Assembly: GCA_903859365.1 (NCBI GenBank)
Contig: CAIOMD010000007.1
Coordinates: forward strand, 477-64,476
DNA length: 64,000 nucleotides
Reading direction: 5' to 3'
Source: an uncultured Candidatus Saccharibacteria bacterium
GTDB lineage: Bacteria; Patescibacteriota; Saccharimonadia; Saccharimonadales; CAIOMD01
In this document: piece after piece, positions 1-64,000 of the stretch
Position numbering within the stretch: position 1 is the first letter of the stretch
Layout of the letters: each line of letters opens with the position of its first letter
Made by a program: the position numbers and the translations under genes
Notes under the pieces: model-generated
Told to the model about the DNA's origin: nothing
The model's input: only the letters and a program-made list of their open reading frames with translations
The model's database searches: none

Positions 1-282
1 GAGGTAGTCGATTTTGCCTAAGCGTTCTTCTAGAATGGTCTTCTCGACAACCAGTGCACCGTGCTTTTGGGCGTAGCGGTCTGTTGTAATCTCACCGGCC
101 AGTTTATCGTCATAGAGATTGTCGTCCATGCGCGAGAGGCGCTCTATCTGCGCCTGGATGGAGTTGGCTAGTTTGTCGAAAGGTTTACTTGAAGAGGTGA
201 AAGAAATTGCAGCGAAATATAAAGATAGAATAGACGAAACTAAAATTAAATCTACGTCTAAATGGAAATACTGAAATAGATT
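1..282 (-). pseudogene. 5'-truncated fragment resembling the C-terminal coiled-coil region of a large serine recombinase (continues past the window edge)
   Basis: The minus-strand translation of 180..1 reads FDKLANSIQAQIERLSRMDDNLYDDKLAGEITTDRYAQKHGALVVEKTILEERLGKIDYL. The LYDDKL-G-I pattern is typical of serine recombinase C-terminal domains. The frame is closed by a stop at 283-285 with no start codon, and there is no room for the roughly 400 upstream codons. GC is about 52% over 1-180 by my count and drops sharply after 180. Confidence 0.4.
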
Positions 283-308
283 TTATTCGCTCGTTCTGAT
301 ATCGATGG

Positions 309-569
309 CTACTTAGATCTATGCGGGCAACCAGCCCAGCAGCAAGGGCGACGCTTACCCATCATAAGTTCTGTCTGCGTTCGTTCGATGTGATTATTTC
401 TTGTCTCTTGTTTTTTTGTTGAGACTACCCAACATATCCATTCATTGCGAGCAAGCGGGGTTAAGTCTTCCCATCGCTCAATTGCCGACTCATCCGATGA
501 GAGAGCACTAAGCATATCAGCAGGGATTTCGTGCACCACTCCAGGCGATAATTTCATGAATTTGATCAC
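309..569 (-). CDS. YdeI/OmpD-associated family protein
   Basis: 86 aa. The pattern LTPLARNEWICWVVSTKKQETRNNHIERT...GKRRPCCWAGCPH matches the YdeI/OmdA C-terminal domain. Confidence 0.75.
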   Translation of the reverse strand: MIKFMKLSPGVVHEIPADMLSALSSDESAIERWEDLTPLARNEWICWVVSTKKQETRNNHIERTQTELMMGKRRPCCWAGCPHRSK

Positions 570-710
570 TCCTTACTATTAAAGTCACTAGTTTGTAAAT
601 TTAAGAAAAACTTATAATTGCAATTCTAGCATAGGTGAGCCAAAGGCATTAGTGACTATTCTGCTACGCTTATGCTATTATTTTTATAAGAACTTTTTTT
701 GGGAGAAAAA

Positions 711-2402
711 ATGAAAAAAATTAGACCAGGTAAATTGTTATTAACAATAGTAACTAGTCTCGGGTTGATATCTTCTCTCTTTTTTCCGTCACTCGCTTTC
801 GCCTATTCGGGCTATGGATTGGGGACTTCGCATAATCCATACCTCATTTCATCATGCCAACAGCTGCAAGAAATGGATCAAGACCTCGCGGGTTATTATA
901 TATTAGTCTCGAATATAGATTGCACGGGTATCGGCTTCACCTCAATCGCTACAGTTTCATCTTTCTCAGGAACTCTAGATGGCCAAAATCATACCATATT
1001 AAATCTTGACGTTGTGACTTACGGCTCAATGATAGCGAGAGTCAATGGTGCAACGATCAAAAATATCAACCTCAAAGGAGGCACTTCAACCTGCGTATCC
1101 TACTGCGGAGGTATGGTTGGTGACGTAACAGATTCAACGTTATCGAATCTGCACTCCTCAATGACGGTATCTGGGGGCGGGATTTATTCTGGAGGATTGG
1201 TAGGTTCTATGAGGGGCTCTACTTCTTTGTCGCAGTCGTCATTCAGTGGTGTATTTAGTGGCGATGCTTACTCAGCTGGTCTGGTCGGAGCAATGTGGGA
1301 CGCTGGCACTTCAGTTAACGATAGCTTTGTTACCGGAACTATTCATACGGTACAGTCCTATCATGCGGTACAGTCCTACGTTGGCACTATCGTCGGTGGG
1401 TTCTTTAATGGAACAATAAATAACACTTTTAGCTCAGCAACCCTTGATGCTGGTGAAAATTATTATGACGCAGGCCTAGTAGGTGACAGTCAGGGCACAA
1501 TTAATAACTCATTTTCAGCAACAACAATCAATAACCAAGGCGGTTACGCTAATGGACTTGTAGGCATTGATACAAGCGGAACCTATAGTAATAACTTCAT
1601 CGATGCGGAAAGTAATAACACCACAAATTGTGGCAATAATTCAGGTGAATGTACTGTCGTAAACAACGGTAACTCAGATCCAGGGTATTTCAAAAATAAT
1701 ACATCGAATGGCCCATTTTCGAGCTGGGACTTCAATGCGATATGGCAACAAACCTCGTCATATCCAATTCTTAGAAATGAAGCTGACTTTGTTGATCCAG
1801 CAGCACCAAACAATGGGGATGCCAACAATGACGGGATTCCTGACTCATACCAAGCTAATGTTGCAAATGTTCAGGCCAGTGACGGCACTTGGTCAACTAT
1901 GGTTGTACCGGCTGATTCCGGGTGTGTAATTCGTGTTTTAGCTTCTATCGATCGTTCGACCCTCCCTATCGATACTGGCTTTACACCACTCACACAGCTT
2001 GATGCTTTCACGCTAAGTTGTATTTCAACGGGTGATACGTTCCCAGTTACAATGATATTTGATAAGGTCTACACTAATCCTATTATGCGACTTTATGATG
2101 GTACGCTAAATGCATACCACTCATTTTCAAGTGGTTCACAACCAGTCTTTAGTACGGTAACAATAGGTGGCATCGCTAAAACTAAAATAACTTATAACAT
2201 TAATGAAGGGGCTTCTATCGGAAGCATTGGATCGCAAGAGAATTGGTCAGGTCAGCCACGAGGCCTTTCGACGCAAGTGATAGCTCCAAATACCGGTTTC
2301 GGTGTGCTCAAAAACAATAGCGCTGAAACGATAGCAGAATATGTCACGGCAGCATTCGCACTTCTTGTTGTTGCTGAAGTGATTCGCAGATATACTAGGT
2401 AG
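711..2402 (+). CDS. secreted GLUG-motif surface protein with a C-terminal sortase-type sorting signal
   Basis: It has an N-terminal signal peptide and repeated GGLVG/AGLVG (GLUG-like) units. The tail is APNTG (2283-2297), a hydrophobic stretch, then RRYTR. ATG 711 with GGGAG 5 nt upstream is preferred over the TTG 699 start in the ORF track. Confidence 0.75.
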   Translation: MKKIRPGKLLLTIVTSLGLISSLFFPSLAFAYSGYGLGTSHNPYLISSCQQLQEMDQDLAGYYILVSNIDCTGIGFTSIATVSSFSGTLDGQNHTILNLDVVTYGSMIARVNGATIKNINLKGGTSTCVSYCGGMVGDVTDSTLSNLHSSMTVSGGGIYSGGLVGSMRGSTSLSQSSFSGVFSGDAYSAGLVGAMWDAGTSVNDSFVTGTIHTVQSYHAVQSYVGTIVGGFFNGTINNTFSSATLDAGENYYDAGLVGDSQGTINNSFSATTINNQGGYANGLVGIDTSGTYSNNFIDAESNNTTNCGNNSGECTVVNNGNSDPGYFKNNTSNGPFSSWDFNAIWQQTSSYPILRNEADFVDPAAPNNGDANNDGIPDSYQANVANVQASDGTWSTMVVPADSGCVIRVLASIDRSTLPIDTGFTPLTQLDAFTLSCISTGDTFPVTMIFDKVYTNPIMRLYDGTLNAYHSFSSGSQPVFSTVTIGGIAKTKITYNINEGASIGSIGSQENWSGQPRGLSTQVIAPNTGFGVLKNNSAETIAEYVTAAFALLVVAEVIRRYTR

Positions 2403-2404
2403 TA

Positions 2405-3046
2405 ATGAGAGTTAAAAAGTACGTTCCCTATGCGATGATAGCTATTGGCTTTGGACTTATTATTACTGGGGTTGTGGTTGCATTCACTCAGCAAAAACAA
2501 AATGAAAAAATTATAAAAATAGCCTCAGCCGATGGCGTTACCTTGCCAACTACTAAAAAAATAACCGAAAGTGAATTTCAAAAATATACAGTCGCTGCAT
2601 CACTGCCACGTTATATTTTTATACCATCGATTAATGTTAAGGCGATTGTGCAATCAGTTGGGCTGACAAAGAACAATCAAATTGATACGCCAAATTCAAT
2701 CTATAATACAGGATGGTTTAACCAAAGTAGTAAGCCAGGTCAAGCCGGCGCAACGGTTATTGATGGCCACTTTGGTACATGGCAGACAAAGGGAATTTTT
2801 TCAGGTATCAGTGGCCTTAAGCCAGGTACGATTGTACAAATACAAAGAGGTGATGGCACGAAATTAAATTATTCCGTCGTAAGCGTCAAAACCTATCCAC
2901 TTGCTAATGTTGATATGAATGCGCTCTTAAACCCGGTGAATAGTAAAATTCCAGGATTGAATTTGATCACTTGTTCCGGCTCAGTAAATAAGGGAACTTA
3001 CCAGTACGATAAACGTGTCATTGTTTTCGCGCAGCTCGTAAAATAA
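2405..3046 (+). CDS. sortase family transpeptidase
   Basis: It has an N-terminal TM anchor, a catalytic His in VIDGHFG, a Cys in NLITCSG and a downstream Arg in KRVIVFA. It lies 2 nt after the putative substrate gene. Confidence 0.85.
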   Translation: MRVKKYVPYAMIAIGFGLIITGVVVAFTQQKQNEKIIKIASADGVTLPTTKKITESEFQKYTVAASLPRYIFIPSINVKAIVQSVGLTKNNQIDTPNSIYNTGWFNQSSKPGQAGATVIDGHFGTWQTKGIFSGISGLKPGTIVQIQRGDGTKLNYSVVSVKTYPLANVDMNALLNPVNSKIPGLNLITCSGSVNKGTYQYDKRVIVFAQLVK

Positions 3047-3152
3047 TCTACCAAAATATTGAGATTTAGTTGCTAAAAAAGGTTGCGACAACCTATCTTT
3101 GAGGCTATAATCATAAGCGTAAATAAAGAGTAAAGGGCACCAAAAAAATACA

Positions 3153-4358
3153 ATGAAAATTTTAATGCTGGGCTGGGAGCTACCACCTCACAATAGTGGG
3201 GGTTTGGGTGTTGCTTGCTATCAGCTTTGTGAAGCATTGTCTGTTAAAGATATAGATATTGAATTCGTGCTTCCATATAACGAGGTTCACTCCATTGACT
3301 TTATGAAGGTGCGGGCTGCGCTTTCGCACTCTGCTGGGAGTCTTCGGATAAGTGGTATTGCTTACGATAGTTTTAAGTATACTGATACGCAAGGTAATGA
3401 GCAGTGGCTTTCGATATTCGACCAACAAAAACTTTACGAGCAAGCAGCGGCACAGCTTACCGGCTATGAATCATTTGATATTATTCATGCTCATGACTGG
3501 TTAACCTTTAAAGCGGGGGTACTCCTCAAGCAAAAAACAGGAAAGCCGCTTATTCTACACGTACACTCTGTTGAAAGTGATCGATCGGGTGGAAATTACG
3601 GCAATCCCTTGGCACGAGAAATAGAACAAGAATCTATGCTTATGGCAGATAAAATAGTTGCAGTCAGTCAGCATACTAAAAACATCATCATAGCCGACTA
3701 TGCAATTCCAGCAGATAAAATAGAAGTGATTCATAATAGTATTGGCAAAATAGATGAAGTGAATCTGAGCGAACCTAATTCTTACAAATACCTTGCAGCG
3801 CTCAAAAATCATGGGTATAAGGTCATATCTAGTATCGGTCGACTGACTATTCAAAAAAATCTGATTAACCTTTTGCATGCGTTTAAACTCGTTACTAATA
3901 AAGAACCAAAAGCTATTTTACTTTTTGTAGGGAATGGCGAACAAGAGACGGAGCTTCTACTGCTTGCGGCTGAACTTGGCATTTCAAGAAATGTTATGTT
4001 TGCTGGGTTTCAAAGGGGAAAACGTTGGCGTGATGCATATACCATCGCTGATCTTTTTGTGATGCCATCCGTATCAGAGCCATTTGGCTTAACTCCACTT
4101 GAAGCAGTCGCGCTCGGTGTCCCAGTTCTCATATCAAAACAATCGGGTGTTTCCGAAGTTTTGAAAAATGCACTTAAGGTAGATTTTTGGGATGTTAATG
4201 AAATGGCCAATCAGATGCTTGCAGTACTACAGAACCAAAGCCTTAAAAACGAGCTCATAGTAAATGGAAGTAAAGAATATGAGTCAATGAATTGGTCCAA
4301 AGCTGCCAATCAACTAGAAGAAATTTACGCAAAAGCAGTTCGAGGAGTAAGCGGGTGA
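3153..4358 (+). CDS. glycogen/alpha-glucan synthase-like glycosyltransferase (GT4/GT5 type)
   Basis: The N-terminus MKILMLGWELPPHNSGGLGVACYQL and the SEPFGLTPLEA (E-x7-E) motif are typical of retaining GT-B glucan synthases. Confidence 0.8.
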   Translation: MKILMLGWELPPHNSGGLGVACYQLCEALSVKDIDIEFVLPYNEVHSIDFMKVRAALSHSAGSLRISGIAYDSFKYTDTQGNEQWLSIFDQQKLYEQAAAQLTGYESFDIIHAHDWLTFKAGVLLKQKTGKPLILHVHSVESDRSGGNYGNPLAREIEQESMLMADKIVAVSQHTKNIIIADYAIPADKIEVIHNSIGKIDEVNLSEPNSYKYLAALKNHGYKVISSIGRLTIQKNLINLLHAFKLVTNKEPKAILLFVGNGEQETELLLLAAELGISRNVMFAGFQRGKRWRDAYTIADLFVMPSVSEPFGLTPLEAVALGVPVLISKQSGVSEVLKNALKVDFWDVNEMANQMLAVLQNQSLKNELIVNGSKEYESMNWSKAANQLEEIYAKAVRGVSG

Positions 4359-5566
4359 CTAAGCGTGCCATAGTACTGTACTTACACGCGCACCAGCCGT
4401 TTCGAATAGGTCATTTTTCTACTTTTGACATCGGTGAAAATAAGAATTATTTTGATGAACCTAATGACATGCGTGCTAATAACCGCGCAGTATTAGACAA
4501 AGTGATTCAAAAATCTTACATTCCGACGAATCGAAAACTCTTAGAACTGATTCAACAGCACCCTGAGTTCAAAATTAGTTTATCCATCACTGGTACCCTT
4601 ATTGAACAACTCGAGAAATGGTCACCGCATACATTGGAAAGCTTTAAGGAGCTTGTTGCAACGGATAAAGTTGAAATAGTTGGTGAGACCTATCATCATT
4701 CACTCGCTTTCTTTTATTCACTCGCTGAATTCAATAATCAAGTACAAATGCATCGAGATAAAATCTGGGAAGTATTTGGAAAAAAACCGACAGTATTTAG
4801 AAATACAGAACTTAGTTATAACAATGATCTCGCCGTTTGGGCAGATCGTGCAGGATATAAAGCAGTACTTGCGGAGGGATGGGATCCAATTCTGCAGTGG
4901 AGAAGCCCTAATTATGTTTATCGGCCTGTCGGAACACAAACGCTCAAGTTGCTGCTCAAAAATTATAAATTGAGTGATGATATTGCTTTTCGCTTTGGTG
5001 ATCAGAATTGGGAGTCTTGGCCGCTAACTGCAGATAAGTATGCTCACTGGCTTAATGCAATAGATAATGGTACAAACATAAATCTTTTTATGGACTATGA
5101 AACATTTGGTGAACATCAATGGAAGGAGAGTGGAATTTTTGATTTTCTCTCACATTTCCCTGGCGAGTGGCTTAAAAATGAAAATAATACTTTTATGACA
5201 GCGTCTGAAGCAGTTGATAGTTACGATGCGGTTGATACGATCGATACGCCCTATACTACAACCTGGGCCGACACTGAACGCGATCTTAGTGCATGGCTCG
5301 GTAACCCAATGCAGCAACAAGCAATAGAAGCCCTCTATGGATTATCTGAAAAAATACTTTCAAGCAATGACTGGGCGCTCATCGAAGACTGGCGTAAACT
5401 TCAAACGTCGGATCATTTTTATTATATGTGTACGAAGTGGTTTAATGATGGTGATATTCATGCGTACTTTAGTCCCTATGACAGCCCCTATATCGCTTTT
5501 ATGAACTTTATGAACACTTGGCATGATCTTCGTTATAGATTAACCGAGAAAGGGTTGGATACCTAA
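4355..5566 (+). CDS. glycoside hydrolase family 57 protein
   Basis: It carries LYLHAHQPFR (the GH57 region I HQP motif) and DYETFGEH. GTG 4355 overlaps the upstream stop (GTGA) and is preferred over the ATG 4292 start in the ORF track. Confidence 0.8.
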   Translation: MTKRAIVLYLHAHQPFRIGHFSTFDIGENKNYFDEPNDMRANNRAVLDKVIQKSYIPTNRKLLELIQQHPEFKISLSITGTLIEQLEKWSPHTLESFKELVATDKVEIVGETYHHSLAFFYSLAEFNNQVQMHRDKIWEVFGKKPTVFRNTELSYNNDLAVWADRAGYKAVLAEGWDPILQWRSPNYVYRPVGTQTLKLLLKNYKLSDDIAFRFGDQNWESWPLTADKYAHWLNAIDNGTNINLFMDYETFGEHQWKESGIFDFLSHFPGEWLKNENNTFMTASEAVDSYDAVDTIDTPYTTTWADTERDLSAWLGNPMQQQAIEALYGLSEKILSSNDWALIEDWRKLQTSDHFYYMCTKWFNDGDIHAYFSPYDSPYIAFMNFMNTWHDLRYRLTEKGLDT

Positions 5567-7501
5567 ATGGCAAGACCGGTAATTCTCGGTAATGGTGCGC
5601 TTACTGTAGGGATTAATGAATTTGGACTAGTTGATGATTTTTATTTTCCTCATGTGGGGATGGATAACCTCACTACCTCTCGAAGTCAGAGCCATCTTCT
5701 CGGAGTGTGGTTAGATAATACTTTTTCATGGGTGAATGATGGATCCTGGAAGATATCAGTGGATTTTGAAGTTGACGCATTAATTGGCCACTGCGAGATG
5801 ACGAACGAAACATTGGCTATTAAGCTTTCGACGACAGATTTTGTAGATTCTGAGATGAATATTTTTTCCCGAATTATTGTTGTGCATAATCTCGCAAATC
5901 ACGCACGTTCGATAAAACTTTTCACTCACCAGGTATTTGAAATATCAAATAACGGGAGAGCTGATACAGCACTGTATCATCCTGATAATCAGTACATCTT
6001 GGATTATCAAGGAAACTGTAATTTAGTCATTTCTGGCGAAACGGAAAGTGGAAAATCATTTGATCAATTTGCCGTAGGTAATTATAGAGTTGAAGGCAAG
6101 GAAGGTGTTTATAAGGACGCAGAAGATGGTGTGCTATCCAGTAATCCTGTCGAACATGGGGGAGTAGATTCAGTCTTGGGATTTAATTTATCAATTGCGG
6201 CTGGCGCAAAATCTGAAGTTCGATACTGGGTGGCTGCTGAGAAAAATCGTAAAGATGCTGAAGGCCTACATGAGAGTGCAAAAAAAGGTGGAATTGAAGA
6301 AAAATTAAAAACAACTAAACAGTATTGGTTGAACTGGATGAAACCCGCCAGTATTGCTATTAATGCAAGTCCAAATAAATATAAGAATCAGATAAAGAAA
6401 TCTTTAATGATAATAAAGGCACATATAGATAAAGATGGTGGGATCATCGCCTCCATAGATTCTTCCATTTATAACTATGGCAGAGACTATTACAGTTATG
6501 TGTGGCCAAGAGATGGTGCATTTGCTATATGGCCTCTTCTGCGGCTTGGTTTTACTGATGAAGCAAAGAAATTTCTGACCTTCTGTAAAGATGTTCTCAC
6601 TGATGAGGGATATTTAATGCATAAATATCTTCCAGATAAAGCAATTGGCAGTACGTGGCATCCCCTCATACACGATGGTGTGAGCGAACTTGCAATTCAA
6701 GAAGATGAGACTGCCATTATCATATATATGATAAGTGAGTATTTTCGATATACGAAAGATGCTATTTTTACCAAGGATATGTACGAAAAATTTGTAGTTC
6801 CTGCTGCCAATTTCTTAGCTAATTTTGTTGATACAGAAACGCAATTACCTCATGCGAGTTACGACCTTTGGGAGCAAAAATTCCTGACTTCAACCTATAC
6901 AACGGCCGTAACCGCAAAAGCGCTTGACTGTGCTATTGTACTCTGTAACCAATTCGGAAAAAATGAATCAACTCCTTGGCAAAAAGCTCTAGATGGATTT
7001 AAAGCAAAGAGTGCTACTTTTTTTGATACTTCATCAAAAACATTCATCAAGGGTTTTTTACAAAATAAAACAACCGGAGTTATTGAGCCAGATACAACTC
7101 TCGATGTATCAAGCTTATACGGTGTCGTGCAATTCGGTTATTTCAATAATGATGAATACGATCGGATTTTTCATACCGCAAAAGTTTTAGAAGAAAGATT
7201 ACTGGACGCATCCCCGTCAGGGGGTATGCCGCGCTATGAGCATGATGATTATTTCTTAAATAAAAAAGATTTAATGGGTAACCCATGGATCGTTACGACT
7301 CTTTGGATGGCACAGTTTTATATAAAGAAAGGTGATAGAAAAAAGGCAGAGCACTATATTGACTGGTGTCTTGCAACGGCACTACCGAGCGGAGTATTTT
7401 CAGAACAGGTTGATGCGGTTTCAAAAGATGCTCTCTCGGTTACCCCGCTTGTGTGGAGCCATGCGGAGTTTGTTACAACTATCCTTTCACTACATAGTTA
7501 A
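5567..7501 (+). CDS. glycoside hydrolase family 15 (glucoamylase/glucodextranase-like)
   Basis: GH15 signature blocks are present: YSYVWPRDGAF, IQEDETA, YDLWEQKF, SEQVD and PLVWSHAEF. The ATG directly follows the upstream stop. Confidence 0.85.
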   Translation: MARPVILGNGALTVGINEFGLVDDFYFPHVGMDNLTTSRSQSHLLGVWLDNTFSWVNDGSWKISVDFEVDALIGHCEMTNETLAIKLSTTDFVDSEMNIFSRIIVVHNLANHARSIKLFTHQVFEISNNGRADTALYHPDNQYILDYQGNCNLVISGETESGKSFDQFAVGNYRVEGKEGVYKDAEDGVLSSNPVEHGGVDSVLGFNLSIAAGAKSEVRYWVAAEKNRKDAEGLHESAKKGGIEEKLKTTKQYWLNWMKPASIAINASPNKYKNQIKKSLMIIKAHIDKDGGIIASIDSSIYNYGRDYYSYVWPRDGAFAIWPLLRLGFTDEAKKFLTFCKDVLTDEGYLMHKYLPDKAIGSTWHPLIHDGVSELAIQEDETAIIIYMISEYFRYTKDAIFTKDMYEKFVVPAANFLANFVDTETQLPHASYDLWEQKFLTSTYTTAVTAKALDCAIVLCNQFGKNESTPWQKALDGFKAKSATFFDTSSKTFIKGFLQNKTTGVIEPDTTLDVSSLYGVVQFGYFNNDEYDRIFHTAKVLEERLLDASPSGGMPRYEHDDYFLNKKDLMGNPWIVTTLWMAQFYIKKGDRKKAEHYIDWCLATALPSGVFSEQVDAVSKDALSVTPLVWSHAEFVTTILSLHS

Positions 7502-8475
7502 GCGCGTTCACTGATACTGTAGAGGGGTAAGTCGCCGTTTGTTAAAACTGCAGCCACACCCATAGAATAAACAAGTTGGCTGAGAACAGAAAGATGTTGT
7601 TTCTCGGCATCATCAGGATACATTTTTTGAGCGATTTCTTCGACCCTCCAAACATCGAAAGCAAAGACTTGTAAGCTATCACCCGTTGCTTGGCGCACAA
7701 GGCTTTGATCAACAGTGTGACCTTTGAAATTATTCATAATAATTGCCATCTCTTTATGGGTTCCGGTAAGTTCTTTTATAATCTTTGCATTTTCTATAAT
7801 CGAAGTAACAACAGCCGAACCAGAATAGTTTTCTTTATTCATTGAAGTTTCAAAGTTTTCAAAATTTTCAAAAATAGTAGAAATATTTTGTGTATCCACG
7901 CCGATGCTATCTAAAATTTCTTTAATTTCTTTTTTATATTCAATTACAGTTGCGATAACCTCCGGGGCTTTATCAATGGCACCACACCCTGAACCACCAT
8001 GATTGGCCCCTTCGGCACTGTGTGCTCCAAAATTGATCATATGTTCATTTAGAAAGCGAATACTATCCTCAAATGCCTCATGCAGTGATGTATCTTTTTC
8101 AACTCCTACGCCAACTAATGTTGCCATAGCCATAGTAGCGCCACCTCCGAAAACTTTCGGGCGCTTAAGTGATCGCTCCTTTTCGATTTGACCGTGATAT
8201 ATTTTTTTAACACCTCGTCCATCGGGACATCCATCGTCATCTACTGGTTTGCCGGTCATGGGATGCATATCGATGCTGGTCAATATAGCTTCTGAATTAA
8301 TGGCAAGTTCTGCGGCCGCAAGCGCATCAGGGCCTGCCTCCGCCACTATTTTTTCATAGGCAGCATTGGGGTTTTTCCCGATGCCAAGTCCGTCTACTAA
8401 TTTTGTTATTACGAAATCTTTCTCATGCATAGTGTTTCCTTGATCAATAGAGTAATTTAATTTCTTTTCAGTCAT
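7498..8475 (-). CDS. hypothetical protein with possible Cys/His metal site
   Basis: The long ORF has non-repetitive composition. ATG 8475 has AAGGA 7 nt upstream and is preferred over 8502. It contains C-P-D-G-R and NHGGSGCGAIDK motifs. I do not recognise the family. Confidence 0.6.
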   Translation of the reverse strand: MTEKKLNYSIDQGNTMHEKDFVITKLVDGLGIGKNPNAAYEKIVAEAGPDALAAAELAINSEAILTSIDMHPMTGKPVDDDGCPDGRGVKKIYHGQIEKERSLKRPKVFGGGATMAMATLVGVGVEKDTSLHEAFEDSIRFLNEHMINFGAHSAEGANHGGSGCGAIDKAPEVIATVIEYKKEIKEILDSIGVDTQNISTIFENFENFETSMNKENYSGSAVVTSIIENAKIIKELTGTHKEMAIIMNNFKGHTVDQSLVRQATGDSLQVFAFDVWRVEEIAQKMYPDDAEKQHLSVLSQLVYSMGVAAVLTNGDLPLYSISERA

Positions 8476-8554
8476 CGAGTATCCTTTTCTTAATTTCCAC
8501 ATTTGATACTATCCCTCAATCAGATGTATTACAAGGGGTTTTTAAAAAAACCTG

Positions 8555-8560
8555 TATAAT
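8555..8560 (+). promoter_or_regulatory. -10-like box (TATAAT) for a leaderless transcript
   Basis: TATAAT lies 6 nt upstream of ATG 8567, with no SD between them. Confidence 0.45.
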
Positions 8561-8566
8561 AAAAGT

Positions 8567-8968
8567 ATGGCGGAGCGATATGACAACAAAGGCGTGTCTA
8601 AGCTCATCGGAGCTTTACCACTTTCTTCGAGTCGCCAAAATGCAATTGATGAAACAACCGCCCAAGCGATTCAAATTGAACTTGAGAAACGCGGCTCATC
8701 TATTCCTGAAGAAATACGTAAAAATACCAAACTCCTTCTTGATTTTATTCTTGAGACACTCGAAACGGTGCCAGAAAATCCTAATTATAAAGTAGTCTCA
8801 AGAGATGAATTACTGGGAATGCTAGGGCTTTCAGCTATTTTGGCATCCGGAATAACAATAGAACAACTGGGAAATGAAACATTAAATAGAGAAGCTTTGG
8901 CAGAAGCTTTAATTGATCAATTGAACACTATAAGCATAAAAGATATTGAAGATCTTAAAGAAAAATAA
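8567..8968 (+). CDS. hypothetical protein
   Basis: 133-aa ORF with acidic, helical-looking composition. No recognisable motif. Confidence 0.55.
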   Translation: MAERYDNKGVSKLIGALPLSSSRQNAIDETTAQAIQIELEKRGSSIPEEIRKNTKLLLDFILETLETVPENPNYKVVSRDELLGMLGLSAILASGITIEQLGNETLNREALAEALIDQLNTISIKDIEDLKEK

Positions 8969-8992
8969 ACCACAGTACATCTTCATTTATGT

Positions 8993-8998
8993 TATAAT
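8993..8998 (+). promoter_or_regulatory. -10-like box (TATAAT) for a leaderless transcript
   Basis: TATAAT lies 6 nt upstream of ATG 9005, with no SD. Confidence 0.45.
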
Positions 8999-9004
8999 GC
9001 AATA

Positions 9005-9832
9005 ATGTTAAAAATATTGCAACAATTTAATAAATACAATCTACCAACAATCAATGAACTATTAGTAATTTTTTTTGTTTTTGCATTAGGGTTTTTAATA
9101 CTTCGTCCGTCATACCAGTTTGATCATAGACATATCACCAAGCAAATCAACCATGCTAATCATACTAAAGCTTTCCACATTCAAGCGACTAGATCAACCG
9201 TATCTTCACCCTCAAAAAGTATAGAAAAGGATAATTCTATTCCCCCAATTATTGACGGATTAGCACCAGTTATTAGCACCATTCCAACAAGTGAGCATGT
9301 AGTCTTTCTTGGAATTGATGACGGCGCCATTAAGCAGCAGTCTGACTTGAGCATGATGCAACAAAATAACATTAAGGCGTCTCTTTTTCTTGCTAATATT
9401 TTTATTAAAGATAATCCTCAGTTCTTTACTCAATTCCAGGCTGAGGGATCAGTGATTGAAGATCACACTGTGAATCATCCAATACCCTTTAATCAACTAA
9501 GCTACTCTCAGCAAGTTAGTGAAATATGTGGACAAGCAGATCTTGAGCAGCAAGAATTTGGAAAACGACCGACATTATTTCGACCACCAGGTGGGGCTTA
9601 TAATATAGACACCCAACGTGCCGCCGCAACGTGTGGTATGAAAGCTGTAGTGCTATGGATAGCAAAGGCAAATGGTGGCTCAATGCAGTATCAGGTAGGA
9701 AATAGTCTTCATCCTGGAGACATCGTACTGATGCACTTTCGTCCAGAATTTCAAGCTGATATGCAGGCCTTCATTGATGCCCAAAATGCTGCTGGACTTC
9801 ATACTGAGCTTCTTGAAAATTGGGTTCAGTAG
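9005..9832 (+). CDS. polysaccharide deacetylase (NodB/CE4 family), membrane anchored
   Basis: It has an N-terminal TM helix. The NodB motifs are FLGIDDG, HTVNHP, LFRPPGG and the LMH region. Confidence 0.85.
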   Translation: MLKILQQFNKYNLPTINELLVIFFVFALGFLILRPSYQFDHRHITKQINHANHTKAFHIQATRSTVSSPSKSIEKDNSIPPIIDGLAPVISTIPTSEHVVFLGIDDGAIKQQSDLSMMQQNNIKASLFLANIFIKDNPQFFTQFQAEGSVIEDHTVNHPIPFNQLSYSQQVSEICGQADLEQQEFGKRPTLFRPPGGAYNIDTQRAAATCGMKAVVLWIAKANGGSMQYQVGNSLHPGDIVLMHFRPEFQADMQAFIDAQNAAGLHTELLENWVQ

Positions 9833-9857
9833 TCTCGAAACAGGAATCATTTTTCGC

Positions 9858-9863
9858 TATACT
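9858..9863 (+). promoter_or_regulatory. -10-like box (TATACT)
   Basis: TATACT lies 8 nt upstream of ATG 9872, with no SD. Confidence 0.4.
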
Positions 9864-9871
9864 AGCTAGTA

Positions 9872-10288
9872 ATGCTAGAAAAGTATTCGGACAAACGAAT
9901 TGATATACTCACATTCGAACACCACGAGCACAAAATAATTACTAACTATCCCATGAATGAGTACGGGGTTGGACTCGATCATATGGCCAAGGATGATCCA
10001 TATTTGGCCTGCAAGTTACTTTATGGAATGCTCGTGAGCTTTAAGCATATGATGCCAGATATCGTAACTACCACGCAATTTGGAGGATACATAAAGTCTG
10101 AAATGGATGGAGATAGTATCGCCCGAAGTGCTTTTATGCGAAAACTCGAAAAAACAGTAGCAGCAATCCAAGCATTTAAGGCGGAAGGGATAGTAATCGG
10201 TTATTTTACTGATGATCAACGAACAAGGAAACCAAAACAAAATAGGGTTGCAATGCCAGACTATATCATTGACCTCATGGCCTCTTAA
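9872..10288 (+). CDS. hypothetical protein
   Basis: 138-aa ORF. No recognisable motif. Confidence 0.55.
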   Translation: MLEKYSDKRIDILTFEHHEHKIITNYPMNEYGVGLDHMAKDDPYLACKLLYGMLVSFKHMMPDIVTTTQFGGYIKSEMDGDSIARSAFMRKLEKTVAAIQAFKAEGIVIGYFTDDQRTRKPKQNRVAMPDYIIDLMAS

Positions 10289-10366
10289 AAAATATTATGG
10301 TTGCTTTTTTTCTTCAAAAGCATAAGAATATAAGTAATTCAAAGATGAAAAAAAGGGAGGGTAAAA

Positions 10367-11548
10367 ATGGAACCTAGTTCACCTTTGCAGTCAAACGGAT
10401 CGCCGTTGCCAGCTGCGAGACGCATTGATGATATACAGCCACCAAGGCCTTATTCTCCTGTTCCTCAAGCCCAGCAACCAACACCACCCTCTTCTCCACC
10501 CACAGTCCCTGCGCAATCACCTTATTATCAAGAAACAGCCGCCCCTGTGCCAACACCACCCCAACCAATAAACGCTCAAGACTTTTTTCAACCTAGTCTT
10601 AGTGTTCCCGTAGAGCCTACTCCTGTAGTTCAGCCAGCGACTATGTATTCCCAACCAGTAACAACAATACCGTCACAGTCGCCGCCGGTCATGAGTCAAG
10701 ATCAAGGAAATGTAGCGCAAGAAACGATGGTAGCCCAAACTCCAATTACTCCAATGGCGCCCATAGCGTCAAGCTTCGATAAAGTCAGCATTCCTGAGCC
10801 GTTAGATATGAAAAAAGGTAATAGCTCTGGCTTGATTAAACGACTATTAATTGTGCTAGTAGGGCTGATATTTTTAGCGGGAATTGGTTTCGGCGCCTTC
10901 TACTTTATTAGTCATTTAAGTACTGGGCCTACAAAATTAAGTACGTCTGACCTCCATACGGTACAACAAAACGGTTTTTCTTATTCCGTTCCTAAGACAT
11001 GGGTGAACGCGACAGACAAACTATCTGTGCTGAAAAATAACATCAGCTCTTCAGGTTTGGCAGATAGTATAACAATATATGCTGACAGCCTTCGTAAAAC
11101 ATCTGACGGAAAATATAATCCAAAATATGCATATTTATTTTCAGGCTCTAGTAATCAGGGCACATCTTACAGTGTTTCAGAATTTCAGAGTACGATTCTG
11201 AGCAGTCCTAAATTAAAAGAAACATTCCAACAGACACTAAGTAGCCAATTTAGTGCCGACACTTTAAAATCTTTTGCTGGTAGTATCTGTACACAGGTAA
11301 GCAATTTTAATTCTAGCTCTATTTTCAGCACTCCTACTAATTTTGAAATACTATTAACGTTAAATGGAGATTGTATCCTGAGTGCAACTGATGCCAAAAA
11401 TTATGGTACTCCACAAATTCACATTGCTTTGGAAGTTGGTTTTACCGAAAATAATGTGGACTTACTCTCATTAGCAGCATTCAAACAGTCTTGGGACTTA
11501 AATCAAAATGTATATAATACAATGCTCTCGAGCTTTAAAGGAAATTAG
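10367..11548 (+). CDS. single-pass membrane protein with Pro/Gln-rich N-terminal region
   Basis: GGGAGGG SD upstream. About 150 aa are P/Q/T/S-rich, followed by a TM helix (LLIVLVGLIFLAGIGFGAFYFI) and a Ser-rich ectodomain of about 210 aa. Confidence 0.65.
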   Translation: MEPSSPLQSNGSPLPAARRIDDIQPPRPYSPVPQAQQPTPPSSPPTVPAQSPYYQETAAPVPTPPQPINAQDFFQPSLSVPVEPTPVVQPATMYSQPVTTIPSQSPPVMSQDQGNVAQETMVAQTPITPMAPIASSFDKVSIPEPLDMKKGNSSGLIKRLLIVLVGLIFLAGIGFGAFYFISHLSTGPTKLSTSDLHTVQQNGFSYSVPKTWVNATDKLSVLKNNISSSGLADSITIYADSLRKTSDGKYNPKYAYLFSGSSNQGTSYSVSEFQSTILSSPKLKETFQQTLSSQFSADTLKSFAGSICTQVSNFNSSSIFSTPTNFEILLTLNGDCILSATDAKNYGTPQIHIALEVGFTENNVDLLSLAAFKQSWDLNQNVYNTMLSSFKGN

Positions 11549-11553
11549 TTATC

Positions 11554-12678
11554 ATGGATGACAACAATACGCCGAATGAAATACAAGTGAAAAAAGAAGA
11601 AATAGGAAACGTGCTTTCTGCCCAAATACCAAAAACAGTTACTGAAGCACCGCATTCTGAAGAAGTGCAAGCTCCTGTAGCCCCCTTAACGATTCCAACT
11701 CCACAAAGCCAGCCAGTGGTCTTACCTGATTCTCCTGTATCTGCAATTAATCTCTTATTGCAATGGCTTATGTATGCTTTCTATGGTTGGGCGTTGGTTG
11801 CTTTTATCTATTTGACTTCTTCCACAGTATATTATTACCTGAATGGCAAAGACTCACAAAGTTATGGATCACTAGCGCTTTATGCAGTTGTAGCGGTGGT
11901 CATCTTGCTTGGGATTGCCGTGGCGTGTAATTTGTTCTATCAAAAGAATGAACCTCGAGCTAAAAAGGGTCCTGCTGCTGTAATAATGATTATTCATGCA
12001 GTTATTTTTGCACTTTTTGCAATCGGTGCACTCATTGAAGCTATTTTTGTTATTGTAGCATATTCCCTGAGTAGTAATGGAGAATCAAGTGCAGTGTGGG
12101 CAGGGGTTATTTCAGGAATAGTAGTATTTATTTTTTATTCTGCAACCTTTGTACGAACAATAAACCCTCCAAATTTAAAATGGATTAATAAAACCTATAT
12201 GTGGGGAATGATTGGGGTAGCGATTTTGCTTTCTGTACTTGCAATCATCGGTCCTGCAACGAGAAGTTTTAAGAGCAAAAATGACCAGCTTATAGAAAAT
12301 AACATTGGGAGTATTGTGTCAGAAATTGAAACTAAAACTACTACTGACGGTGCTCTCCCTAATTCATTAAGCTCTCTAAAATTGAGCGGTGATGCCTTGA
12401 AAATAGTTACTAATAATTTAGTTACCTATATACCTAATAGCTTGCAGAACTCGGACCAAAATAATTACTACTACGAACTATGCGCAGATTTTATATATGC
12501 ATCCCCAGGTTACACTTCCTCGATAGGGAAAAACCAGAATGCCGACAACTCATCTAATTACATGACATATCCGGATACCTATGCTCATCCATCCGGTCAT
12601 TATTGTTACTTAATTTCTATTTTGAATAGCGGTTATTCATCAATGTATAATTCATCAAGCTCCACTATCACAAATTAG
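11554..12678 (+). CDS. multi-pass integral membrane protein, unknown function
   Basis: It has several hydrophobic helices between about aa 60 and 240 and a C-terminal soluble region of about 130 aa. It starts 5 nt after the upstream gene. Confidence 0.65.
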   Translation: MDDNNTPNEIQVKKEEIGNVLSAQIPKTVTEAPHSEEVQAPVAPLTIPTPQSQPVVLPDSPVSAINLLLQWLMYAFYGWALVAFIYLTSSTVYYYLNGKDSQSYGSLALYAVVAVVILLGIAVACNLFYQKNEPRAKKGPAAVIMIIHAVIFALFAIGALIEAIFVIVAYSLSSNGESSAVWAGVISGIVVFIFYSATFVRTINPPNLKWINKTYMWGMIGVAILLSVLAIIGPATRSFKSKNDQLIENNIGSIVSEIETKTTTDGALPNSLSSLKLSGDALKIVTNNLVTYIPNSLQNSDQNNYYYELCADFIYASPGYTSSIGKNQNADNSSNYMTYPDTYAHPSGHYCYLISILNSGYSSMYNSSSSTITN

Positions 12679-13307
12679 CAATGCGCAGTTGAAACAACAT
12701 CGGGCATGCCACTGGGGCGTGCCCGTTTCAGTTCATAAAAGTGTGAGCTTTGCGCAAGTGCGCTTATAGCGTCCCATAATTTTACTGATTCATCAATTTC
12801 AGGCAAATCCTGTAGAACTGGACCGAAAAATCCCTGTTTTTGGCCTTTGCTATTTTGGAAGATTATGGTTGGAACACCAATATCGTTTCCTACAACTGCA
12901 ACAGCCTGATCAATCTTTTTTTGTAAGATCGGGTCCCATTTCTTGTTATCGGCTTCCTTTAGTAATGACGCAGGAAGTTTTTGTTCATTTAGAATTTCTT
13001 CAATAAGTGAATCAGTAAATTTTTCTTCCCCCAAGTGGTAGGAAATTCCAAAGCGCGTGTAGAGATCTATTAAAGATCCACTATGTTCGGTGGCGGCTTC
13101 GATAACTCGAATTACTCTATGTGCAGCATAATGTTCCTCTGCGTAGGGTGTGTGCTTCGCTTCCGGCTCAAGTTCGTTATTTTTAAGTGTAAGGCTGAAT
13201 GGAACCCACTCTATGGTGATATCCCTTTTATTTGATACCTGTAATAACCAACGGCTTGTAATCCAACAAAATGGGCAACTTGGGTCAAAATAAAATGCTA
13301 TATTCAT
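12675..13307 (-). CDS. DsbA-family thioredoxin-fold oxidoreductase (no signal peptide)
   Basis: A CPFC active site sits at the N-terminus (FDPSCPFCWITSRW), and the length is DsbA-like. Confidence 0.8.
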   Translation of the reverse strand: MNIAFYFDPSCPFCWITSRWLLQVSNKRDITIEWVPFSLTLKNNELEPEAKHTPYAEEHYAAHRVIRVIEAATEHSGSLIDLYTRFGISYHLGEEKFTDSLIEEILNEQKLPASLLKEADNKKWDPILQKKIDQAVAVVGNDIGVPTIIFQNSKGQKQGFFGPVLQDLPEIDESVKLWDAISALAQSSHFYELKRARPSGMPDVVSTAHC

Positions 13308-13313
13308 AAACTC

Positions 13314-13319
13314 AGTATA
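13314..13319 (-). promoter_or_regulatory. -10-like box (TATACT)
   Basis: On the minus strand TATACT lies 6 nt upstream of ATG 13307. Confidence 0.4.
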
Positions 13320-13354
13320 CCACTATGACTCTTGGCTTTCGACTGCAGCTGATT

Positions 13355-13621
13355 TTAGGTTTTTTGTTTTTTTACAAAATCTTTAACTGAATCAGAAACT
13401 TTCGCAAAGGCGAGCGGCGCAAAAGCAAGTGCAGTAGTCGCAAGTGCCATTTTTCCTATTTCTTGAGTTATAGGTCTTTTGATGATTTCTAGCGATATAA
13501 ATGCTGCCGTATCGAGAGCCGCAAAGCCGATTATAGATATTTTTTTCATTTGATGTAAATATTGTTCATATTGAATATCAACAGGTTCCTTAATATTTTG
13601 TTCTGCTAGCTGTTCTGACAT
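13355..13621 (-). CDS. small hypothetical membrane protein
   Basis: 88 aa, with AAGAGGA SD upstream and two hydrophobic segments. Confidence 0.5.
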   Translation of the reverse strand: MSEQLAEQNIKEPVDIQYEQYLHQMKKISIIGFAALDTAAFISLEIIKRPITQEIGKMALATTALAFAPLAFAKVSDSVKDFVKKQKT

Positions 13622-13644
13622 AATTCCTCTTAATTAAATATTAA

Positions 13645-15081
13645 TTACCAATTTGAAGCGACCGGCATACCTTCTTGATAGCCTGAAGCTGACTGTACTC
13701 CGACAACAGCCTTATTTTGAAAATCTGTTATGGAATGCGCACCTGCATACGTACAGGCACTTCGAAGGCCAGCAACAATCTGGTCTACTATATCCTCAAC
13801 CCCGGGGCGCTTGGCATCAATAAAGAATTTAGAAGTGCTAATACCTTCTTCGAATAGTTCTTTTTTAGCTCTTTCAAGTTCAAGCTCCGTGTGATTTCTA
13901 TTTCTTACCGCACGTTGGGAGGCCATTCCAAAACTTTCTTTAAATAGTCGCCCTGATTCATCCTTCATAACATCTGCTGCGCTTTCAAAAGTTCCCGCAA
14001 GCCATGAAGCAAACATGACGTTACTCGCACCTGCAGCAAGTGCAAGTGCAACGTCACGTGGATAGCGTATGCCTCCGTCGGCCCACACATGCCCTCCTAA
14101 TTTTTTTGCCTCATCGGAACATTCATATACAGCTGAAAACTGAGGTCTTCCGACTCCTGTCATCATACGAGTTGTACACATTGCACCAGGTCCAACCCCG
14201 ACTTTAACAATCGAAGCACCGGCATTTATTAGATCACGTGTTGCTTCACGAGTTACAACGTTACCTGCTACTATTGTAGTTTTTGGCGCTACTTTACGAC
14301 ATGCTTTGACGGCCTCAATCATTTTTTGTTGGTGACCATGCGCCGTATCAAGTACTAAAATTTCGATACCGAGGTCTAACATTTTCTTTGCCTTCGCTGC
14401 CACATCGCCGTTGATACTAATTGCCGCCCCGACCCGCATACGATTTCTTGTATCTACATTTGGTGTATATATTTCGCTTCGAAGACATCCCTTAGCGGTG
14501 ACGAGACCTATGAGTTCTCCTTTTTTATTTATCACTGGCGCTGCAGATAATCTATTTTGCACTAAGAAAGAATGCATTTCTTCTATACTTTTACCTTCAC
14601 GAATACTCAATATATTTTTGCTCATTACAAGTTCTAGTGCTGCAAAACGATCATACTGATCGGCATCTTTTTCGGTAAATATTCCGACAGGCTTTTTGTT
14701 ATTATCTATCACTATAATGACACCGTGAGCACGTTTATGAATGAGATTAAGCGCTTCAGCAATAGTGCTTTCTGGATTGAGGGTGATTGGAGTTTCAAAA
14801 ATGGGATGGGCATCTCCAACTGAACCGACAATTGCTTTAACTATCTTAAGTGGCACATCCTGGGGGATGATTGCAATCCCACCTCTTCTTGCGATAGTTT
14901 CCGCCATTCTTTTTCCGGCAACTGCAGTCATGTTAGCTACAACTATGGGAATCGTGCCTACTCCATCAGGAGTTGACAAGTCTACATCAAATCGCGACTG
15001 TACGGATGTTTCCTGGGGGACCATGAAGACATCACTATAGGTCAGGTCATACGGAGGCATGACGGTATTTAGAAATTTCAT
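13645..15081 (-). CDS. IMP dehydrogenase family protein, GuaB1 type (probable GMP reductase)
   Basis: 478 aa. TIM-barrel IMPDH blocks are present ([29 protein letters not shown]) with an internal CBS pair. The N-terminus resembles the GuaB1 subfamily. Confidence 0.85.
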
Positions 15082-15129
15082 AAACCCTCTTTTCTACAAG
15101 TTTAAATCTATGCCTGATTTGGTTACTTG

Positions 15130-16287
15130 TCAATGTTTTTGAGGCAATATAACTTGTTGTTTTCTCAGAGTATCTGTAATTGTTCTTTTAGCAAATGCTT
15201 CACAGGCTGCTTTAGCATCAGCGTACATCATTTGCTCTGGGGGAGTTTTTTGTGTCCACGCACTTGGTCCACGAAGCGCTCCAACAATACCAAGTTCTTT
15301 TGCTACCTGAAGATAGCGTATGGCATCAATAACGACTCCAGCACTATTTTCTGAGTCTTGAACAGATAGTTTTATATCAATATCTACAGGTGCATCTCCA
15401 AAACCACGAAGACGAAGATTAAAATAGGCAACTTTATTATCTTTTAGATAGGGAAGATGAGTGCTTGGCCCAGCAAAAAGGCTATGCTCAGGCACGGGAA
15501 TGCCACGAATATCATTTTGTGCGCGGATGACATTCTCTTTTGATTTCTTCTTTGAAGCAAGACGGGACTGCACCATCATATTATTAAAGTCGGTGTTTCC
15601 GCCAATATTAAGTTGTTGGTGAAAATCGACAACAAATCCTCTATCGAAAGCCAATTCTTGTAGCACCTGGGAAAGGATACTTGCGCCAAGCGCGCTTCGC
15701 ATATCATCTCCCACGATTGGTAATTTTGCATCAATAAATTTCTTTTCCCACTTCGGATCACTGGCAATAAAAACAGGGATACAATTCAAGAAGGCAACCT
15801 TTGCATCAATTGCAGCCTGCGCGTAAAATTCTGTTGCCTCCTGAGAGCCAACCGGTAAATAATTGACGAGTATATCTGCGCCTGATTCTTTAAGTACTTT
15901 CACAACGTCAACGGGTTTTTTATTGGCAAGACGGAAACCAAGTTCTTCGGGTTGGCTAAGCATGTAGTCGGATACCCCATCAAGGGTGTGACCCATTTGA
16001 ACGATGGGTCCCGCGGGTACATCTTTATAAAAAACTCGAGCACAATTGGGTAGGGCAAATATAGCATCACCGATTGGTTTGCCAACTTTACGTATATCGA
16101 CATCAAATGCTGCGACAACCTCAATGTCGGTTGGTGCGTACCCACCAATATCTTCAAACATTATTCCTGACACGGAATTGTTTTTATTTGCCTTATAATA
16201 TGCAAAACCTTGATAGAGTGCAGAGAAACAGTTTCCAACTCCGATAACAGCGATTTTAATCTTTTTATTTGGTGATTTATTTACCAT
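15130..16287 (-). CDS. ino1: myo-inositol-1-phosphate synthase (inositol-3-phosphate synthase)
   Basis: It shows IAVIGVGNCFSALYQG NAD-binding and the overall MIPS pattern. ATG 16287 (MVNKSPNKK) is preferred because the longer ORF-track start overlaps the upstream gene. Confidence 0.85.
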   Translation of the reverse strand: MVNKSPNKKIKIAVIGVGNCFSALYQGFAYYKANKNNSVSGIMFEDIGGYAPTDIEVVAAFDVDIRKVGKPIGDAIFALPNCARVFYKDVPAGPIVQMGHTLDGVSDYMLSQPEELGFRLANKKPVDVVKVLKESGADILVNYLPVGSQEATEFYAQAAIDAKVAFLNCIPVFIASDPKWEKKFIDAKLPIVGDDMRSALGASILSQVLQELAFDRGFVVDFHQQLNIGGNTDFNNMMVQSRLASKKKSKENVIRAQNDIRGIPVPEHSLFAGPSTHLPYLKDNKVAYFNLRLRGFGDAPVDIDIKLSVQDSENSAGVVIDAIRYLQVAKELGIVGALRGPSAWTQKTPPEQMMYADAKAACEAFAKRTITDTLRKQQVILPQKH

Positions 16288-16316
16288 AGTAATTATGCCT
16301 ATTCTAACATATTTTT

Positions 16317-16871
16317 TTAAAATGGCTGTTCTTTGAGTCCTATGAGCCAGCCAATAAAGGTTGAAATAGGATGAAGAATAAACCAAACAATACCTATCAT
16401 GACTATTTGCCCAAAGGATAATTCAACAAAGATTTGACACGCTAAAAGGCCCCCGATAATGTAGTCAATTTGATCAAACGGAAACCATGTTTTACCTGAC
16501 TTAATATTAAATTGTCTTTTAAAGAAACTCTTTATTGCATCACCAATGAGCGCCCCTCCACCAAGAGCAGCTCCTGCAACAATCGGATTAATGGAGTTAT
16601 AGGGAATTGATCCGGAAATGCTGTGAATCCAAGCACTATGGTGAAACCCTATCACCTGAAGCCAAAATACAAGTATGCCCATCACAATACCTGCGATAAA
16701 GCCGCGAACAGTTTTATGATTCCCGGTTATTCTTTTGCCTCGAAAATGCTTGCCACCGTCAATCGGTATCGCGAGCCAATCGCTCCCAGGAATTTTATTT
16801 GCAAAGACGGGTGCAGCATTAGCGAGACCGGCGGGTAAAAAGAACCATAAAGCAAAAAGAATATCTTTCAT
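16317..16871 (-). CDS. CDP-archaeol synthase (CarS/DUF46)-like membrane cytidylyltransferase
   Basis: 184 aa and polytopic. The sequence LPAGLANAAPVFANKIP...IPIDGGKHFRGKRITGNHKTVRGFIAG matches the CarS family pattern as I recall it (P-x-x-AN-x-x-PV, PIDGG, G-x-x-KT-x-RG). Confidence 0.7.
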   Translation of the reverse strand: MKDILFALWFFLPAGLANAAPVFANKIPGSDWLAIPIDGGKHFRGKRITGNHKTVRGFIAGIVMGILVFWLQVIGFHHSAWIHSISGSIPYNSINPIVAGAALGGGALIGDAIKSFFKRQFNIKSGKTWFPFDQIDYIIGGLLACQIFVELSFGQIVMIGIVWFILHPISTFIGWLIGLKEQPF

Positions 16872-16887
16872 TTAATTTGAAGTGAAA

Positions 16888-17526
16888 TTATTTTTCATGT
16901 TGCGCAACGGTTATTACTACTTTAACCAACCGCTGAATAGCAGTAAGTGTACTTATGATAGCTATTATAGCAATAGTTTGTGCTGGTACATTAAACAGTA
17001 ATCCAAGAACAAGAATAAACATTCTTATTTCAAATCTCATAAGTCCATCAGCAAACATTTTGTTCTTTATTTGAGCTGAAATGTTTGTGTCATTTAGGGC
17101 AGATTCACCTTTTGCTTTGATATAGCTGATGCAAAGCGAACTCCCAACAGCGATAACCGCCCAGACTGCATAACCACTATAGTTATGGTGAATACACCAA
17201 TAAGCAAGTGAGGCATAAAGTATCACTTCTTTCATCCGATCAGTTGAAGCATCCAGTACCATCCCCGCTAAACTTTCTTTCTCCTGCAGCCTGGCAAGTT
17301 CACCATCAAGCGTATCAAAGAGACCAAAAATGATGAGCGTAACAGCGGCAGCAGTAAGTTGACTCTGAAGGATGAAGTAGGCAATCAACAAATGCATTAA
17401 AAGTCCTACAATTGTCACCATATTCGGCGTAACTTTTCCTCTTGAAATAAGGTGGGTAGCGCGAGCTATTTTTTTCATTACGCTACGTACTTGTTTTCGT
17501 ATGGGGTCAATTATTTCGTTTATCAT
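16888..17526 (-). CDS. CDP-alcohol phosphatidyltransferase (phosphatidyl-/archaetidyl-inositol-phosphate synthase-like)
   Basis: An exact DG-x2-AR-x8-G-x3-D-x3-D motif is present (DTLDGELARLQEKESLAGMVLDASTD). ATG 17526 overlaps the upstream stop (ATGA). Confidence 0.85.
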   Translation of the reverse strand: MINEIIDPIRKQVRSVMKKIARATHLISRGKVTPNMVTIVGLLMHLLIAYFILQSQLTAAAVTLIIFGLFDTLDGELARLQEKESLAGMVLDASTDRMKEVILYASLAYWCIHHNYSGYAVWAVIAVGSSLCISYIKAKGESALNDTNISAQIKNKMFADGLMRFEIRMFILVLGLLFNVPAQTIAIIAIISTLTAIQRLVKVVITVAQHEK

Positions 17527-18059
17527 GGGAGATGCCTTAGTAGTGAGACTATTTTTGGTTGCCAATAATTTCTGCCAATCATAGTTTCAACTTTTGAATT
17601 AAATTTATTTGCTTGAATTGCAATGGAATAAAGACCCGATTTATTTGCTCCCCATATATCCTGGAGTGGTCGATCTCCTACCATTGCTATATTTTCAGGC
17701 TTTAGCTTGGCATGTGCAAGTATTTTTTTATAGAACGCTTTTTGTGGTTTCTTAATGCCTTCCTGTACCGTCACAATTCCATTTACGCGCAGCTTTTTGC
17801 CTATGACATTAAGGGAACGTTTCGTATTTGAAGCAAGGATAATGGTGGAGATTCCCGCTTCGTGAATCTTTTTCGTTAATGCATCTGCATACGTGGCGTC
17901 AATATCCATATGACCATGATCAATTAGCGTTCCATCTACATCAAAAGCCATAGCTTTAATGCCCATTTCTGCCAACAGTTTGTAGTTAATATCCATAACT
18001 GAGGTTGCAATAAAATCAGGACGAAAACCGTTACTTTTATTTTTTTTAGTAGCTTGCAT
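17523..18059 (-). CDS. HAD-IIIA phosphatase, YqeG/PGP-phosphatase-like
   Basis: HAD motif I is AFDVDGTL and the distal motif is MVGDRPLQD. Size and pattern fit the YqeG family. Confidence 0.8.
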   Translation of the reverse strand: MQATKKNKSNGFRPDFIATSVMDINYKLLAEMGIKAMAFDVDGTLIDHGHMDIDATYADALTKKIHEAGISTIILASNTKRSLNVIGKKLRVNGIVTVQEGIKKPQKAFYKKILAHAKLKPENIAMVGDRPLQDIWGANKSGLYSIAIQANKFNSKVETMIGRNYWQPKIVSLLRHLP

Positions 18060-18069
18060 CTGTAGTCTT

Positions 18070-18075
18070 AGTATA
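18070..18075 (-). promoter_or_regulatory. -10-like box (TATACT)
   Basis: On the minus strand TATACT lies 10 nt upstream of ATG 18059, the first gene of the inositol-lipid operon. Confidence 0.35.
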
Positions 18076-18203
18076 CCTAATTAATACACAAACAAGTAGC
18101 CGGAGGTGTATTAAAGCATAAGCCTGTTGCTAAATTTACTATATTTTTTTAATTTAAAAAGTGTAAAGTCAAAAGTGTACCCTAAATATTAAAAGGAGAA
18201 AAT

Positions 18204-18938
18204 ATGAGTTCAGTAAATGATTGGTTAGCACTCGGTACAGTCGGAATGACTGCAGGAAGTGTTATCCTTGCTTTAATTGGCGTAACCATGCGTAAAGAAG
18301 ATCGACACCATGTCTATCTTGCAATGGCGATTACCCTTATAGCAGCAACAGCATATTATGCAATGCTAAATAATGTAGGAGATATTATGGTGGGCGGAGT
18401 AACAGTGCAGTTAGCTCGTTATGTCGACTGGGTTGTAACAACACCACTTCTACTTATAAGCTTAATTTCTATTGCATTGCCTTCGGGTAAATCAAAAAAT
18501 AAAATGAGCTTGATTTGGGCAGTGGTTGGACTTGATGTATACATGATTATCACTGGTGTGATCGCATCACTCGTTAATAACGACACTCGCTGGTACTGGT
18601 ACGCATTTAGCTGCGTAGCACTGCTTGGTGTTGTTTACATGCTGTATGGAACTATCATGAATGAATCCAAAAAGGTTGCTGGTAAGAAAATATCACAGCT
18701 CTATACGTATGTAGCGCTTTACCTATCAGTCCTCTGGGCTGCTTACCCAGTTGTATGGTATCTATCAGGCGTTGGTGTAAATAAAATTAGTTTTGCATCT
18801 GAAAACTATGCCTATGCTGTTCTTGATTTACTCGCAAAGGTTGGGTTTGGAATAGTGGTACTTGTATCAGTAAGCCGACTAGCCGCGTCTGCTAAGCCAA
18901 AAGCTGGCGAAAGCACTGTTGAAGCAGCGTCAAAGTAA
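18204..18938 (+). CDS. type-1 microbial rhodopsin (D-T-S motif; probable light-driven proton pump)
   Basis: Helix C reads RYVDWVVTTPLLLISL, giving D75/T79/S86 at bacteriorhodopsin positions 85/89/96. WAAYPVVW is present, and helix G DLLAKVGFG carries the Schiff-base Lys212. There are seven hydrophobic helices and a strong AAGGAG SD. Confidence 0.9.
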   Translation: MSSVNDWLALGTVGMTAGSVILALIGVTMRKEDRHHVYLAMAITLIAATAYYAMLNNVGDIMVGGVTVQLARYVDWVVTTPLLLISLISIALPSGKSKNKMSLIWAVVGLDVYMIITGVIASLVNNDTRWYWYAFSCVALLGVVYMLYGTIMNESKKVAGKKISQLYTYVALYLSVLWAAYPVVWYLSGVGVNKISFASENYAYAVLDLLAKVGFGIVVLVSVSRLAASAKPKAGESTVEAASK

Positions 18939-18964
18939 TTTAAATAATTAATTTTAGGTACAAA

Positions 18965-18995
18965 AAGGAGCCCAGATGAGGGCTCCTTACTTTTT
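18965..18995 (+). terminator. intrinsic terminator after the rhodopsin gene
   Basis: A 9-bp stem (AAGGAGCCC/GGGCTCCTT) with a 6-nt loop is followed by ACTTTTT. Confidence 0.6.
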
Positions 18996-19028
18996 GGGTT
19001 ATACTAGAACTATATAGATTGGATAAAA

Positions 19029-19913
19029 ATGAAAATAGCAATTATTGGGGCAAGTGGGTATATCGGGTCTAATCTAATCAAACGATTATTGATCGATAAC
19101 TCAAGGGATAAGATTGTAGCAGTATCAACACATGCAACGGGCATGGCTCTTGAAGACGACAGGTTAGAAAAAGTTGATTGCGATATTTTAACAAGTACAG
19201 ATATTCAAAAAATACTCCAGGGGTGTGATGTCGTTTATTATTTAATTCATATGATGGCACAAAATAAGATGGATTTCGTCAAAGCTGAAGCAATAGCTGC
19301 GCGCCATTTTGTACAAGCAGCGAATGCGGCGCAAGTAAAAAGAATTATCTATCTAGGAGGACTCGGAAACGATCAAGATCATTTATCTCGACATTTAGCG
19401 AGTCGTCACCACACAGGGGAAATCTTACGTTCAGGCAGTGCACAGGTTATTGAATTTAGAGCTTCAATGGTAATAGGGGATGGAAGTATTTCTTATGACA
19501 TCATCAAAAGACTCGTGCATAAACTGCCAATCTTGACGATTCCCAAATGGTCTAAGACTATGACGCAGCCCATTGGACTTTCTGATACCTTAGACTATCT
19601 ACTAGCCGCGAAAAGTGTGCCACTAGATCATTCTGAAATTGTCGAAATTGGTGGGCCAGAGCAAATGAGCTATCGTAATTTAATGGAACGGTATGCGAAA
19701 TGGGAACACAAAAAGGCAGTATTTATCTATTTGCCTATTATTCCAGTTGGCATTTCTGCCTGGTGGCTTAATTTATTTACTCCGAAAAAACATGCCAAGG
19801 TAGGGAGGGTTATGGTTGAGTCTCTTGTTAATCCAATGGTCGTAACCACAAAAAGAGCAACCGAGCTTTTTCCACAGATAAAGCCCAAGTTGCTCGAAGA
19901 TGTTTTTGTATAA
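19029..19913 (+). CDS. NAD(P)-binding atypical SDR / NmrA-like oxidoreductase
   Basis: The N-terminus is a Rossmann motif, MKIAIIGASGYIGSNL. At 294 aa the length is typical of epimerase/NmrA-like proteins. Confidence 0.75.
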   Translation: MKIAIIGASGYIGSNLIKRLLIDNSRDKIVAVSTHATGMALEDDRLEKVDCDILTSTDIQKILQGCDVVYYLIHMMAQNKMDFVKAEAIAARHFVQAANAAQVKRIIYLGGLGNDQDHLSRHLASRHHTGEILRSGSAQVIEFRASMVIGDGSISYDIIKRLVHKLPILTIPKWSKTMTQPIGLSDTLDYLLAAKSVPLDHSEIVEIGGPEQMSYRNLMERYAKWEHKKAVFIYLPIIPVGISAWWLNLFTPKKHAKVGRVMVESLVNPMVVTTKRATELFPQIKPKLLEDVFV

Positions 19914-19921
19914 GAGGATTG

Positions 19922-21151
19922 TTACTTACTTACAAAAGTAAGTGCATAGCCAACTCGCCCAGCACGACCAGCACGACCGATGCGGTGTGTGTAGTCATCA
20001 TACGTGTTTGGAGTCGAGTAATTAATTACGTGCGTAATATCGGCAACGTCAATTCCACGCGCCGCAACATCAGTCGCAACAAGGAAATTAATTTCATTGC
20101 TTTTGAAGCGTCGTAACGCTTTCGCTCGTTGTCCTTGTGATTTATCACCATGAAGTGCGTCAACTTTGAAGCCACGGCTTTGTAATTCCATGCCAAGTTT
20201 TTCAACTCCGCGCTTGGTTTCATCAAAGATAATCGCTTTTTCAACGCCAGCTGTTATAAGCACGTCGTGTAATTTGTCTAATTTTTCGGATGAGTGACCA
20301 TAGAAGACAACGTCTTGGTGAACATTATCACTGTTTTCACTAGTTCGAACAGAGATTGTCACTGGGTTTCTTAAAAAAGAACCAATAAGTTGTTGAATCT
20401 TAGGATCAAGCGTTGCAGAGAAGAACAGACATTGTCTCTCTTCATTTGTTTCCGCAAGAATGAAACGAATATCGTTAATGAATCCCATATCGAGCATTCG
20501 ATCGACTTCATCAAGAACGACGATACTAAATTGAGCAAGATTTAATGAACCACGTTCAACGTGATCTTTGATTCGGCCAGGCGTACCAATGACAACATTT
20601 GGACGATCTCTAAGATCTCGAAGTTGCGGGCCCATAGCTGCTCCACCAATAAGGAGGGCGCCGCTGAGTCCACTGGTTTTTGCAAATGAGCGACATTCTT
20701 GTTCAATCTGCTCAGCAAGTTCCCGTGTTGGTGCTATTACAATCGCTCTTTTAGACTTGTCGTTTAGCATGGTGTTGAGCATAGGGAGGGCAAAAGCAGC
20801 TGTTTTACCAGTACCTGTATTTGCAATGCCAACTATGTCTTTACCTTCAAGAGCAGGAGGAATCGCTTGATCCTGAATTGAAGAAGGGGTAACGTAGCCT
20901 TTTTCATCGATGTTCTTCTTCAAAAGTGCATGAAGATTGAAATCGCTAAAAGTGTGTGTTGGAACATACTGTTCAGCTTCTACGGGCTTAGCTGCTTTAA
21001 TAAATTTTGAATGGTGAATGTTTTGCTTTAAACCTTTTCGACTATTTGAGCGTCCACCACCATATCGTGTGCCACCAAATGATGCTGATCCGCCAGATGA
21101 GCGAGATGAGCCACTTCGTGGTCTTGAAAAACGTGAGTTATTTGAATACAT
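19922..21151 (-). CDS. DEAD-box ATP-dependent RNA helicase (DEVD variant) with RG/S-rich N-terminal tail
   Basis: It has a Q-motif region, Walker A (ANTGTGKTAAF), motif II (VLDEVD), SAT, and motif VI (HRIGRAGRAG). The ORF-track start is TTG 21199. ATG 21151 is preferred, tentatively. Confidence 0.9.
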   Translation of the reverse strand: MYSNNSRFSRPRSGSSRSSGGSASFGGTRYGGGRSNSRKGLKQNIHHSKFIKAAKPVEAEQYVPTHTFSDFNLHALLKKNIDEKGYVTPSSIQDQAIPPALEGKDIVGIANTGTGKTAAFALPMLNTMLNDKSKRAIVIAPTRELAEQIEQECRSFAKTSGLSGALLIGGAAMGPQLRDLRDRPNVVIGTPGRIKDHVERGSLNLAQFSIVVLDEVDRMLDMGFINDIRFILAETNEERQCLFFSATLDPKIQQLIGSFLRNPVTISVRTSENSDNVHQDVVFYGHSSEKLDKLHDVLITAGVEKAIIFDETKRGVEKLGMELQSRGFKVDALHGDKSQGQRAKALRRFKSNEINFLVATDVAARGIDVADITHVINYSTPNTYDDYTHRIGRAGRAGRVGYALTFVSK

Positions 21152-21341
21152 AAAAAAAGAATCCTTTTTGTAGTTAGTTTGATACTTGATTGCAGTCAAT
21201 GAAATCGAGTACCAAGCGACCTAACCCGGATTCATTAGAAACAATTAACTAAATAGTAGCATAATTATGAGAATTGGTCAAGCATATAAAGTATTGAAAT
21301 AAGCATTAGAATGTTACAATTTTATTGAGATTTTAAATACT

Positions 21342-22721
21342 ATGATGAAACAATCCAGAACAAGAAAAACGATAAACCAGACCGAGAAACGTATTGTTAA
21401 GACTGAGAAAAAAGCACGTATTCTTACCAAAAGCTATTTTAATTACAAACGCTTTAATCGTTTCTTGAGAATATTAGGCCCCGGAGTAGTAACTGGGGCA
21501 GCTGATGACGATCCATCTGGCATTGCCACTTATTCACAGGCGGGCGCCATGTATGGCTTTGGTCTTCTATGGGCAATGCCATTCATGTTTCCACTTCTTC
21601 TTGCAGTACAGGAATCTTGTTCTCGGATAGGTGCCGTCACCGGAAAAGGACTCGCTGCAGTTATTCGTGATAATTACAGTCGTAAACTGCTTCTAGGATC
21701 AGTTTTGATTGTTTTTGTTGCAAATACCATTAATATTGGCGCAGATCTCGGCGCTATGGCAGCGACGATGCAACTCTTTTTCCATATTAATTTTGCGGTG
21801 CTCACAATTGCTTTTGCTGCACTAATACTTTTACTCGAAATTTTTGTTAAGTACAGAACATATACCAAAATTTTGAAATGGCTTGCCCTCATGCTGCTTG
21901 CATATCCTTTGACGGCAATTTTAGTTGGGCAAAATTGGGCTCAAGTGTTTCACGCCACTGTCCATCCGAATCTTCATCTTAATAAAGATATGTTGTATAT
22001 ATTGGTGGGAATTCTTGGCACTACAATTTCTCCTTATCTTTTTTTCTGGGATACATCTGAGATTGTTGAGGATGAGAAAATCACTCACCGGCTTGGCGAA
22101 AAAGGTCTTAATGAACCGAAGCTCACTAAACATTTTCTTAGAAGTGTCAGAGTTGATAATTTTACCGGGATGCTAATAGCTACACTTGGAGCTTGGTTTA
22201 TAGTTTTAACGTGCGCATCGGTACTTAATTTTCATGGAGTAACTCAGATTAACTCAGCAGCAGACGCTGCAAATGCCCTGCAACCGCTTGTTAAAAATTT
22301 TCCTCATTCTGGACTTATAGCTAAAATTATATTTTCAACCGGAATCATTGGGCTCGGACTTTTAGCGGTACCAGTTCTAGCGGGCTCGTCCGGATATGCG
22401 CTCAGTGAAACATTTCGAATGAATGAAGGTTTGCATAAGAAATACAAGAAAGCCAAAGGCTTTTACGTTTTTATTATTATCGCAACATTAGCTGGACTTG
22501 GTATTAATTTTATTGGAATCAATCCCATTAAAGCGCTAGTTTTTGCAGCAGTATTTAATGGAGTTGCCGCAGTACCGCTACTGTTTCTTATTGCACGAGT
22601 CGGTAATAACCCGGATATAATGGGGGAACATAAGAACGGAGTCCTTTCCAATATTTTTGTTATGCTCGCTTTTCTTGTAATGCTCGCGGCAGTTGCATAT
22701 ATGCTAATCACTTTATTTTAA
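21342..22721 (+). CDS. NRAMP-family divalent metal cation transporter
   Basis: It shows the GPGVVTGAADDDPSGIATYSQAGA signature and about 11 TM helices. Confidence 0.85.
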   Translation: MMKQSRTRKTINQTEKRIVKTEKKARILTKSYFNYKRFNRFLRILGPGVVTGAADDDPSGIATYSQAGAMYGFGLLWAMPFMFPLLLAVQESCSRIGAVTGKGLAAVIRDNYSRKLLLGSVLIVFVANTINIGADLGAMAATMQLFFHINFAVLTIAFAALILLLEIFVKYRTYTKILKWLALMLLAYPLTAILVGQNWAQVFHATVHPNLHLNKDMLYILVGILGTTISPYLFFWDTSEIVEDEKITHRLGEKGLNEPKLTKHFLRSVRVDNFTGMLIATLGAWFIVLTCASVLNFHGVTQINSAADAANALQPLVKNFPHSGLIAKIIFSTGIIGLGLLAVPVLAGSSGYALSETFRMNEGLHKKYKKAKGFYVFIIIATLAGLGINFIGINPIKALVFAAVFNGVAAVPLLFLIARVGNNPDIMGEHKNGVLSNIFVMLAFLVMLAAVAYMLITLF

Positions 22722-22817
22722 AATTCGTTGTCGTGTGAAAAATCGTAACTCAGAATTTGTTTTTTGTAATCACTTAACTTTTTAAAAATGCTCTGTTTAC
22801 TGTATTATTAAGAGTAA

Positions 22818-24659
22818 ATGTTTGGCAAAGAATTCATAAAAAGATATAAGACCCTCAGTGCTGTTGTAGTAATCCTTGCACTTGGGCTTATTCTTTACGC
22901 CGTTAAACTTCGAACGATTGCTGACATAGCGTTTACTTGTATGGGTATTTACGTTGTTGTTCCTATGGCAAAGGAGATGCTCGCATCAATCAAGGAAAAA
23001 GAATATGGTCTTGATCTTTTGGCGCTTACGGCAATAGTTGCCTCACTTTTGATGGGTGAGTTTTTAGCGGCCATAGTTGTTGTTCTGATGATTACTGGTG
23101 GTGAAGCGCTGGAAGATTTTGCACAAGAAAAAGCAAAAAAAGAATTGAATGAACTACTCAAGCGTGCACCAAAAGTAGCGCACAAAAAAGTAGGATCAAC
23201 GTTTAAAACTGTTGCAGTCGACGTAATTAAAAAAAATGATATATTACTGGTCAAGCCGGGCGAAGTAATTCCAGTAGATGCAATTATTGTTAAAGGCGTC
23301 ACATCGCTTGATGAATCTGCGCTTACCGGAGAAAGTCTTCCCGTTGATAAAAAAGTTGGCGATAAGCTACTTAGCGGTGCCATCAACCAACAAGCTTCAA
23401 TTGAAGTACGAGCACTGAATACTTCTCACGACAGTCAATATGAACAGATTATAAAGCTTGTTTCAGAAGCAGCATCAAGTCGATCCCCAATGGTACGTTT
23501 AGCGGATCGCTACAGCGTTCAATTTACTGCTGTTGCTTTTACGCTTTCAGCAATTGCGTGGATAGTGAGCGGCCATCCCTTAAGAGCACTTGAAGTATTA
23601 GTCGTGGCAACGCCATGCCCTTTGCTTATAGCGACACCCGCTGCTATTGTCTCTGGAATGAGTCGGGCAGCCTCACAAGGAATTATCGTCAAGAACGGGG
23701 CAGCACTTGAAGCACTTGCAAAACTTAAAGGTATTGCGTTTGATAAAACCGGTACTCTCACCAAAGGAGTTCCCGAAGTTAATCGCATTATTACTCATGG
23801 CAAAAATGTTACTCAGGAACAAGTACTTGGGTATGCAGCTGCAGTAGAATCACATTCAACTCACTCACTGGCGCGCGCAATTTTGCACGAAGCAAAAATT
23901 AGGAGCTTGAAAGTTGTCGCAGCTGTTAAGGCAAGTGAAACAATTGGAAGTGGTGTTAGAGCTGAAGTTTCGTCTAAAAAAATTCTTGCAGGTAAATTAG
24001 ATTTTCTTAAGGATGCAGGAGTTAAGGTACCGACTAGTAAAGAACTTGGAAAAGCGCTTGAAGAAACGGCACTATTTGTTGCGGTTGATGGGGTGTATAT
24101 TGGTGCAGTCACTTTCTTAGACGTGCTTCGACCTGAAACGATTGGAACTATCAAGCGATTAAAACATGAATTTCAGCTTAAGACCATGATGCTTACGGGA
24201 GATCGAAAAGTTGTTGCGGAACGAATTGCAAAGGAAGTTGGTATTTTAAAAGTTGAAGCAGAATGCCTGCCAGCTGATAAGCTCAATCATCTTGCGTTAT
24301 TTAGAAAGAATTATGCTCCACTTGCATTCGTAGGGGACGGGATTAATGATGCACCTTCTTTATCTGCTGCAGACGTTGGTATTGCTCTTGGAGCAAAAGG
24401 TTCAACTGCCGCAAGCGAAAGTGCCGACGTAGTTATTATGCTGGAAGACTTTTCAAAAGTTGCTGACAGTATCCACATTGGTAAACGAGCGGTAAAGATT
24501 GCGAAACAAAGTATTTTCGTAGGAATTGGACTCAGTATTGGGCTTATGATCTTTTGTGGTATTACAGGAGCAGTTAAGCCCGTCTATGGTGCGCTTTTGC
24601 AGGAACTTGTTGATATTATTGTAATATTGAACGCACTTCGCGCTCATCAAAATAGATAA
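22818..24659 (+). CDS. heavy-metal-translocating P1B-type ATPase (TPCP transmembrane motif, no N-terminal metal-binding domain)
   Basis: It contains DKTGTLT, TGD, GDGINDAP, and the TM motif VVATPCPLLIATP. Confidence 0.9.
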   Translation: MFGKEFIKRYKTLSAVVVILALGLILYAVKLRTIADIAFTCMGIYVVVPMAKEMLASIKEKEYGLDLLALTAIVASLLMGEFLAAIVVVLMITGGEALEDFAQEKAKKELNELLKRAPKVAHKKVGSTFKTVAVDVIKKNDILLVKPGEVIPVDAIIVKGVTSLDESALTGESLPVDKKVGDKLLSGAINQQASIEVRALNTSHDSQYEQIIKLVSEAASSRSPMVRLADRYSVQFTAVAFTLSAIAWIVSGHPLRALEVLVVATPCPLLIATPAAIVSGMSRAASQGIIVKNGAALEALAKLKGIAFDKTGTLTKGVPEVNRIITHGKNVTQEQVLGYAAAVESHSTHSLARAILHEAKIRSLKVVAAVKASETIGSGVRAEVSSKKILAGKLDFLKDAGVKVPTSKELGKALEETALFVAVDGVYIGAVTFLDVLRPETIGTIKRLKHEFQLKTMMLTGDRKVVAERIAKEVGILKVEAECLPADKLNHLALFRKNYAPLAFVGDGINDAPSLSAADVGIALGAKGSTAASESADVVIMLEDFSKVADSIHIGKRAVKIAKQSIFVGIGLSIGLMIFCGITGAVKPVYGALLQELVDIIVILNALRAHQNR

Positions 24660-24660
24660 T

Positions 24661-25872
24661 TTAGCTACGGGTGAATGATGCTTTACAGACCTGGCATTTT
24701 TCTTCTTTTTCTTCAGACGTGAGCCACGTTCTCAAAGCTTTTTTGTAGCCCATAATGTCTGCGTAAGCTATGAGATCGGCCATTGATCTTATAAAAGAGG
24801 CAATAGGCCCGGTAAAAACAAAGTTTCGATATTGAAATACTGCCCATTTTTTTCCGGCTGGTATTGCCGTTGCTGGTACGAGTGGCTTGTAAGGTGGGCG
24901 TCTTTTTGAGCCTCTCAACTGTCTTTTGAGATCCTTAAATACAAATGCGGCATTATCCACTGCAGTTAAGCCAAGACCACTATAGGGGGTGTCGGCATTA
25001 TCTCCGATAACATATACTGCATCGTCAACCATTAGATGCTGATTGACGATAACTTTGCCTCTAGGGTTAAAAGAGAATTGGGCTTCATTTTTTTTATAGA
25101 AGGGATTATTTGTGACACCTGCCGTCCAAATAACAGTTGAGGTAGGTATCTGCGCGCCATTCACTTGAAGATAATCAGGTGTCTGAAGTTCAACTTTTTG
25201 ATTGAGCATTACTTTCACCTTAAGTTTCCGAAGTCGTTGCAATGTTTTTTTAGAAGCTTTCTCGTTACTTATTGGCAATACTCTTTTCTGGGCTTCTATG
25301 AGATTAATTTTTAGTTTGGATGATGGAAGTTTGTGTTTTTTTGCGATTATTTTGATATACGAAGTAAGTGCTGCAGCCAGTTCCACTCCTGTTGGCCCAG
25401 CTCCAATAACGTTATATGATTTATCGAGTGTTTTATCTTCAATCAATTCTCGATGTAAGTGGGCTCTAAAATGATGCAGCTCTGAAGCTGTTTTGATACT
25501 GTATGAATACTGATCAATTCCGGGTATACCGAAATACGAAGTGACCATACCGAGCGCAAGCACGGCGTAGTCATAATGGAATTTCATGCCATCTTTTGTG
25601 CTAATAACTTTCTTGGCTCTGTTGATATGCGTAATTGTTTCTTTAACGAAACTAATATGAGGATTGTCTGAAAGAATTTCGCTTAAAGGAATGATTGCCT
25701 CGTGTTCTTTATTACCAGTAGCAGCTCGGTATAGTGCTGCACTGTAGCGAAATGTTGTTATATCCGAAATGAGTGTTATTTTTAATGTTTCGTGAGGATA
25801 TTTTTTTAATTCACGAACCAGTTTCATCCCCGCCCAACCACTGCCGACAATAATGAGATGTTTTTGTTTCAT
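24661..25872 (-). CDS. type II NADH dehydrogenase-like FAD-dependent pyridine nucleotide-disulfide oxidoreductase
   Basis: Two dinucleotide folds are present (IIVGSGWAGMK and VIGAGPTGVELAAAL) plus VYVIGDNA. ATG 25872 is preferred over TTG 25878. Confidence 0.8.
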   Translation of the reverse strand: MKQKHLIIVGSGWAGMKLVRELKKYPHETLKITLISDITTFRYSAALYRAATGNKEHEAIIPLSEILSDNPHISFVKETITHINRAKKVISTKDGMKFHYDYAVLALGMVTSYFGIPGIDQYSYSIKTASELHHFRAHLHRELIEDKTLDKSYNVIGAGPTGVELAAALTSYIKIIAKKHKLPSSKLKINLIEAQKRVLPISNEKASKKTLQRLRKLKVKVMLNQKVELQTPDYLQVNGAQIPTSTVIWTAGVTNNPFYKKNEAQFSFNPRGKVIVNQHLMVDDAVYVIGDNADTPYSGLGLTAVDNAAFVFKDLKRQLRGSKRRPPYKPLVPATAIPAGKKWAVFQYRNFVFTGPIASFIRSMADLIAYADIMGYKKALRTWLTSEEKEEKCQVCKASFTRS

Positions 25873-25881
25873 ATCCAAATA

Positions 25882-25887
25882 ATTGTA
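25882..25887 (-). promoter_or_regulatory. -10-like box (TACAAT)
   Basis: On the minus strand TACAAT lies 9 nt upstream of ATG 25872. Confidence 0.35.
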
Positions 25888-25938
25888 ACAACAAACTTTA
25901 TATTGCGCTTGTGTTTTTTTCAGGTTACTCTATAGGCA

Positions 25939-27591
25939 ATGGAAAACCTAGAAACACAAATAAAGAATCTTGTTAAAGGCGAGGTTGATACCTCAGAAGC
26001 GACACGAGAATTTTATAGTCATGACGCAAGTATGTTCGAACTAAAGCCTGATGTTGTAGTGTTTCCTAATGATAGTGAAGATATCCAAAAAGTGGTTCGG
26101 TATGTAGCAGACAACAAAAAACAAAATCCTCACTTGTCCATTGTTGCGAGAAGTGCTGGTACCTGTATGTCTGGTGGCACTGTTGGTGAATCAATAATTC
26201 TTGATGTGTCAAAACACATGAATAAATTCTTGAATGGTTCAAAAGATGAAGCAACAGCAGAGCCAGGAATGTATTATAGGGATTTTGAAAAAGCAACGCT
26301 TGAGTATGACGCAATTATGCCAAGTTATCCAGCGTCGCGCGATCTGTGTGCAATCGGTGGTATGGTCGCAAATAATGCCGGAGGAGAAAAATCCCTAGAA
26401 TTCGGCAAGACCGAGAAATTCGTAAAAGTATTACGAGTGATATTTGCTGATGGAAAAGAGTACGAAGTGAAGCCGCTAAACAAAGCTGAACTTGATAAAA
26501 AGATAGCTCAAAATGACTACGAGGGACTTATTTATAAGAAAGTATTTGATCTTGTAGAAAATAATTATGATCAAATCAAGGCTGCTAAACCTCATGTAAG
26601 TAAAGACTCAATGGGGTATCATCTATGGAATATTTGGGATAGGCAAACAGGAATCTTTGATTTAACGCAGGCTATAGTGGGCTCACAGGGAACACTTGGC
26701 CTAGTGACTAAAATAACCTTCCGCTTAGTGCCCGCTCCTAAAAATTCTGGAACACTAGTCATTTTTCTTCGCAAGACTGAGGATCTCGGCAAGCTAATCA
26801 ACAAAGTACTAGAACATAAGCCCGCAACCTTTGAGGGTTTTGATAACTACACGTTGATGCTTAGCTTCAAACTCTTTCCTTATTTTCACAAGACACTGGG
26901 CTGGCTTGGCATGGCAAAACTTGGCATTCAACTAATACCTGACGCGCTTAAACTATTTCGAGGAATACCAAAAATGGTGTTACTAGTAGAATTCAATAGT
27001 CCAACTGCTGAGGAAACGAAGCAAAAAGTAATCCAGCTTCGTAAAGACCTACAAGAGTTCAAACATGAAGCACTGTTTGAAAACGACGAAACTGAGGCCA
27101 AAGCAAAAAAATTCTGGATTATGCGAAGAGAAAGTTTTCAATTACTAAGAAGCAAAGTGAAAGACAAGCATACTGCTCCTTTTATGGATGATATGATAGT
27201 GCCACCAGCGGTCTTACCTGAATTTCTTCCTGAAATTAGGGAAGTTATTAATAAATATAAATTACTTGCTACAATTGCCGGTCATATGGGTGATGGTAAT
27301 TTTCATATTATCCCACTCATGAAAATAGAAGACCCTAAAGAAAAGGCTAAGCTTGAGCCTGCAATGAAAGAGATTACATCTATTGTATTGAAATATGGCG
27401 GTAGTTTGAGTGGTGAGCATAATGACGGCATGATCCGTGGTCCTTGGCTTGAAGCAATGCATGGCCCTGAGACGTTTGCCCATTTTAAGGAGTTAAAACA
27501 CATCTTTGATCCTGAAAATATCTTTAATCCTCATAAAAAAACTGATGCAAATTGGGAATTTAGTATGGCGCATCTTCGGGAACATTTCTAG
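25939..27591 (+). CDS. FAD-linked oxidase (GlcD/D-lactate dehydrogenase-like)
   Basis: The N-terminal region is FAD_binding_4-like (VVFPNDSEDIQKVV...ARSAGTCMSGG). The C-terminal block is GGSLSGEHNDGMIRG. Confidence 0.85.
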   Translation: MENLETQIKNLVKGEVDTSEATREFYSHDASMFELKPDVVVFPNDSEDIQKVVRYVADNKKQNPHLSIVARSAGTCMSGGTVGESIILDVSKHMNKFLNGSKDEATAEPGMYYRDFEKATLEYDAIMPSYPASRDLCAIGGMVANNAGGEKSLEFGKTEKFVKVLRVIFADGKEYEVKPLNKAELDKKIAQNDYEGLIYKKVFDLVENNYDQIKAAKPHVSKDSMGYHLWNIWDRQTGIFDLTQAIVGSQGTLGLVTKITFRLVPAPKNSGTLVIFLRKTEDLGKLINKVLEHKPATFEGFDNYTLMLSFKLFPYFHKTLGWLGMAKLGIQLIPDALKLFRGIPKMVLLVEFNSPTAEETKQKVIQLRKDLQEFKHEALFENDETEAKAKKFWIMRRESFQLLRSKVKDKHTAPFMDDMIVPPAVLPEFLPEIREVINKYKLLATIAGHMGDGNFHIIPLMKIEDPKEKAKLEPAMKEITSIVLKYGGSLSGEHNDGMIRGPWLEAMHGPETFAHFKELKHIFDPENIFNPHKKTDANWEFSMAHLREHF

Positions 27592-27598
27592 AGTTTGC

Positions 27599-27604
27599 TA
27601 TACT
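27599..27604 (+). promoter_or_regulatory. -10-like box (TATACT)
   Basis: TATACT lies 7 nt upstream of ATG 27612. Confidence 0.4.
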
Positions 27605-27611
27605 TATTTTT

Positions 27612-28085
27612 ATGAAAGAAAAAGTACTACAACAATGTAAAAAAATAGACGAGTATCTTCCATTTGGGATTTGGACAATAAGTACGTTATCAGTGTTTGG
27701 AAGTCTTTATTTCTCCGAGATTATGCATTTAGCCCCATGTAAACTTTGCTGGTGGCAACGGATTTGTATGTACCCGATTGCAGTTATTATGTCGGTTGCT
27801 ATTCTTAAAAAAGACAAAAAGGCTTTTATGTACGTCTTGCCCCTCAGTGTCTTTGGCTCATTGCTTGCTTTTTACCACACACTTTTGCAAGCTGGAATCA
27901 TAAAAGAGACACTCATTAGTTGTACTATTGATGGCGCCGTTTCCTGTGCAAATAAACAGATAAATTGGTTTGGTTTTATGACTATCCCTTTCATGTCGAT
28001 GGTTGCGTTTTTAGGAATAACTGCCTTCTGTGGAATATGGTATTACAACCAAAAAACCACATCTACAAAAGCTACTAAGAAGTAG
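27612..28085 (+). CDS. dsbB: disulfide bond formation protein B (DsbB/BdbC-like)
   Basis: It has four TM helices. The first Cys pair is CKLCWWQRICMYP and a second Cys pair lies in the later loop (SCTIDGAVSC). Confidence 0.8.
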   Translation: MKEKVLQQCKKIDEYLPFGIWTISTLSVFGSLYFSEIMHLAPCKLCWWQRICMYPIAVIMSVAILKKDKKAFMYVLPLSVFGSLLAFYHTLLQAGIIKETLISCTIDGAVSCANKQINWFGFMTIPFMSMVAFLGITAFCGIWYYNQKTTSTKATKK

Positions 28086-29160
28086 GTTTTTCAATTGCTG
28101 CAATAAGCTGTTTTTGCTTGGTGATGTAATCGAGGTATTCCTGAATCGTCGTGATGATGACTATCATAATAACGGGGCCAATGACGATGCCGAGGAATCC
28201 GAACATCTTAAGGCCTGCAAAAACAGAAAGTATAGTAAGAGCAGGATCTAAGCGTGCAGTTTTTGGCACCAGCTGAGGCCGCAGCACGTTATCTATATTA
28301 GTAACAATAATTATGTGTCCGATAATTAATAGTAAACCTTCCCAGATATGGCCTGATAGTAAAAATATAAAGCCGACCGGTAAAACAATTATTCCTCCAC
28401 CTAGGGGAATTATGGAAAGAAAAGTAATTAACACTAACCAAAAGAAGAAATAGTGAATTCCAGCTACATATAAAAGGGTGCTATCAACAAGTCCTTGCAG
28501 GAATGCAATAATGAATTGGCCCTTAACCATTGCTTTGGTCATGGCTGAAATTCTAGAAAGATAAAGATTGGCCGCACGAGTACCGAGCGGATTAATTTTC
28601 TTTAGAACTGAAATAATTATTGCTTGATTTTTTAGCAATGAAATGAAGATGAATATAAATATAATAAATTGTGAAAAAATTGCTGTAAATCCACCTGCAA
28701 TTGACAATATATAATTAAGCCCCGCCTTGGTTATTGTTGCTACATATGTTTTCGCCCAGGAAGAAACTGAATCTATACTAATGGTGGTGTTACTCATTCC
28801 AGGTACATGGTGAATGGTCGCATTGAGAGAACTAATAAGATTGGCTATTGTTTGATGATTGGCAACCGTTGCTGTGTTACCCTTAATACTCGTAATAAAA
28901 CTGGCAGCTTCTTGGGCGGTTATAAAAAGTAAAAGACTAAGTGGTAAAAGTATCGTAACAGTAGCAAAAAGAATTGTGAGTGCTATGGATAATCCAGAAT
29001 TACCCTTTGTTTTTTTTAGAAACCATTTGTAGCTTGGGTTGTATAAAAAAGCGAGCAAGGCAGAGAAGGCTATAATAATGAAATAACTTCGTAAAAAATA
29101 CGTGGCAAAAAGTAGTGCGGCGACAACAGTAAGGAGTAGAGTTCTTTTTTGGTTATTCAT
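28075..29160 (-). CDS. AI-2E family transporter (PerM/UPF0118)
   Basis: 361 aa and polytopic, with the typical AI-2E architecture and C-terminal pattern. Confidence 0.8.
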   Translation of the reverse strand: MNNQKRTLLLTVVAALLFATYFLRSYFIIIAFSALLAFLYNPSYKWFLKKTKGNSGLSIALTILFATVTILLPLSLLLFITAQEAASFITSIKGNTATVANHQTIANLISSLNATIHHVPGMSNTTISIDSVSSWAKTYVATITKAGLNYILSIAGGFTAIFSQFIIFIFIFISLLKNQAIIISVLKKINPLGTRAANLYLSRISAMTKAMVKGQFIIAFLQGLVDSTLLYVAGIHYFFFWLVLITFLSIIPLGGGIIVLPVGFIFLLSGHIWEGLLLIIGHIIIVTNIDNVLRPQLVPKTARLDPALTILSVFAGLKMFGFLGIVIGPVIMIVIITTIQEYLDYITKQKQLIAAIEKPTS

Positions 29161-29258
29161 ATAGATAGAATAACAGCAGATCTCTAAACATCAAAAGAGC
29201 TTGACCATATAAATAAATGGGCATACAGTGAAAATATACTAATTAAAGGAGTATAGAT

Positions 29259-29834
29259 ATGGCAAGCAAACAAGTATACGTCTTCGAAGAAGATGATAAA
29301 AATGTATGGTGGATGTTCGTACTGGCTGGATTGGTATCGGTGGTGTTTGGATTTGTAGCGGTTATTTGGCCGCATGTAACAGTTGGAGTTTTAGCACTTC
29401 TTCTGGCTGTATTTATCGGTATTAATGGCGTAGTTGATCTATCTCGATCAATGAGAAAAATGGTTCATAGCGCTTTTGCGGGAATGCTTCGAGCCCTGCT
29501 TGGGCTACTAGAAGTTGGAGTCTCAGTATATCTGCTTCGACACATTGGCAGTGGCCTTGCGGTTGCGACTTTAGCGCTCTTTATTGCAATTAGTTTTGTA
29601 ACAAGAGGTGTTGTCGGGATTGTACTAGCATATGACGCTAAAGTGTCTGATAGCGTGCGGATGTATCATTTCGTAACTGGTGGGCTTGCTGTTCTAGCTG
29701 GCCTTGTTGTTGCATGGTATCCTGGCCCAGCAACGTTAACATGGGTATGGGTAGTTGGTTTCTTTGCACTCGTGAGCGGTGCAATGGAAATAGCACTTGG
29801 TTTCATGGCAAAAGAAGCGCTTGAATCGAAATAA
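29259..29834 (+). CDS. HdeD/DUF308 family membrane protein
   Basis: It has repeated paired TM helices, with WWMFVLAGLVSVVFGFVAVIWP at the start. Confidence 0.75.
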   Translation: MASKQVYVFEEDDKNVWWMFVLAGLVSVVFGFVAVIWPHVTVGVLALLLAVFIGINGVVDLSRSMRKMVHSAFAGMLRALLGLLEVGVSVYLLRHIGSGLAVATLALFIAISFVTRGVVGIVLAYDAKVSDSVRMYHFVTGGLAVLAGLVVAWYPGPATLTWVWVVGFFALVSGAMEIALGFMAKEALESK

Positions 29835-29858
29835 GTTAAATTAAAAATTAATAAAGAA

Positions 29859-29898
29859 GACCATCTATGAAAATAGATGGTCATTTCTTTTCTTTTTG
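29859..29898 (+). terminator. intrinsic terminator
   Basis: A 10-bp perfect stem (GACCATCTAT/ATAGATGGTC) with a GAAA loop is followed by a T-rich tract. Confidence 0.7.
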
Positions 29899-29963
29899 TT
29901 AAAGAATATACTTATGCTTAGAACTAACAAAGTAAGTATATAAATAGAAGGAACATATCTACG

Positions 29964-30665
29964 ATGGGCAAGATATCTAACAACACTAACAACAATAAAG
30001 GTTTCACACTCGTTGAAGTCCTACTACTAATAGTAGTACTCATTCTGGTAGGAGGACTTGGTTACTTAGGCTACAAACAAGTAAACAAGAAGTCTATGAC
30101 TAGTACTTCATCAACAACTGCGTCAACCACTAAGACTACTGCAGTTGATCCATATGCTGGTTGGAAAACTGGCACACTAAAGTACGAAAAGTTATCTTTC
30201 AAATATCCTTCAAACTGGAATTTAGTAGACAGCTCTGTGACGGGCTCGCAATATCAATTTCAACCCGGAATAGATATTTTGAAACTTATAAGTCCAACCG
30301 GATCACAAATTAATTTGGATGATGCCGGTGGCAAAAGCGGCACCACAGCTGTAGTAGTAGACAGCACACCCATAACGTTTCTGGGTGGCAGGGACTATCT
30401 AAATGCGCGCGGGGATGGAGCGAATGCTGACGGCCCAAACGCATTAGTTTATGATGAGTGCATTGGAACGACTCCTACAACTGCACTTCCTGATATTAAA
30501 ACTAAAAATATCACCGCTAGTGTTGCTGCCGGTGGAGCTGAAATTGGTGATCCTGCTCGAATATTGTTCTGCTTCTCCCCTTTGAGCCCCAACACTTCAG
30601 AATCCATTAAAGCCTCCGTAGATTTTGCCACAGCGAAGCTCATATTTGAATCGATGAAATACTAA
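29964..30665 (+). CDS. type IV pilin-like protein (prepilin-type N-terminal cleavage/methylation domain)
   Basis: The N-terminus is a class III signal, NNKGFTLVEVLLLIVVLILVGG (G/F cleavage site, Glu at +5). Confidence 0.8.
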   Translation: MGKISNNTNNNKGFTLVEVLLLIVVLILVGGLGYLGYKQVNKKSMTSTSSTTASTTKTTAVDPYAGWKTGTLKYEKLSFKYPSNWNLVDSSVTGSQYQFQPGIDILKLISPTGSQINLDDAGGKSGTTAVVVDSTPITFLGGRDYLNARGDGANADGPNALVYDECIGTTPTTALPDIKTKNITASVAAGGAEIGDPARILFCFSPLSPNTSESIKASVDFATAKLIFESMKY

Positions 30666-30751
30666 TTTCTAGGACACAATACAGAGTAGCCCCGAGTGGT
30701 ATAGGCATCAAATTAAGCGCACTTAGATGAAAATTATGATGTCGACAATGA

Positions 30752-30826
30752 CTAGTCTCACGTAGTCATTCGGGTAATCCAGATCTAGCACTAGCTAAGA
30801 AAATCTTTGAATCTACTAGTTACTAA
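30752..30826 (+). pseudogene. short relic resembling the 3' end of a paralogous pilin-like gene
   Basis: It translates as ...NPDLALAKKIFESTSY*, compared with the upstream gene's end ...SVDFATAKLIFESMKY*. About 30 of the last 45 nt are identical by my count. The frame is closed upstream by TGA 30749-30751. Confidence 0.35.
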
Positions 30827-30899
30827 AATACACTCATAGGGATATTGAATTAATTACTAGTAGGTATAGAATAGTAATGGAAGCTATATGCATCCAATT

Positions 30900-30930
30900 A
30901 AACCGGGTGAAACATCCCGGTTTTATGTTT
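30900..30930 (+). terminator. intrinsic terminator-like hairpin
   Basis: The stem AAACCGGG/CCCGGTTT with an 8-nt loop is followed by TATGTTT. Confidence 0.5.
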
Positions 30931-30961
30931 GCTTTAATTATTGCTTAAGCTAAAGATGCTC

Positions 30962-30967
30962 TATACT
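30962..30967 (+). promoter_or_regulatory. -10-like box (TATACT)
   Basis: TATACT lies 7 nt upstream of ATG 30975. Confidence 0.4.
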
Positions 30968-30974
30968 AATATTC

Positions 30975-32057
30975 ATGAATAGTGTGATCTTATTGGTGGT
31001 GTTCTTAATTTTTGGAATTGGTTTTCTGGTATATTTTTTAAATCAGAAATTTAATAGTTTGAATGGTGATGCGGCCTCTGAGTACTTGAAAAAAGATTTG
31101 TTGTCTCTCTCGGATAATTTGGAAAAATTAAAAGATAGTCTCAATCTCACCGTGAATGATCGCTTAGATAAAAATAATGAAATGATGCGAGATAGCATTC
31201 AAAAACAATTTTCACAGAGTTCAAAAATTATTGCTGAAGTAAACCAGCGTTTAACGAAGCTAGACGAAACAAATAAGCGGGTTGTTGATGTAGCAGATGA
31301 GCTAAAGATGCTTCAGAATATCTTACAAAACCCTAAGCAGCGGGGTGGACTAGGTGAATATTATCTCGAAAATGTACTAGCAAACGTTTTGTCTCCTAGT
31401 GGGTATGAAACTCAATATAAGTTTAAGGACGGAGAAATTGTTGATGCAATTATTCATCTAGATAAAGATAGAATCTTACCGATAGACAGTAAGTTTACAC
31501 TCGAGAACTATAACCGCCTTATTGAAGAAAAAGATGCCACGCAACGCGAAAAATTTGTGAAACTATTTAAAAATGATCTAAAAAACCGAATAGATGAGAC
31601 AGCAAAATATATTAGACCTAATGAAAATACTCTCGATTATGCATTTATGTTCATCCCCAGTGAGGCCATATACTATGATTTATTAGTAAATAAGGTTGGC
31701 TCAACAAGTACTTCGTCGAGAGATTTAATTGAATATGCTTTCATAGATAAAAAAGTTATTATTGTGAGCCCTACGACATTACTCGCGTATCTACAAACAG
31801 TCTTACAGGGTCTTCGAAGTCTTCAAATCGAGCAACAGGCGAAAGATATTCAAAAGCGGGTTGGTGATCTCGGAAAACACATTGCTGCCTATGACGGCTT
31901 TATGCAAAAACTTGGCGGAAGTCTCGGGACAACGGTCAATCATTTCAATAACGCACATAAAGAATTTAAAAAAGTAGATAAAGATGTCGTTAAGATTGCT
32001 GGTGGTGACGAAAGTGTTGTGCCAGTTCTACTCGATCGTCCGCAAATAGAAGATTAA
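30975..32057 (+). CDS. rmuC: DNA recombination protein RmuC
   Basis: It has an N-terminal TM helix and coiled coil, then the RGGLGEYYLENVL and LPIDSKF blocks typical of RmuC. Confidence 0.85.
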   Translation: MNSVILLVVFLIFGIGFLVYFLNQKFNSLNGDAASEYLKKDLLSLSDNLEKLKDSLNLTVNDRLDKNNEMMRDSIQKQFSQSSKIIAEVNQRLTKLDETNKRVVDVADELKMLQNILQNPKQRGGLGEYYLENVLANVLSPSGYETQYKFKDGEIVDAIIHLDKDRILPIDSKFTLENYNRLIEEKDATQREKFVKLFKNDLKNRIDETAKYIRPNENTLDYAFMFIPSEAIYYDLLVNKVGSTSTSSRDLIEYAFIDKKVIIVSPTTLLAYLQTVLQGLRSLQIEQQAKDIQKRVGDLGKHIAAYDGFMQKLGGSLGTTVNHFNNAHKEFKKVDKDVVKIAGGDESVVPVLLDRPQIED

Positions 32058-33370
32058 TTATTTAGAAGATCGAGCGTGAGCGCCGCAGTCCAAGAAAAAT
32101 CTGGGCTTCCAAGGCCTTTGCCAGTAATAGGATTATAGTATTCCCAGATACCATTATCTTCCACAAGTTCAAGGGTATGGCTCCTCAGTGCATCGGCTTC
32201 TTTTTCGTAGCCCATTCTTTTTAGTCCATCTATAAGCATCCAATTCATGTTAATCCAGGTGGGGCCTTGCCAATATCTGTCTGCGTCAAAATCTCGAAGA
32301 TTTTTTGGCAAAGATGGCAAGGGGTGTTTAAGCCAAAAAGTTTTGGAATTCATCATAATTGCGACGACTTTATCTGCACGTTCTTTTTCTATTGTTCCTG
32401 CGTATAGTGGCATTAATGATGCAATAGTGGGCTCCTGCAGGGGCTTTTCGGTCATAAAATCGTGGCTTAAATAAACATCAAAACTTTCACTCCATAATGT
32501 CTCTAATGCTTTTTCGCTACGCCTCATATTTTCGATTAATTTTTCGGGTAAACGTATTCTTGCTTCTTTGGCGATTTCTCGAAGGACTGTGTTGTTTCTT
32601 ACAAGTATGCTATTAAAAGATACGTCATTAATAAAAAAGAGGGGAAGATGCAGGATTTTATCTATATCATAGTGGGCTTTTTTAAGTAACCGTACGTTGT
32701 CCCAAATAAGGAGCGCGTCAATGTTATTCATCCTCTGTTCGGGTGGTAATTCTCGCGTATCTCGACGTGCAAAGTTAACAATTTTTTCCATATGTAATTT
32801 TTCGATAATTCTAATCCAGAGTGGATGACGGTATTTACGAATTTTATTCATCCAAGGGGGTGTATTGTCCAGCCCCGTTTCATAAGGGTGAACTTGTACT
32901 ACAAGGCCTGATTCCCTCGGGTCGCGTTCGGCATAGAACCATTCGTGGTATTTAATGAGTCGCGGCAATACAGATTTAAAATATGTTTTTCTATTATCGA
33001 TATGTAATTGTTTGCCTATGCGCTGAATCGCTTCAGCAAGAAGGGGAGGCTGGGTGATCCCACTGGTAGCAGTTGACCTCGGAGACAAGGGAGATAATTT
33101 ACTAGCCCAAGCGTCGCGATCACGAGCATATTCTGGGCTCATGTTAAACACCATGTGCGGCACCATACCATTTTCCCACTGACCGTTAATTAAAAGATTA
33201 TCAATTTCAGACTGCGCTCTTAGTGAATCGATATGAGACCAACCAATGGCTGCGAAACAACTATCCCAAAGCCATTGATGAGGGTACAAACCAAGTGAAG
33301 AGGGAATAGTATAGGTACCTTGATCATTTTTTTTGAGTACTTCTTTACATTGATCCGAGAGAATTTGCAT
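32054..33370 (-). CDS. GH63-like (alpha/alpha)6-barrel glycoside hydrolase (glucosyl-/mannosylglycerate hydrolase- or debranching-like)
   Basis: It carries YPHQWLWDSCFAAIGW, PPWMN and YWQGPTWINMNW blocks, characteristic of the MGH/GH63-related family. Confidence 0.7.
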   Translation of the reverse strand: MQILSDQCKEVLKKNDQGTYTIPSSLGLYPHQWLWDSCFAAIGWSHIDSLRAQSEIDNLLINGQWENGMVPHMVFNMSPEYARDRDAWASKLSPLSPRSTATSGITQPPLLAEAIQRIGKQLHIDNRKTYFKSVLPRLIKYHEWFYAERDPRESGLVVQVHPYETGLDNTPPWMNKIRKYRHPLWIRIIEKLHMEKIVNFARRDTRELPPEQRMNNIDALLIWDNVRLLKKAHYDIDKILHLPLFFINDVSFNSILVRNNTVLREIAKEARIRLPEKLIENMRRSEKALETLWSESFDVYLSHDFMTEKPLQEPTIASLMPLYAGTIEKERADKVVAIMMNSKTFWLKHPLPSLPKNLRDFDADRYWQGPTWINMNWMLIDGLKRMGYEKEADALRSHTLELVEDNGIWEYYNPITGKGLGSPDFSWTAALTLDLLNN

Positions 33371-33378
33371 ATACCTAT

Positions 33379-33384
33379 ATTGTA
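33379..33384 (-). promoter_or_regulatory. -10-like box (TACAAT)
   Basis: On the minus strand TACAAT lies 8 nt upstream of ATG 33370. Confidence 0.35.
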
Positions 33385-33412
33385 TACGTTTTTTGCACTG
33401 AAATGGATGTGT

Positions 33413-33910
33413 TTATCTGAAATTATTAAATTGCAGAGCAAAGTCGAAGTCTTGCGCATTTAGCAGTTGCATAGCCTGTTGTAATTCGTCCTTTTTAGGA
33501 CTCATGACGCGCACTTCTTCTCCTTGAATTTGAGTTTTAATTTTAGGTAATTCTTGACGAATCAAAGAAGTAATTTTTTTAGCTTTTTCCTGATCCAGTC
33601 CTTTTTTGAGCGGGATAATTTTAGTCACCTTGAGATTTGTAGTCGTTGGCTCTTGAGATACATCTAAAATTTTTTGGCTCTGATTTCTCGTGGCAAGTTT
33701 TTTACGAAGTATATCGATAATTGCGTCAACGTGAAATTCGCTATCTGCGGTAATTTTGATGGATTTTTTTTCACCATCTTGCCAATCTAAATCGGCGCTC
33801 GTTCCTTTGAAATCATAGCGATTAGCAATCTCGCGCTGAGATTGATCGAGAACGTTATTAAGTTCACTTTTGTCATATTCTGAAACTATATCGAATGAAA
33901 ATGTTGGCAT
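33413..33910 (-). CDS. YajQ family nucleotide-binding protein (UPF0234)
   Basis: MPTFSFDIVSEYDKSELNNVLDQSQREIANRYDFKG is the classic YajQ N-terminus. Confidence 0.85.
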   Translation of the reverse strand: MPTFSFDIVSEYDKSELNNVLDQSQREIANRYDFKGTSADLDWQDGEKKSIKITADSEFHVDAIIDILRKKLATRNQSQKILDVSQEPTTTNLKVTKIIPLKKGLDQEKAKKITSLIRQELPKIKTQIQGEEVRVMSPKKDELQQAMQLLNAQDFDFALQFNNFR

Positions 33911-33987
33911 GGCTCTATAGTACCATGGGCTGGCTAAAAGTTAAGATATTAACAGATTAAAGTGTGGAACAAATGCTCTGAAACAAG

Positions 33988-33993
33988 TATACT
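33988..33993 (+). promoter_or_regulatory. -10-like box (TATACT) upstream of pheS
   Basis: TATACT lies 9 nt upstream of ATG 34003. The 92-nt upstream gap is too short for a T-box leader. Confidence 0.4.
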
Positions 33994-34002
33994 ATTTGCA
34001 AC

Positions 34003-35058
34003 ATGAGCTATACCATTAAAGACATTGCAGTTGCAGCTGAGGAACTAAAAAAACAGTTTGAAACTCTTGAAGATAAAAAGGCAATTCGTCGCTCACCTAC
34101 TTTTAGAGAACTCTTCTCAAAAATTAAAACTGCAGAACCTGATAAGCGCGCTCAATTTGGAGCGGAAGTTAACAAGCTCAAAAACGAAGTTGAGGCATGG
34201 CTAAGCGAGCTCGAGTCTGACAATGATGATAGGGCTCCTATCGATGTAACTGCACCCTTTCCCACAAATAGTAATCCAACTACACGATTCAGTCTTTTAC
34301 CGACGCAAAAAGGAAGCATCCATCCTCTCATGAAAGAACTTGAAACCGTACTTGGCATTTTCGCACGTATGGGATTTGCTACTATCGAATCAAGAGAAAT
34401 TGATGATGATTATCATATGTTCGGCGCTCTCAATTTCCCAGAAGGTCACCCAGCACGAGACGATTATGACACTTTTATGACGACGCAAAAGGATAAAAAA
34501 GGTAAACAATTTATTGCTCCTGCTCATACTTCTACGATGCAAAATAGAGTACTTAGGCAATTTGCTTCAAACCTTGTAAATGACGAACCAATTGCAGTAG
34601 TTATTCCAGGACGAGTATTTCGAAACGAAGATCTTGATGCACGGCATGAGCACACCTTTTACCAACTTGAGGGAGTATACGTCGGAAAAGCGGTTACGGC
34701 AGGTAATCTTATAGCAACGCTTAAAGTTTTTTTACAGGAATACTATCAACAAGAGCTTGAAGTAAAAACTCAGCCGTTTTACTTTCCCTTTACAGAACCT
34801 AGTTTTGAATTTGCCTTAAGCTGTCCATTTTGTAAAAAGCAAGGATGCAATGTGTGTAGCCAAACTGGATGGATTGAGCTTCTTGGGTGTGGCATGATTC
34901 ACCCAAATGTTCTAAAAGAAGCGGGGATAGACCCGACCATTTACACCGGCTTTGCTTGGGGTGGTGGAATCGATCGACTAGTGATGATGAAATACGATAT
35001 TGAAGACATTCGCCATTTTGAATCTGGAAAATTAGAATTTTTGAGGCAATTTTCATGA
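34003..35058 (+). CDS. pheS: phenylalanine--tRNA ligase subunit alpha
   Basis: Class II aaRS motifs are present (FRNEDLDARHEHTFYQLEG, GFAWGGGIDRL). Position and size are typical. Confidence 0.95.
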   Translation: MSYTIKDIAVAAEELKKQFETLEDKKAIRRSPTFRELFSKIKTAEPDKRAQFGAEVNKLKNEVEAWLSELESDNDDRAPIDVTAPFPTNSNPTTRFSLLPTQKGSIHPLMKELETVLGIFARMGFATIESREIDDDYHMFGALNFPEGHPARDDYDTFMTTQKDKKGKQFIAPAHTSTMQNRVLRQFASNLVNDEPIAVVIPGRVFRNEDLDARHEHTFYQLEGVYVGKAVTAGNLIATLKVFLQEYYQQELEVKTQPFYFPFTEPSFEFALSCPFCKKQGCNVCSQTGWIELLGCGMIHPNVLKEAGIDPTIYTGFAWGGGIDRLVMMKYDIEDIRHFESGKLEFLRQFS

Positions 35059-37559
35059 AAGTTGGTATAAAAGCAATTGAAGGAAACAGTAGTCTTCGAT
35101 TCAATAAGACTGATATAGATAACTTAGTCGAAAAAATTGGTTCACAGCTAGGAGCAGTTGATGAAGTTATAGATTGGGGCGAGCGTTACGAGGGAGTTGT
35201 TATAGTGCGAGTTATTTCTTGTGTAAAACATGAAAATGCCGACAATCTTAATGTTTGTCTTGTTGATGATGGTGGAATTGCAAAGAACGTAGAGAGAAAT
35301 CCAGAAGGATATGTTCAGGTAGTGTGCGGCGCGCCAAATGTGCGGGAAGGGATACTCGTTGCTTGGATACCACCTGGAGTGTCTGTTCCAAACACTTTTG
35401 GCTCTGAAGATGTTTTTGTAATCGGCGCAAAAGAGCTTCGCGGAGTTATGAGTAACGGAATGCTTGCGAGTCCATCTGAGCTTTATTTAAGTGATGACCA
35501 TAGTGGTCTACTTGAATTTGACGAAGATATAAACGGAACTACTCCTAAGCCGGGTGATTATTTCGCCAAAGCTATAGGAATGGATGAAATAATTATAGAT
35601 ATTGAAAATAAAATGTTTACCCATCGCCCAGATTGTTTTGGGATTCTTGGAGTAGCCAGAGAAATTAGTGGCATTATGGGTAAAGCGTTCGAGAGTCCTT
35701 CGTGGTATCTTGAAACACCTTCGTTTGAAAAAATACAAAAGCTACCGCTTTCTGTAAGTGTTGAAACTCCTGGACTGGTACCTCGTTTTATGGCAGTCGT
35801 AATGGATAATGTGCAAATGGCGGACAGCCCACTTTGGATGCAAGCACAACTACGACGGATAGGTATACGGTCAATTAATAATGTCGTCGATGTAACAAAT
35901 TACGTTATGTATATCACCGGCCAGCCACTTCATGCGTATGATTACGATAAGGTTGCAAAATTATCTTCGAAGGGCGCCGAGATTATAGTTCGCCATCCTC
36001 GCGCTAATGAAAAATTGCAACTGCTTAATGGAAAAACAATTGTACCTCGGACTGATGCCGTGGTGATTGCTAGCTCAAATGAGAGTATCGGACTTGGTGG
36101 AGTTATGGGTGGAGGCACCACTGAAGTGGACAAAAATACGACCCGCATAATTATTGAAGTTGCTAGTTTTGATATGTATAACATTCGAAAAACATCGATG
36201 CATCACGGCCTATTCACTGATGCTGTTACACGATTCAGCAAAGGGCAGTCAGTGCACCAAAACGATCGAGTTCTTAGCTATGCAATTGCTCAAATGATGA
36301 TTTTCGCTAACGGTACTCTAGCAAGTTCAGTCGTTGATGTAAAAAATGATCTAAAACCAAATCCAAAAATTATTCTTACCCCAGAATTTGTAAATGAAAG
36401 ACTTGGCATTGACTTGGGCATTGATGCTATGGAGAAGCTACTGGGTAATGTAGAATTTATTGTCTCTAAAGATAAGGGCCAACTTCACGTAACAGCTCCG
36501 TTTTGGAGAACTGATATAGCAATGAAGGAAGATGTTGTTGAAGAAATCGGAAGACTTCATGGTTTCGATAAACTTCCACTTACTTTGCCAGAAAAATCTA
36601 TTCTTCCGACCATCCCTAATAGCATGCTGAATATCAAATCTACTATTCGCGATAGCCTATGCCGTTTTGGTGCCAACGAAATACTAAGTTATAGCTTTGT
36701 GCATGGCGCACTCATGCAACAAGTTGGTCAAGATCCGACAAAAGCATTTAGTCTGTCAAATGCCTTAAGCCCGAATTTGCAGTATTACCGATTGACTTTA
36801 ACCCCAAGTTTACTTGAAAAAATTCATTCAAACGCAAAGGCAGGCTATGATGAATTTGCTATATTTGAGCTCGGAAAAGGACATTCACTAGAAAATAGTG
36901 ACGATGGGTCGGGTGTTCCTGAAGAGTTTGAAAAATTAGCCTTTGTGTATAGCGCTCAAACCAAAGCTGTTTCAAAAAATAGTGGAGAAGCTTATTTTAA
37001 AGCAAGCTATTTCCTGCAGGCATTACTCACAAACCTCCGTATTAATTACGCGCTTGAAGCAGTTAAGAATACTGAAGCACCTTTTGATCCTAAAAGAAGT
37101 GCTACAATTTTGGAAAAGAAAACTGGTCAAGTAATAGGGACTATTGGAGAATATACTCTTAAGACTCTTAAGGGATTGAAGCTCTCTAAATTAACTGCAG
37201 GATTTGAGCTAGATCTTCAAGTTCTTTTAAAACATGCTCAACAAAATGTTAACTACGAGGTTCTTTCCAAGTACCCAAAGATATCTCAGGATATTTCCCT
37301 AAAAGTGACCGGTGCTACAACGTATCAAATGATTGCTTCAGTAATTGATGAAACGGTTGCGTCTATCAATCAAGATACGAAGACGCAAACTACCGTTCAA
37401 CCACTTGATATATTTATGAATGAAGAAGGTGACAAACATACCACTTTTCGCTTAATTTTTAGTAGCCTTCAAAGAACACTCACCACCGAGGAAGTGTCAG
37501 GATTCTTAGACCGCATTGACGAACAGTTAACGAAGAAGCTCGGTGCAATAAGAATTTAG
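35055..37559 (+). CDS. pheT: phenylalanine--tRNA ligase subunit beta
   Basis: 834 aa. It has a tRNA-binding N-domain, B3/4 and B5 regions, and a C-terminal FDX-ACB-like domain. ATGA overlap with pheS. Confidence 0.95.
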   Translation: MKVGIKAIEGNSSLRFNKTDIDNLVEKIGSQLGAVDEVIDWGERYEGVVIVRVISCVKHENADNLNVCLVDDGGIAKNVERNPEGYVQVVCGAPNVREGILVAWIPPGVSVPNTFGSEDVFVIGAKELRGVMSNGMLASPSELYLSDDHSGLLEFDEDINGTTPKPGDYFAKAIGMDEIIIDIENKMFTHRPDCFGILGVAREISGIMGKAFESPSWYLETPSFEKIQKLPLSVSVETPGLVPRFMAVVMDNVQMADSPLWMQAQLRRIGIRSINNVVDVTNYVMYITGQPLHAYDYDKVAKLSSKGAEIIVRHPRANEKLQLLNGKTIVPRTDAVVIASSNESIGLGGVMGGGTTEVDKNTTRIIIEVASFDMYNIRKTSMHHGLFTDAVTRFSKGQSVHQNDRVLSYAIAQMMIFANGTLASSVVDVKNDLKPNPKIILTPEFVNERLGIDLGIDAMEKLLGNVEFIVSKDKGQLHVTAPFWRTDIAMKEDVVEEIGRLHGFDKLPLTLPEKSILPTIPNSMLNIKSTIRDSLCRFGANEILSYSFVHGALMQQVGQDPTKAFSLSNALSPNLQYYRLTLTPSLLEKIHSNAKAGYDEFAIFELGKGHSLENSDDGSGVPEEFEKLAFVYSAQTKAVSKNSGEAYFKASYFLQALLTNLRINYALEAVKNTEAPFDPKRSATILEKKTGQVIGTIGEYTLKTLKGLKLSKLTAGFELDLQVLLKHAQQNVNYEVLSKYPKISQDISLKVTGATTYQMIASVIDETVASINQDTKTQTTVQPLDIFMNEEGDKHTTFRLIFSSLQRTLTTEEVSGFLDRIDEQLTKKLGAIRI

Positions 37560-37568
37560 TAATTATTA

Positions 37569-37597
37569 TTGCAAAATAGTTGATTTAATGGTATATT
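37569..37597 (+). promoter_or_regulatory. near-consensus sigma70-type promoter with extended -10
   Basis: TTGCAA (37569-74), a 17-nt spacer, then TGgTATATT (37589-97). It begins 10 nt after the pheT stop. Confidence 0.5.
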
Positions 37598-37658
37598 AGC
37601 GAAGCTAGTTTTTCAGTTTACTGAAATATTGGTACTTTAACAGGTGATGTAATCCCAA

Positions 37659-37735
37659 GCGCCATTAGCTTAAAGGAAAAGCGCTGGAACGTGAATTTGT
37701 TTCCAGAGATGTAGGTTCGACTCCTATATGGTGCG
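37659..37735 (+). tRNA. tRNA-like cloverleaf with G3:U70 and an oversized anticodon loop (not a canonical decoding tRNA)
   Basis: The acceptor stem pairs GCGCCAT with ATGGTGC (7 bp including G3-U70). The D arm is GCTT-AAAGGAA-AAGC. The anticodon stem CTGGAA/TTCCAG encloses an 11-nt loop, CGTGAATTTGT. The T arm is GTAGG-TTCGACT-CCTAT. No CCA is encoded. Confidence 0.45.
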
Positions 37736-37926
37736 CGAGGCATACTCAGTGTCGTTTATACGAACAAGTATGCCCCAAGACGTGCTCTAAACTAGATTCC
37801 GACAGTCGAAATTTAGAGTACCAGGGATAGAGAAGCTTAGTTTTTTTGGTTTTTACCTCATTAGCTATGTTTCTCTATCCCGCCAATCTGCAGTTCCACA
37901 ATCGAACCTTGAAGGGGGTGATTATA

Positions 37927-38073
37927 GTGGCTTCCAACCAGGAAGAAGCTGTGCGTAGAGCATCGAGAGATGCCGGCATCGGTTCAAAGGAAGAGAAGGC
38001 AGCGTACGACGCTTACTGTGCTTCCATGCGCCGAGCCGGTCAAATTCCGAAGCAACTGCGCGACCTCCGATAA
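37927..38073 (+). CDS. possible small protein (48 aa) embedded in the GC-rich unit
   Basis: GTG 37927 lies 8 nt after a very strong SD-like AAGGGGGTGAT. The product would be (M)ASNQEEAVRRASRDAGIGSKEEKAAYDAYCASMRRAGQIPKQLRDLR. The stop sits inside the hairpin at 38063-38080. Coding status is uncertain. Confidence 0.3.
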   Translation: MASNQEEAVRRASRDAGIGSKEEKAAYDAYCASMRRAGQIPKQLRDLR

Positions 38074-38147
38074 TGGAGGTTTGAATAGACAATCTTTTGG
38101 GATTGATTTGGGCGGAAATACTGCTCAATCAGGTTACATCACCTGTT

Positions 38148-38197
38148 TGTTCTCAGAGTTCATAATGTAAATTGTGAATTGTGAGAACAGTTTTTTT
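38148..38197 (+). terminator. intrinsic terminator
   Basis: The stem TGTTCTCA/TGAGAACA has further inner pairing and is followed by G plus T7. Confidence 0.6.
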
Positions 38198-38235
38198 GCT
38201 AAAAACTTCATCCTTGCGTATGCTTAATATCGAGC

Positions 38236-40005
38236 ATGAGCGCAATTTGGAAAATAATCGTATTTAGCAAGTCACTATGGCGGTATTATGCCGGGATTAG
38301 TGTTTTAACTATTTTCTTAAGTATTGTTAATCTTTCGCAACCACTGCTTTCGGGTTGGGCTATTGATGAAATTGCTAAAGGCACCAAAGCGCATATTTCG
38401 TACGTACTTTGGGTAGCACTTGGTATCTTTGTGCTTGATTTATTGAGTACTGTATTTAGTAATGTTAGCGGTTATTTTGGTGATCAAATGAGCACTAAGC
38501 TGTATAGATTACTCGGCGTTAAATATTACGAACATCTTCTAACGCTACCCCAAGAGTATTTTGACACTGAACTCTCAGGTAAGATAATCAACGTTCAAAA
38601 TAGGTCAATTGTGCAGATTACTAATTTTATGAATATGCTTAGTAATAATTTTCTGCAATTCATCTTCAGCACTATTTTTGCGCTTGTGATAGTCGCTTAT
38701 TACAGTTGGCCTGTAGCTTTGATGCTCTTCTCGCTGTATCCGATTTACCTATTTTTAACCTTCAAGACGAGTAATATTTGGCAAGGATTCCAGCATAAGA
38801 AAAATCATCGATCGGATATTGCAACGGGAAGATTTGGTGAATCAATCTCACAAGTAAAAGTTGTTAAGAGTTTTATTCAAGAGGCCCGAGAAATTCTATT
38901 TTATAAGAAGCAGATGAACGAGATTGTTTCAATCAATAAGCCGCAGTCAAAATATTGGCATAAACGTGATACGCAACGAAGAATCATCCTTAATATTATT
39001 TTCTTTGCTGTTTATGCTTTTATTTTTACCCAAGCCGTCAAGGGAAAATTTAGTCCCGGAGAAGCTGTAGCGCTTATTCTGTATGCCATGCAAATTAGAA
39101 TCCCCATATTTACTATAAGTTTCCTCGTTGATAACACTCAACGCGCTATAGCAGATTCGAAAGATTATTTCGAAATTATGTCACTTGAGCCACGGATTAC
39201 TGATAAAGAACATGCAACTGAGTTAAATGTTAAAAAAGGTGAAATTAATTTTAATAACGTTTCCTTTGCGTATGATAAAAAGGATGTACTCAAAAATATT
39301 TCGTTTGACATTACTCCTGATACCAAAATAGCGTTAGTCGGTGAAAGCGGCGAAGGAAAAACAACTCTTACGAATTTGCTTATTCGATTGTATGAACCGC
39401 AATCAGGTACGATAACTATTGACGGTCAAAATATCCTTAACGTTACTCAAAAAAGTTTACGCGAAAATATTGGTGTTGTATTTCAAGATCCTGCACTGTT
39501 TAGCGGCACAATTTATGAAAATATCTCATATGCAAATGAGAAAGCAACAGAAAAAGAAGTTATTGCTGCTGCTAAAGCTGCAAATGCACACGAGTTTATC
39601 GAGAAATTCGATAAACAATATCAGACACAAATTGGTGAAAAAGGTTTGAAGCTAAGCGGCGGCCAAAAACAGCGAATTGCAATAGCTCGGGCATTACTTA
39701 AGAATGCGCCGATACTTATTTTAGATGAAGCTACATCAAGTCTTGATAGCCGTAGCGAAGGGTTGGTTCAAGAGGCACTCGATAGATTGATGCACGGAAG
39801 AACAACAGTGATAATCGCTCATCGATTAACAACAATTGCGCATGTTGATAAAATTATTACACTTAAAAACGGGCGAGTAGATGAAATAGGAACACCGTCT
39901 GAACTTGCAAAAACGAATGGTATTTACGCTCAATTACTTGCAATCAGTTCTAAGCAGGGCGAGATTGCTAAAAATAAATTAAAAGCTTACGAGATTGCTT
40001 CTTAA
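38236..40005 (+). CDS. ABC exporter, fused permease/ATPase (MsbA/multidrug type)
   Basis: It has six N-terminal TM helices, Walker A (GESGEGKTT), the signature LSGGQKQRIAIARAL and Walker B (ILILDEATS). Confidence 0.9.
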   Translation: MSAIWKIIVFSKSLWRYYAGISVLTIFLSIVNLSQPLLSGWAIDEIAKGTKAHISYVLWVALGIFVLDLLSTVFSNVSGYFGDQMSTKLYRLLGVKYYEHLLTLPQEYFDTELSGKIINVQNRSIVQITNFMNMLSNNFLQFIFSTIFALVIVAYYSWPVALMLFSLYPIYLFLTFKTSNIWQGFQHKKNHRSDIATGRFGESISQVKVVKSFIQEAREILFYKKQMNEIVSINKPQSKYWHKRDTQRRIILNIIFFAVYAFIFTQAVKGKFSPGEAVALILYAMQIRIPIFTISFLVDNTQRAIADSKDYFEIMSLEPRITDKEHATELNVKKGEINFNNVSFAYDKKDVLKNISFDITPDTKIALVGESGEGKTTLTNLLIRLYEPQSGTITIDGQNILNVTQKSLRENIGVVFQDPALFSGTIYENISYANEKATEKEVIAAAKAANAHEFIEKFDKQYQTQIGEKGLKLSGGQKQRIAIARALLKNAPILILDEATSSLDSRSEGLVQEALDRLMHGRTTVIIAHRLTTIAHVDKIITLKNGRVDEIGTPSELAKTNGIYAQLLAISSKQGEIAKNKLKAYEIAS

Positions 40006-40009
40006 TTGA

Positions 40010-40015
40010 TAGAAT
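40010..40015 (+). promoter_or_regulatory. -10-like box (TAGAAT)
   Basis: TAGAAT lies 7 nt upstream of ATG 40023. This may instead be read-through from the ABC gene. Confidence 0.3.
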
Positions 40016-40022
40016 TATAAGT

Positions 40023-42749
40023 ATGTCACTTCTAAAAAAGAAAAATAATAAACAAGAAAAACCCAATTGGTTAAGCAAACTAAGTTTATTTTTCTTTGAT
40101 AGACCTATTTTTTCAGCTACTCTTTGGTTGTTGATCGGAATTTTTGGAATCTTAAGCTATACCATTCTCTTAAGACGTGAAGGCTTTCCTCAGATCAGCA
40201 CTCCATATAGTACGGTAGCCGGTGCATATTTAGTTAACAATTCTGCAAAAGTTGATCATGATATCACGGGTCCAATTAGTCAAATTATTAGCAAAGTTTC
40301 TGGCGTAAGTACCGTATCAGCAACTGCTAACCCAAATTTTTACTCAATCGTTGTTCAATATAAAGAAGGCTATGATTCCACGAAAGGTAGTAATGATATT
40401 AAAGCAGCGGTTACGGCAGCACATATATTGCCAGCGACTGCCTCGGCAGCATTTCAGCCACTCGGTATTGGAAGTCCTAATGGCAAAACAGAAGACATTT
40501 TAATCTCTTTTTATAAACTAGATAATTCTGATTCAACTGCACAACTCACAAAGGTAGCCCAAGCGGCTGCAAAATATATGCAAAAAGCTGGGCACGCCCC
40601 AATGGCGCAGAGTTTTGCTGCTGACGATGTTTTTGTCTATGCGCCTGGAAGCGTGATAGGTGCGCAAAAAAACTTTGATCGTTATGTTTCCTCAAGTAAC
40701 GGTGTAGTTAACTCATATAATGCTGCAATAATTGGCGTTAAGGGAATTGCAAATTTTGATGCGTTAAAATTGGATACGCAACTCCGAACTTCTATACAGT
40801 ATCTTCTAATACAGTCTGCCTTTAAAGGTTATGGCGCAACCGTCAGTTTTTCTCCAGCTCCGGGGATAAAAACACAAATTTCTCAACTGCAAAAATCCCT
40901 TCTCGAGGGTCTTGCAGCAGTGTTTGTTTTAAGTGCATTGATTATAGCTTTCAGAGCGTCATTCATCACGGTCGGAGCAATGGCTTTCGTAATTTTGACT
41001 ACTCTGGGTGTGCTCTATGCATGGGGGTATTCACTAAATACGATAACCTTGTTCTCACTCATTCTGGCTCTTACCCTAATAGTCGATGACACAATTATTA
41101 TGGTAGAGGCGATTGATGCACAACGACGTAAAAGTGTAGACGCAAGAGAAGTGGTTATTGTTGCTACAAAAAAAATAAGTCGTGCAATGCTCGCAGCTAC
41201 ATCAGTAGCAGTTTTTGCTTTTTCGCCGCTAATTTTTGTGAATGGAATTCTTGGCCAATTCATTAGGGCAATCCCTGTCACCATCATCACGAGCCTTGTC
41301 GTTAGTTTACTCATTGCCTTAACCTTGATTCCTTTTATGGCAAAAGGATTACTGCTTCGAAAGAAACAACTTGGTAAAAATACTGAAGGCGAGTCAAAGG
41401 CTCATCACATGGAAGTGTTTGCTGCGCGAGCACTCGCACAACCACTTCGTTGGGCAAATCACAGTCGCCGACGTTTAGTAACCTTGGGAACCATATCGTT
41501 ATTCATAGGCCTTGGATTTATTGTTGCAGCAGGGATTGTTTTTCAAAAAGTAACTTTTAATATTTTTCCTCCGAGTAAAGACACTAACGGACTCACTGTT
41601 TCATTTGTTTACCCACCAGGAACTACCATTCAAAGAGCTCAACAGCTCGCTGATAAGGCTGACACAATCATAACGGCAACGCTCGGAAAGAATTTTCAGG
41701 ATGCAGCCTACTTCAATACTGGATCTTCTACTAGCAGTACTCTGCGGATCAATCTTATCCCCTATGATCAAAGGTCTATTACGGCGCCAGCTCTAAAAGC
41801 GCAACTCCAACAGCAACTCGACAGACGATTCAGAGAAGCAACGAGTGATGTTGAATTACAGGATGTCGCAGGGCCACCGGGGACATTTTCAGTAAGAATT
41901 GAAACTGACAATAGGGCACAAGGATTAGCGTTTGCTAATAATCTAAAAGGCTTTCTTTCAAAAGTCACGCTTAAGCGTACGAGTGGAGTTACCGCTCAAT
42001 TTAAATCCGTTACAATTAGTGACCCAGGTGTCTATTACCGGGCGAACGGTATTAGTTACATAGCAGTAACAGGATTATTCAAGGACTCCGATACAACAAC
42101 TCTAGATAACCTGTCCGAAACTGCGGTGAGCAATCATTACTCTAATGCAGATCTTGCAAAATATGGCTTAAGCCGCTCGCAAGTTAATTATTATTTAGGG
42201 TTTGAAGGACAAAACCAGAATTCATTCAAAGTATTACTGTACGCTTTTCCATTAGTATTATTATTTATTTACTTGTTATTAATTATCCAGTTCAAATCAC
42301 TTCTCCAGCCACTCCTTATTTTTATTGCAATTCCTTTTAGTCTTTTTGGAATAACACTTGGGCTATATCTTTCAAATAATGCGTTCAGCTTCTTTAGTCT
42401 TCTTGGGTTCTTTGCTCTACTTGGGCTGAGCATCAAAAATACTATTCTACTGACAGATTACGCTAATCAAGCTCGCCGGCAAGGTTTTCAGCCTGTAGAG
42501 TCAATGGCTCAAGCACTTGAGCAGCGTTTCAGACCACTTATTGCTACCAGTATCATCGCGATTATTTCTCTTACACCCCTAGCACTCACTAATCCATTTT
42601 GGCAGAGTCTTGCAGTTACGCTTATGGGCGGTCTCCTTTCAAGCACAATTTTGGTACTTGTTGCGTTTCCGTATTACTATCTCGGTGCAGAATTTTTGAG
42701 AATTCGTACAGCTAGATATTTTAAAAAGAAATTTTCCAAAAAGTCGTAG
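40023..42749 (+). CDS. RND-superfamily efflux permease (AcrB/AcrD/AcrF-like, short form)
   Basis: 908 aa. It has the typical N-terminus (FFFDRPIFSATLWLLIGIFG) and two 6-TM bundles with periplasmic-type loops. Confidence 0.85.
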   Translation: MSLLKKKNNKQEKPNWLSKLSLFFFDRPIFSATLWLLIGIFGILSYTILLRREGFPQISTPYSTVAGAYLVNNSAKVDHDITGPISQIISKVSGVSTVSATANPNFYSIVVQYKEGYDSTKGSNDIKAAVTAAHILPATASAAFQPLGIGSPNGKTEDILISFYKLDNSDSTAQLTKVAQAAAKYMQKAGHAPMAQSFAADDVFVYAPGSVIGAQKNFDRYVSSSNGVVNSYNAAIIGVKGIANFDALKLDTQLRTSIQYLLIQSAFKGYGATVSFSPAPGIKTQISQLQKSLLEGLAAVFVLSALIIAFRASFITVGAMAFVILTTLGVLYAWGYSLNTITLFSLILALTLIVDDTIIMVEAIDAQRRKSVDAREVVIVATKKISRAMLAATSVAVFAFSPLIFVNGILGQFIRAIPVTIITSLVVSLLIALTLIPFMAKGLLLRKKQLGKNTEGESKAHHMEVFAARALAQPLRWANHSRRRLVTLGTISLFIGLGFIVAAGIVFQKVTFNIFPPSKDTNGLTVSFVYPPGTTIQRAQQLADKADTIITATLGKNFQDAAYFNTGSSTSSTLRINLIPYDQRSITAPALKAQLQQQLDRRFREATSDVELQDVAGPPGTFSVRIETDNRAQGLAFANNLKGFLSKVTLKRTSGVTAQFKSVTISDPGVYYRANGISYIAVTGLFKDSDTTTLDNLSETAVSNHYSNADLAKYGLSRSQVNYYLGFEGQNQNSFKVLLYAFPLVLLFIYLLLIIQFKSLLQPLLIFIAIPFSLFGITLGLYLSNNAFSFFSLLGFFALLGLSIKNTILLTDYANQARRQGFQPVESMAQALEQRFRPLIATSIIAIISLTPLALTNPFWQSLAVTLMGGLLSSTILVLVAFPYYYLGAEFLRIRTARYFKKKFSKKS

Positions 42750-42823
42750 TTGATAATGCGACATATTATTAAGCATAGCTGTTTAAATCACTGCTATAAT
42801 TAAATGGTCTAAAAGGAGAAAAC

Positions 42824-43372
42824 ATGGCATCAACAACTCCTCGCTATCAGAGGGTAATTACATTTTTATTAGCAATCGGATTCTTGGCTTCATCGTTCGG
42901 AATAGCAGCATATTACATAATGTCCAATAGTAGTTCGAATTCGCAGCAAGCAGCAATAAATGCAGCAATAAATAAGCAAACTAATCAAGCAAAGGGGCCT
43001 AAATTGCAAGGAACACAATTACAAAACTTTACACCAGACGGAAATATCACGACACTAAAGACTGAAGATACTGTCGTAGGCACAGGAGCTACCGCACAAA
43101 AAGGTGATACTGTTACCGTTCAATACACTGGAGCTGTTGCAGCGACAGGAAAAATATTTCAAAGCTCATATGATAGTGGAGCTCCAGCACAATTAAGCCT
43201 TAATCAGGTTATTCAAGGTTGGGCAGACGGAATTCCGGGTATGAAAGTTGGTGGAACAAGACGTCTGTATATTCCTGCCGCTCAGGCATATGGTGCGAAT
43301 AGCCCTAGTCCAGATATTCCTGCTAACGCATCACTTATCTTCGATGTAGTGCTTATTAAAGTTGGAAAATAA
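42824..43372 (+). CDS. FKBP-type peptidyl-prolyl cis-trans isomerase, membrane anchored
   Basis: It has an N-terminal TM helix and the FKBP core GDTVTVQYTG...VIQGWADGIPGMKVGGTRRLYIP...LIFDVVLIKV. Confidence 0.85.
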   Translation: MASTTPRYQRVITFLLAIGFLASSFGIAAYYIMSNSSSNSQQAAINAAINKQTNQAKGPKLQGTQLQNFTPDGNITTLKTEDTVVGTGATAQKGDTVTVQYTGAVAATGKIFQSSYDSGAPAQLSLNQVIQGWADGIPGMKVGGTRRLYIPAAQAYGANSPSPDIPANASLIFDVVLIKVGK

Positions 43373-43447
43373 CCACATATAGCGTTATCAACACGCTAAT
43401 GGTACTATAAGACTATACAAAGTAAAGTTATTAAAGGAAAAAATACC

Positions 43448-43696
43448 ATGGTAAAAGACATCACAATTTATACAACTAATACCTGCGTTTATTGCGTTAT
43501 GGTAAAGAAGTGGCTTGGATCTAAAAATATTTCCTATAACGAAGTAAATCTTGATGTTAATCCTGAGCGAGCACAAGAACCAGTTGATTTAACAGGTCAA
43601 CTAGCGGTACCAGTTACAGTTGTTACAAAAGCTGATGATTCTAAAGAAGTTATCGTTGGTTATAACCTTGCTAAGCTAGCTCCAGCTGTAGCATAA
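43448..43696 (+). CDS. glutaredoxin/NrdH-like small redoxin
   Basis: 82 aa, with a CVYC active site in ITIYTTNTCVYCVMVKKWL. Confidence 0.8.
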   Translation: MVKDITIYTTNTCVYCVMVKKWLGSKNISYNEVNLDVNPERAQEPVDLTGQLAVPVTVVTKADDSKEVIVGYNLAKLAPAVA

Positions 43697-43715
43697 GAAA
43701 GAACTGAGAAAATCG

Positions 43716-44651
43716 GTGAAACAAAATGATTTAGTTATTATCGGTGCTGGCCCTACTGCGCTCACCGCAGCCATTTATACTACTCGCGAAGATATTGATA
43801 CCGTTCTTATCGAGAAAGGTGCAATTGGAGGTTTAATAGCAACAACTGATTGGGTAGATAATTATCCAGGATTTGTTGAGGGTATTTCAGGCCTTGATAT
43901 GGCTGATAGATTCCAAAAGCAAGCTGAACGATTTGGGGCAGTGATAGAGCTTGATGAAGTACTTGGTATTAAGCCGGTTGATAAACTTATTTCCGTTTCT
44001 ACAACTAGCGGAGAACGACTCGCAAAGGCGGTACTAATTGCCACTGGTAGTGATTACAAAAAACTAGGAATTCCCGGGGAGGATACCTACTACGCTCGTG
44101 GTGTGCATTACTGTGCGACTTGTGATGGTGCTTTTTATCGAGGTAAGAGACTTGTTGTTGTTGGCGGCGGCAACTCTGCCGTACAAGAGGCTTTATTTCT
44201 TACTAAATTTGCAACGCATATTGATTTATTAGTTCGAAGTACACTTAAGGCAAGTGATGTATTACTGCATGAACTTGAGCGAAATGATAAGATCACTGTC
44301 CATCTCGGAGTTGCGACTGATCAAATTATTGGTGATGAAACAAGGGTTACTAAAGTTTTAGGTTCTGATACGAAAACAAATAAACTAATTGAATTTGATA
44401 CAGATGGAGTTTTTGTTTTTATTGGTCTTAAGCCTACGGCGGAATTTTTGCGATCAACAGGAATTGATTTTGATTCAATTGGTTTTATTAAGACTGACGA
44501 AAATTTACGAACTTCGATCAAGGGCGTGTTTGCAGCTGGTGATGTTAGGAGTGGTGCTACGATGCAGGTTGCAAGTGCATGTGGTGAAGGTGCTACAGCA
44601 GCACTTCGAATTAGAGAATATCTGGAAGGGCATTCTCAGCAAGAAAAGTAG
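43716..44651 (+). CDS. trxB: thioredoxin-disulfide reductase
   Basis: It has GAGPTALTAAIY FAD binding, a CATCDG redox centre and GGGNSAVQEA NADPH binding. GTG start. Confidence 0.9.
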   Translation: MKQNDLVIIGAGPTALTAAIYTTREDIDTVLIEKGAIGGLIATTDWVDNYPGFVEGISGLDMADRFQKQAERFGAVIELDEVLGIKPVDKLISVSTTSGERLAKAVLIATGSDYKKLGIPGEDTYYARGVHYCATCDGAFYRGKRLVVVGGGNSAVQEALFLTKFATHIDLLVRSTLKASDVLLHELERNDKITVHLGVATDQIIGDETRVTKVLGSDTKTNKLIEFDTDGVFVFIGLKPTAEFLRSTGIDFDSIGFIKTDENLRTSIKGVFAAGDVRSGATMQVASACGEGATAALRIREYLEGHSQQEK

Positions 44652-44653
44652 AA

Positions 44654-45223
44654 ATGAAGAAGAATTTTTTCCTATTCTTCCTTATATGCATATTAGTAGG
44701 TGGTAGTTATCTTACCTTTAATTATTTTAATACGCATAAATCTCTTAATTTGAGTAAAGTAACCACAACACAAAATGCTGCACAAAATCCTGCGAGCGAT
44801 CAAACAGTGGGAGCTTTACTTTCAAGTTATAGTGACTTGTCTATTTTTACAAACTCGTTAAAGCAAACAAATCTAGATAAATTATTGACTGGCCCTGGGC
44901 CCTATACTGTTTTAGCTCCCACCAATGAAGCGTTCAGTTTATTACCGCCAGGATCATTTAATTATTTACAACAAGCTCAGAATACCCTTATATTTAAGCA
45001 ATTTTTAGAGTATCAGATTGCGCAAGGCAGTGTTACGACAAATCTCATGGCAAACAGGGGTCATCTAATGACTTTAAATGGCCAAGAAGCAATTGAAACT
45101 GTTGAAGGTAATAATTTTTCTCTTTTGGACGCAAAAGGAAATAGAGTACTTATTTTAAAATCTAATATCCGAGCTAAAAATGGTGTGCTTCATATAATGA
45201 GTAAAGTGTTATTGCCGCAATAG
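44654..45223 (+). CDS. fasciclin (FAS1) domain protein, secreted/anchored
   Basis: It has an N-terminal hydrophobic segment, then TVLAPTNEAF and NGVLHIMSKVLLP FAS1 motifs. Confidence 0.8.
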   Translation: MKKNFFLFFLICILVGGSYLTFNYFNTHKSLNLSKVTTTQNAAQNPASDQTVGALLSSYSDLSIFTNSLKQTNLDKLLTGPGPYTVLAPTNEAFSLLPPGSFNYLQQAQNTLIFKQFLEYQIAQGSVTTNLMANRGHLMTLNGQEAIETVEGNNFSLLDAKGNRVLILKSNIRAKNGVLHIMSKVLLPQ

Positions 45224-45583
45224 TTAGTTACCGGGGACGATGATACCAATGTTATATTGATTAATCGCATTAAGTCTTTTTTGAGATTCATTATTCGGGG
45301 TAGTAGGAATTATTTTTTTCGTAGCGTCAGTGCCGCAATCGGATGAATAGTCTGGATTAGATTTATTCTGCAGAAATGGAGTTATATCGTAAACGGATGA
45401 AGTGACTAAAATCCAACAATCATTGACTGAATTATGGCGCATCAATTCATGGATAGTAATTTCTTGGGCTGTTCCATTGTTTTGGGTTATTGAATTTTCT
45501 GAATTTTTAAAAATTTGATATATTCCAAATGAAACTGCGATCAGTACCACGAGACTTACAGCAAAAATAAATTTCTTTTTCAC
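45224..45583 (-). CDS. membrane-anchored cytochrome b5-like fold protein lacking the canonical His ligands
   Basis: ITIHELMRHNSVNDCWILVTSSVYDITPFL matches the b5/MAPR N-terminal pattern. The HPGG motif and the second axial His are absent. Confidence 0.55.
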   Translation of the reverse strand: MKKKFIFAVSLVVLIAVSFGIYQIFKNSENSITQNNGTAQEITIHELMRHNSVNDCWILVTSSVYDITPFLQNKSNPDYSSDCGTDATKKIIPTTPNNESQKRLNAINQYNIGIIVPGN

Positions 45584-46230
45584 TATTTTAATTCCCTTAA
45601 AATATCGATTCTATCACTACAGATTTTAATTTCTTTAGATAAACTGTGGAGCAGGCGTGCCCACGTCTTATTATTTACAGTATACACAAAAAGATTAATA
45701 CCCCTCTTTTTGATTCGATAGTAGCTCCATGGTGCCAGAAACCATTTGCTCATTGAAATGCCGCCAAAGCCATATTTTTGAGCATTTTCTATAATCTTTA
45801 TTGGATAACCATGCTGAGCCAGGTAGAGTCTAGATGTATCTACTCCATTCTTTGACAGCTCAAGAAGAGCACCTGGCAAGAAGCTACATGCAAAACTTTC
45901 AGTATGTTTAAGTAAAAAGGGTGCCACAAAGTCAGCACTCTTTTTTGATTTTAATTCAACAAAAAATTTCTCATTTGTTATTGCTTCATCCAATTCTCGA
46001 AGAGTTAATAGATCATTATCTAATTTTTTTAAATCACCATAATTTGTCTTGGATATTTTTTGGTTCTCCAATGATGCATCATGGAAAAGTACTGCCACAT
46101 TATCTTTGGTTACTCGAATATCGATTTCTATATAGCCAGCATCAAATTGAACAGCCCTTTTAATTGCCGCTAGCGTATTTTCTTTTTCAAAATAAGAAGC
46201 ACCGCGATGCGCAACAAGCCATGATTTCAT
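45583..46230 (-). CDS. glycerophosphodiester phosphodiesterase family protein
   Basis: It carries the GDPD motifs VAHRGAS...ENTLAAI and IEIDIRVTKDNVAVLFHD. Confidence 0.8.
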   Translation of the reverse strand: MKSWLVAHRGASYFEKENTLAAIKRAVQFDAGYIEIDIRVTKDNVAVLFHDASLENQKISKTNYGDLKKLDNDLLTLRELDEAITNEKFFVELKSKKSADFVAPFLLKHTESFACSFLPGALLELSKNGVDTSRLYLAQHGYPIKIIENAQKYGFGGISMSKWFLAPWSYYRIKKRGINLFVYTVNNKTWARLLHSLSKEIKICSDRIDILRELK

Positions 46231-46237
46231 ACTATCT

Positions 46238-46243
46238 ATTGTA
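46238..46243 (-). promoter_or_regulatory. -10-like box (TACAAT), overlapping a divergent TATACT on the plus strand
   Basis: On the minus strand TACAAT lies 7 nt upstream of ATG 46230. A plus-strand TATACT at 46242-47 precedes the SD-led ppa gene. Confidence 0.35.
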
Positions 46244-46273
46244 TACTAGATATAAAGGATTAAAGGAGCAACA

Positions 46274-46801
46274 ATGGCAGATTTCAATAAAGTACTTGAA
46301 CCGGGTGATTATTTAAAGGGTGAAATTAATACAGTTATAGAGATTCCAAAAGGATCTAGCTTAAAAGTAGAGTGGGATAGAAAGCGCGCTGCTTTCATGC
46401 TTGATAGAGTAGAACCGGCTATATTTGCAAAACCCGTTAACTATGGATTCATTCCAGGAACAATAGATGAAGATGGTGATGAGCTTGATACTCTTGTCGT
46501 TACCGATGAACCAATTCCAACAGGTGTATGGCTTAAGGCACGAATCGTGGGAATTCTTAATTTTGAAGATGACGGAGAAATGGATTATAAAGTTGTTTGT
46601 GTGCCAGCTGATGATCGAAATACTGGTGATAGCATTAACAATCTAGATGATTTAGGTGAACGATGGCAGCAACAAATTGTCCACCACTTCACCCACTACA
46701 AGGATCTTAAGAAGTCTGGTAGTACTAAAGTTCTAGGTTGGGGTACGACTGATGATGCAAAGAAAATAATTGCAGAATGTATTGAACGTTTTGGAAAATA
46801 A
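46274..46801 (+). CDS. ppa: inorganic pyrophosphatase (family I)
   Basis: It contains EIPKGSSLKVEWD, NYGFIPGT and DGDELD, with an AAGGAG SD. Confidence 0.9.
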   Translation: MADFNKVLEPGDYLKGEINTVIEIPKGSSLKVEWDRKRAAFMLDRVEPAIFAKPVNYGFIPGTIDEDGDELDTLVVTDEPIPTGVWLKARIVGILNFEDDGEMDYKVVCVPADDRNTGDSINNLDDLGERWQQQIVHHFTHYKDLKKSGSTKVLGWGTTDDAKKIIAECIERFGK

Positions 46802-47234
46802 TAAGCCAATCAAAGAAGCGGTTGACGTAACGACAAAACAATTTCGTGTTAGCAAAGTTTTTTTGGAAAACGAAAATAAGGAAATACTTTTACTTCGAAG
46901 AAGTAAAACTGCACCGCATCGAGCTTTAAAGTGGGATCTCCCTGGTGGCTGGGTTGAAGAAGATGAAGAGCCACTAGAAGCATGCAAAAGAGAGTTAATC
47001 GAAGAAACAGGCATCACCGCAAAGACTATAAACATAGTTGAAGAAACTACAGAAAATATTGAACATGGAGTTCTTCAGCGTTTTTACGTACAAGCTAGCG
47101 TCGTAGGCTCAGTAGTAAAACTGAGCTATGAGCATGACACCTATATTTGGGTGACACATAAAGAATTTCTTGATTACATGAAACACGCCCCATATGCTGC
47201 AGCGTATAAAAGACTTTACCCAGTAGCTGAATAA
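46770..47234 (+). CDS. NUDIX hydrolase
   Basis: The Nudix box is GGWVEEDEEPLEACKRELIEETG. The start is uncertain because the ORF overlaps ppa by 32 nt. Confidence 0.8.
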   Translation: MQNVLNVLENNKPIKEAVDVTTKQFRVSKVFLENENKEILLLRRSKTAPHRALKWDLPGGWVEEDEEPLEACKRELIEETGITAKTINIVEETTENIEHGVLQRFYVQASVVGSVVKLSYEHDTYIWVTHKEFLDYMKHAPYAAAYKRLYPVAE

Positions 47235-47331
47235 CTGTTCATAACTTAGCTAAATTATGCTTGACCGGTCGAGCTTGCTTATGATTAAGTAGGTTTAGTT
47301 CGACAAAAACAAAAAAATCAAAGGAAATTAT

Positions 47332-47409
47332 ATGAACGTAATGCGAAAAGTTGGCCTTGCCAGTGGTCTACCGATACTAATAGCGGCAATCTTTATAGCT
47401 ACAAAATAA
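47332..47409 (+). CDS. possible 25-aa hydrophobic micro-protein
   Basis: AAAGGA SD lies 7 nt upstream of the ATG. The product is MNVMRKVGLASGLPILIAAIFIATK, a single TM-like segment in an otherwise empty 250-nt gap. Confidence 0.3.
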   Translation: MNVMRKVGLASGLPILIAAIFIATK

Positions 47410-47486
47410 ATAAAGTTAGCTATTGAGCAATTTGAAGTAAGCATATACAATATGAATATATTTGTTAATTCCTTGGGGGGCTTTAT

Positions 47487-48557
47487 TTGAAAACAAAAGT
47501 AGCAATCAACGGGTTCGGTAGAATTGGCCGAAACGCTTTTAAAGTTGCTTTTGAGAGAGACGATTTAGAAATCGTTGCCCTTAATGATTTAACGGACACT
47601 AAAACGCTTGCTCATCTACTCAAACACGATACTACCTATGGCGCATATCACCATGAGGTTGGCTATGATGAAGATAATCTCATCATCAACGGTAAGGCAA
47701 TAAAAGTATATAAGCAAACTGATCCAGCCCTGCTTCCGTGGGGAGACATAGGAGTTGATGTCGTAATAGAATCAACTGGTTTTTTTGTTGATCCTGCTAA
47801 AGCGAAAGCACATATTGACCAAGCCGGAGCTAAGCGTGTAGTTATAAGTGCCCCTGCTAAAGGTGAGGGTGCCTCTACGATCGTCATTGGGGTTAACGAG
47901 GATACATTAGCGAATGCAGAACCTATTATTAGCAACGCCAGTTGTACCACCAACTGCATCACTCCCGTAATGGATGTAATCCATCAAAATTTTGGAATCG
48001 AAAAGGCAATGATGACAACTGTTCATAGTTACACCGCTAGTCAGAAACTTCAGGACGCGCCTGCTAAAGATTTAAGGGAAGCTCGAGCAGCGGCAGAAAA
48101 TATAGTTCCTACAACTACCGGTGCGTCAATTGCGGCCGGCATTGCGCTTCCGGCGATTGCGGGTGTATTTGGGGGACTTAGTGTGCGTGTCCCAACCCCA
48201 GTGGTATCCCTCAGCGACTTTGTGATTATCACAAAAAAGAATGTAACTGTTGAAGAAGTAAAAGAGGCCTTTAGAAAAGCTGCTGCAGAACCGTATTACC
48301 AAGGAATTTTAGCTGTAACAGACGAAGAATTAGTCAGTAGTGACTTTATAGGTAATAGTCATAGTGCCATCATAGATTTGCCACTAACCGCAGTCGTGGG
48401 TGAGAATATGCTCAAAGTAGTTGCTTGGTATGATAACGAATGGGGTTACAGTAACCGATTAGTTGAACTTGTTGCAGATGCTGGAAAGATATTGCAGGGA
48501 GGTGATCCAAAGTTACAGCAGAACTTCCCCGGTCCTGAAGAGGCTCACTTAATATAA
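47487..48557 (+). CDS. gap: type I glyceraldehyde-3-phosphate dehydrogenase
   Basis: It has INGFGRIGRN, SNASCTTN and WYDNEWGYS. The start is TTG, preceded by GGGGGG. Confidence 0.95.
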   Translation: MKTKVAINGFGRIGRNAFKVAFERDDLEIVALNDLTDTKTLAHLLKHDTTYGAYHHEVGYDEDNLIINGKAIKVYKQTDPALLPWGDIGVDVVIESTGFFVDPAKAKAHIDQAGAKRVVISAPAKGEGASTIVIGVNEDTLANAEPIISNASCTTNCITPVMDVIHQNFGIEKAMMTTVHSYTASQKLQDAPAKDLREARAAAENIVPTTTGASIAAGIALPAIAGVFGGLSVRVPTPVVSLSDFVIITKKNVTVEEVKEAFRKAAAEPYYQGILAVTDEELVSSDFIGNSHSAIIDLPLTAVVGENMLKVVAWYDNEWGYSNRLVELVADAGKILQGGDPKLQQNFPGPEEAHLI

Positions 48558-48565
48558 ACAAAATA

Positions 48566-49018
48566 ATGCAGCTTTTTATTGCATCCGATCATCGAGGGTT
48601 CGATCTCAAGAATTATGTCAAAAATTATCTTGAATCAAAAGGGTATGAAGTTGTCGATATTGGAGATAAAAAATTAAACCCAAACGACGATTACCCTTTG
48701 TTTGCGACCAAAGCAGTTCGAAAGATACTTTTAGCAGATAATAAGACTGCGAAAGGTATTTTATTTTGTGGAAGCGGGCAGGGAATGGTAATGGCGGCAA
48801 ATCGGTTTAAAGGGATTCGCGCCGGCCTTGGATGGAGTGTGGAAGCCGCTAAAGGAATACGTAATGATGAAGACAGCAATGTGCTTGTCATACCAGCGGA
48901 TGTTTTTTCTACTGATAAAGATAAACTGCATGTAATTATTGAAACTTGGCTGAATACTCCCTTCGCAAATGCACCACGTTACAGAAGACGACTTCAAGAA
49001 CTTGATGAGCTATCCTAA
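48566..49018 (+). CDS. rpiB: ribose-5-phosphate isomerase B
   Basis: It shows the RpiB/LacAB pattern IASDHRGFDLK...GILFCGSGQGMVMAANR. Confidence 0.9.
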   Translation: MQLFIASDHRGFDLKNYVKNYLESKGYEVVDIGDKKLNPNDDYPLFATKAVRKILLADNKTAKGILFCGSGQGMVMAANRFKGIRAGLGWSVEAAKGIRNDEDSNVLVIPADVFSTDKDKLHVIIETWLNTPFANAPRYRRRLQELDELS

Positions 49019-49028
49019 AAAAATACGT

Positions 49029-49034
49029 TATACT
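49029..49034 (+). promoter_or_regulatory. -10-like box (TATACT)
   Basis: TATACT lies 8 nt upstream of ATG 49043. Confidence 0.35.
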
Positions 49035-49042
49035 CTAGAGTA

Positions 49043-49687
49043 ATGAGTATAATATGCCCCACTGTTCTTGCAAGTAATAGCCATGATCTTCGTGATCAGA
49101 TCGAGCGCGTGGCGAAATTTGCAAAACGAATTCAGATAGATTTAACAGACGGTATTTTTACTACCAACAAAACAGTTGGATTAAAGAACATTTGGATTCC
49201 TGAAGAGATTGAGACAGATATTCATTTAATGTATAAAGAACCAGAGACTGTCCTAGGGATGCTCATCGAATTAAATCCTTCAATGGTGATAATCCACGTC
49301 GAAAGTAGTACGGATATACCTCTTTTTGCATCAAAATTACGAGAAAATGGAATTAAAACCGGTATTGCACTCCTTCCTGAAACACGAGTTGAAGACGTGG
49401 CGTATCTTTTGCCTCATGTTCAGCATATTCTTCTTTTTGCCGGTAATTTCGGATCATTTGGGGGTCACGCAAGGCTCGAGGTGCTTGAAAAAGTTGCGGA
49501 AATTAGAAAACTTGACAAAAGAATTGAAATTGGCTGGGATGGTGGAGCGAATATCGATAATTGTCTACAAATTGCAAAGGCTGGCGTCCAGGTAATTAAC
49601 GTCGGAGGAGCAATCCAAAACAGTGAAAACCCTCAAGATGCTTATGCTACAATGGAAGTATTAATAACTTCTATAAATAATGCTTAA
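49043..49687 (+). CDS. rpe: ribulose-phosphate 3-epimerase family protein (divergent)
   Basis: The TIM-barrel RPE blocks are recognisable but divergent: IQIDLTDG, DIHLM, IIHVES, GIALLPET, FGSFGG, GWDGG. Confidence 0.7.
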   Translation: MSIICPTVLASNSHDLRDQIERVAKFAKRIQIDLTDGIFTTNKTVGLKNIWIPEEIETDIHLMYKEPETVLGMLIELNPSMVIIHVESSTDIPLFASKLRENGIKTGIALLPETRVEDVAYLLPHVQHILLFAGNFGSFGGHARLEVLEKVAEIRKLDKRIEIGWDGGANIDNCLQIAKAGVQVINVGGAIQNSENPQDAYATMEVLITSINNA

Positions 49688-50537
49688 AAAATATTCACTT
49701 ATTGAACTAGAACAACTCGCAAATTCTATTCGAAAAGATATAATTACGATGCTCGAGCATGCTGGAAGCGGTCATTCGGCAGGTCCACTTGGCCTAGCTG
49801 ATATTTTTACGGCACTTTATTTTGATATTCTGCGTTATGATCCTAAAAAACCAAATTGGAATGAACGAGATATTGTACTGCTTAGTAACGGACACTGTAT
49901 CCCTGTTCAGTATGCGACCATGGCAGAAGCAGGTTTTTTCGACAAAAAAGAGTTACTTACACTTCGTAAATTTGGTTCAAGATTGCAAGGGCACCCAGAA
50001 AGGTTGCGCCTACCGGGGCTAGAGAACACGAGCGGGCCACTTGGGAGTGGACTTAGCCAAGCTATCGGCATGGCCCTTGGACTTCGACTAAATAAAATGC
50101 CACATCGCTATGTTTATGTCGTACTTGGTGATGGTGAACTTGATGAGGGTAATGTATGGGAGGCAGCTATGCTAGCTCCTAAGTATAAGCTCAATAATTT
50201 GATTGCCATTATAGATAGAAACAATATTCAAATCGATGGTCCGACAGAATCCGTTGTGCCGCTAGAGAACCTCAAAGATAAATGGGAAGCCTTTGGTTGG
50301 CATGTGATTGAAATTGATGGGAATAACATTGAGACATTTATTGACGCCAACGCAATGGCAAAGGCAATTGTCGAAAAACCAGTGATGATCATTGCGCATA
50401 CAATTCCTGGAAAAGGTGTAGATTTTATGGAATATGATTTTCACTGGCACGGAAAAGCGCCTAATCATGATGAGGCGATGAAAGCCTTGAAAGAGCTTCG
50501 AACTCTAGGTGGGAAAATTAGGAGTGAGCATGAGTGA
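49680..50537 (+). CDS. transketolase, N-terminal (thiamine-diphosphate-binding) subunit
   Basis: It has GHSAGPLGLADI, GHC...GSRLQGHPE, and the GDGELDEGNVWEA ThDP motif. Confidence 0.9.
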   Translation: MLKKYSLIELEQLANSIRKDIITMLEHAGSGHSAGPLGLADIFTALYFDILRYDPKKPNWNERDIVLLSNGHCIPVQYATMAEAGFFDKKELLTLRKFGSRLQGHPERLRLPGLENTSGPLGSGLSQAIGMALGLRLNKMPHRYVYVVLGDGELDEGNVWEAAMLAPKYKLNNLIAIIDRNNIQIDGPTESVVPLENLKDKWEAFGWHVIEIDGNNIETFIDANAMAKAIVEKPVMIIAHTIPGKGVDFMEYDFHWHGKAPNHDEAMKALKELRTLGGKIRSEHE

Positions 50538-51513
50538 TCTGTATCTTAATGATTATGCCAATGAAGCGGTCGAAAAGGCTCCCACTCGAAAAGGCTATGG
50601 GGAAGGACTCAAAAAAGCCGGCGAAATAAATGACGATGTGGTGGCGTTATGTGCTGATCTTACCGAAAGCACGCAAATGCATCTTTTTAAAGAAGCATTT
50701 CCGGATAGATTTTTCGAAGTTGGAGTAGCAGAACAAAATCTAGTAACCGTCGGATCTGGGCTAGCTGCTATGGGTAAAATTCCTTTTGTTTCAAGTTATG
50801 CTGCTTTTTCTCCAGGAAGAAACTGGGAGCAAATACGAACAACAATTTCACTCAATGACCGTCCAGTAAAAATAGTTGGTTCGCATGCTGGTCTGTATAC
50901 CGGAGCTGATGGCGCCACACATCAAATGTTGGAAGATATTGCACTTATGCGAGTGTTGCCTAACATGGTGGTAATTGTTCCAGGTGATGCCGTGGAGGCT
51001 GAAAAGGCGACACTTGCCCTTGCTAAAGATAGCCGTCCAGCATATTTAAGACTGGCAAGAGAAGCTACACCAATTGTTACAACAGATAAAACGCCGTTCG
51101 AAATTGGAAAAGCATATCTGATGAGAGAAGGTGGAGCCTTGTCTCTTATCTCTACTGGCACAATGACGTACAAGGCACTTATGGCTGCAAGACAGCTTGC
51201 AAATGATGGAATAGAAGTTGATGTTTTGCATGTCCCTACAATAAAACCACTCGACGCTATCGCCATTATTAAATCTGCTTCAAAAACAGGCGTCGTTATA
51301 ACGATCGAAGAAGCTCAGATAAACGGTGGCCTCGGTGGTGCAGTTAGTGAGCTTCTATCTGAACATAAGCCAACTTATGTTTATCGCATGGGGATGCAAG
51401 ACCATTTTGGAGAAAGCGGCACCCCTGACGAATTATTTGATCATTTCGGTCTATCCATTAAACATATCGTATTCAAAGCACACGCCGTACTCAGTGAACT
51501 TAAAAAACAATAG
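50530..51513 (+). CDS. transketolase, C-terminal (pyrimidine-binding) subunit
   Basis: It carries FEVGVAEQN and the transketolase C-terminal domain. ATG 50530 has AGGAG 6 nt upstream and is preferred over the ORF-track start at 50509. Confidence 0.9.
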   Translation: MSDLYLNDYANEAVEKAPTRKGYGEGLKKAGEINDDVVALCADLTESTQMHLFKEAFPDRFFEVGVAEQNLVTVGSGLAAMGKIPFVSSYAAFSPGRNWEQIRTTISLNDRPVKIVGSHAGLYTGADGATHQMLEDIALMRVLPNMVVIVPGDAVEAEKATLALAKDSRPAYLRLAREATPIVTTDKTPFEIGKAYLMREGGALSLISTGTMTYKALMAARQLANDGIEVDVLHVPTIKPLDAIAIIKSASKTGVVITIEEAQINGGLGGAVSELLSEHKPTYVYRMGMQDHFGESGTPDELFDHFGLSIKHIVFKAHAVLSELKKQ

Positions 51514-51524
51514 AGGAGAAAAGA

Positions 51525-52436
51525 ATGGCTATATCGATGCAACAAATAAAAAAGAATTGCGAAAATGCTCGCGCTGCCATGGAACGTGCTCGTAAGGGGC
51601 ATTACGCAATCGGTGCCTTTAACATAGATAATCAAGAAACACTTATCGCTGTCTCACGAGCAGCTCAGAAGCTCAAAGCTCCTGTAATGGTTGAGGTTAG
51701 TGATGGTGAAGTGAAAGCTATGGGGCTCGATAACATTCGTGACATGGTAGATAATTATAAAGCTGAGTACGGCATCGAAATGTATATAAATCTCGATCAT
51801 AGCCCTAGCGTCGAAGCTGCTAAGCTAGGTATTGAAGCAGGCTTTGAGTTTATTCACATTGATGTGAGCCAAGCCGACCACAGCGCATCAGACAAGAAGA
51901 TTATAGATGCTACAAAAGAAATAGTCGCCTATGCTAAATTTACTGGTGCACTCGTCGAGAGCGAACCTCACTATTTCGGCGGAGGTAGCAATGTATTTAA
52001 AGAAGCTTTTGACTATAATGAAATCAAGAAGACATTTAGTAACCCAAAGACTGCTAAGCAGTTTGCAGAAAAAACAGGCATCGATACCTTTGCAGCGGCA
52101 GTAGGAAATCTACACGGCAATTATCCTGTTCCTAAAATGCTCGATCTGCATCTCCTTACTAAAATTAGAAAAGCACTTGATTGTAATATTAGTTTACATG
52201 GTGGTAGTGACACACCCGGCCATTACTTTGAAGAGGCGGTCAAAATTGGTGTGACCAAAATAAATATAAATAGTGATATGCGTAGAGCCTTCAGAGAAAC
52301 ACTTGAAAAAGTCTTAAGAGATAATCCTGACGAATATGCAGTAGTAAAACTTATGCCAACGGTTTACGAAGCTGTCCAAAAGGTTGTTGAGAGTAAATTG
52401 CATAGCTACAATTCCATCGGAAAAGCAGTGCTTTAG
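51525..52436 (+). CDS. fba: class II fructose-bisphosphate aldolase
   Basis: It has AFNIDNQETL, LDHS, the LHGGSD region and TKININSD. Confidence 0.9.
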   Translation: MAISMQQIKKNCENARAAMERARKGHYAIGAFNIDNQETLIAVSRAAQKLKAPVMVEVSDGEVKAMGLDNIRDMVDNYKAEYGIEMYINLDHSPSVEAAKLGIEAGFEFIHIDVSQADHSASDKKIIDATKEIVAYAKFTGALVESEPHYFGGGSNVFKEAFDYNEIKKTFSNPKTAKQFAEKTGIDTFAAAVGNLHGNYPVPKMLDLHLLTKIRKALDCNISLHGGSDTPGHYFEEAVKIGVTKININSDMRRAFRETLEKVLRDNPDEYAVVKLMPTVYEAVQKVVESKLHSYNSIGKAVL

Positions 52437-52467
52437 ACTAACCATAAGTGGTATACTGGTGGTAAAT

Positions 52468-53448
52468 ATGAGTGGGCAAAAAGTACGACATGAAATAAAG
52501 ATTCTATCTATTGGCGGGGCAGTACAAGATGTTTTTTTAATTGGTAAAATTTTTGCCCCAAAACATGAACATCATGAAACTGTTGAAGAATTTGTTATGG
52601 GTTCCAAAAACCAATTGGATGGGGTCATTTTCTCTACTGGAGGTGGTGCCACAAATGCAAGCGTGACTTTCGCAAGACAAGGTTTTCATTCGATGTACAT
52701 GGGCAAAATAGGGCACGATATTGCGGGTAAAGCCATTTTGGATGATCTTCATAGTAACGGTGTTGATACATCATTAGTCGGTTACTCTAAAGATATGGGA
52801 AGCGGTTATTCAGCAGTCTTACTCGCACCCAATGGAGAACGAACAATTATGTCTTATCGTGGTGCTAGCGCTCATTATGACTTGCAAGAATCAGATTTTC
52901 ACAACCTTGAAGCTGACTGGTTTTATGTTACGTCGCTCGATGGTAATTTCGAAGTATTAGATGAAGTGTTCGCATTTGCCAAGAAAAAAGGAATAAAAAT
53001 TGCTATGAATCCAGGCGCTAAGGAACTTGCCGATAAAACAAATTTAAGAAGACTTATCCCACAAATGACCTTGCTCTCAATGAATAAAGACGAGATGCAA
53101 CAAATTTATGAAGGCAAAACCATGGAAGAGTTAGTTAGGGCTGCAAAAAAAGATGTTCCGTACGTCATTGTTACTGATGGTCCGCATGGAGCAGTTGCCG
53201 CAGATATGCATCATATCATTTCCGCAGGCATGTATGAGGATGTACCAGTTGTTGATAGAACTGGGGCAGGTGATGCCTTTAGCTCAGGTTTTACGGCTAT
53301 GATTGCGGCAAACGAAAGTTTAGAAAAAGCAGTAACACTTGCAAGCGCAAATTCCACAAGTGTAGTTGGTTCAATTGGTGCAAAAGTGGGTATTCTTTAT
53401 GACTCAGCTAAACTTCATAAGATGGAATTCTCAATAAAGGATTTTTAA
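52468..53448 (+). CDS. PfkB-family carbohydrate/nucleoside kinase
   Basis: It has a ribokinase-like fold with the GGGATNASV region and a C-terminal DRTGAGDAF motif. ATG 52468 is preferred over the ORF-track start at 52384. Confidence 0.8.
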   Translation: MSGQKVRHEIKILSIGGAVQDVFLIGKIFAPKHEHHETVEEFVMGSKNQLDGVIFSTGGGATNASVTFARQGFHSMYMGKIGHDIAGKAILDDLHSNGVDTSLVGYSKDMGSGYSAVLLAPNGERTIMSYRGASAHYDLQESDFHNLEADWFYVTSLDGNFEVLDEVFAFAKKKGIKIAMNPGAKELADKTNLRRLIPQMTLLSMNKDEMQQIYEGKTMEELVRAAKKDVPYVIVTDGPHGAVAADMHHIISAGMYEDVPVVDRTGAGDAFSSGFTAMIAANESLEKAVTLASANSTSVVGSIGAKVGILYDSAKLHKMEFSIKDF

Positions 53449-53486
53449 TGCTAATGCTATTATGTAAGCAAGAGAATATTTAACCA

Positions 53487-54743
53487 ATGTCACGACTTAT
53501 ATCAGATTTATTAGGTGCTACCGAACCAATGTTTAGCCTTGCTATTCGTCAACTAGAAGAGTTGAGTGATAATAACGGTGCCGATATTCGCTTAAGTGCA
53601 GAAATTATAGGACAAGTGCAACTGAAAACAAAACAACTTGGGCTTGATCCTCATGATACGACAGGTAAAGAACTGTATTACGCATTAATGGAACATGTAC
53701 GGAAAAACGATCTTCATCTAATGCATGCTATTGGAGGCAAAGACCGAGACAGCCCAAGCCAGTTAATGCCATTAATGAAAAAAGCTGCTGAAGCGGTTAA
53801 GCTAAATCGCAAATGTTGGGTTCTCAAAAAGAGTGTTGCAAAGGAATTTCTGAAAAAAACACCACCTCCTACCATTATGAAATTACTTGGCTATAAAAGT
53901 ATTGATAGTATGCTCAAAAAAGAAAATATATTTGAAATTTATGGCGCTTTACGATTTGCCGAAGGACCAGAATGGCTCAACAATTTCGATGCTCAATATA
54001 AAACAATTAGCCCTTCAGATTTCGAACAAAGAGATATTGAGATTGTCCAAATGCCAGCTGATAGGTGGGGTGAAATTACTAAGCCATTTATTCATAAAAA
54101 AAGACATAACATAACCCATCTCAAGGAGTTGGGTGTAATTTTAATGCTTCCGATTTCGCTTGATTCTATGCCAGGTATAACAATAACCGTGATGCCGCTC
54201 CTCTTTCATTATTTAAACGAAATAAGACTATATAGTGCATTCTTTAAGTTGCAGCAAGTAAAGCCAGATTTTGCTCAGATAGTTATCGACACTCTTATTG
54301 CTGATCCAGGCGAGGCTGCAATCATGGTAGGGCAAAAAATTCATTGGAGAGTTATTCAACGCTATTTTGGAAAACTTGAGAATGAATATCATCCAGAGAT
54401 TTTTGAACCTCACGTGCAGCCAGAAGATTTGCACTGGAGAAAAGCAGAACATATTCTCTATGAAATTGATCCTGAGCTCGCGTGGTGGCGTGATTTAGAT
54501 TACGTTGGAGTGATGCATCAAGGCCGTCCCGTCTCACTTAACCTACTAGATCTTGCCGTATCCTATAGTACGCAAACACCCTACAAAGAACGAGCAGTCT
54601 ATCATTTTAGGGAAAGTTTGTGGAATGAGCTGTTTGAACGATATATGGGCCACAAAGTACTACAAGACCAAGTACTTAAGCAATTAGATAATAATCTTAT
54701 AGCACCAGAGACAATACATAAAAGTTTGATAGGCAGAGGCTAG
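53487..54743 (+). CDS. hypothetical protein (418 aa), no recognised family
   Basis: The long ORF has balanced composition and is Trp/His-rich in the C-terminal half. Its stop abuts the start of the next gene (TAGATG). Confidence 0.6.
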   Translation: MSRLISDLLGATEPMFSLAIRQLEELSDNNGADIRLSAEIIGQVQLKTKQLGLDPHDTTGKELYYALMEHVRKNDLHLMHAIGGKDRDSPSQLMPLMKKAAEAVKLNRKCWVLKKSVAKEFLKKTPPPTIMKLLGYKSIDSMLKKENIFEIYGALRFAEGPEWLNNFDAQYKTISPSDFEQRDIEIVQMPADRWGEITKPFIHKKRHNITHLKELGVILMLPISLDSMPGITITVMPLLFHYLNEIRLYSAFFKLQQVKPDFAQIVIDTLIADPGEAAIMVGQKIHWRVIQRYFGKLENEYHPEIFEPHVQPEDLHWRKAEHILYEIDPELAWWRDLDYVGVMHQGRPVSLNLLDLAVSYSTQTPYKERAVYHFRESLWNELFERYMGHKVLQDQVLKQLDNNLIAPETIHKSLIGRG

Positions 54744-55361
54744 ATGAATTATTCCATTTGTATATCTGGAGCTTCAAGTGGTGAAACGGTAGCTTCGTCT
54801 CGAACGCTTGCGGAACAACTTGGCTCTAGCGTTGCTAAAGCGGGTCATATCGTAACAACCGGAGCTACGTTAGGATTGCCTTTTTACGCAGCTCGCGCAG
54901 CGTTTAAAGAAGGGGGTATGAGTATCGGGTTTTCTCCAGCTGGATCTCTACAAGAACACGTTTTTAAATATCGGCTTCCGATTGGTGTATTTAGCTATAT
55001 AAATTACACGGGTATGCATTACGTTGGGAGGGATGTATATTTAGTCCAATCGAGCGATGCTGTTATAACGGTTGGTGGGCGTTTTGGCAGTCTACATGAG
55101 TTTACCTCTGCACTTGAATCAAACATGCCCTGTGGTTTTCTTGTTGGCAGTGGTGGTGCAGCAGATTTAATTCCTGATTTAATGGAGAAACTTGAAGTGC
55201 CTCACAAGAATATGATTATTTTTGATGAGGATCCTGAACAATTGGTTAAAAAGGTTATAGCCAAATTGGACGAATTAAATCACGGCCTAGACACAGCAGC
55301 ACTTGCTAATAAATGGTTCTTGAGTGGCGAAGAAAGCCAACACACTTCGAATAAAGGCTAA
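54744..55361 (+). CDS. LOG/TIGR00725-like (SLOG superfamily) Rossmann-fold protein
   Basis: ICISGASSG...VTTGATLGLP...TGMHYVGRDVYLVQSSDAVITVGGRFGSLHEF matches the LOG-like pattern (MH-x3-R, then GG-x-x-G-[ST]-x-x-E). Confidence 0.7.
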   Translation: MNYSICISGASSGETVASSRTLAEQLGSSVAKAGHIVTTGATLGLPFYAARAAFKEGGMSIGFSPAGSLQEHVFKYRLPIGVFSYINYTGMHYVGRDVYLVQSSDAVITVGGRFGSLHEFTSALESNMPCGFLVGSGGAADLIPDLMEKLEVPHKNMIIFDEDPEQLVKKVIAKLDELNHGLDTAALANKWFLSGEESQHTSNKG

Positions 55362-55365
55362 CGTA

Positions 55366-57495
55366 TTATTTTGGAACCGGCATCGTAAAGCCGAAGGTAG
55401 AGCCATTACCTGGTTCTGATTCGAAAATAATACTTCCACCATGATCTTCAATTACTCGTTTTGCTAAATAAAGACCAATGCCCGAACCATCTGGCCGAAT
55501 TTTTTTAGCATTATCTGCTCGGAAAAATTTCGAAAATAACTTATCTTTTTGATCTTTTGGTACACCAATCCCAGTATCTACTACTTTAAAGGTAACGCAA
55601 TCGTTGTCATATTTTAGGTATATATTTATTTTACCCTCTGGAGAATAATCGATAGCATTATTTATAAAATTGGAAATAACTTGCTGCATTTTTACTTTAT
55701 CAAATGTAAATTTAGGAATAAATGTACTAGGTAAGTGGTAGTCTAATAGTACTTTCTTTTCGCTAGCGCTATCTTTATGTTGCTCCACTTCTGTTGTTAT
55801 TAACTGTTGTAAATCACCGACATTCATATCAAGATGAAATTTTCCGGCGGACATTCTGCTTATATTTAACAAATCATTTATCAGTGCCTTCATGACATTA
55901 ATTCTCTCCACTGAAGCATTAAGTTTGGATTTTAATTTATCATTCATTTCCCCGTAATAGCCTTGTGCTGCCATAGTCACATAGCCATCAATTGCAGCGA
56001 GAGGTGTAGTAAGTTGATGTGACGCCATCGAGATAAAGTCATCTTTTGCAACATCGGCATCACGCAGTTTTTCGTTTGCCGCTATGAGTTCTTTCGTTGC
56101 ATCATTGACTTTATTTTGTAAACTAACATTGAAATTTTGAATTAAAGAAAATGCTTTTGAGTTTTGAATCGCCAATGCTAATTCATTAGCTAAGGTAGTG
56201 ATACCTTTTATGTCCGAGTTATCAAAAAAAGATTCATTTCTTTTTGGCCCAATAACAAGATATCCAATTATTTGATTTTGCAGTTTGAGTGGCAAGAAAA
56301 TTGAAAATTGAAAACTTCTTAGAATTTTCTTCACGTTGCCGTTGCTCACCTCATCTTCTACCAACAAATCCTCACCAAGGTAATCAAGATATTTCTTTAA
56401 ATCCTTAAGGTTATATTTTATATCGTAGCCACCTATGTAATATATTTCCTTTTGATCAAGCACAATAATTGAGGTTCTATTGACCTTCATTCTGGAATTT
56501 ATAAGATCCACTATTTCTTTTGATAATGCTACTAAATTTATATCAGATGAAATGATTTGCGAAGCTTCTTCAATTAATCGCGCAGGATTATATTTGTCTT
56601 GTTGAAATAATTTATCAGTGAAGCGTGCAGTAATTTTTTGCAGTGGATAAAAAAGAAAGGCAAGTACCGCAGCAGCAATTACAAAATATATTTGTTGCAA
56701 AACCGAAAGAATTAGATGTGGGAATATTATATTGCTGAGTTTAATTGCCACTATTCCGAATAAACTTACAACGATAAATAGGGTCAATAAGTAGCCAAAA
56801 GTTTTGAGCGCTATAGTTTTTATATCAAACATTCTATGCCAAAAAATTGCATACGCGACAGAACCAACAAGGATAAGAAGTGTCGGCGTCCCAATTAGTA
56901 CACCGTATTGGCTTATATGAAATTCTGGTAAAACTATTTGTGTAACGAGATTAATGGTTACTGAGACAGTTATACCTGCAACCATTACTCTAATTTGTTG
57001 TTTGACAAGTTTTTCTGCATTTTTCTGATATCTAAATAATACAGAAAACGATATGGCAAACATGACTAGGAAGTAGAGGAGGGTAAGCCATAAAAGTGGT
57101 CCAGGTCCAGAGGTTACATTACCAGCAGCAGTTCGTTCAATTGATTTAATAACATACGGCGTAAAGCCAATAACTGCTAGCGTGAGGGCTGCTATCCATA
57201 CAATGATGTTTTGCATCGGAGTAATAACGATTTTAGCGTAGCTTGTGCTAAACATCAGAAATGCGATAGGTATAAAAATGGCAGCGGATGCTGCTGCTCT
57301 TGTAAAAACGAGCGCAAAACTGGTGTTTGGTAATTCGGAAACAAATGCACATGCAATATATGCAAAAATTGACATGTCAAAAAAGACAAAACTTGATGTT
57401 TGACGAGATTTAACGTTACGAGATGCAATCAATATCGCCAGGACCAACAATGTTACTAACGCAATTGTAAATGTTAACAGATTAATTATTGACAT
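55366..57495 (-). CDS. sensor histidine kinase (polytopic N-domain, GAF-like region, HisKA, HATPase_c); no cognate regulator nearby
   Basis: It has about 8 N-terminal TM helices, an H-box (MASHQLTTPL), an N-box (NFINNAIDYSP), G1 (DTGIGVP) and G2 (GSGIGLYLAK). Confidence 0.85.
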   Translation of the reverse strand: MSIINLLTFTIALVTLLVLAILIASRNVKSRQTSSFVFFDMSIFAYIACAFVSELPNTSFALVFTRAAASAAIFIPIAFLMFSTSYAKIVITPMQNIIVWIAALTLAVIGFTPYVIKSIERTAAGNVTSGPGPLLWLTLLYFLVMFAISFSVLFRYQKNAEKLVKQQIRVMVAGITVSVTINLVTQIVLPEFHISQYGVLIGTPTLLILVGSVAYAIFWHRMFDIKTIALKTFGYLLTLFIVVSLFGIVAIKLSNIIFPHLILSVLQQIYFVIAAAVLAFLFYPLQKITARFTDKLFQQDKYNPARLIEEASQIISSDINLVALSKEIVDLINSRMKVNRTSIIVLDQKEIYYIGGYDIKYNLKDLKKYLDYLGEDLLVEDEVSNGNVKKILRSFQFSIFLPLKLQNQIIGYLVIGPKRNESFFDNSDIKGITTLANELALAIQNSKAFSLIQNFNVSLQNKVNDATKELIAANEKLRDADVAKDDFISMASHQLTTPLAAIDGYVTMAAQGYYGEMNDKLKSKLNASVERINVMKALINDLLNISRMSAGKFHLDMNVGDLQQLITTEVEQHKDSASEKKVLLDYHLPSTFIPKFTFDKVKMQQVISNFINNAIDYSPEGKINIYLKYDNDCVTFKVVDTGIGVPKDQKDKLFSKFFRADNAKKIRPDGSGIGLYLAKRVIEDHGGSIIFESEPGNGSTFGFTMPVPK

Positions 57496-57626
57496 AGACG
57501 TCTATTTTTATATTCTCACCCTATAAAACTTATGGTAATAGTATAGCACTTATTCTGAATTACTACGCTTTTTATACACAGCTTTATTATCTTTAATTTT
57601 CTATTTCTCATCTGTTAATACTCAGT

Positions 57627-57632
57627 TATACT
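57627..57632 (+). promoter_or_regulatory. -10-like box (TATACT)
   Basis: TATACT lies 6 nt upstream of GTG 57639 (uvrB). Confidence 0.4.
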
Positions 57633-57638
57633 TATTGA

Positions 57639-59615
57639 GTGAATGAGTCTTTTAATTTAGTAACAGAATATCAACCAACAGGAGATCAACCTGCTGCTAT
57701 AAAAGCATTGGTAAATAATTTTTCTAATAACGAAAAAGAACAGGTGTTGCTAGGGGTAACCGGATCAGGCAAAACGTTTACCATGGCAAATGTTATTCAG
57801 CAGCTTCAGAAACCAACGTTGGTACTAGCCCACAACAAAACACTTGCTGCGCAACTGTACAACGAATTTAAAAATTTTTTCCCCGATAATGAAGTCCATT
57901 ATTTTGTTAGCTATTTTGATTACTATCAGCCTGAAGCGTATATCGCACGCAGTGACACCTACATCGAAAAAGATAGTCAGATTAACGAAGAAATCGATAG
58001 ATTACGGCATGCAGCAACAAGTGCACTCTTGAGCCGAAAAGACGTTATTATCGTTGCCAGCGTGAGTTGTATATATGGTATCGGTTCAGTTGATGATTAT
58101 GGTGCTATGGCAATAAAGGTGAGGGTAGGCGAAAAACGAGTTCGAGACAAATTTATGCGCCAACTCACTGATATCCAGTATAAACGAAATGATGTTGCAT
58201 TGGGTCGTAGTACGTTTCGTGTGAGAGGTGATGTGATTGACGTTTTTCCAACGGGAGAGGAAGTGGCATATCGAATTGAATTTTTTGGTGATGAAATTGA
58301 AAAAATTACTCAAATTAACCCTCTCACCGGTGAAGTGGAAAAAAAGCTTGAATCGCACACTATTTTTCCAGGTAGTCACTATGTGACGCCTCATGAAAAA
58401 ATGAAACACGCACTTGGACATATTGAAAAAGAACTCGAAGAAAGATTAGCCTATTTTAATAAGAATAATCTTCTACTTGAAGCACAACGACTTGAACAAA
58501 GAACAAGATTTGATATTGAGATGATGGAAGAAACGGGCTTCGTAAAGGGAATTGAAAATTATTCCAGATATCTAACTAATCGTGAACCCGGAGAACAGCC
58601 GGCAACTCTCATGGACTATTTCCCCGATGATCATTTAATCTTAATAGATGAGAGTCATATGACACTTCCGCAGGTTCGTGGAATGTATAACGGCGACCGA
58701 GCTCGTAAAGAAGTATTGGTAGAGCATGGCTTTCGATTACCAAGTGCACTCGATAATAGGCCATTAACATTCACAGAGTTCGAACGACATATTAATCAGG
58801 TAATTTACGTATCGGCAACTCCTGCAGATTACGAACTCAGCAGATCGCCTGCTCCAATTCAGCAGGTTATTCGTCCAACGGGATTATTAGATCCTGAAAT
58901 TTTTATTAGACCCGTCGAAGGACAAATCGATGATTTGATTGCAGAGATTAGAGACAGAATTAAAAAGAGACAACGCGTACTTGTTACAACTTTAACAAAA
59001 CGAATGGCTGAGGACCTAAAAGAATATCTCGAAGGTCTTGCGATTAAAGTTCAATATTTGCATAGTGATGTCGATACTTTAGAGAGGACGGACATTTTGA
59101 GAGACTTGCGTCTGGGAATTTATGATGTACTCATAGGGATTAACTTGCTAAGAGAAGGGCTTGATCTTCCTGAAGTAAGTCTCGTCGCAATTTTAGATGC
59201 AGACAAAGAAGGTTTCCTGAGAAGCGAGTCAGCGCTTATTCAAACTATAGGACGAGCAGCTCGTCATGTTGAAGGCAAAGTAATCATGTACGCAGACCAT
59301 ATTACAGGCAGCATGAAGCGGGCAATAGATGAAACAAATCGTCGTCGTGCGATTCAGGAAAAATATAATACAGACAATGGAATTACTGCCGTTGGGATTA
59401 TAAAGAGTATTGATGAAAGCTTACGATCAATAGTTGGGGCAGAAAGCAAAGAGGCCAAGACGGCAAAGATCAATTTAGATAAGATACCAAAGGATGAATA
59501 TCATATGCTTGTTAGCGACCTAACGGCACAAATGGATATTGCTGCCGCTAATCTTGAGTTTGAAAAAGCAGCTGATTTACGTGATCTAATTACACAAATT
59601 AAAAATAAACTCTAA
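57639..59615 (+). CDS. uvrB: excinuclease ABC subunit B
   Basis: It has [21 protein letters not shown], helicase motifs and a C-terminal UVR domain ([11 protein letters not shown]). Confidence 0.95.
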
Positions 59616-59653
59616 AAATTGATTTTCCTCTAGTTCTTGGCGCAACTTCCTTT

Positions 59654-59659
59654 TATACT
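59654..59659 (+). promoter_or_regulatory. -10-like box (TATACT)
   Basis: TATACT lies 6 nt upstream of ATG 59666 (gatC). Confidence 0.4.
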
Positions 59660-59665
59660 TATGAA

Positions 59666-59959
59666 ATGAGTAAAATTAGCGAGCAAGATATTAGAAAGCT
59701 TGCATCACTGAGTAAATTGAAACTTAGTGATGAGGAAGTGAAGCTGTATCAAAAAGAACTAACTTCCATTGTCGCCTATATAGAGCATCTTTCAGAAGCT
59801 GACGTTAATGGGCTCGCACCTACTTCGCAGGTAACCGGACTTAAAAATGTAACAAGAGCAGATGCATTGATAGATTATGGTGTTAGCCCGTCAGATTTAC
59901 TTAAAAATGCTCCAGCTAAAAAAGATAATCAGTTTAAAGTAAAAAGGATGATTGTGTGA
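59666..59959 (+). CDS. gatC: Asp-tRNA(Asn)/Glu-tRNA(Gln) amidotransferase subunit C
   Basis: 97 aa, with the typical GatC pattern (IRKLASLSKLKLSDEE...VTGLKNVTRAD). Confidence 0.9.
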   Translation: MSKISEQDIRKLASLSKLKLSDEEVKLYQKELTSIVAYIEHLSEADVNGLAPTSQVTGLKNVTRADALIDYGVSPSDLLKNAPAKKDNQFKVKRMIV

Positions 59960-61377
59960 ATTGGGACTCAATAGAAAAAATAGCCCATGATGTTTCAAGC
60001 GGAAAAGTAACGGCCGAATCATTGGTCGAACGCTCTTTGGGAGCGATAGAAGAAACAAAAGAATATAACGCAATTCTTGCCGTGTCTAAAATCCGAGCAC
60101 TTGAGCGGGCTCGAGAAATCGACCAAAAAGTGAAAAATGGAGAAAATATTGGCAAACTCGCCGGAGTTCCTTTTATTGCAAAGGATAATTTTTTAACTTT
60201 TGATACTACAACTACTGCGTCTAGTCATATGCTAGAAAATTTCCATGCGCCTTATCAAGCGACTGCAATTGAGCGTCTTGAAGCAGCGGGAGCAATTATG
60301 GTTGCTAAATCAAATCTTGATTCATTCGCCCATGGAAGTAGCACCGAAAATAGTGCGTTTGGCCCAACACTTAATCCACTTGATAAAAGTAAAGTTCCCG
60401 GAGGATCGTCTGGTGGATCCGCAGCTGCCGTCGCACTTAAAATAGCTCCATTTGCACTCGGCACCGATACAGGTGGCTCCATACGTTTACCAGCTAGTTT
60501 TTGTGGTGTCGTTGGATATAAGCCTACCTATGGACTCGTATCGCGTTATGGAGTTGTTGCAATGGCCAGTTCAACTGATGTTATTGGGCCCATAACCACT
60601 TCAGTGGAAGATGCTGCAGTTGTTCTTGATGTTATGAGCGGCAAAGATCGATTTGATGGTACAACTATTGATCGTGACTTAGACATATACGATGGAAAGC
60701 CATTTAGCCTTAAGGGCAAAAAGATAGGACTCCTCAAAGAATATCTTTCAAGTGGTATTGATGAGGGCGTGAAGAAGGTTGTTCTTGATACTGTTGAAAA
60801 AATTAAAGCCCAAGGAGCAGAAATAGTTGAAGTAAGTATCCCTTCAATTTCACTTTCACTAGCATGCTATTACGTGCTTGTACCTGCAGAAGTCAGTAGT
60901 AATTTAAGTAGATACGATGGTCAACGTTATGGTCTAAGTGATACTACAGCTAAAAATCTAGATGAAAGTTTTGAGAAGAGTCGTGCTGCTGGATTTGAGG
61001 CTGAAAATAAGCGAAGAATAATGATTGGAACTTACGTACTCAGCAGCGGTTACTACGACGCATATTATAAGAAGGCTCAAATTGTCAGAACAAAACTTAT
61101 AAATGAATTCAATACAGTTTTTGAAAAAGTAGATTATTTGATAGGGCCGACCGCTCCAATGACTGCTTTTGAAATAGGTAAAAATGTAGATGATCAATTG
61201 CAAATGTATCTCGCAGATATTATGACGGTATCCGCTAACCTGGTCGGAATTCCTTCTATTAGTATTCCAGCAGGAAACGCGAATAGCATGCCAGTAGGTT
61301 TGCAGCTTATGGCGCCACAGAAAAGTGACCGGAATTTATTAGCACTCGCAGCAGCAATTGAAAAGGAAATAGAATGA
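59956..61377 (+). CDS. gatA: Asp-tRNA(Asn)/Glu-tRNA(Gln) amidotransferase subunit A
   Basis: The amidase signature is GGSSGGSAAAVA...GTDTGGSIRLPA. GTGA overlap with gatC. Confidence 0.95.
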   Translation: MNWDSIEKIAHDVSSGKVTAESLVERSLGAIEETKEYNAILAVSKIRALERAREIDQKVKNGENIGKLAGVPFIAKDNFLTFDTTTTASSHMLENFHAPYQATAIERLEAAGAIMVAKSNLDSFAHGSSTENSAFGPTLNPLDKSKVPGGSSGGSAAAVALKIAPFALGTDTGGSIRLPASFCGVVGYKPTYGLVSRYGVVAMASSTDVIGPITTSVEDAAVVLDVMSGKDRFDGTTIDRDLDIYDGKPFSLKGKKIGLLKEYLSSGIDEGVKKVVLDTVEKIKAQGAEIVEVSIPSISLSLACYYVLVPAEVSSNLSRYDGQRYGLSDTTAKNLDESFEKSRAAGFEAENKRRIMIGTYVLSSGYYDAYYKKAQIVRTKLINEFNTVFEKVDYLIGPTAPMTAFEIGKNVDDQLQMYLADIMTVSANLVGIPSISIPAGNANSMPVGLQLMAPQKSDRNLLALAAAIEKEIE

Positions 61378-61781
61378 GCATATCAGCAATCATAGCTATC
61401 ATTGTCTGTGCAGTCGCAGTCCTTAGTATTATAAGTCTCGCATCACGTTCAAATCCTAAGGGAATTGACAGGCTACATTTCAAAAATGAATGGAACGATA
61501 TCCTACTTGTTTTTAAGGATGATAAAACCAAAGAATTGAGTATTATCCAAGCTGATAAATTGTTGGATGAAGCGTTGAAGTGTCTAGGATTTACAGGTAC
61601 CAGTTTGAGTCAAAGATTAATCGGCGCAAAACATAAGCTTAAGCATCGAGACGAGGTATGGAACGCTCATAAGCTTAGAAATAAAATTGTGCACGAAAGT
61701 ACCTACCATCCTACTGCTGGTGATATCAAGGTTGCCTTAAGGGGTTATTACAAAACCTTTAAAGATTTGGGAGTGCTATGA
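61374..61781 (+). CDS. membrane-anchored small protein with an Rx4H (HEPN-like) motif
   Basis: It has an N-terminal TM helix (ISAIIAIIVCAVAVLSIISLA) and a helical domain of about 105 aa containing WNAHKLRNKIVHE. ATGA overlaps occur at both ends, with gatA and gatB. Confidence 0.6.
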   Translation: MSISAIIAIIVCAVAVLSIISLASRSNPKGIDRLHFKNEWNDILLVFKDDKTKELSIIQADKLLDEALKCLGFTGTSLSQRLIGAKHKLKHRDEVWNAHKLRNKIVHESTYHPTAGDIKVALRGYYKTFKDLGVL

Positions 61782-63235
61782 TGGAGAAATATATAATCAA
61801 AGGATATTATCCGACTATTGGTATTGAGTGTCACGTTCAGTTGAAGACAAAGACTAAGCTCTTTTCGGGCATAAATAATGATGCTCGTGATGCTGCCCCT
61901 AATACACTCATCAGTCCTTTGTGTGTTGGGCTCCCAGGAACACTACCGATTTTAAATGAACAAGCAGTCGCACTTGCAATTCGTGCTGGACTCGCACTTC
62001 GCGCTGAAATTGCCGAAGAAAGTGTTTTTGATCGAAAACATTATTTTTACCCTGACTTACCAAAAGGTTATCAGATTACTCAATTTGCACAGCCAATTGT
62101 CGGTAAGGGTATTGTAGAAGCGCATCTTGATGATGGCACACTATTTGCAGTTAATATCACAAGAGCACATCTTGAAGAGGACGCCGGCAAAAGTACTCAT
62201 CCTGCAGGCGAAGACTACTCGCTAGTTGATCTTAATCGTGCTGGTACGCCACTATTGGAAATTGTTTCTGAACCCGAAATACATAGCGGTGAAGAAGCTC
62301 GCGCCTACGCCCATGAACTAAACTTACTTATGAAATATGCAGAAGTTTCTGAAGCTGATCTTTTTCAAGGTAATATGCGTTTTGATGTAAACGTTAGCGT
62401 AAGTAAAGATCCTGAAAAGCTAGGAACAAGAAGTGAGACTAAGAATCTCAACAGTTTTAAGAGCGTTGAAAAGGCAGTTGAATTTGAAATACTACGTCAA
62501 ATCGATTTACTGGAAAAAGGACAACCCATCGTACAGGAAACGAGAGGCTGGGATGATGCTAAGCAAAAAACATTTAGTCAACGATCTAAAGAGGACGCAC
62601 ATGATTATCGTTATTTCCCAGAACCAGATGTTCCACCAATAGTTGTTACAAAGGAGGCAATTGAGGCTACCGCGCAAACTATGCCCCTATTGCCAGCTGC
62701 ACTCCGCGAGCGTTTCGGAACATTTGGTTTATCTAGCCCACAAATAAGTATTATTCTTGAGGATAGAGAACTAGCTGCTATTATCCGATTTATTACTGAA
62801 GAGCATGATGAAAAAACAGCTCGAACAATTGCCAATTGGTGCTTAGGTGAAATAATGCGGCAAGTAGCTGACAATAAATTGACCTGGCAAGCAGTTATGA
62901 GCGCAGTTCCACAACTTGTCACACTTGCTTCAATGGTTGACGACAACCGCTTAAGTTCAACCGCAGCCAAAGAATTACTTGAGGAAATTGTTACCGATAA
63001 GAAAGATCCTCTTAAGCTTGCAGAGGATAAGAATTTAATTCAGATTTCTGATGATGGGGCACTTGTAATGATTGTTGAGCAGGTATTAAATGATAACGTT
63101 AAGGCAGCGGATGATGTTCGTAGTGGAGAGCTCAAAGCAATCGGCTACTTAGTAGGCCAGGTTATGAAAGCATCTGCCGGAAGAGCGAATCCTGCTGTTG
63201 TTCAAGCATTAATAAAAAAACAATTGGAGAAGTAG
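61778..63235 (+). CDS. gatB: Asp-tRNA(Asn)/Glu-tRNA(Gln) amidotransferase subunit B
   Basis: It contains IGIECHVQL, FDRKHYFYPDLPKGYQITQ and HLEEDAGK, plus a C-terminal YqeY-like domain. Confidence 0.95.
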   Translation: MMEKYIIKGYYPTIGIECHVQLKTKTKLFSGINNDARDAAPNTLISPLCVGLPGTLPILNEQAVALAIRAGLALRAEIAEESVFDRKHYFYPDLPKGYQITQFAQPIVGKGIVEAHLDDGTLFAVNITRAHLEEDAGKSTHPAGEDYSLVDLNRAGTPLLEIVSEPEIHSGEEARAYAHELNLLMKYAEVSEADLFQGNMRFDVNVSVSKDPEKLGTRSETKNLNSFKSVEKAVEFEILRQIDLLEKGQPIVQETRGWDDAKQKTFSQRSKEDAHDYRYFPEPDVPPIVVTKEAIEATAQTMPLLPAALRERFGTFGLSSPQISIILEDRELAAIIRFITEEHDEKTARTIANWCLGEIMRQVADNKLTWQAVMSAVPQLVTLASMVDDNRLSSTAAKELLEEIVTDKKDPLKLAEDKNLIQISDDGALVMIVEQVLNDNVKAADDVRSGELKAIGYLVGQVMKASAGRANPAVVQALIKKQLEK

Positions 63236-63240
63236 TAACT

Positions 63241-64000
63241 ATGAAACAACCAACTAAAGCCATTATTGCAGCTGCTGGACTCGGAACTCGTTTTTTACCG
63301 CAAACCAAAGCCATGCCCAAAGAAATGCTTCCTATTATTGATAAACCGGTAATACAAATTATTGTCGAACAACTTGTTGCAAGCGGCGTTACTGACATCA
63401 TAATCGTTACTGGAAGTACAAAGCGAGCGATTGAAGATCATTTTGATAGAAGCGATGAGCTCGAATATGAATTACGCCAAAAAGGTAAAGATGATTTAGC
63501 AGATGAAATCAGAAAAATATCTGAACTTGCTAACTTTATTTATATTCGCCAAAAAGGAACTCCAAAAGGAAACGCTCGACCACTCATTAATGCATCACAT
63601 TTACTAGCTGAAGATGAACCATTTTTCATGTTTTTTGCAGACGATTTTTTCCGCTCAGAAGTTCCCCACGCAAAGCAATTATTAGATGTCTACAACGAAA
63701 CAGGAAAATCAGTCATCTCACTTCTTGAAGTAGAGCCAAAGGATACTTCTAAATACGGTATCGTTAAAATTTCAAATAAGTTAAGTGATAAGGTATTTGA
63801 GATAGCTGAACTTGTAGAGAAACCTGGCCCTGAAATGGCTCCATCGAATATAGCATCAGTAGGAGGCTATCTACTAACTCCGGATGTTTTGCCAATAGTT
63901 TTATTAGAAAAAATAGGACACGGGGGAGAAATTGGTTTGTCGCATAGTGTTAGCGAACTAGCAGAAACAGGGCGAGTAGTCGGGAAATTTATTGATGGAG
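63241..64000 (+). CDS. galU: UTP--glucose-1-phosphate uridylyltransferase (3'-truncated by the window edge)
   Basis: MKQPTKAIIAAAGLGTRFLPQTKAMPKEMLPIIDKPVIQ is the GalU N-terminus. The frame stays open to position 64000. It is absent from the ORF track because it has no stop codon. Confidence 0.9.
   Translation, partial: MKQPTKAIIAAAGLGTRFLPQTKAMPKEMLPIIDKPVIQIIVEQLVASGVTDIIIVTGSTKRAIEDHFDRSDELEYELRQKGKDDLADEIRKISELANFIYIRQKGTPKGNARPLINASHLLAEDEPFFMFFADDFFRSEVPHAKQLLDVYNETGKSVISLLEVEPKDTSKYGIVKISNKLSDKVFEIAELVEKPGPEMAPSNIASVGGYLLTPDVLPIVLLEKIGHGGEIGLSHSVSELAETGRVVGKFIDG

What the first reader, a model, noticed from the sequence alone, without database searches (positions are those of the whole stretch)
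15130..18059. Self-contained inositol-phospholipid operon built around a CDP-archaeol-synthase-like gene
Four co-directional, tightly packed genes encode the following steps:
1. A YqeG/PGP-phosphatase-like HAD enzyme.
2. A CDP-alcohol phosphatidyltransferase with a perfect DG-x2-AR-x8-G-x3-D-x3-D motif.
3. A 184-aa polytopic protein matching the CarS (CDP-archaeol synthase, DUF46) pattern, rather than bacterial CdsA.
4. A myo-inositol-1-phosphate synthase.

The junction between genes 1 and 2 is an ATGA overlap. Together these cover every step from glucose-6-P and a phosphatidate-type lipid to an inositol phospholipid: Ino1P synthesis, CTP activation of the lipid, condensation to the inositol-phosphate lipid, and dephosphorylation.

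CarS is the archaeal activating enzyme, so its use in a bacterium is unusual. CPR bacteria are generally reported to lack de novo fatty-acid synthesis. That suggests head-group remodelling of scavenged host lipids, and Actinobacterial hosts are rich in phosphatidylinositol. The operon is divergent from the rhodopsin gene.
Basis: partly seen in the sequence, partly recalled or inferred. Interest (0 to 1): 0.68.

Follow-up and report, generated by a model that had tools for sequence, protein, structure and literature searches.

The report
Inositol-phospholipid operon with archaeal-type lipid activator
A tiny freshwater Saccharibacterium carries a four-gene operon that most likely makes phosphatidylinositol from a scavenged lipid, and it appears to activate that lipid with an archaeal-type enzyme that is widespread in its bacterial group (CPR, the Candidate Phyla Radiation).

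Summary
**Observation: confirmed.** Four tightly packed minus-strand genes are present:
- a PgpP/YqeG/Gep4-like HAD phosphatase, 17523-18059
- a CDP-alcohol phosphatidyltransferase, 16888-17526, with an ATGA overlap onto the HAD gene
- a 184-aa CarS-like cytidylyltransferase, 16317-16871
- an actinobacterial-type myo-inositol-phosphate synthase (MIPS), 15130-16287

**Interpretation: largely supported, with corrections.**
- The CarS-like gene is not an oddity of this genome. Relatives were found in at least 514 stretches of species-representative genomes, and the best 80 are nearly all CPR.
- In 66 of those 80 loci it lies within 3.5 kb of a transferase of the archaetidyl-/phosphatidyl-inositol-phosphate synthase type. 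The two are sometimes fused into one protein.
- Most loci place a PHP-domain phosphoesterase between the two genes. This lineage has a HAD phosphatase instead, a likely non-orthologous replacement, plus MIPS.
- Five Levyibacteria-type loci also insert a diacylglycerol-kinase-family gene. That points to a diacylglycerol/phosphatidate substrate rather than archaeol.
- The transferase keeps the inositol-phosphate-binding residues of mycobacterial PIP synthase.

**Prior work.** Starr et al. 2018 already annotated this gene trio in a Saccharibacterium as CdsA plus PI synthase, without noting its CarS nature or the phosphatase.

**Verdict.** This is a new variant of the known two-step bacterial PI pathway. 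No activity has been tested, and the absence of cdsA from the genome could not be checked.

The parts
17523..18059 (-). HAD-IIIA phosphatase of the PgpP/YqeG/Gep4 type (178 aa). Proposed phosphatidylinositol-phosphate phosphatase, the last step of the pathway.
   Evidence: - PF09419 PGP_phosphatase 41.1 bits (cutoff 20.4); TIGR01668 YqeG 79.3 bits (cutoff 89.1).
- The catalytic hhhDxDx motif is present as 'AFDVDGT'.
- YqeG/PgpP was shown to be a PGP phosphatase homologous to yeast Gep4 (PMC11804483).
- Its stop overlaps the transferase start as ATGA.
- Only 5 close clusters (at least 76% identity) were found, so it is lineage-specific.
16888..17526 (-). CDP-alcohol phosphatidyltransferase of the PIP/AIP-synthase type (212 aa). 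Proposed reaction: CDP-lipid + inositol-phosphate gives the inositol-phosphate lipid + CMP.
   Evidence: - PF01066 57 bits.
- NCBIfam scores: AIP synthase 107.4, PIP synthase 98.9, BT1523-type PIPS 69.7, DIPPS 54.4, pgsA 19.3 bits.
- Perfect D1xxD2GxxAR..GxxxD3xxxD4 motif.
- R97, S134, Y135, K137 and R199 align with MtPIPS R94, S132, Y133, K135 and R195. R168 aligns with the RxxR arginine of AF2299 (roles from PMC4634129 and PMC6506517).
- The top seven PDB matches are all inositol-phosphate-clade enzymes.
16317..16871 (-). CarS-like (DUF46) integral-membrane CTP:lipid-phosphate cytidylyltransferase (184 aa). Proposed CDP-lipid synthase.
   Evidence: - PF01864 97.3 bits against PF01148 26.9 bits; NF003114 125.7 bits over the full length (cutoff 148).
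- Profile match to A. pernix CarS 5GUF, E = 2.9e-18.
- AlphaFold model pLDDT 91.4. 5GUF is the only significant Foldseek hit (TM 0.70/0.81).
- 22 residues are at least 85% conserved in both the archaeal and the CPR set, including N18, D38, K53, T54, D111, K118, R119, D133, Q134 and D136.
15130..16287 (-). myo-Inositol-3-phosphate (L-Ino-1-P) synthase, actinobacterial type (385 aa).
   Evidence: - PF01658 75.7 bits; TIGR03450 351.7 bits aligned over 1-354 of 355 (cutoff 638).
- Best solved relative is M. tuberculosis Ino1 1GR0 at 330 bits. T. maritima 3CIN scores 67 and Bacteroides 7NWR scores 28.
- An independent gene call gives 385 aa.
18060..18203 (.). 144-nt divergent intergenic region between the operon and the rhodopsin gene. 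Likely holds the operon promoter.
   Evidence: A sigma-70-like match, TTTACA-18-TATAGT, lies at 18167-18138 on the minus strand. The scan as a whole is not above shuffled expectation (18 sites found against 15.9 +/- 4.1), so this is weak evidence.

Best explanation
The four genes form one operon that makes a phosphatidylinositol-type lipid by the prokaryotic two-step route.

1. MIPS converts glucose-6-phosphate to myo-inositol-3-phosphate.
2. The CarS-like membrane enzyme uses CTP to convert a lipid phosphate, most likely phosphatidate derived from scavenged diacylglycerol lipids, into the CDP-activated lipid.
3. The PIP/AIP-synthase-type transferase joins that CDP-lipid to inositol-phosphate, giving phosphatidylinositol-phosphate.
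4. The PgpP/Gep4-type HAD phosphatase removes the terminal phosphate to give PI.

The transferase, a phosphatase and the CarS-like gene make up a module widespread in CPR (Candidate Phyla Radiation) bacteria. This lineage has swapped the usual PHP-domain phosphatase for a HAD phosphatase and added MIPS, which makes the operon self-sufficient for the head group.

Shown here: gene order, family membership, conserved catalytic and acceptor residues, the CarS fold, and conserved synteny and fusions. Inferred: every enzymatic activity, the identity of the lipid, and the end product.
For: **Families and motifs**
- establish the four families, the motifs and the ATGA overlap.

**CarS identity**
- Profile match, fold and conserved residues all point to CarS.

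**Acceptor is inositol-phosphate**
- The transferase scores best with AIPS/PIPS models.
- It keeps MtPIPS R94, S132, Y133, K135 and R195, and probably R155.
- MIPS is adjacent in the window and in the 7 related contigs, and lies within 3.5 kb in L006, L037, L052, L058 and L066.

**Coupling of CarS-like and transferase**
- 66 of 80 species-representative loci have a CDP-alcohol transferase within 3.5 kb of the CarS-like gene. In 49 of them it lies upstream on the same strand, often overlapping.
- Distant family members P0256 and P0161 overlap a transferase gene, and P0163 has one about 1.6 kb upstream.
- Three single-polypeptide fusions of transferase plus CarS-like exist: P0160, P0212 and P0217.

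**A phosphatase is needed, so the head group is phosphorylated**
- A PHP phosphoesterase sits in the module in 48 of the 80 loci.
- Here it is replaced by a PGP-phosphatase-family HAD that overlaps the transferase.
- This parallels Bacteroides, where the PgpA homologue BT_1525 is the PIP phosphatase in the MIPS/PIPS cluster (PMC9246714).

**The lipid is diacylglycerol-type**
- A DAGK_cat lipid kinase lies between PHP and CarS-like in L033, L058, L065, L081 and L098.

**The CarS-like may be the only CDP-lipid synthase**
- In the closed T. rhizospherense genome, the only K00981 hit in the held part of the table (about 80% of it by my estimate) is the 186-aa gene of this same trio. A separate pgsA is also present.
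Against: - No activity has been measured for any CPR CarS-like, transferase, PHP or HAD protein.
- Archaeal CarS (A. fulgidus) prefers DGGGP over phosphatidate and does not complement an E. coli cdsA mutant (review PMC9385802). Activity on phosphatidate would therefore need a changed specificity.
- All curated NCBIfam equivalog cutoffs are missed: 125.7 below 148, 107 below 180, 79 below 89, and 352 below 638.
- Most CPR loci with the module have no MIPS nearby, so the acceptor in the wider family is less certain.
- The HAD could be a housekeeping PGP phosphatase.
- The rest of this genome could not be searched for cdsA, pls, fab or ether-lipid genes.
Confidence: 0.68

Rival explanations
1. 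The transferase, phosphatase and CarS-like genes are the cell's general CDP-diacylglycerol to phosphatidylglycerol pathway (a PGP synthase plus a PGP phosphatase). MIPS is merely adjacent and supplies inositol for another purpose, such as a solute or a mycothiol-like metabolite.
For: - The HAD belongs to the PgpP/Gep4 family, whose characterised members dephosphorylate PGP.
- Most CPR loci with the module lack an adjacent MIPS.
- An Rv2466c-like protein, of the mycothiol-dependent reductase type, lies two genes downstream of MIPS.
Against: - The transferase scores 19 bits on the pgsA model against 99-107 bits on the PIPS/AIPS models.
- It keeps the inositol-phosphate-binding residues.
- T. rhizospherense has a separate pgsA in addition to this module.
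- MIPS adjoins the module in several separate lineages.
- A PGP-phosphatase homologue acting as PIP phosphatase has precedent in BT_1525.
Confidence: 0.1
2. The module makes an archaeal-type or otherwise isoprenoid-based inositol lipid (archaetidylinositol-like). The CarS-like enzyme would act on a polyprenyl or ether lipid phosphate, as true CarS does.
For: - Both enzymes resemble archaeal models most closely. The CarS-like scores 125.7 bits on NF003114. The transferases score best on the AIP synthase model, up to 148.5 bits in Levyibacteria.
- Characterised CarS prefers DGGGP.
- GGGP/DGGGP synthase homologues have been reported in one Parcubacteria genome (PMC7852524).
Against: - No prenyltransferase or G1P dehydrogenase is seen in the 64-kb window.
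- Five loci pair the module with a DAGK_cat diacylglycerol-kinase-family gene.
- The CPR proteins form a clade separate from the sampled archaeal CarS.
- They carry class-specific bulky residues, W129 and F132, where archaea have Ala and Leu beside the DQxD motif.
Confidence: 0.08
3. The operon makes a soluble inositol-phosphate compound of the di-myo-inositol-phosphate type. The CarS-like protein would replace the usual soluble cytidylyltransferase.
For: - The transferase is homologous to DIPP synthase and AF2299.
- DIPP synthesis also needs a cytidylyltransferase and a phosphatase, and the activating enzyme is often fused to the transferase (my knowledge of IPCT/DIPPS).
Against: - The DIPPS model scores only 54 bits against a cutoff of 580.
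- There is no NTP-transferase (IPCT) domain.
- The activating enzyme is a polytopic membrane protein with the CarS fold, which has lipid-binding grooves.
- The module is associated with a lipid kinase.
- By my knowledge, DIP is a solute of hyperthermophiles, whereas these are cold freshwater-lake bacteria.
Confidence: 0.03
4. The CarS-like protein is a CTP-dependent lipid kinase, as dolichol kinase and yeast Dgk1 are within the same superfamily. It would make phosphatidate, not CDP-lipid.
For: It has a weak partial hit to CTP_transf_1. By my knowledge that family also holds CTP-dependent kinases.
Against: - The full-length match, the fold and 22 conserved residues are shared specifically with CarS.
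- Loci that already encode a DAGK_cat kinase still keep the CarS-like gene.
- The downstream transferase needs a CDP-activated donor, and in the T. rhizospherense table no other candidate is annotated.
Confidence: 0.04

Closest known systems
Bacteroides thetaiotaomicron inositol-lipid cluster BT_1523 (PIPS), BT_1525 (PIP phosphatase) and BT_1526 (MIPS) (Heaver et al. 2022, PMC9246714)
   Same: - MIPS, a PIP-synthase-type CDP-alcohol transferase and a recruited PGP-phosphatase homologue are clustered.
- The route is two-step through a phosphorylated PIP intermediate.
   Different: - The phosphatase here is a HAD of the PgpP/Gep4 family, not a PgpA homologue.
- The cluster includes its own CDP-lipid synthase, and that enzyme is CarS-type.
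- There is no inositol-phosphoceramide synthase.
- The transferase scores only 70 bits on the BT1523 model (cutoff 350).
Mycobacterial / actinobacterial PI pathway: Ino1, CdsA, PgsA1 (PIPS) and an unidentified PIP phosphatase (PMC4634129, PMC6506517)
   Same: - The chemistry is the same.
- MIPS is most similar to M. tuberculosis Ino1 (1GR0, 330 bits).
- The transferase keeps the PIPS signature and the inositol-phosphate-binding residues.
   Different: - A CarS-like enzyme stands in place of CdsA.
- All steps sit in one operon.
- An explicit candidate phosphatase is present.
- The transferase is below the PIPSynth equivalog cutoff (99 against 170).
Archaeal CarS plus archaetidylinositol-phosphate synthase pathway (ApCarS 5GUF; review PMC9385802)
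   Same: - Both enzymes are of the same families and score best on archaeal models.
- The CarS fold and the polar catalytic core are conserved.
   Different: - The host is a bacterium.
- The proteins form a separate clade with about 33% identity to archaeal CarS.
- They carry an insertion of roughly 20 residues between TM2 and TM3 and class-specific residues R56, W129 and F132.
- Context with a DAG-kinase-family gene suggests a diacylglycerol-based substrate.
The transferase / PHP / CarS-like module seen across CPR bacteria, as annotated in Ca. Teamsevenus rhizospherense genes 1165-1167 (Starr et al. 2018, PMC6031116)
   Same: The transferase and CarS-like genes are homologous and in the same order.
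   Different: - The PHP phosphoesterase is absent in the window.
- A HAD phosphatase lies upstream of the transferase instead.
- MIPS is appended downstream.

Membership tests
CDP-archaeol synthase CarS (Pfam PF01864 / NCBIfam NF003114) | Scores above the family's curated profile thresholds | tested here: inconclusive
   Pfam PF01864 scores 97.3 bits, well above its cutoff of 22. The NCBIfam equivalog NF003114 scores 125.7 bits over the full length (5-172 of 172) but is below its cutoff of 148.
CDP-archaeol synthase CarS (Pfam PF01864 / NCBIfam NF003114) | Five-helix CarS membrane fold | tested here: met
   The AlphaFold model has pLDDT 91.4. Foldseek against the PDB gives one significant hit, 5GUF, with TM 0.70/0.81 and 27% identity.
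CDP-archaeol synthase CarS (Pfam PF01864 / NCBIfam NF003114) | Conserved polar core: the DxxxSxxKR and DQxD motifs plus N, D, K and T of the N-terminal half | tested here: met
   N18, D38, K53, T54, D111, K118, R119, D133, Q134 and D136 are at least 85% conserved in 120 archaeal and 144 CPR sequences. Their catalytic roles could not be checked, because the ApCarS structure paper is not held.
CDP-archaeol synthase CarS (Pfam PF01864 / NCBIfam NF003114) | Groups within archaeal CarS in a tree | tested here: not met
   Neighbour joining gives a clean split between the archaeal and the CPR set. It is perfect in 79 of 100 bootstraps and has at most one misplaced sequence in 98. Mean identity between the sets is 33%. 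Sampling was biased to the best hits of each query.
CDP-archaeol synthase CarS (Pfam PF01864 / NCBIfam NF003114) | Substrate is DGGGP (unsaturated archaetidic acid) | not testable with these tools
   Context with a DAGK_cat kinase in five loci argues for a diacylglycerol-derived substrate. An enzyme assay is needed.
Bacterial CdsA (Pfam PF01148 CTP_transf_1) | Full-length match to the roughly 264-position CdsA profile | tested here: not met
   The score is 26.9 bits, and only residues 52-124 match profile positions 169-231. Foldseek gave no significant PDB hit other than 5GUF.
PIP synthase / AIP synthase (CDP-alcohol phosphotransferases using inositol-phosphate) | D1xxD2GxxAR...GxxxD3xxxD4 signature | tested here: met
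   The window has 'FDTLDGELARLQEKESLAGMVLDASTD'. The signature residues are invariant or at least 90% conserved across 22 CPR homologues.
PIP synthase / AIP synthase (CDP-alcohol phosphotransferases using inositol-phosphate) | Inositol-phosphate-binding residues (MtPIPS R94, S132, Y133, K135, R155, R195) | tested here: met
   R97, S134, Y135, K137 and R199 align directly with MtPIPS. R168 matches only through the RxxR motif of AF2299, so the R155 equivalence is probable rather than certain.
PIP synthase / AIP synthase (CDP-alcohol phosphotransferases using inositol-phosphate) | Scores above the NCBIfam equivalog cutoffs | tested here: not met
   NF040950 scores 107.4 against a cutoff of 180, and NF045883 scores 98.9 against 170. 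They are still the two best models.
Di-myo-inositol-phosphate-phosphate synthase (IPCT/DIPPS) | DIPPS profile match, and a soluble IPCT cytidylyltransferase domain or gene | tested here: not met
   NF041135 scores 54.4 bits against a cutoff of 580. No NTP-transferase domain is in the operon.
PgpP / YqeG / Gep4 HAD-IIIA lipid-phosphate phosphatases | Family profile match and the hhhDxDx catalytic motif | tested here: inconclusive
   PF09419 scores 41.1, above its cutoff of 20.4, and the 'AFDVDGT' motif is present. TIGR01668 scores 79.3, below its cutoff of 89.1. The structure model was too poor to use (pLDDT 58.8).
PgpP / YqeG / Gep4 HAD-IIIA lipid-phosphate phosphatases | Dephosphorylates a phospholipid head-group phosphate (PGP, or PIP as proposed here) | not testable with these tools
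   This is inferred from the ATGA coupling to the transferase and from the PHP phosphatase holding the equivalent place in relatives.
myo-Inositol-3-phosphate synthase | Full-length homology to characterised MIPS | tested here: met
   PF01658 scores 75.7. TIGR03450 aligns over 1-354 of 355 at 351.7 bits, below its actinobacterial equivalog cutoff of 638. M. tuberculosis Ino1 (1GR0) scores 330 bits, E = 1.5e-97.

The most novel reading that the evidence does not exclude
A CarS/AIP-synthase enzyme pair, related to the archaeal enzymes but forming its own clade, is the standard and perhaps only route by which CPR bacteria activate lipids. It would act on scavenged, kinase-rephosphorylated diacylglycerol, or on archaeal lipids in CPR bacteria that parasitise archaea. 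It would let organisms without fatty-acid synthesis rebuild their own inositol phospholipids from host lipid. On this reading the PHP-domain and PgpP-type HAD proteins are new classes of the PIP phosphatase, an enzyme reported as unidentified in Actinobacteria.
Probability: 0.35. Interest if true: 0.75.

Novelty: new variant of a known kind. Interest (0 to 1): 0.58.

Why it matters
CPR bacteria are thought to take their lipids from hosts, yet how they build their own membrane composition is unknown. This operon and the module behind it give a concrete, small and testable pathway:
1. kinase
2. CarS-like activation
3. inositol-phosphate transfer
4. dephosphorylation

If the CarS-like enzyme works on phosphatidate, an enzyme family treated as a marker of the archaeal side of the 'lipid divide' would be the normal CDP-diacylglycerol synthase of a large bacterial radiation.

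The module also nominates two candidate families, PHP and PgpP-type HAD, for the PIP phosphatase. That enzyme is reported as unidentified in mycobacteria (PMC4634129, PMC6506517).

PI lipids could also serve as anchors for surface glycolipids involved in attachment to Actinobacteria, as Starr et al. 2018 proposed.

Tried and rejected
- **HAD structure.** The model built from 5 sequences was poor (pLDDT 58.8), and the afdb50 library was unavailable. There is therefore no fold evidence for the HAD. PDB sequence hits were only generic HADs.
- **ApCarS structure paper.** Ren et al. 2017 is not held, so the catalytic roles of the conserved residues are not cited.
- **Taxonomy of distant CarS-like representatives.** Cluster names gave only two labels, Kaiserbacteria and Roizmanbacteria.
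- **Promoter and terminator scan.** It was not above shuffled expectation. Operon boundaries rest on spacing alone. A promoter-like site just upstream of IMPDH suggests IMPDH may be transcribed separately.
- **Absence of cdsA, plsX/Y/C, fab and ether-lipid genes.** Genome-wide absence could not be tested. Only the 64-kb window and a truncated published annotation table were available.
- **Literature.** Searches found no paper that mentions CDP-archaeol synthase together with Saccharibacteria or Patescibacteria. One paper mentions it alongside CPR, in unrelated passages. The Tn-seq paper on Saccharibacteria does not mention lipids.
- **DIP-solute reading and CTP-dependent kinase reading.** Both were considered and given low weight (see rivals).

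Full report
**1. What is in the window**

Four minus-strand genes fill 15130-18059.
- HAD hydrolase: 17523-18059, 178 aa.
- CDP-alcohol phosphatidyltransferase: the real start is the ATG at 17526, giving 212 aa. Its ATG overlaps the HAD TGA stop as ATGA.
- Polytopic 184-aa protein: 16317-16871, 16 nt after the transferase stop.
- myo-Inositol-phosphate synthase (MIPS): it starts at the ATG at 16287 (385 aa), 29 nt after the previous stop, and ends at 15130.

An independent public gene call on an identical contig gives the same four products. That contig is freshwater-lake metagenome scaffold BUCK21-1 scaffold_9, 266,806 bp.

A type-1 rhodopsin gene (18204-18938, +) lies divergently across a 144-nt spacer. 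IMPDH follows MIPS on the minus strand, about 50-70 nt downstream depending on the start codon chosen. It has a promoter-like site of its own, so I do not count it as part of the operon.

**2. Family assignments**

| Gene | Best profile hits |
|---|---|
| HAD | PF09419 'mitochondrial PGP phosphatase' 41 bits (cutoff 20.4); TIGR01668 YqeG 79.3 bits (cutoff 89.1) |
| Transferase | PF01066 57 bits; AIP synthase 107.4; PIP synthase 98.9; Bacteroides BT1523-type PIPS 69.7; DIPP synthase 54.4; pgsA 19.3 |
| 184-aa protein | PF01864 CarS-like 97.3 bits; CTP_transf_1 26.9 bits (partial); NF003114 125.7 bits over the full length (cutoff 148) |
| MIPS | PF01658 75.7 bits; TIGR03450 351.7 bits over the full length (cutoff 638) |

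- The HAD carries the DxD motif 'AFDVDGT'. YqeG was renamed PgpP in 2025, when it was shown to be the essential phosphatidylglycerophosphate phosphatase of B. subtilis and S. aureus. It is a homologue of yeast Gep4 (PMC11804483).
- The transferase has a perfect DGxxAR-x8-G-x3-D-x3-D motif.
- The best solved relative of MIPS is M. tuberculosis Ino1 (1GR0, 330 bits). This is far above the T. maritima protein (67 bits) and the Bacteroides protein (28 bits).

**3. The CarS-like protein**

- A profile of 25 homologues matches A. pernix CarS (5GUF) at E = 2.9e-18.
- An AlphaFold model (pLDDT 91.4) has 5GUF as its only significant PDB match, with TM 0.70/0.81.
- I compared 120 archaeal CarS sequences with 144 homologues of the window protein. 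The archaeal set spans Desulfurococcales, Methanobacteriaceae, Thermococci, Verstraetearchaeota, Marsarchaeota and others.
- Twenty-two residues are at least 85% conserved in both sets. They include N18, D38, K53, T54, D111, K118, R119, D133, Q134 and D136.
- The two sets nevertheless separate cleanly in a neighbour-joining tree. The split is perfect in 79 of 100 bootstraps. Mean identity between the sets is 33%, against 49% and 40% within them.
- The CPR set has an insertion of roughly 20 residues between TM2 and TM3 (within positions 76-97). It also has class-specific residues beside the DQxD motif: R56 where archaea have Glu, W129 where they have Ala, and F132 where they have Leu.
- The review of archaeal lipid synthesis notes that ApCarS has wider lipid grooves than CdsA, to fit isoprenoid chains. 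Bulkier residues at these positions could narrow the groove for acyl chains. This is speculation.
- The sets were the best hits of each query, so intermediate sequences may have been missed.

**4. The gene is common in CPR bacteria and is tied to the transferase**

Of these, 514 encode a relative.
- The best 80 are mostly labelled Saccharibacteria or Saccharimonadia. Others are Levyibacteria, Dojkabacteria/WS6, Roizmanbacteria and Parcubacteria, plus a few probably mislabelled bins.

Gene order within 3.5 kb in those 80 loci:

| Arrangement | Loci |
|---|---|
| transferase, PHP-domain phosphoesterase, CarS-like, co-directional | 36 |
| transferase directly followed by CarS-like | 13 |
| divergent transferase, then PHP (with or without a kinase), then CarS-like | 9 |
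| transferase downstream of CarS-like, convergent | 7 |
| PHP then CarS-like only | 3 |
| divergent transferase directly upstream of CarS-like | 1 |
| CarS-like alone (four of these are cut within about 2.3 kb upstream by the contig end) | 11 |

- Every neighbouring transferase tested scores best on the AIP or PIP synthase models. Levyibacteria reach 148.5 bits on the AIP synthase model.
- More distant family members keep the link. P0256 and P0161 overlap a CDP-alcohol transferase gene, and P0163 has one about 1.6 kb upstream.
- Three proteins (P0160, P0212, P0217) fuse a CDP-alcohol transferase to the CarS-like domain.
- This is strong evidence that the product of the CarS-like enzyme is the donor substrate of the transferase.

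**5. What the acceptor and the lipid are**

- The transferase and its CPR homologues keep the residues shown by mutagenesis to bind inositol-phosphate in M. tuberculosis PIP synthase.
  - R97 corresponds to R94, S134/Y135/K137 to S132/Y133/K135, and R199 to R195.
  - R168 aligns with the RxxR arginine of AF2299 and probably corresponds to R155.
  - Sources: with residue roles from PMC4634129 and PMC6506517.
- A phosphatase is a near-constant partner. That fits a phosphorylated head group, as in the PIP route, and not a eukaryote-type PI synthase that uses free inositol.
- In the window lineage the PHP gene is absent, and a PGP-phosphatase-family HAD overlaps the transferase. I read this as non-orthologous replacement of the same step.
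- The precedent is exact. In Bacteroides, the PIP phosphatase BT_1525 is a recruited PgpA (PGP phosphatase) homologue that sits with PIPS and MIPS (PMC9246714).
- MIPS is adjacent in the window and in the seven related contigs. It lies within 3.5 kb of the CarS-like gene in L006, L037, L052, L058 and L066.
- For the lipid, five Levyibacteria-type loci insert a DAGK_cat/YegS_C lipid kinase between PHP and the CarS-like gene. This gives a chain from diacylglycerol to phosphatidate to CDP-diacylglycerol.
- No prenyltransferase, G1P dehydrogenase, cdsA, pgsA or pls gene is present in the 64-kb window.

**6. Prior knowledge**

- Starr et al. 2018 (PMC6031116) predicted PI and PI-mannoside synthesis in a soil Saccharibacterium.
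- Their Table S2 lists three adjacent genes:
  - gene 1165: 186 aa, K00981 at only 31.7 bits
  - gene 1166: 215 aa, K07053/COG0613, the PHP family
  - gene 1167: 210 aa, K17884 (by my knowledge, the KEGG orthologue for AIP synthase), manually named PI synthase
- This is the same module. They read the first gene as CdsA.
- In the held part of that table, about 80% by my estimate, there is no second K00981 and no MIPS (K01858). A separate pgsA is present (gene 1200).
- No paper in the searchable library mentions CDP-archaeol synthase together with Saccharibacteria or Patescibacteria. The one paper that mentions it alongside CPR does so in unrelated passages.
- Archaeal CarS is reported to prefer DGGGP over phosphatidate and not to complement an E. 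coli cdsA mutant. Whether the CPR clade has switched substrate is therefore a real open question.

**7. Distribution of the exact window arrangement**

- The HAD has only five close protein clusters, at 76% identity or more, in 5.8 billion sequences.
- Seven metagenome contigs repeat the whole neighbourhood: DEAD-box helicase, SDR, rhodopsin, then HAD, transferase, CarS-like, MIPS, IMPDH and an Rv2466c-like gene.
- The HAD/MIPS version is therefore specific to one narrow freshwater lineage, while the core module is broad.

**8. Verdict**

- The best-supported mechanism is a self-contained two-step PI pathway with a CarS-type activator.
- It is a new variant of a known pathway, not a new kind of system. 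Part of it has already been annotated in the literature under other names.
- Its interest lies in three things:
  - the breadth of the CarS-like/AIPS-like module across CPR bacteria
  - the possible change in substrate of an 'archaeal' enzyme
  - two new candidate families for the PIP phosphatase
- All enzymatic steps remain inferred.

Noticed in passing
window 12675-13307 (-): An Rv2466c-like DsbA-fold protein (PF22234, 139 bits), of the mycothiol-dependent reductase type, lies two genes downstream of MIPS and IMPDH. The synteny is kept in L086-L092. Mycothiol is an inositol-containing thiol of Actinobacteria, the usual hosts of Saccharibacteria.
   Followed up: partly
window 15130-16287 (-): The MIPS is much closer to M. 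tuberculosis Ino1 (1GR0, 330 bits) than to the Thermotoga (67 bits) or Bacteroides (28 bits) enzymes. This raises the possibility that it was acquired from an actinobacterial host. No phylogeny was done.
   Followed up: partly
window 18204-18938 (+) and 19029-19913 (+): A type-1 rhodopsin (PF01036, 158 bits) is followed by an NAD-binding SDR/NmrA-like protein. Both are divergent from the lipid operon, and the arrangement is conserved in all seven related contigs.
   Followed up: no
window 45583-46230 (-) and 40023-42749 (+): A glycerophosphodiester phosphodiesterase (GDPD) and a 908-aa RND/ACR_tran transporter are both plausible parts of lipid or head-group salvage. They are not linked to the operon.
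   Followed up: no
L033, L058, L065, L081, L098 (about 900 bp immediately upstream of the CarS-like gene): A DAGK_cat/YegS_C lipid-kinase gene sits between the PHP phosphoesterase and the CarS-like gene in Levyibacteria-type loci. The AIP-synthase-like transferase is divergent there.
   Followed up: yes
L001 9345-10001 and the equivalent gene in 54 loci: A PHP-domain phosphoesterase of about 217 aa (PF02811 plus PHP_C; KEGG K07053/COG0613) is the usual middle gene of the module. It is a candidate PIP phosphatase of a family not previously linked to this step.
   Followed up: partly
L003 13837-14562, with the same gene in L004 and L005: A PIG-L family gene (GlcNAc-PI / GlcNAc-inositol de-N-acetylase type) lies about 3.3 kb downstream of the CarS-like gene. 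It may hint at further processing of the inositol lipid.
   Followed up: no
P0160, P0212, P0217 (metagenome proteins): These are single polypeptides that fuse a CDP-alcohol phosphatidyltransferase to a CarS-like domain.
   Followed up: partly
window 3153-7501 (+): A GT4/GT5 glycosyltransferase, a GH57 and a GH15 glucoamylase lie in a row, probably for glycogen-type glucan metabolism. A sortase gene precedes them at 2405-3046.
   Followed up: no

Follow-up and report, generated by a model that had tools for sequence, protein, structure and literature searches.

The interval between pheT and an ABC exporter gene on a Saccharibacteria contig, of which we analysed a stretch of 64 kb (the window), appears to be a self-contained transcription unit on the + strand that runs from promoter to terminator. 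Sequence comparison with relatives points to a structured RNA of about 590 nt whose ends are predicted to be clamped together by a long-range helix (P1). Inside P1 lie, in this order, a tRNA-shaped module, three hairpins (H1-H3), a ribosome-binding-site hairpin, a 48-codon gene and a 3' UTR, and the terminator follows after P1. The unit seems to match no described RNA or protein family beyond tRNA, and homologous units in other Saccharibacteria suggest a frame that is conserved and modules that are replaceable. We give an even chance to the reading that this is an end-clamped bifunctional RNA, in which a tRNA-shaped processing or stability module is combined with the mRNA of a small protein, and that it represents a new modular family.

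An earlier note on this DNA had described the 676-nt gap between pheT and the exporter gene as non-coding. This description had to be given up, as the gap holds a tRNA-like gene and a conserved 48-codon ORF, which make up approximately 13% and 25% of the unit, respectively. The proposal of a novel large RNA of the ROOL, GOLLD or OLE type was right in so far as the RNA is structured and lies outside known Rfam families except tRNA. It was wrong in taking the RNA as purely non-coding, in view of the tRNA-shaped module and of an ORF with a Shine-Dalgarno site, a 13:5 synonymous bias and relatives in a wider family.

Promoter, terminator and base composition

A sigma-70-type promoter (TTGCAA, 17 nt, TG-n-TATATT; positions 37569-37597, + strand) was the sole promoter-like match in the region 37300-38500. 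Its hexamers were retained in lineages L001 and L046 (-35 TTGC[AG]A and -10 TA[TC]ATT), in agreement with the promoter that had been proposed from the window sequence. Promoters of the type TTGAC[CA]-17-TAATAT were found at the same position in lineages L024, L084, L090, L092 and L094. Transcription from the conserved promoter would begin near position 37604.

At the other end of the unit, the previously noted terminator (38148-38197, + strand) was present as a hairpin with 19-nt arms (38148-38166/38171-38189) followed by seven T, an arrangement that identifies it as an intrinsic terminator and that is kept across the window lineage. The terminal hairpin is homologous throughout the family (CUCAGARWUCAUAA / CCCAUAGWUCAUAAAC) and stands without a U tract in L038 and L084-type lineages. 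The body of the unit is GC-rich, as had been claimed, with a GC content of 0.515 over 37900-38099 versus 0.34-0.38 in the next gene; much of the richness at 37921-38100 belongs to the ORF itself.

Leader motif and long-range helix

The 5' leader hairpin (37604-37633, + strand; RNAalifold helix 1) starts at a conserved AGCT near the inferred transcription start. It is invariant in the window lineage, and every other lineage encodes a hairpin of different sequence at this place. The sole primary-sequence block of the leader that is common to all lineages is the motif GYACWTTRACAG, which reads GGTACTTTAACA in the window (37631-37642, + strand), resembles boxA and runs into the start of P1. Positions C4, T6 and T7 of this motif are invariant over the lineages. 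The boxA consensus GYTCTTTAANA, with critical C4 and T6, is gamma-proteobacterial (PMC5725501). L001 matched this consensus at 11/11 positions, the window at 10/11 and the others at 8-9/11. The resemblance to boxA is statistically weak, and the window, which comes from an AT-rich genome, contained 21 boxA-like sites with at most one mismatch versus 18 expected by chance.

The 5' strand of P1, AACAGGTGATGTAA (37639-37652, + strand), is the perfect 14-nt complement of the 3' strand, TTACATCACCTGTT (38134-38147, + strand), and the resulting 14-bp helix joins the 5' end to the 3' end approximately 480 nt downstream. This pair had been proposed before, and its pairing now appears validated by covariation in other lineages. 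Among nine lineages six inner positions were altered on both sides with pairing retained, and in L101 the CAGGTG core was swapped compensatorily for CAGAGA/TCTCTG. P1 of L092 contains a G.U pair and a mismatch. The argument that such a repeat is rare by chance holds as to the number expected (0.63, thus below one), but rarity alone is not decisive because the window has three 14-nt perfect inverted repeats, the other two of which lie inside ORFs and look like chance occurrences. A role of P1 as a Shine-Dalgarno/anti-Shine-Dalgarno mimic (CAGGUG/CACCUG) is weakened by the recoding to CAGAGA/UCUCUG in L101. Two further long-range contacts were discarded: kissing of the 5' hairpin loop with the terminator loop, which are complementary in the window, is broken in L046 in the alignment, and the pairing of the helix AATCCCAA/TTGGGATT (37651-37658/38097-38104) is not kept by relatives.

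A tRNA-shaped module with an unusual anticodon arm

The tRNA-like module (37659-37735, + strand) forms a full cloverleaf that scored 53.3 bits with the Rfam tRNA model (RF00005, gathering score 29), with 13 nt standing where a 7-nt loop is expected. It retains the nucleotides of tertiary contacts, namely U8, G18G19 and the TTCGA T-loop. All three sublineages of the window lineage fold the "anticodon" arm as a stem of 7-8 bp with the 8-nt loop GUGAAUNU. ARAGORN called the module "tRNA-???" with the 4-nt anticodon gaat. The combination expected for decoding (5-bp anticodon stem, 7-nt loop, U33 and a 3-nt anticodon) was not found in the window module. CCA is not encoded, and the 3' end reads ...GGUGC-G-CGAGG. 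The third base pair of the acceptor is G3:U70 in the window and in L046, and A3-U70 in L001. Relatives showed compensatory changes in the D and T stems and pairing-preserving changes in the acceptor and anticodon stems. We infer that the module is unable to decode and would be retained for its shape and not for its anticodon.

This loop differs in size by lineage: it is a UUCG tetraloop in L092 and measures 6 nt in L094, 8 nt in the window and approximately 10 nt in L090. Over the whole family, loops of 4, 6, 7, 8 or 10 nt occur or the module is missing; it was not detected in L024 and L101. The acceptor, D and T arms of the L090 module nearly match those of a canonical-looking tRNA-Pro in L084, and the modules of further lineages have the atypical anticodons AUU, AUG and ACC. 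Seemingly functional tRNAs are embedded in L084 (Pro-UGG), L100 (Cys-GCA) and L099 (Gly-UCC), and the status of a mere mimic may therefore not hold in every lineage. A tRNA-Phe mimic regulating PheRS (the loop contains U-GAA, the Phe anticodon, and the unit lies beside pheST) was also considered. It was dropped because modules at the same site in other lineages have other identities, being of the Pro, Cys, His, Asn or Gly type or loop-degenerate. The 8-nt loop might have read an AUUC of the ORF as a quadruplet codon; this was likewise rejected, L001 being without an AUUC site.

Folding and interior hairpins

The + strand of the unit folded to -240.1 kcal/mol versus -164 +/- 5 kcal/mol for shuffled sequences (z = -14.8). 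The - strand gave z = -7.3, and other 600-nt segments of the window folded to -114 to -176 kcal/mol. With z values from -12.7 to -14.8, three independent lineages including that of the window folded to an extreme degree. We counted 8 compensatory pairs in the window lineage versus 3.4 +/- 1.3 in shuffled alignments, where 0 of 500 reached 8, and 0-5 in slid controls, a count that comes from three sublineages only. These pairs cluster in the tRNA arms, H1 and H2. The exceptional structure claimed for this region was thus confirmed by folding on the + strand and by compensatory changes in its helices.

The local helices that had been read from the sequence were recovered at 37739-37746/37767-37774, 37782-37791/37812-37821 and 37824-37840/37865-37881. 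The first belongs to H1 (37739-37774, + strand), which has perfect 8-bp arms and carries three compensatory pairs in relatives (helix 7). H2 (37782-37821, + strand; helix 8) has 10-nt arms that are 90% complementary, with one compensatory and four one-sided changes. H3 (37824-37881, + strand; helix 9) has 17-nt arms that are 88% complementary; its lower stem GGGATAGAGAA/TTTCTCTATCCC is invariant and its apex variable. Covariation thus spoke for P1, the tRNA arms, H1 and H2. It did not speak for the proposed 6-bp pair 37890-37895/38054-38059, which exists in the window and breaks in L046 in the alignment. The proposed pair 37882-37888/38105-38113 fits all three sublineages, which do not distinguish it from a local alternative.

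Both remaining local hairpins that had been proposed, one with a GAGA loop and one with ACCUCC/GGAGGU arms, were found. The latter (38063-38080, + strand; helix 19), read from the sequence, holds the stop codon in its loop and shows one-sided changes with pairing retained. It is followed by a conserved 3' UTR block (38081-38133, + strand) that includes a GGGCGG-AAAUA-CUGCUC hairpin and, right before P1, TCAATCAGG. This block is near-invariant over three sublineages whose pheT is approximately 20% divergent at the protein level, and a TCAA-n-CAGG motif ahead of P1 was seen again in other lineages.

A small protein gene and its ribosome-binding-site hairpin

The ORF MASNQEEAVRRASRDAGIGSKEEKAAYDAYCASMRRAGQIPKQLRDLR (37927-38073, + strand; GTG start, 48 codons plus TAA) is a gene under purifying selection that looks translated, and it belongs to what we call, after its first residues, the MASNQ family. 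Its length of 48 codons was the same in all variants, and start and stop were conserved. Changes were distributed over the codon positions as 4:5:15, and 13 synonymous changes faced 5 non-synonymous ones in frame versus 1:18 and 0:18 in the other frames (dN/dS 0.15-0.31). Three near-identical clusters matched the 48-residue protein, and the wider family comprised 18 matches at E < 1e-3 among 1.84 billion representatives, with lengths of 44-55 residues. No match to the protein was found in Pfam, NCBIfam, PHROG or PDB. An AlphaFold model was helical (pLDDT 66), and a Foldseek search of PDB with this low-confidence model found nothing. MASNQ thus appears to be an undescribed small-protein family. 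A bacteriocin or RiPP precursor for the neighbouring ABC exporter was considered and is unsupported; the exporter is also encoded at empty sites and is without a peptidase domain.

The ribosome-binding-site hairpin (37896-37930, + strand; helices 10-11) is predicted to sequester this site. It joins GUGG at the start codon to CCAC, GAUU to AAUC, and GGGGU at the Shine-Dalgarno site (37914-37922) to ACCUU. It is invariant in the window lineage apart from one change, a Shine-Dalgarno G to A by which the pair is kept. Most ORF-bearing lineages encode an ACCUY...RGGAGGU hairpin just 5' of the start codon, whichever type of ORF follows. Among the alternative ORF modules is a zinc-knuckle-like peptide (CX2CX4HX4C), a motif typical of nucleic-acid binders.

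Homologous units in other Saccharibacteria

The homologous regions downstream of pheT, whose collection had been suggested in the earlier note, showed that a frame of sequence and structure is conserved among Saccharibacteria. Members of the family have so far turned up in this group only. Units homologous to that of the window are scattered over distant Saccharibacteria, with few exceptions at the junction of pheT and the same ABC exporter, and share the promoter, the 5' hairpin, GYACWTTRACAG, P1, the ribosome-binding-site hairpin and the terminal hairpin. Within this frame the ORF module is of the MASNQ type (L097, L099, L100 and L101 in addition to the window lineage), cysteine-rich or absent. 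A convincing ORF was not found in L024 and L038. The frame therefore needs neither payload, because L024 and L101 are without the tRNA module and L024 and L038 without a convincing ORF.

Several blocks of the unit are more strongly conserved than adjacent coding DNA. Between L092 and L097 identity was 71% over the part 5' of the start codon and 91% over the 3' frame, while pheT DNA was 69% identical and the ORFs were unrelated. The interior could not be aligned between lineages (mean column identity 44%), and unit length varied between 480 and 1200 nt. The L001 unit is a mosaic, and ORF modules have been swapped. The unit is patchy on the pheT tree with empty sites in close relatives, and a metagenome scan for the closest relatives of L038 returned mostly empty sites. 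The L101 copy lies at a different locus (UvrD...Dus) and is followed by dus, and the copy of L099 is followed by the gene for ribosomal protein L25.

Tests against known RNA and element classes

When the window region, L038 and L024 were searched by cmscan with the models of Rfam 15 (E <= 10), nothing but noise came up apart from tRNA. The models of ROOL, GOLLD, OLE, raiA, tmRNA, RNase P, SRP, 6S and group I introns gave no match in these scans. ARAGORN found no tmRNA in the window region. That the earlier note had found no conserved cores of RNase P RNA, SRP RNA or a standard tmRNA agrees with these scans at this threshold. A tmRNA-like tagging function was rejected: the tag frame of a tmRNA is without start codon and Shine-Dalgarno site, the ORF here begins with GTG behind a Shine-Dalgarno site, and neither ARAGORN nor Rfam matched tmRNA. 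A group I intron was rejected as well: Rfam gave no match, and the published patescibacterial tRNA introns interrupt anticodon loops (PMC13011429), unlike here. A phage origin is not supported, the pattern of the tRNA arms being unmatched in viral contigs and PHROG giving no match.

Bacterial Y RNAs are approximately 100-130 nt long and encoded beside rsr; this unit has pheT and the ABC exporter as neighbours and no Rfam match to them. Orientation was single in 14 window-lineage contigs and in all other lineages, other than expected for an inverton. Neither a recombinase nor a transposase was found among the neighbours of the unit. Signs of a MITE or IS element were missing too: the unit shows no target-site duplication and occurs only once in the 64-kb window.

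Possible function and alternative explanations

If the unit is an end-clamped bifunctional RNA, enzymes of tRNA processing could recognise the tRNA-shaped module, with RNase P acting on its 5' end and RNase Z or exonucleases on the 3' side. Cutting at the module would detach the leader together with the P1 5' strand and free a stable tRNA-like RNA, and the remaining mRNA of the small protein would be capped at its 5' end by H1-H3. P1 would keep both ends joined while the RNA is being made, shield them and possibly offer a site for RNase III. Nus factors on the boxA-like leader may aid P1, as in rRNA operons, and the ribosome-binding-site hairpin would restrain how much of the 48-residue protein is made. 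We also consider, tentatively and as rather doubtful, that the unit is a new modular ribonucleoprotein gene specific to Saccharibacteria or CPR bacteria. Its RNA frame would present the tRNA mimic and encode its own binding partner (the helical MASNQ protein or the zinc-knuckle-like peptide), the mimic would engage the tRNA machinery, and modules would be exchanged by recombination. Such a mimic might be a decoy that diverts nucleases directed at tRNAs, or it might sense or regulate the processing of tRNAs.

One alternative is a mainly non-coding, large RNA that functions through its fold, as a scaffold or ribonucleoprotein RNA like GOLLD or ROOL with an embedded tRNA and the ORF as passenger or cis cofactor. 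It would be consistent with the extreme folding in three independent lineages. It would also agree with L024, where frame and GC-rich hairpins are retained in the absence of both payloads, with the conservation of leader, 5' UTR and 3' UTR above ORF and pheT, and with a zinc-knuckle-like peptide among the alternative ORF modules. We nevertheless think this explanation unlikely. The unalignable interior of such variable length shows no conserved catalytic or tertiary core, Rfam gave no match, the ORF is under evident purifying selection, and the ribosome-binding-site hairpin is among the most conserved elements. The opposite simplification, an ordinary small operon of a functional or decaying tRNA gene and a hypothetical gene in which the helices serve transcript stability only, draws on the canonical-looking tRNAs of L084, L100 and L099 and on the fact that tRNA-mRNA co-transcripts are common in bacteria (e.g. 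tyrT-tpr and the tufB operon). It hardly accounts for loops of 4, 6, 8 and 10 nt within otherwise intact cloverleaves, for a P1 that covaries across spans of 500-1200 nt, or for a frame that is 91% conserved where pheT DNA is 69% identical, and we regard it as improbable.

P1 might also be a DNA repeat that bounds an invertible or mobile cassette with swappable cargo, inserted at the pheT/ABC exporter junction. Perfect inverted repeats of 11-14 bp in most lineages with arms that are Watson-Crick throughout, the patchy distribution with empty sites, the swapped ORF modules with the mosaic in L001, and the displaced copy in L101 would all fit. However, promoter, 5' hairpin, leader motif and terminal hairpin lie outside the repeats and are yet part of the inserted conserved unit, and no lineage, nor any of the 14 window-lineage contigs, shows the segment turned round relative to its promoter. 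Together with the imperfect P1 of L092 and the lack of an adjacent recombinase or transposase, a target-site duplication and a second copy in the window, this makes such a cassette quite improbable. We consider it very improbable that the unit regulates the downstream ABC exporter/RND operon in cis, as a long leader with the role of a riboregulator or attenuator. It does lie nearly always directly upstream of the exporter in the same orientation, and the terminal hairpins of L038 and the L084 type are without a U tract. The window lineage, though, has its canonical T7 terminator followed by a conserved -10-like box 5 nt before the exporter ATG, and this leaderless-like arrangement is also seen at empty sites. 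Other genes (L25, dus) follow the copies of L099 and L101, and the exporter is encoded without the element in most Saccharibacteria.

The end-clamped bifunctional RNA would be of interest in several respects. The genomes of Saccharibacteria are tiny and can afford hardly any non-essential DNA, yet several lineages of these bacteria retain a GC-rich, extremely structured unit of 0.6-1.2 kb with a non-coding frame conserved above the adjacent essential gene. Modules retained for a tRNA shape are familiar chiefly from viruses and from long RNAs of eukaryotes, and the unit would add a bacterial case in which shape and not decoding is kept. The analysis brings to light at least the undescribed MASNQ family of small proteins (44-55 residues) and a second family rich in cysteine, both mostly missed by gene callers. 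If the processing model is true, the unit would constitute a compact system in which to study how RNase P matures an mRNA and how RNAs are clamped over long range in CPR bacteria. Calls of "tRNA-???" and long "intergenic" gaps in CPR genomes may conceal composite genes.

Comparison with known systems

The leaders of rRNA operons, with a boxB hairpin, boxA and a long-range RNase III stem around the stable RNA, have the same succession of promoter, hairpin, boxA-like motif and 5' strand of a long-range helix that closes hundreds of nt further on, and these operons likewise contain a tRNA-shaped unit and yield a GC-rich stable RNA in an AT-rich genome. Here, in contrast, the RNA is not ribosomal and has an ORF predicted to be translated, P1 has only 11-16 bp, and the boxA match is not statistically distinctive. 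The eukaryotic MALAT1/mascRNA and MEN-beta share with the unit a cloverleaf with acceptor, T and D features and a non-decoding anticodon arm in a long structured transcript. Their tRNA mimic is a processing signal cut by RNase P and RNase Z, a role that the module described here might share. The unit differs in being bacterial, in carrying the module near the 5' end ahead of an ORF and not at the 3' end, and in having no triple-helix stabiliser.

Weinberg and colleagues (2009 and 2017) reportedly described GOLLD and ROOL as large RNAs that lie beside tRNAs or contain them. The unit resembles them in its 500-1200 nt, its ornate structure, the associated or embedded tRNA and lake metagenomes among the sources. 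Differences are the lack of a covariance-model match at E <= 10, of a conserved pseudoknotted core and of a phage context, as well as the protein-coding module and the conserved frame around a variable interior. The named large RNAs have conserved multi-pseudoknot cores, whereas here only the frame is conserved. With tmRNA the unit shares a tRNA-like part and a short reading frame in one RNA closed by long-range pairing. Its cloverleaf, however, is full and contiguous, whereas that of tmRNA is put together from both ends of the molecule. G3:U70 gives way to A3-U70 in L001, CCA is not encoded, and the ORF has its own Shine-Dalgarno site with a GTG or ATG start.

Among dual-function RNAs and small ORFs of tRNA operons, RNAIII/hld, SgrS/SgrT and tyrT-tpr are likewise structured RNAs that also code for a protein of fewer than 50 residues. 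To our knowledge none of these has a tRNA mimic and an ORF inside an end-to-end helix, and none shows modular swapping. YrlA-type bacterial Y RNAs combine a stem of the 5' and 3' ends with a tRNA-mimicking module (PMC4201824). They are approximately 100-130 nt long, lie beside rsr (Ro60) and have a conserved Ro-binding helix, whereas the unit has approximately 590 nt, an ORF and a place between pheT and the ABC exporter; the stem formed by both ends and the tRNA mimic are common to the two.

The transcription unit between pheT and the ABC exporter

The gap between the pheT stop codon at 37559 and the ATG of the ABC exporter at 38236 hosts a unit belonging to a family of independent, end-clamped, highly structured + strand transcripts, which join a tRNA-shaped module to a small-protein gene. 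An earlier note had proposed a novel large RNA here. That proposal is half right: the feature exists and is conserved, but it is a composite of a tRNA mimic and a small-protein mRNA within a conserved RNA frame. A full-text search of the literature on Saccharibacteria/Patescibacteria for RNAs that are structured or tRNA-like did not bring up any earlier account. All signals named in that note are present in this interval. A promoter scan found a sigma-70-type promoter (37569-37597, + strand), and an inverted-repeat search on the same strand found a 14-nt perfect inverted repeat (37639-52/38134-47), which forms the long-range closing helix P1, and the local helices H1, H2 and H3 (37739-74, 37782-821 and 37824-81). 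The GC content reaches 0.515, and a + strand terminal hairpin with 19-nt arms followed by T7 can be read from the sequence. The + strand folds at -240 kcal/mol compared to -164 +/- 5 in dinucleotide shuffles (z = -14.8), with only z = -7.3 for the - strand and -114 to -176 kcal/mol for other 600-nt pieces of the window.

The rarity of a 14-nt repeat, as claimed before, held for the expectation (0.63 in the window by block shuffles) but not for the count, which is three. Two of these lie inside ORFs, and the repeat by itself proves nothing. The further two (1514-1527/2365-2378 and 59423-59436/60662-60675, within long ORFs at 699-2402, and at 57639-59615 and 59956-61377) had no sequence in common with P1 and seem due to chance or low complexity (CAACAACAA).

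Conservation and distribution

The unit was found in 14 lake-metagenome contigs and one GTDB MAG with the synteny pheS, pheT, unit, ABC exporter and RND transporter. These close relatives form three sublineages with identities of 82-100%. Their RNAalifold consensus contained 8 compensatory pairs, clustered in the tRNA arms, H1 and H2, versus 3.4 +/- 1.3 in shuffles (0/500 reached 8) and 0-5 in slid controls. Three blocks were nearly invariant across the sublineages despite a pheT protein divergence of ~20%: the leader with P1, the 5' UTR with the ribosome-binding site, and the 3' UTR with P1 and terminator. Locus L001 is a recombinant (L001:5503-6190 compared with window 37560-38235 and L046:2626-3308). 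Its 5' half is L046-like (82-98% identity from promoter to H3), its ORF is window-like (in the first two-thirds, 95-98% identity to the window versus 75-80% to L046), and the breakpoint falls within the invariant 5' UTR block. This mosaic points to lineages having exchanged homologous sequence within the unit.

In most Saccharibacteria pheT and the exporter are only 40-110 nt apart, and a -10 box belonging to the exporter immediately precedes the ATG. A scattered minority of loci shows the same frame as the window (L038, L024, L084, which is L073 in full, L090, L092, L094, L097 and L100), as do L099 and L101. The L101 unit (2600-3262) is not behind pheT; it has a uvrD-like helicase region on one side and dus, the gene for tRNA dihydrouridine synthase, on the other, and the start codon of dus overlaps with the terminal hairpin of the unit. 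The frame runs from a promoter with AGCT start through a 5' hairpin and the motif GYACWTTRACAG to the 5' strand of P1; after 480-1200 nt of interior come the 3' strand of P1 and the terminal hairpin CUCAGARWUCAUAA / CCCAUAGWUCAUAAAC. Fold z-scores were -12.9 for L038 and -12.7 for L024. P1 is selected as a helix whose particular sequence is not essential, because across nine lineages CAGGUG/CACCUG is constant and six inner positions are altered on both sides, and L101 has its core re-coded to CAGAGA/UCUCUG. The L092 helix has one G.U pair and one mismatch.

In L084-type leaders (L084:6062-6104, L090, L092, L094, L097) the 5' hairpin carries conserved internal loops CGUGAGG / CC(A/C)UG(A/U)U(A/U)GG, which recall a kink-turn or C/D-box-like motif. 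This motif is missing from the window lineage.

The tRNA-like module

A tRNA-like gene at 37659-37735 (+ strand), overlooked in the earlier note, was detected by Rfam (53 bits, gathering score 29) and by ARAGORN, which labels it 'tRNA-???' and assigns a 4-nt anticodon. The acceptor stem, the D and T arms and the nucleotides of the tertiary contacts are normal, and the anticodon arm has a stem of 7-8 bp and a loop of 8 nt. Elsewhere the module reads Pro-UGG (L084), the L084 cloverleaf with a loop of ~10 nt (L090), a UUCG tetraloop (L092), a 6-nt loop (L094), Cys-GCA (L100), or the anticodons AUU, AUG and ACC (L038, L097 and L099, respectively); none was found in L024 and L101. Acceptor, D and T arms are thus kept while the anticodon loop varies freely, which indicates that selection acts on tRNA shape and not on decoding. 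The AUU, AUG and ACC modules (L038:1892-1966, L097:2929-3001, L099:9-85) have canonical 7-nt loops and A34-initial anticodons. A34 anticodons, ACG excepted, are normally unused in bacteria.

Small-protein genes in a modular interior

The earlier note had also missed the Shine-Dalgarno site GGGGGTGAT and, downstream of it on the + strand, a 48-codon ORF starting with GTG at 37927 and ending at 38073. This ORF is a gene, because its frame is conserved (constant length, start and stop across close relatives, changes by codon position 4:5:15), synonymous exceed non-synonymous codon changes in frame (13:5, versus 1:18 and 0:18 in the other frames) and dN/dS is 0.15-0.31. A profile search against 1.84 billion representatives gave 18 matches with E < 1e-3, mostly of 44-55 residues, one of them annotated as hypothetical protein of Saccharimonadales. 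This MASNQ family has the common pattern MA[SG]NQEEAVKRA...AYxxYxxSMxxAGQxPKxL and no match in Pfam, NCBIfam, PHROGs, a PDB sequence search or Foldseek. The AlphaFold model shows two or three helices (pLDDT 66). The public gene calls P0124 (212 aa) and P0127 (216 aa) overextend the ORF upstream through GC-rich hairpins; these ~210-residue calls are spurious and only the C-terminal 48 residues are real.

MASNQ-type ORFs occur in the window, L097, L099, L100 and L101, a zinc-ribbon-like ORF in L094, and no ORF was detectable in L024 and L038. Cysteine-rich peptides of 42-45 residues (L084:6517-6648, L090:5566-5703, L092:5778-5906) share an N-terminal CxGCCxxCxG and a C-terminal CX2C...H...C, with exact zinc-knuckle spacing (CX2CX4HX4C) in L084. 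They had no Pfam match and represent a second undescribed small-protein family.

The interior is modular. L092 and L097 (pheT 71% identical) have 71% identity in the part before the ORF, start codon included, and 91% after the stop, and the ORFs at the same position within this common frame are unrelated, L092:5778-5906 encoding MAKCHGCC... and L097:3501-3653 encoding MASNQEAAVKRA..., with the swap boundary at or just 3' of the start codon. The L084 peptide likewise starts with MAS. L092 also has a 162-residue gene call on the opposite strand within the unit.

Possible functions and alternative explanations

We considered that the unit might be a pure RNA scaffold, an ordinary operon of tRNA and gene, a leader of the exporter, or a product of chance. 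A DNA-level invertible or mobile cassette would agree with perfect repeats, module swapping and a patchy distribution; however, promoter, leader and terminal hairpin are conserved outside the repeats, the orientation is the same in every lineage, the repeat is imperfect in L092, and neither a recombinase nor a target-site duplication nor a second copy was found. Rfam and ARAGORN scans excluded membership in tmRNA, Y RNA, ROOL, GOLLD, OLE, RNase P RNA and group I introns.

As a composite transcript, the unit works most like a leader and stalk of the rrn type to which a tRNA mimic of the mascRNA type and a dual-function RNA have been added. RNase P and RNase Z could use the tRNA shape as a handle (tRNA punctuation), or the shape could act as a stabiliser; P1 would protect and organise the transcript ends and may also be cut by RNase III. 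Most lineages with an ORF, of whatever type, have a short ACCUY:Shine-Dalgarno hairpin 5' of the start codon, which implies that translation may be restrained or conditional. The leader motif is boxA-like, in L001 perfectly matching the published gamma-proteobacterial consensus GYTCTTTAANA (PMC5725501), and would suit a long RNA, for the most part untranslated, that is made with the help of Nus factors and forms a long-range stem like that of rrn operons; this is only a lead, because the resemblance is not statistically distinctive in the window.

Flanking genes

At the exporter, -10-like boxes (TAATAT, TATAGT, TAGAAT, TACACT) end ~5-10 nt before the ATG in carriers and empty sites alike (window 38196-38235; pheT/ABC junctions of L012, L019, L037 and L060), which suggests a leaderless or near-leaderless mRNA. 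Some Saccharibacteria have an ORF of 108-148 residues wedged between pheS and pheT and overlapping the pheT start (L092:2179-2511, L094:2178-2504, L096:2058-2504), that of L096 belonging to the HIT family.

Follow-up and report, generated by a model that had tools for sequence, protein, structure and literature searches.

A tRNA-shaped domain in the predicted 5′ UTR of a structured, small-protein-encoding RNA of Saccharibacteria

A cloverleaf shaped like a tRNA lies directly behind pheST in an uncultured Saccharibacteria bacterium and presents no standard anticodon, raising the question of what such a structure is kept for. The first-pass annotation of the window, by which we mean the whole 64,000-nt stretch of DNA analysed here, had drawn this module at positions 37659-37735 (forward strand, as are all features below), and every structural detail that it listed is present there: a 7-bp acceptor stem (GCGCCAU/AUGGUGC) whose 3:70 pair is G3-U70, a 4-bp D arm (stem GCUU/AAGC, loop AAAGGAA) and a 5-bp T arm (GUAGG-UUCGACU-CCUAU). 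The variable region has 4 nt. The discriminator is G and is followed by CGA, so CCA is not encoded; among the modules of all relatives, only the second module of lineage L062 encodes it. The module starts 99 nt past the stop codon of pheT (35055-37559, assigned by Pfam), which agrees with its described position downstream of pheST. ARAGORN also recognises it, as a 'tRNA-??? anticodon (gaat)' at 37659-37736, and the Rfam tRNA model matches it with 53.3 bits (E = 1e-8; gathering score 29), with 13 nt aligned in the anticodon loop where the model expects 7. In addition, the cloverleaf is the unconstrained minimum-free-energy (MFE) fold of the sequence, with z = −2.5 relative to shuffles. It is the only tRNA match in the 64-kb window, in which neither ARAGORN nor Rfam reported a tmRNA, and the Intron_gpI model of Rfam matched neither the window nor its relatives. 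Rfam searches of the window and relatives at gathering and relaxed thresholds returned tRNA only, save one sub-threshold 6C-like match in a single relative.

The anticodon arm is where the module departs from a tRNA. The 11-nt loop on a 6-bp stem described earlier is the largest possible reading of the window sequence, and an extra C-G pair across a bulged U gives instead 7 bp and an 8-nt loop, GUGAAUUU; under either reading, the canonical 7-nt loop with U33 and purine 37 is absent. Orthologous arms in the window's subgroup have eight uninterrupted base pairs and loops of 7-8 nt, while over all modules the stem ranges from 5 to 8 bp and the loop from 4 to 11 nt (4-9 nt in the orthologues), usually without U33, position 33 being mostly C or G and position 37 a pyrimidine in several modules. 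L038 alone shows, formally, the 5-bp stem and 7-nt loop of a tRNA, with AUU as an implausible anticodon. ARAGORN names the orthologous modules Ile(GAU), Phe(AAA), Cys(GCA), Leu(AAG), Arg(UCG), Asn(AUU) and ???(gaaa), and gives 4-base anticodons for the window, L001 and L065. The Phe triplet that had been picked out in the loop, U-GAA, is not conserved: GAA is found in the window clade, L065 and L062a and is missing from L059 (UCGAUUU) and L061 (GCAAAUU), and a further orthologous loop reads GUGAAUNU. Nor do relatives carry a normal 7-nt-loop tRNA at this place, the finding that had been expected if the window copy were a pseudogene; orthologous loci hold equally non-canonical modules.

Elements of aminoacylation identity vary as well. 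Over the 10 distinct modules, pair 3:70 is GC in four, AU in two, CG in two and GU in two, and, of all types, only those of the window and L046 have G3:U70. In L001, the closest relative, A3-U70 occurs together with U4-G69; pair 3:70 is G-C in L059, L061, L062b and L067b, and C-G in L065 and L062a. Acceptor-stem sequences are wholly different among orthologues (GCGCCAU, GCGUCGU, GACCAGG, GUCCCCG and UGUCGGG), and the discriminator, G throughout the window's subgroup, is G or A over all modules.

The remainder of the cloverleaf has changed under constraint. Over the 10 distinct modules, the acceptor, D and T stems, 16 pairs in all, are 99.4% paired, 12 of these pairs have changed on both sides, and the covariation score of the module stems was reached by none of 500 shuffles. 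Columns U8, A9, G10, C11, A14, G18, G19, G52, G53, U55, C56, A58, C61 and C62 are invariant, and C54 replaces U54 in the L046 type. The 7/4/5/5-bp architecture of canonical tRNAs and their tertiary nucleotides (U8, A14, G18G19, G53, U55, C56 and A58) are present, except that the anticodon stem has 6-8 bp rather than 5. In comparisons of the window with L001 or L046, the module is ~80% identical and the whole unit that contains it 81-85%, against just 36-42% at the four-fold sites of the adjacent pheT, and the same non-canonical design is kept in lineages down to 55-65% PheT identity. These patterns indicate that the 77 nt form a real tRNA-derived structural domain maintained by selection. The first module of L067 (24 bits) keeps the acceptor and T arm and has lost recognisable D and anticodon arms, suggesting the acceptor/T minihelix as the target of that selection.

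Taking these comparisons together, the module keeps what makes a tRNA look like one to processing enzymes, namely a 7-bp acceptor stacked on a 5-bp T stem, the L-shape with its elbow (U8, A14, G18, G19, G53, U55, C56, A58 and C61), an unpaired discriminator and no encoded CCA, and has shed the requirements of decoding or specific aminoacylation: a 7-nt loop with U33 and purine 37, a conserved anticodon, and a conserved 3:70 pair or acceptor sequence. Its anticodon arm is, by the same evidence, a hairpin evolving freely, while what stays constant is the acceptor/T-arm helix with the elbow nucleotides, and the module is evidently neither a working tRNA nor alanine-specific.

The suggestion that the cloverleaf is a tRNA mimic within a larger RNA fits what surrounds it. 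The module is a branch of a ~0.6-kb unit (37569-38197) that has its own predicted promoter and terminator and places the module in the putative 5′ UTR of a small ORF. From the 5′ end, the unit is composed of a hairpin, the closing helix P1, the module, hairpin H1, the helix P2 enclosing further hairpins, a Shine-Dalgarno sequence, the ORF (SP1), a conserved hairpin, the 3′ strand of P1 and the terminator. A consensus scan located the predicted promoter at 37569-37597 (−35 TTGCAA, 17-nt spacer, TG-extended −10 TATATT), and a TTGnnn-17-TGnTAnAnT layout can be read upstream of each related unit. The 5′ leader hairpin (GCUAGUUUUUCAG...CUGAAAUAUUGGU, 37604-37633; RNAalifold), which marks the predicted RNA 5′ end, occurs in the MFE folds of all nine lineages folded. 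P1 joins AACAGGUGAUGUAA (37639-37652) to its exact reverse complement UUACAUCACCUGUU (38134-38147), recovered by an inverted-repeat search, in a perfect 14-bp long-range helix that is the only such pair in the 64 kb; in 13 of 13 lineages P1 is perfect, 11-15 bp long and free of G-U pairs, with at least eight different sequences.

Between the P1 strands, further helices are supported by compensatory change. H1 (37740-37773; RNAalifold), right after the invariant trailer CGAG, has pairs 146:179 and 148:177 changed on both sides and keeps its pairing though its sequence differs among the window, L001 and L059. P2 pairs CCCAAGA (37774-37780) with UUUUGGG (38095-38101) in the RNAalifold structure and has one pair with both sides changed in L059; H2, an inverted repeat (GGGAUAGAGAAGC...GUUUCUCUAUCCC, 37824-37881), is replaced in L059 by another sequence at the corresponding position, six of its pairs having changed on both sides. 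The block UGCAGUUCCACAAUCGAACCUUGAAGGGGGUGA (37889-37921), with the Shine-Dalgarno GGGGGU (37914-37919), is near-invariant in alignments of related units, and a similar block, CCUGAGGAGGUGAU, also precedes the ORF of L070; the Shine-Dalgarno is predicted to be sequestered by ACCUU just upstream. RNAalifold places another hairpin across the stop codon (ACCUCCGAUAAUGGAGGU, 38063-38080). Comparison of relatives revealed the penultimate hairpin, UGAUU-GGGCGGAAAUACUGCUC-AAUCA (38104-38131), the most widely conserved sequence block of the unit family, which is found in the window, L001, L046, L059, L061, L062 and L065 and is recognisable in L024. The inverted repeat, the sequence and the folds define an intrinsic terminator (38148-38197), a 19-bp imperfect hairpin followed by U7 that abuts P1. 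RNAalifold of the unit contains 28 pairs changed on both sides, and MFE folds in nine lineages recover its architecture, in which linkers are short: the module stands ~4-6 nt from P1 (UCCCAA) and ~3 nt from H1. The unit is a highly structured Saccharibacteria RNA, new to description, that also encodes a protein. As an identity for the unit, RNase P RNA, T-box, GOLLD/ROOL and group I intron were dropped, as none matched in Rfam, and by eye the P1 and leader sequences did not fit attC, integron or hammerhead motifs.

SP1 (37927-38073), read by translation, starts with GTG, ends with TAA and encodes 48 amino acids (MASNQEEAVRRASRDAGIGSKEEKAAYDAYCASMRRAGQIPKQLRDLR). Between the window and the L046 type it has 12 synonymous and 6 non-synonymous differences, and by these comparisons SP1 is a conserved coding sequence under purifying selection. 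The SP1 family has 34 representative clusters. AlphaFold2 modelled the protein as a helical hairpin (pLDDT 88) for which no significant PDB fold match was found (best E = 2.2, CP12), and searches against Pfam, PHROG and NCBIfam returned no match. In L062 and L067, tRNA-like modules occur alongside unrelated Cys-rich small ORFs, so the tie of the module to SP1 specifically is weak.

The window unit sits between pheT and an ABC-exporter gene; its neighbours are pheST, the ABC exporter and an AcrB/MMPL-like gene, with no rsr or rtcB among them. The unit is present in all eight lineages of one PheT clade, and the gap between pheT and the ABC gene is 0-50 nt in most other Saccharibacteria. By this distribution the unit is, as far as the phylogeny indicates, vertically inherited in a Saccharibacteria clade. 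A second context, upstream of dus, is seen in L069 and L070, and outside the main clade the occurrence is patchy, L024 grouping with L026, which is without the unit. Units carry zero to two tRNA-like modules and their small ORFs vary; L024, L069 and L070 have units without any module, so the module is accessory and not essential to the unit. Its orientation relative to pheT and the ABC gene is uniform in 13 contigs (window, L046 and L001 types), and no recombinase or transposase gene was found near the unit. The 64-kb window holds no second copy of the P1 arms, and neither the conserved 3′ motif nor the small protein was found in viral contigs.

What, then, could the module do? The acceptor/T-arm minihelix and the elbow are what RNase P, RNase Z and the CCA-adding enzyme recognise in a tRNA, and the anticodon arm is dispensable to them. 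Because these features that RNase P and RNase Z recognise are exactly those retained, and the arm that they ignore is the one that varies, a processing handle is the most likely role, one that we hold tentatively and at a little less than an even chance: the module may be a built-in handle for RNase P/RNase Z, or for another elbow-binding factor, that processes or stabilises the SP1 mRNA. A handle for RNase P/Z was among the options first listed for this locus, and the retained acceptor, T-arm and elbow features suit it, with cleavage itself a prediction. The features of a substrate are all there, comprising a 7 + 5-bp stack, an invariant elbow, a single-stranded UCCCAA leader and CGA trailer, and no CCA. 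In this scheme, the RNase P cut would fall at G37659 and the RNase Z cut after G37735, the two releasing a stable, non-decoding 77-nt RNA. The SP1 mRNA would be left with a protected 5′ end ~3 nt ahead of H1, and the ~55-nt leader would stay held on the 3′ end of the mRNA through P1. Cleavage would in this way determine how stable, and possibly how translatable, the SP1 message is, and could also shield it from pheST read-through. MALAT1/mascRNA provides a precedent for a non-decoding tRNA-like element excised from a longer transcript. The 8-bp arm kept in the window's subgroup is a feature that a pure processing handle leaves unexplained.

The module is tightly embedded by its short linkers to P1 and H1, so the enzymes may be hindered, or the module may work uncut as a structural branch. 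We regard the latter as possible though doubtful. An uncut tRNA mimic could offer a docking site or operator to a factor with affinity for the elbow or the acceptor/T arm, whose binding would control the small ORF, or else be a rigid, nuclease-resistant scaffold; a tRNA-modifying or tRNA-binding protein, PheRS, the small protein itself or a T-loop receptor in the same RNA are candidate binders, and translation might be controlled in the manner of the thrS operator or of ribosomal-protein mRNA mimicry. The module does branch from the multi-helix P1/P2 junction by very short linkers, its arm stays at 8 bp in the window's subgroup despite sequence change, as a ruler would, the units adjoin tRNA-related genes in both of their contexts (pheST, and dus in L069 and L070), and the Shine-Dalgarno is predicted to be hidden. 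However, a search of the unit for a co-varying sequence complementary to the loop, as in a kissing loop or a T-box-like specifier, gave nothing convincing, only AU/GU-rich chance matches at non-homologous positions. Modules also accompany non-homologous ORFs and are missing from three units, and a folded tRNA shape with single-stranded flanks is hard to conceal from RNase P, which likewise speaks against an uncut role.

An improbable alternative places P1 at the level of DNA, its arms being inverted repeats of a mobile or invertible cassette and the module being cargo or a tRNA-gene fragment captured from downstream of pheT. Recombination between repeats would give perfect arms without G-U just as selection on a helix would, and the two genomic contexts, the patchiness exemplified by L024 and L026, and the modular interior with its changing number of tRNA-like modules and differing small ORFs are all what a cassette might leave behind. 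Yet a cassette sits poorly with a single copy per 64-kb window, with one orientation throughout the 13 contigs, with the lack of recombinases or transposases nearby, and with vertical inheritance within the clade and nothing in viral contigs. The left arm has the conserved promoter and leader hairpin on its outer side and the right arm is directly followed by the terminator, an arrangement that fits an RNA helix, and the nested P2 and many internal hairpins co-vary.

That the module is a functionless remnant, either a decaying tRNA pseudogene or an att site, had been raised from the start and is very unlikely. The non-canonical anticodon loop, C54 in place of U54 in the L046 type and the lack of a module in some related units could each be taken for decay, but the comparative evidence contradicts it and largely refutes it: identity in the module is about twice that at the neighbouring four-fold sites of pheT, changes are overwhelmingly compensatory under strong purifying selection, the nucleotides of tertiary interactions are invariant, and the design persists across the divergent PheT lineages.

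Slightly less credible still is the proposal, made from G3:U70, of an RNA that AlaRS charges and the ribosome does not use, an alanine donor for cell-wall cross-bridges or lipid aminoacylation, or its Phe variant through the loop GAA and PheRS. AlaRS does not read the anticodon, which would let such an RNA be charged, and the window and L046 types do have G3:U70, just as GAA does appear in the window clade, L065 and L062a. Against this, 3:70 is A-U, G-C or C-G in 8 of the 10 modules, and the window has G73 and C2:G71 where an AlaRS substrate would have A73 and G2:C71. A conserved synthetase identity set would forbid acceptor stems as wholly divergent as these. A PheRS ligand would carry GAA in a 7-nt loop on a 5-bp stem together with A73, and the window has an 8-nt loop, a 7-8-bp stem and G73; GAA is gone from L059 and L061, and the extended stem would misplace the loop relative to the anticodon-binding domain of PheRS. 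An alanine identity is thus left unsupported.

Bacterial machinery that excises tRNA introns of 4-7 nt is not known, which counts against a mini-intron in the loop. Hardly tenable, and already contradicted by the comparative data, is a tRNA that truly decodes through an enlarged anticodon loop (as a quadruplet or frameshift suppressor) or one with such a mini-intron: the 4-base ARAGORN anticodons of the window, L001 and L065 invite it, as do the unusual tRNA genes of Patescibacteria, for which PMC13011429 describes group I introns at position 35/36, but the loop varies from 4 to 11 nt across orthologues and in sequence too, U33 usually gives way to C33 or G33, several modules have a pyrimidine at position 37, the stem has 8 bp in the window's subgroup, and no group I intron model matches. 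The introns described there are a different phenomenon from the extra loop sequence here, which amounts to only 1-6 nt, compared with hundreds for a group I intron, and has no Intron_gpI match.

With the processing handle as the preferred reading, a wider and more speculative one, which we consider rather unlikely as a whole, is that the unit represents a new dual-function RNA class of Saccharibacteria/CPR, a 0.45-1-kb helix-closed, multi-domain mRNA for a conserved ~45-aa protein, in which one clade recruited one or two tRNA-shaped domains as cis sensors or operators. On this reading, these domains would couple small-protein expression or the fate of pheST read-through to the machinery of tRNA maturation or tRNA binding, with cleavage yielding a two-piece RNA joined by P1. 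Were this class real, the MALAT1/mascRNA principle would have its first counterpart in bacteria, and tRNA mimicry a new use in a 5′ UTR.

Few tRNA-shaped domains that do not decode are known within longer RNAs; tmRNA, YrlA, mascRNA and viral tRNA-like structures are the examples, and each has been informative on how tRNA machinery is re-used. The module is new in its place, the 5′ UTR of a small-protein mRNA within a long-range closing helix; in its host, the genome-reduced Saccharibacteria, in which RNA-based regulation is, to our knowledge, almost unexplored; and in its evolutionary pattern, in which the 'anticodon' hairpin evolves freely next to an elbow and acceptor/T arm that do not vary. 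Our literature search returned no paper tying Saccharibacteria to tRNA-like elements. The modules also set an annotation trap, as ARAGORN and Rfam call them tRNA-Ile, Phe, Cys, Leu, Arg or Asn depending on the genome, which would distort censuses of CPR tRNAs. An unannotated small-protein family and a structured RNA family new to description are now open to modelling and searching, and if the processing model holds, it amounts to a directly testable tRNA-like punctuation of a bacterial mRNA.

Among known systems, tmRNA resembles the unit in uniting an anticodon-less tRNA-like part with a short reading frame in one RNA, and in G3:U70, which the window copy shares. However, tmRNA has pseudoknots, its tRNA-like domain is built from the 5′ and 3′ ends of the RNA and G3:U70, A73 and CCA are universal in it, whereas the cloverleaf of the module is contiguous, has a D stem and a closed 'anticodon' hairpin, and does not conserve these elements; moreover, the frame of tmRNA lacks a Shine-Dalgarno sequence and start codon and ends in a degradation tag, while the unit has a strong Shine-Dalgarno, a GTG or ATG start and a conserved 48-aa protein. 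YrlA (RF02553), a non-coding RNA, likewise mimics a tRNA at one end (T arm, D arm and elbow) and is closed by a long helix between its 5′ and 3′ ends. In YrlA, that helix extends from the position of the anticodon stem and the RNA binds Ro/Rsr, whereas here the tRNA-like part is a side branch, and the unit is 4-8 times as long as YrlA, codes for a protein and has no rsr or rtcB nearby; RF02553 had no match in the window and one at chance level in a single relative (18 bits, E = 0.9; gathering score 69). GOLLD and ROOL are large (0.5-1 kb) multi-hairpin bacterial RNAs with tRNA or tRNA-like sequences inside or adjacent, and they share with the unit a tRNA-like element in such an RNA; they differ in that the unit has no Rfam match to them and no phage context, and is also an mRNA.

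The mRNAs of the hok type (fbi/tac) are similar as compact, stable small-ORF messages with 5′-3′ pairing and an occluded ribosome-binding site, the last predicted for the unit. In contrast, hok encodes a membrane toxin and its mRNA has no tRNA-like domain, while SP1 is a hydrophilic small protein and no antisense RNA is evident. The E. coli thrS leader and the B. cereus 'tRNA-Other' are bacterial RNAs that imitate or derive from tRNA and serve in regulation instead of decoding. What the thrS operator copies is the anticodon arm alone, which is precisely the portion of the module that is not conserved; tRNA-Other, unlike the module, stands free as a tRNA-like gene whose product has a normal loop and is aminoacylated.

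The only role known for the elements of mascRNA/MALAT1 and MEN-beta is that RNase P, RNase Z and the CCA-adding enzyme recognise them, which defines the end of a long RNA. Like the module, each is a non-decoding cloverleaf within a far longer transcript that has kept the acceptor/T arm and elbow. They are eukaryotic and nuclear and lie at the 3′ end of the host RNA, whereas the bacterial module is placed within a long-range helix in a 5′ UTR; the two are unrelated in sequence, and cleavage of the module is predicted. By analogy of architecture and of the features retained, mascRNA/MALAT1 is the closest analogue of the mechanism that we propose.

The only tRNA match in the 64-kb window starts 99 nt beyond the stop of pheT (35055–37559; identified by its Pfam domains) and occupies 37659–37735 on the forward strand, reading GCGCCAU-UA-GCUU-AAAGGAA-AAGC-G-CUGGAA-CGUGAAUUUGU-UUCCAG-AGAU-GUAGG-UUCGACU-CCUAU-AUGGUGC-G, followed by CGAGGC. 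ARAGORN called this module 'tRNA-??? anticodon (gaat)', the Rfam tRNA model matched it at 53.3 bits against a gathering score of 29, with a 13-nt anticodon loop where the model wants 7 nt, and the cloverleaf was its unconstrained minimum-free-energy (MFE) fold (z = −2.5 against shuffles). Because these three independent checks and the position downstream of pheT agree, the cloverleaf described in the first-pass annotation is correct. Its 11-nt anticodon loop holds if the stem is read as 6 bp, but one more C-G pair, formed with a U bulged out, refines the arm to 7 bp with an 8-nt loop, the form that relatives show without the bulge.

PheT assigned the window to the Saccharibacteria (TM7, Patescibacteria/CPR), with 82% identity to the related contig L001, the best genome match, and about 50% to most others; further relatives, likewise given L numbers, were collected through the small ORF and PheT homologues. 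In most Saccharibacteria, a 589-aa ABC-exporter gene follows pheT after 0–50 nt, whereas one PheT clade in a neighbour-joining tree (the window, L001, L046, L059, L061, L062, L065 and L067) carries a 0.56–1.05-kb insert between the two genes. L068, an additional PheT-linked carrier, was left out of the tree, and the insert is also present in L038 and L024. In the window, L062 and L067, the ABC exporter is followed by a 908-aa AcrB/MMPL-like gene (40023–42749 in the window), which L059, L061 and L065 lack; there, FKBP comes directly after the ABC gene. Extra small genes between pheS and pheT in L065 (DUF3850, 3723–4004) and L068 (a weak MazG-like match, 625–942) overlap their neighbours by 4 nt, as pheS and pheT do in the window.

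Orthologous or analogous modules were found in L001, the L046 type, L059/L060, L061, L065, L068, L062 (two), L067 (two, one degenerate) and L038, and every module folded had a cloverleaf as its MFE structure. When ten distinct modules were compared, the acceptor, D and T stems, 16 pairs in all, were 99.4% paired, and 12 of these pairs had changes on both sides; none of 500 shuffles reached the observed covariation score, and pairing fell to 29–58% in slid registers. The columns that never varied coincide exactly with the universal tertiary positions: U8, A14, G18, G19, G53, U55, C56, A58 and C61. In comparisons of the window with L001 or L046, identity is 80% over the module and 81–85% over the entire unit but 36–42% at four-fold degenerate sites of the adjoining pheT. 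The module is thus under strong purifying selection and is not the pseudogene, or decayed tRNA, that had been suggested earlier. The first L067 module keeps the acceptor and T arm, while its D and anticodon arms are wholly gone.

By contrast, the features used in decoding and charging vary. At pair 3:70, the window and the L046 type have G-U, L001 and L038 have A-U, L059, L061 and the second modules of L062 and L067 have G-C, and L065 and the first L062 module have C-G; acceptor sequences are unrelated (GCGCCAU, GCGUCGU, GACCAGG, GUCCCCG, UGUCGGG), and either G or A serves as discriminator. In the window's subgroup, the 'anticodon' arm has 8 bp and a 7–8-nt loop (GUGAAUNU, UCGAUUU, GCAAAUU); elsewhere it has 5 bp and an 8-nt loop in L065 (UUGAAACA), 5 bp and a 7-nt loop with C33 or G33 in L068 and the first L062 module, 7 bp and a 5-nt loop in the second L062 module, and 6 bp and a 4-nt loop in the second L067 module. 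With this much variation the proposed alanine identity fails, which leaves an alanylated non-decoding RNA unsupported, and the Phe-anticodon, quadruplet-decoder and mini-intron readings fail as well. Taken together, the comparisons indicate that conservation acts on the module's shape rather than on its identity as a tRNA. In all modules the discriminator is directly followed by C (window 37736; L062 12768 and 12955; L065 6744; L067 6735 and 6971; L068 3681; L038 1967); the trailers are CGA, CUG, CCA, CGG and CAA, and only the second L062 module encodes a full CCA.

The whole pheT–ABC spacer is conserved. A putative forward-strand promoter (37569–37597), whose −35, 17-nt spacing and TG-extended −10 pattern is readable in every relative, precedes a 5′ hairpin (37604–37633) and the 5′ strand of a closing helix, P1 (AACAGGUGAUGUAA, 37639–37652); the tRNA-like module and hairpin H1 come next, ahead of the 5′ strand of another long-range helix, P2 (37774–37780). 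Further hairpins, including the large H2 (37824–37881), lead to a near-invariant block with the Shine-Dalgarno sequence GGGGGU at its 3′ end, a GTG-started 48-codon ORF, SP1 (37927–38073), a hairpin across the stop codon, the P2 3′ strand (38095–38101), a conserved hairpin (GGGCGGAAAUACUGCUC, 38104–38131), the P1 3′ strand (38134–38147) and an intrinsic terminator (38148–38197). P1 is a perfect 11–15-bp helix in 13 of 13 lineages, with at least 8 different sequences; CAGGUG/CACCUG is invariant in pheT-linked units and gives way to CAGAGAU... in two distant units. RNAalifold on four lineages found 28 pairs changed on both sides, single-sequence MFE folds of nine lineages gave the same architecture, and an Rfam search of the unit matched no family besides tRNA.

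An AT-rich 13-nt inverted repeat, UGCAAUAAGAAUU / AAUUAUUAUUGCA (37544–37573), spans the pheT stop and overlaps the unit's −35 box; as it is too weak for a terminator, transcription from pheST may plausibly run on into the unit. The block CUUGCGUAUGCUUAAUAUCGAGC-AUG (38198–38238), directly before the ABC-exporter start, is almost invariant across the clade, and the hexamer TAATAT stops 5 nt short of the exporter's ATG, a position from which the gene may be transcribed leaderless from its own promoter. Paired hairpins with C-rich loops (CCCCC) in L067 (6823–6896) resemble actinobacterial 6C RNA (37.5 bits, E = 0.004, below the gathering score of 47); C-rich-loop hairpins also occur in L065 (~6820–6850 and 6975–7000), L024 (~5570–5640) and L038 (~1975–2010), with weak CcsR1-like matches too. 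Loops of this kind might base-pair with the small ORF's G-rich Shine-Dalgarno sequence or with different mRNAs.

Sequence comparison indicates that the SP1 ORF is real; it differs from the L046 type by 12 synonymous and 6 non-synonymous changes. Unannotated family members of ~45 aa occur in the window, L001, L046, L059, L065, L068, L069 and L070, and the ORF of L061 was left out because in that contig a run of ~100 N (7113–7211; masked or a scaffold gap) stands where the Shine-Dalgarno sequence and ORF of the unit would be. A profile search among 1.84 billion proteins returned 34 representative clusters of 42–55 aa with the consensus MAxNQEEAVKRA...AYxxYxxSMxxxGQxPKxLxDL. AlphaFold2 confidently predicted a helical hairpin (pLDDT 88), for which a PDB fold search gave no significant match; Pfam, PHROG and NCBIfam provided no annotation.

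Two distant, higher-GC lineages carry helix-closed SP1 units directly upstream of the tRNA-dihydrouridine synthase gene dus (L069 1–740; L070 1–467), with promoter, leader hairpin, P1, Shine-Dalgarno-led ORF, P1′ and 3′ hairpin. The 3′ hairpin of L070 reaches the dus start codon without a U-run, which suggests coupling to dus expression. The tRNA-like module is absent from these two units and from that of L024. Conversely, the L062 and L067 units combine tRNA-like modules with unrelated Cys-rich ORFs of 39–48 aa (CxxC...CxC, zinc-ribbon-like; L062 13196–13315, L067 7234–7380) in place of SP1, so the coding cargo has been swapped during evolution. Since units occur without the module and modules with other ORFs, the tRNA-like element is an accessory part of a wider family of small-protein mRNAs closed by a helix.

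Under selection, the module has kept an acceptor/T-arm minihelix with its elbow, flanks that stay single-stranded and a 3′ end that lacks CCA. These are the features by which RNase P, RNase Z and the CCA-adding enzyme recognise their substrates, and none of the three is known to need an anticodon arm. Given this correspondence, we favour a model in which the module would serve as a processing handle: cuts at 37659 and just past 37735 would free a stable RNA of 77 nt and yield an SP1 mRNA with a hairpin-protected 5′ end, with the leader remaining annealed through P1. The main rival is an uncut domain acting as a docking site or scaffold, in keeping with the very short linkers, the 8-bp arm constant in the window's subgroup and the repeated presence of tRNA-related genes in the neighbourhood; the preserved tRNA-processing features favour the handle. 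A DNA-level reading, in which the P1 arms are the inverted repeats of a cassette that moves or inverts, would be compatible with covariation alone, but is less likely given that only one copy occurs, that the orientation is the same in all contigs, that promoter and terminator lie outside the arms, that the nested helices co-vary and that there is no recombinase gene.

The host RNA and the SP1 small-protein family appear undescribed. The likeness to tmRNA (a tRNA-like domain plus an ORF) and to YrlA (a tRNA-like domain plus a closing helix) is superficial; the unit lacks the defining features of either. In how it would work, the module comes closest to the tRNA-like elements that signal processing in long non-coding RNAs, and MALAT1/mascRNA offers a parallel for the proposed cleavage of the unit. 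In place of an alanylated RNA, these findings point to a use of the tRNA shape in a CPR bacterium that is conserved, can be tested and has not been reported before.
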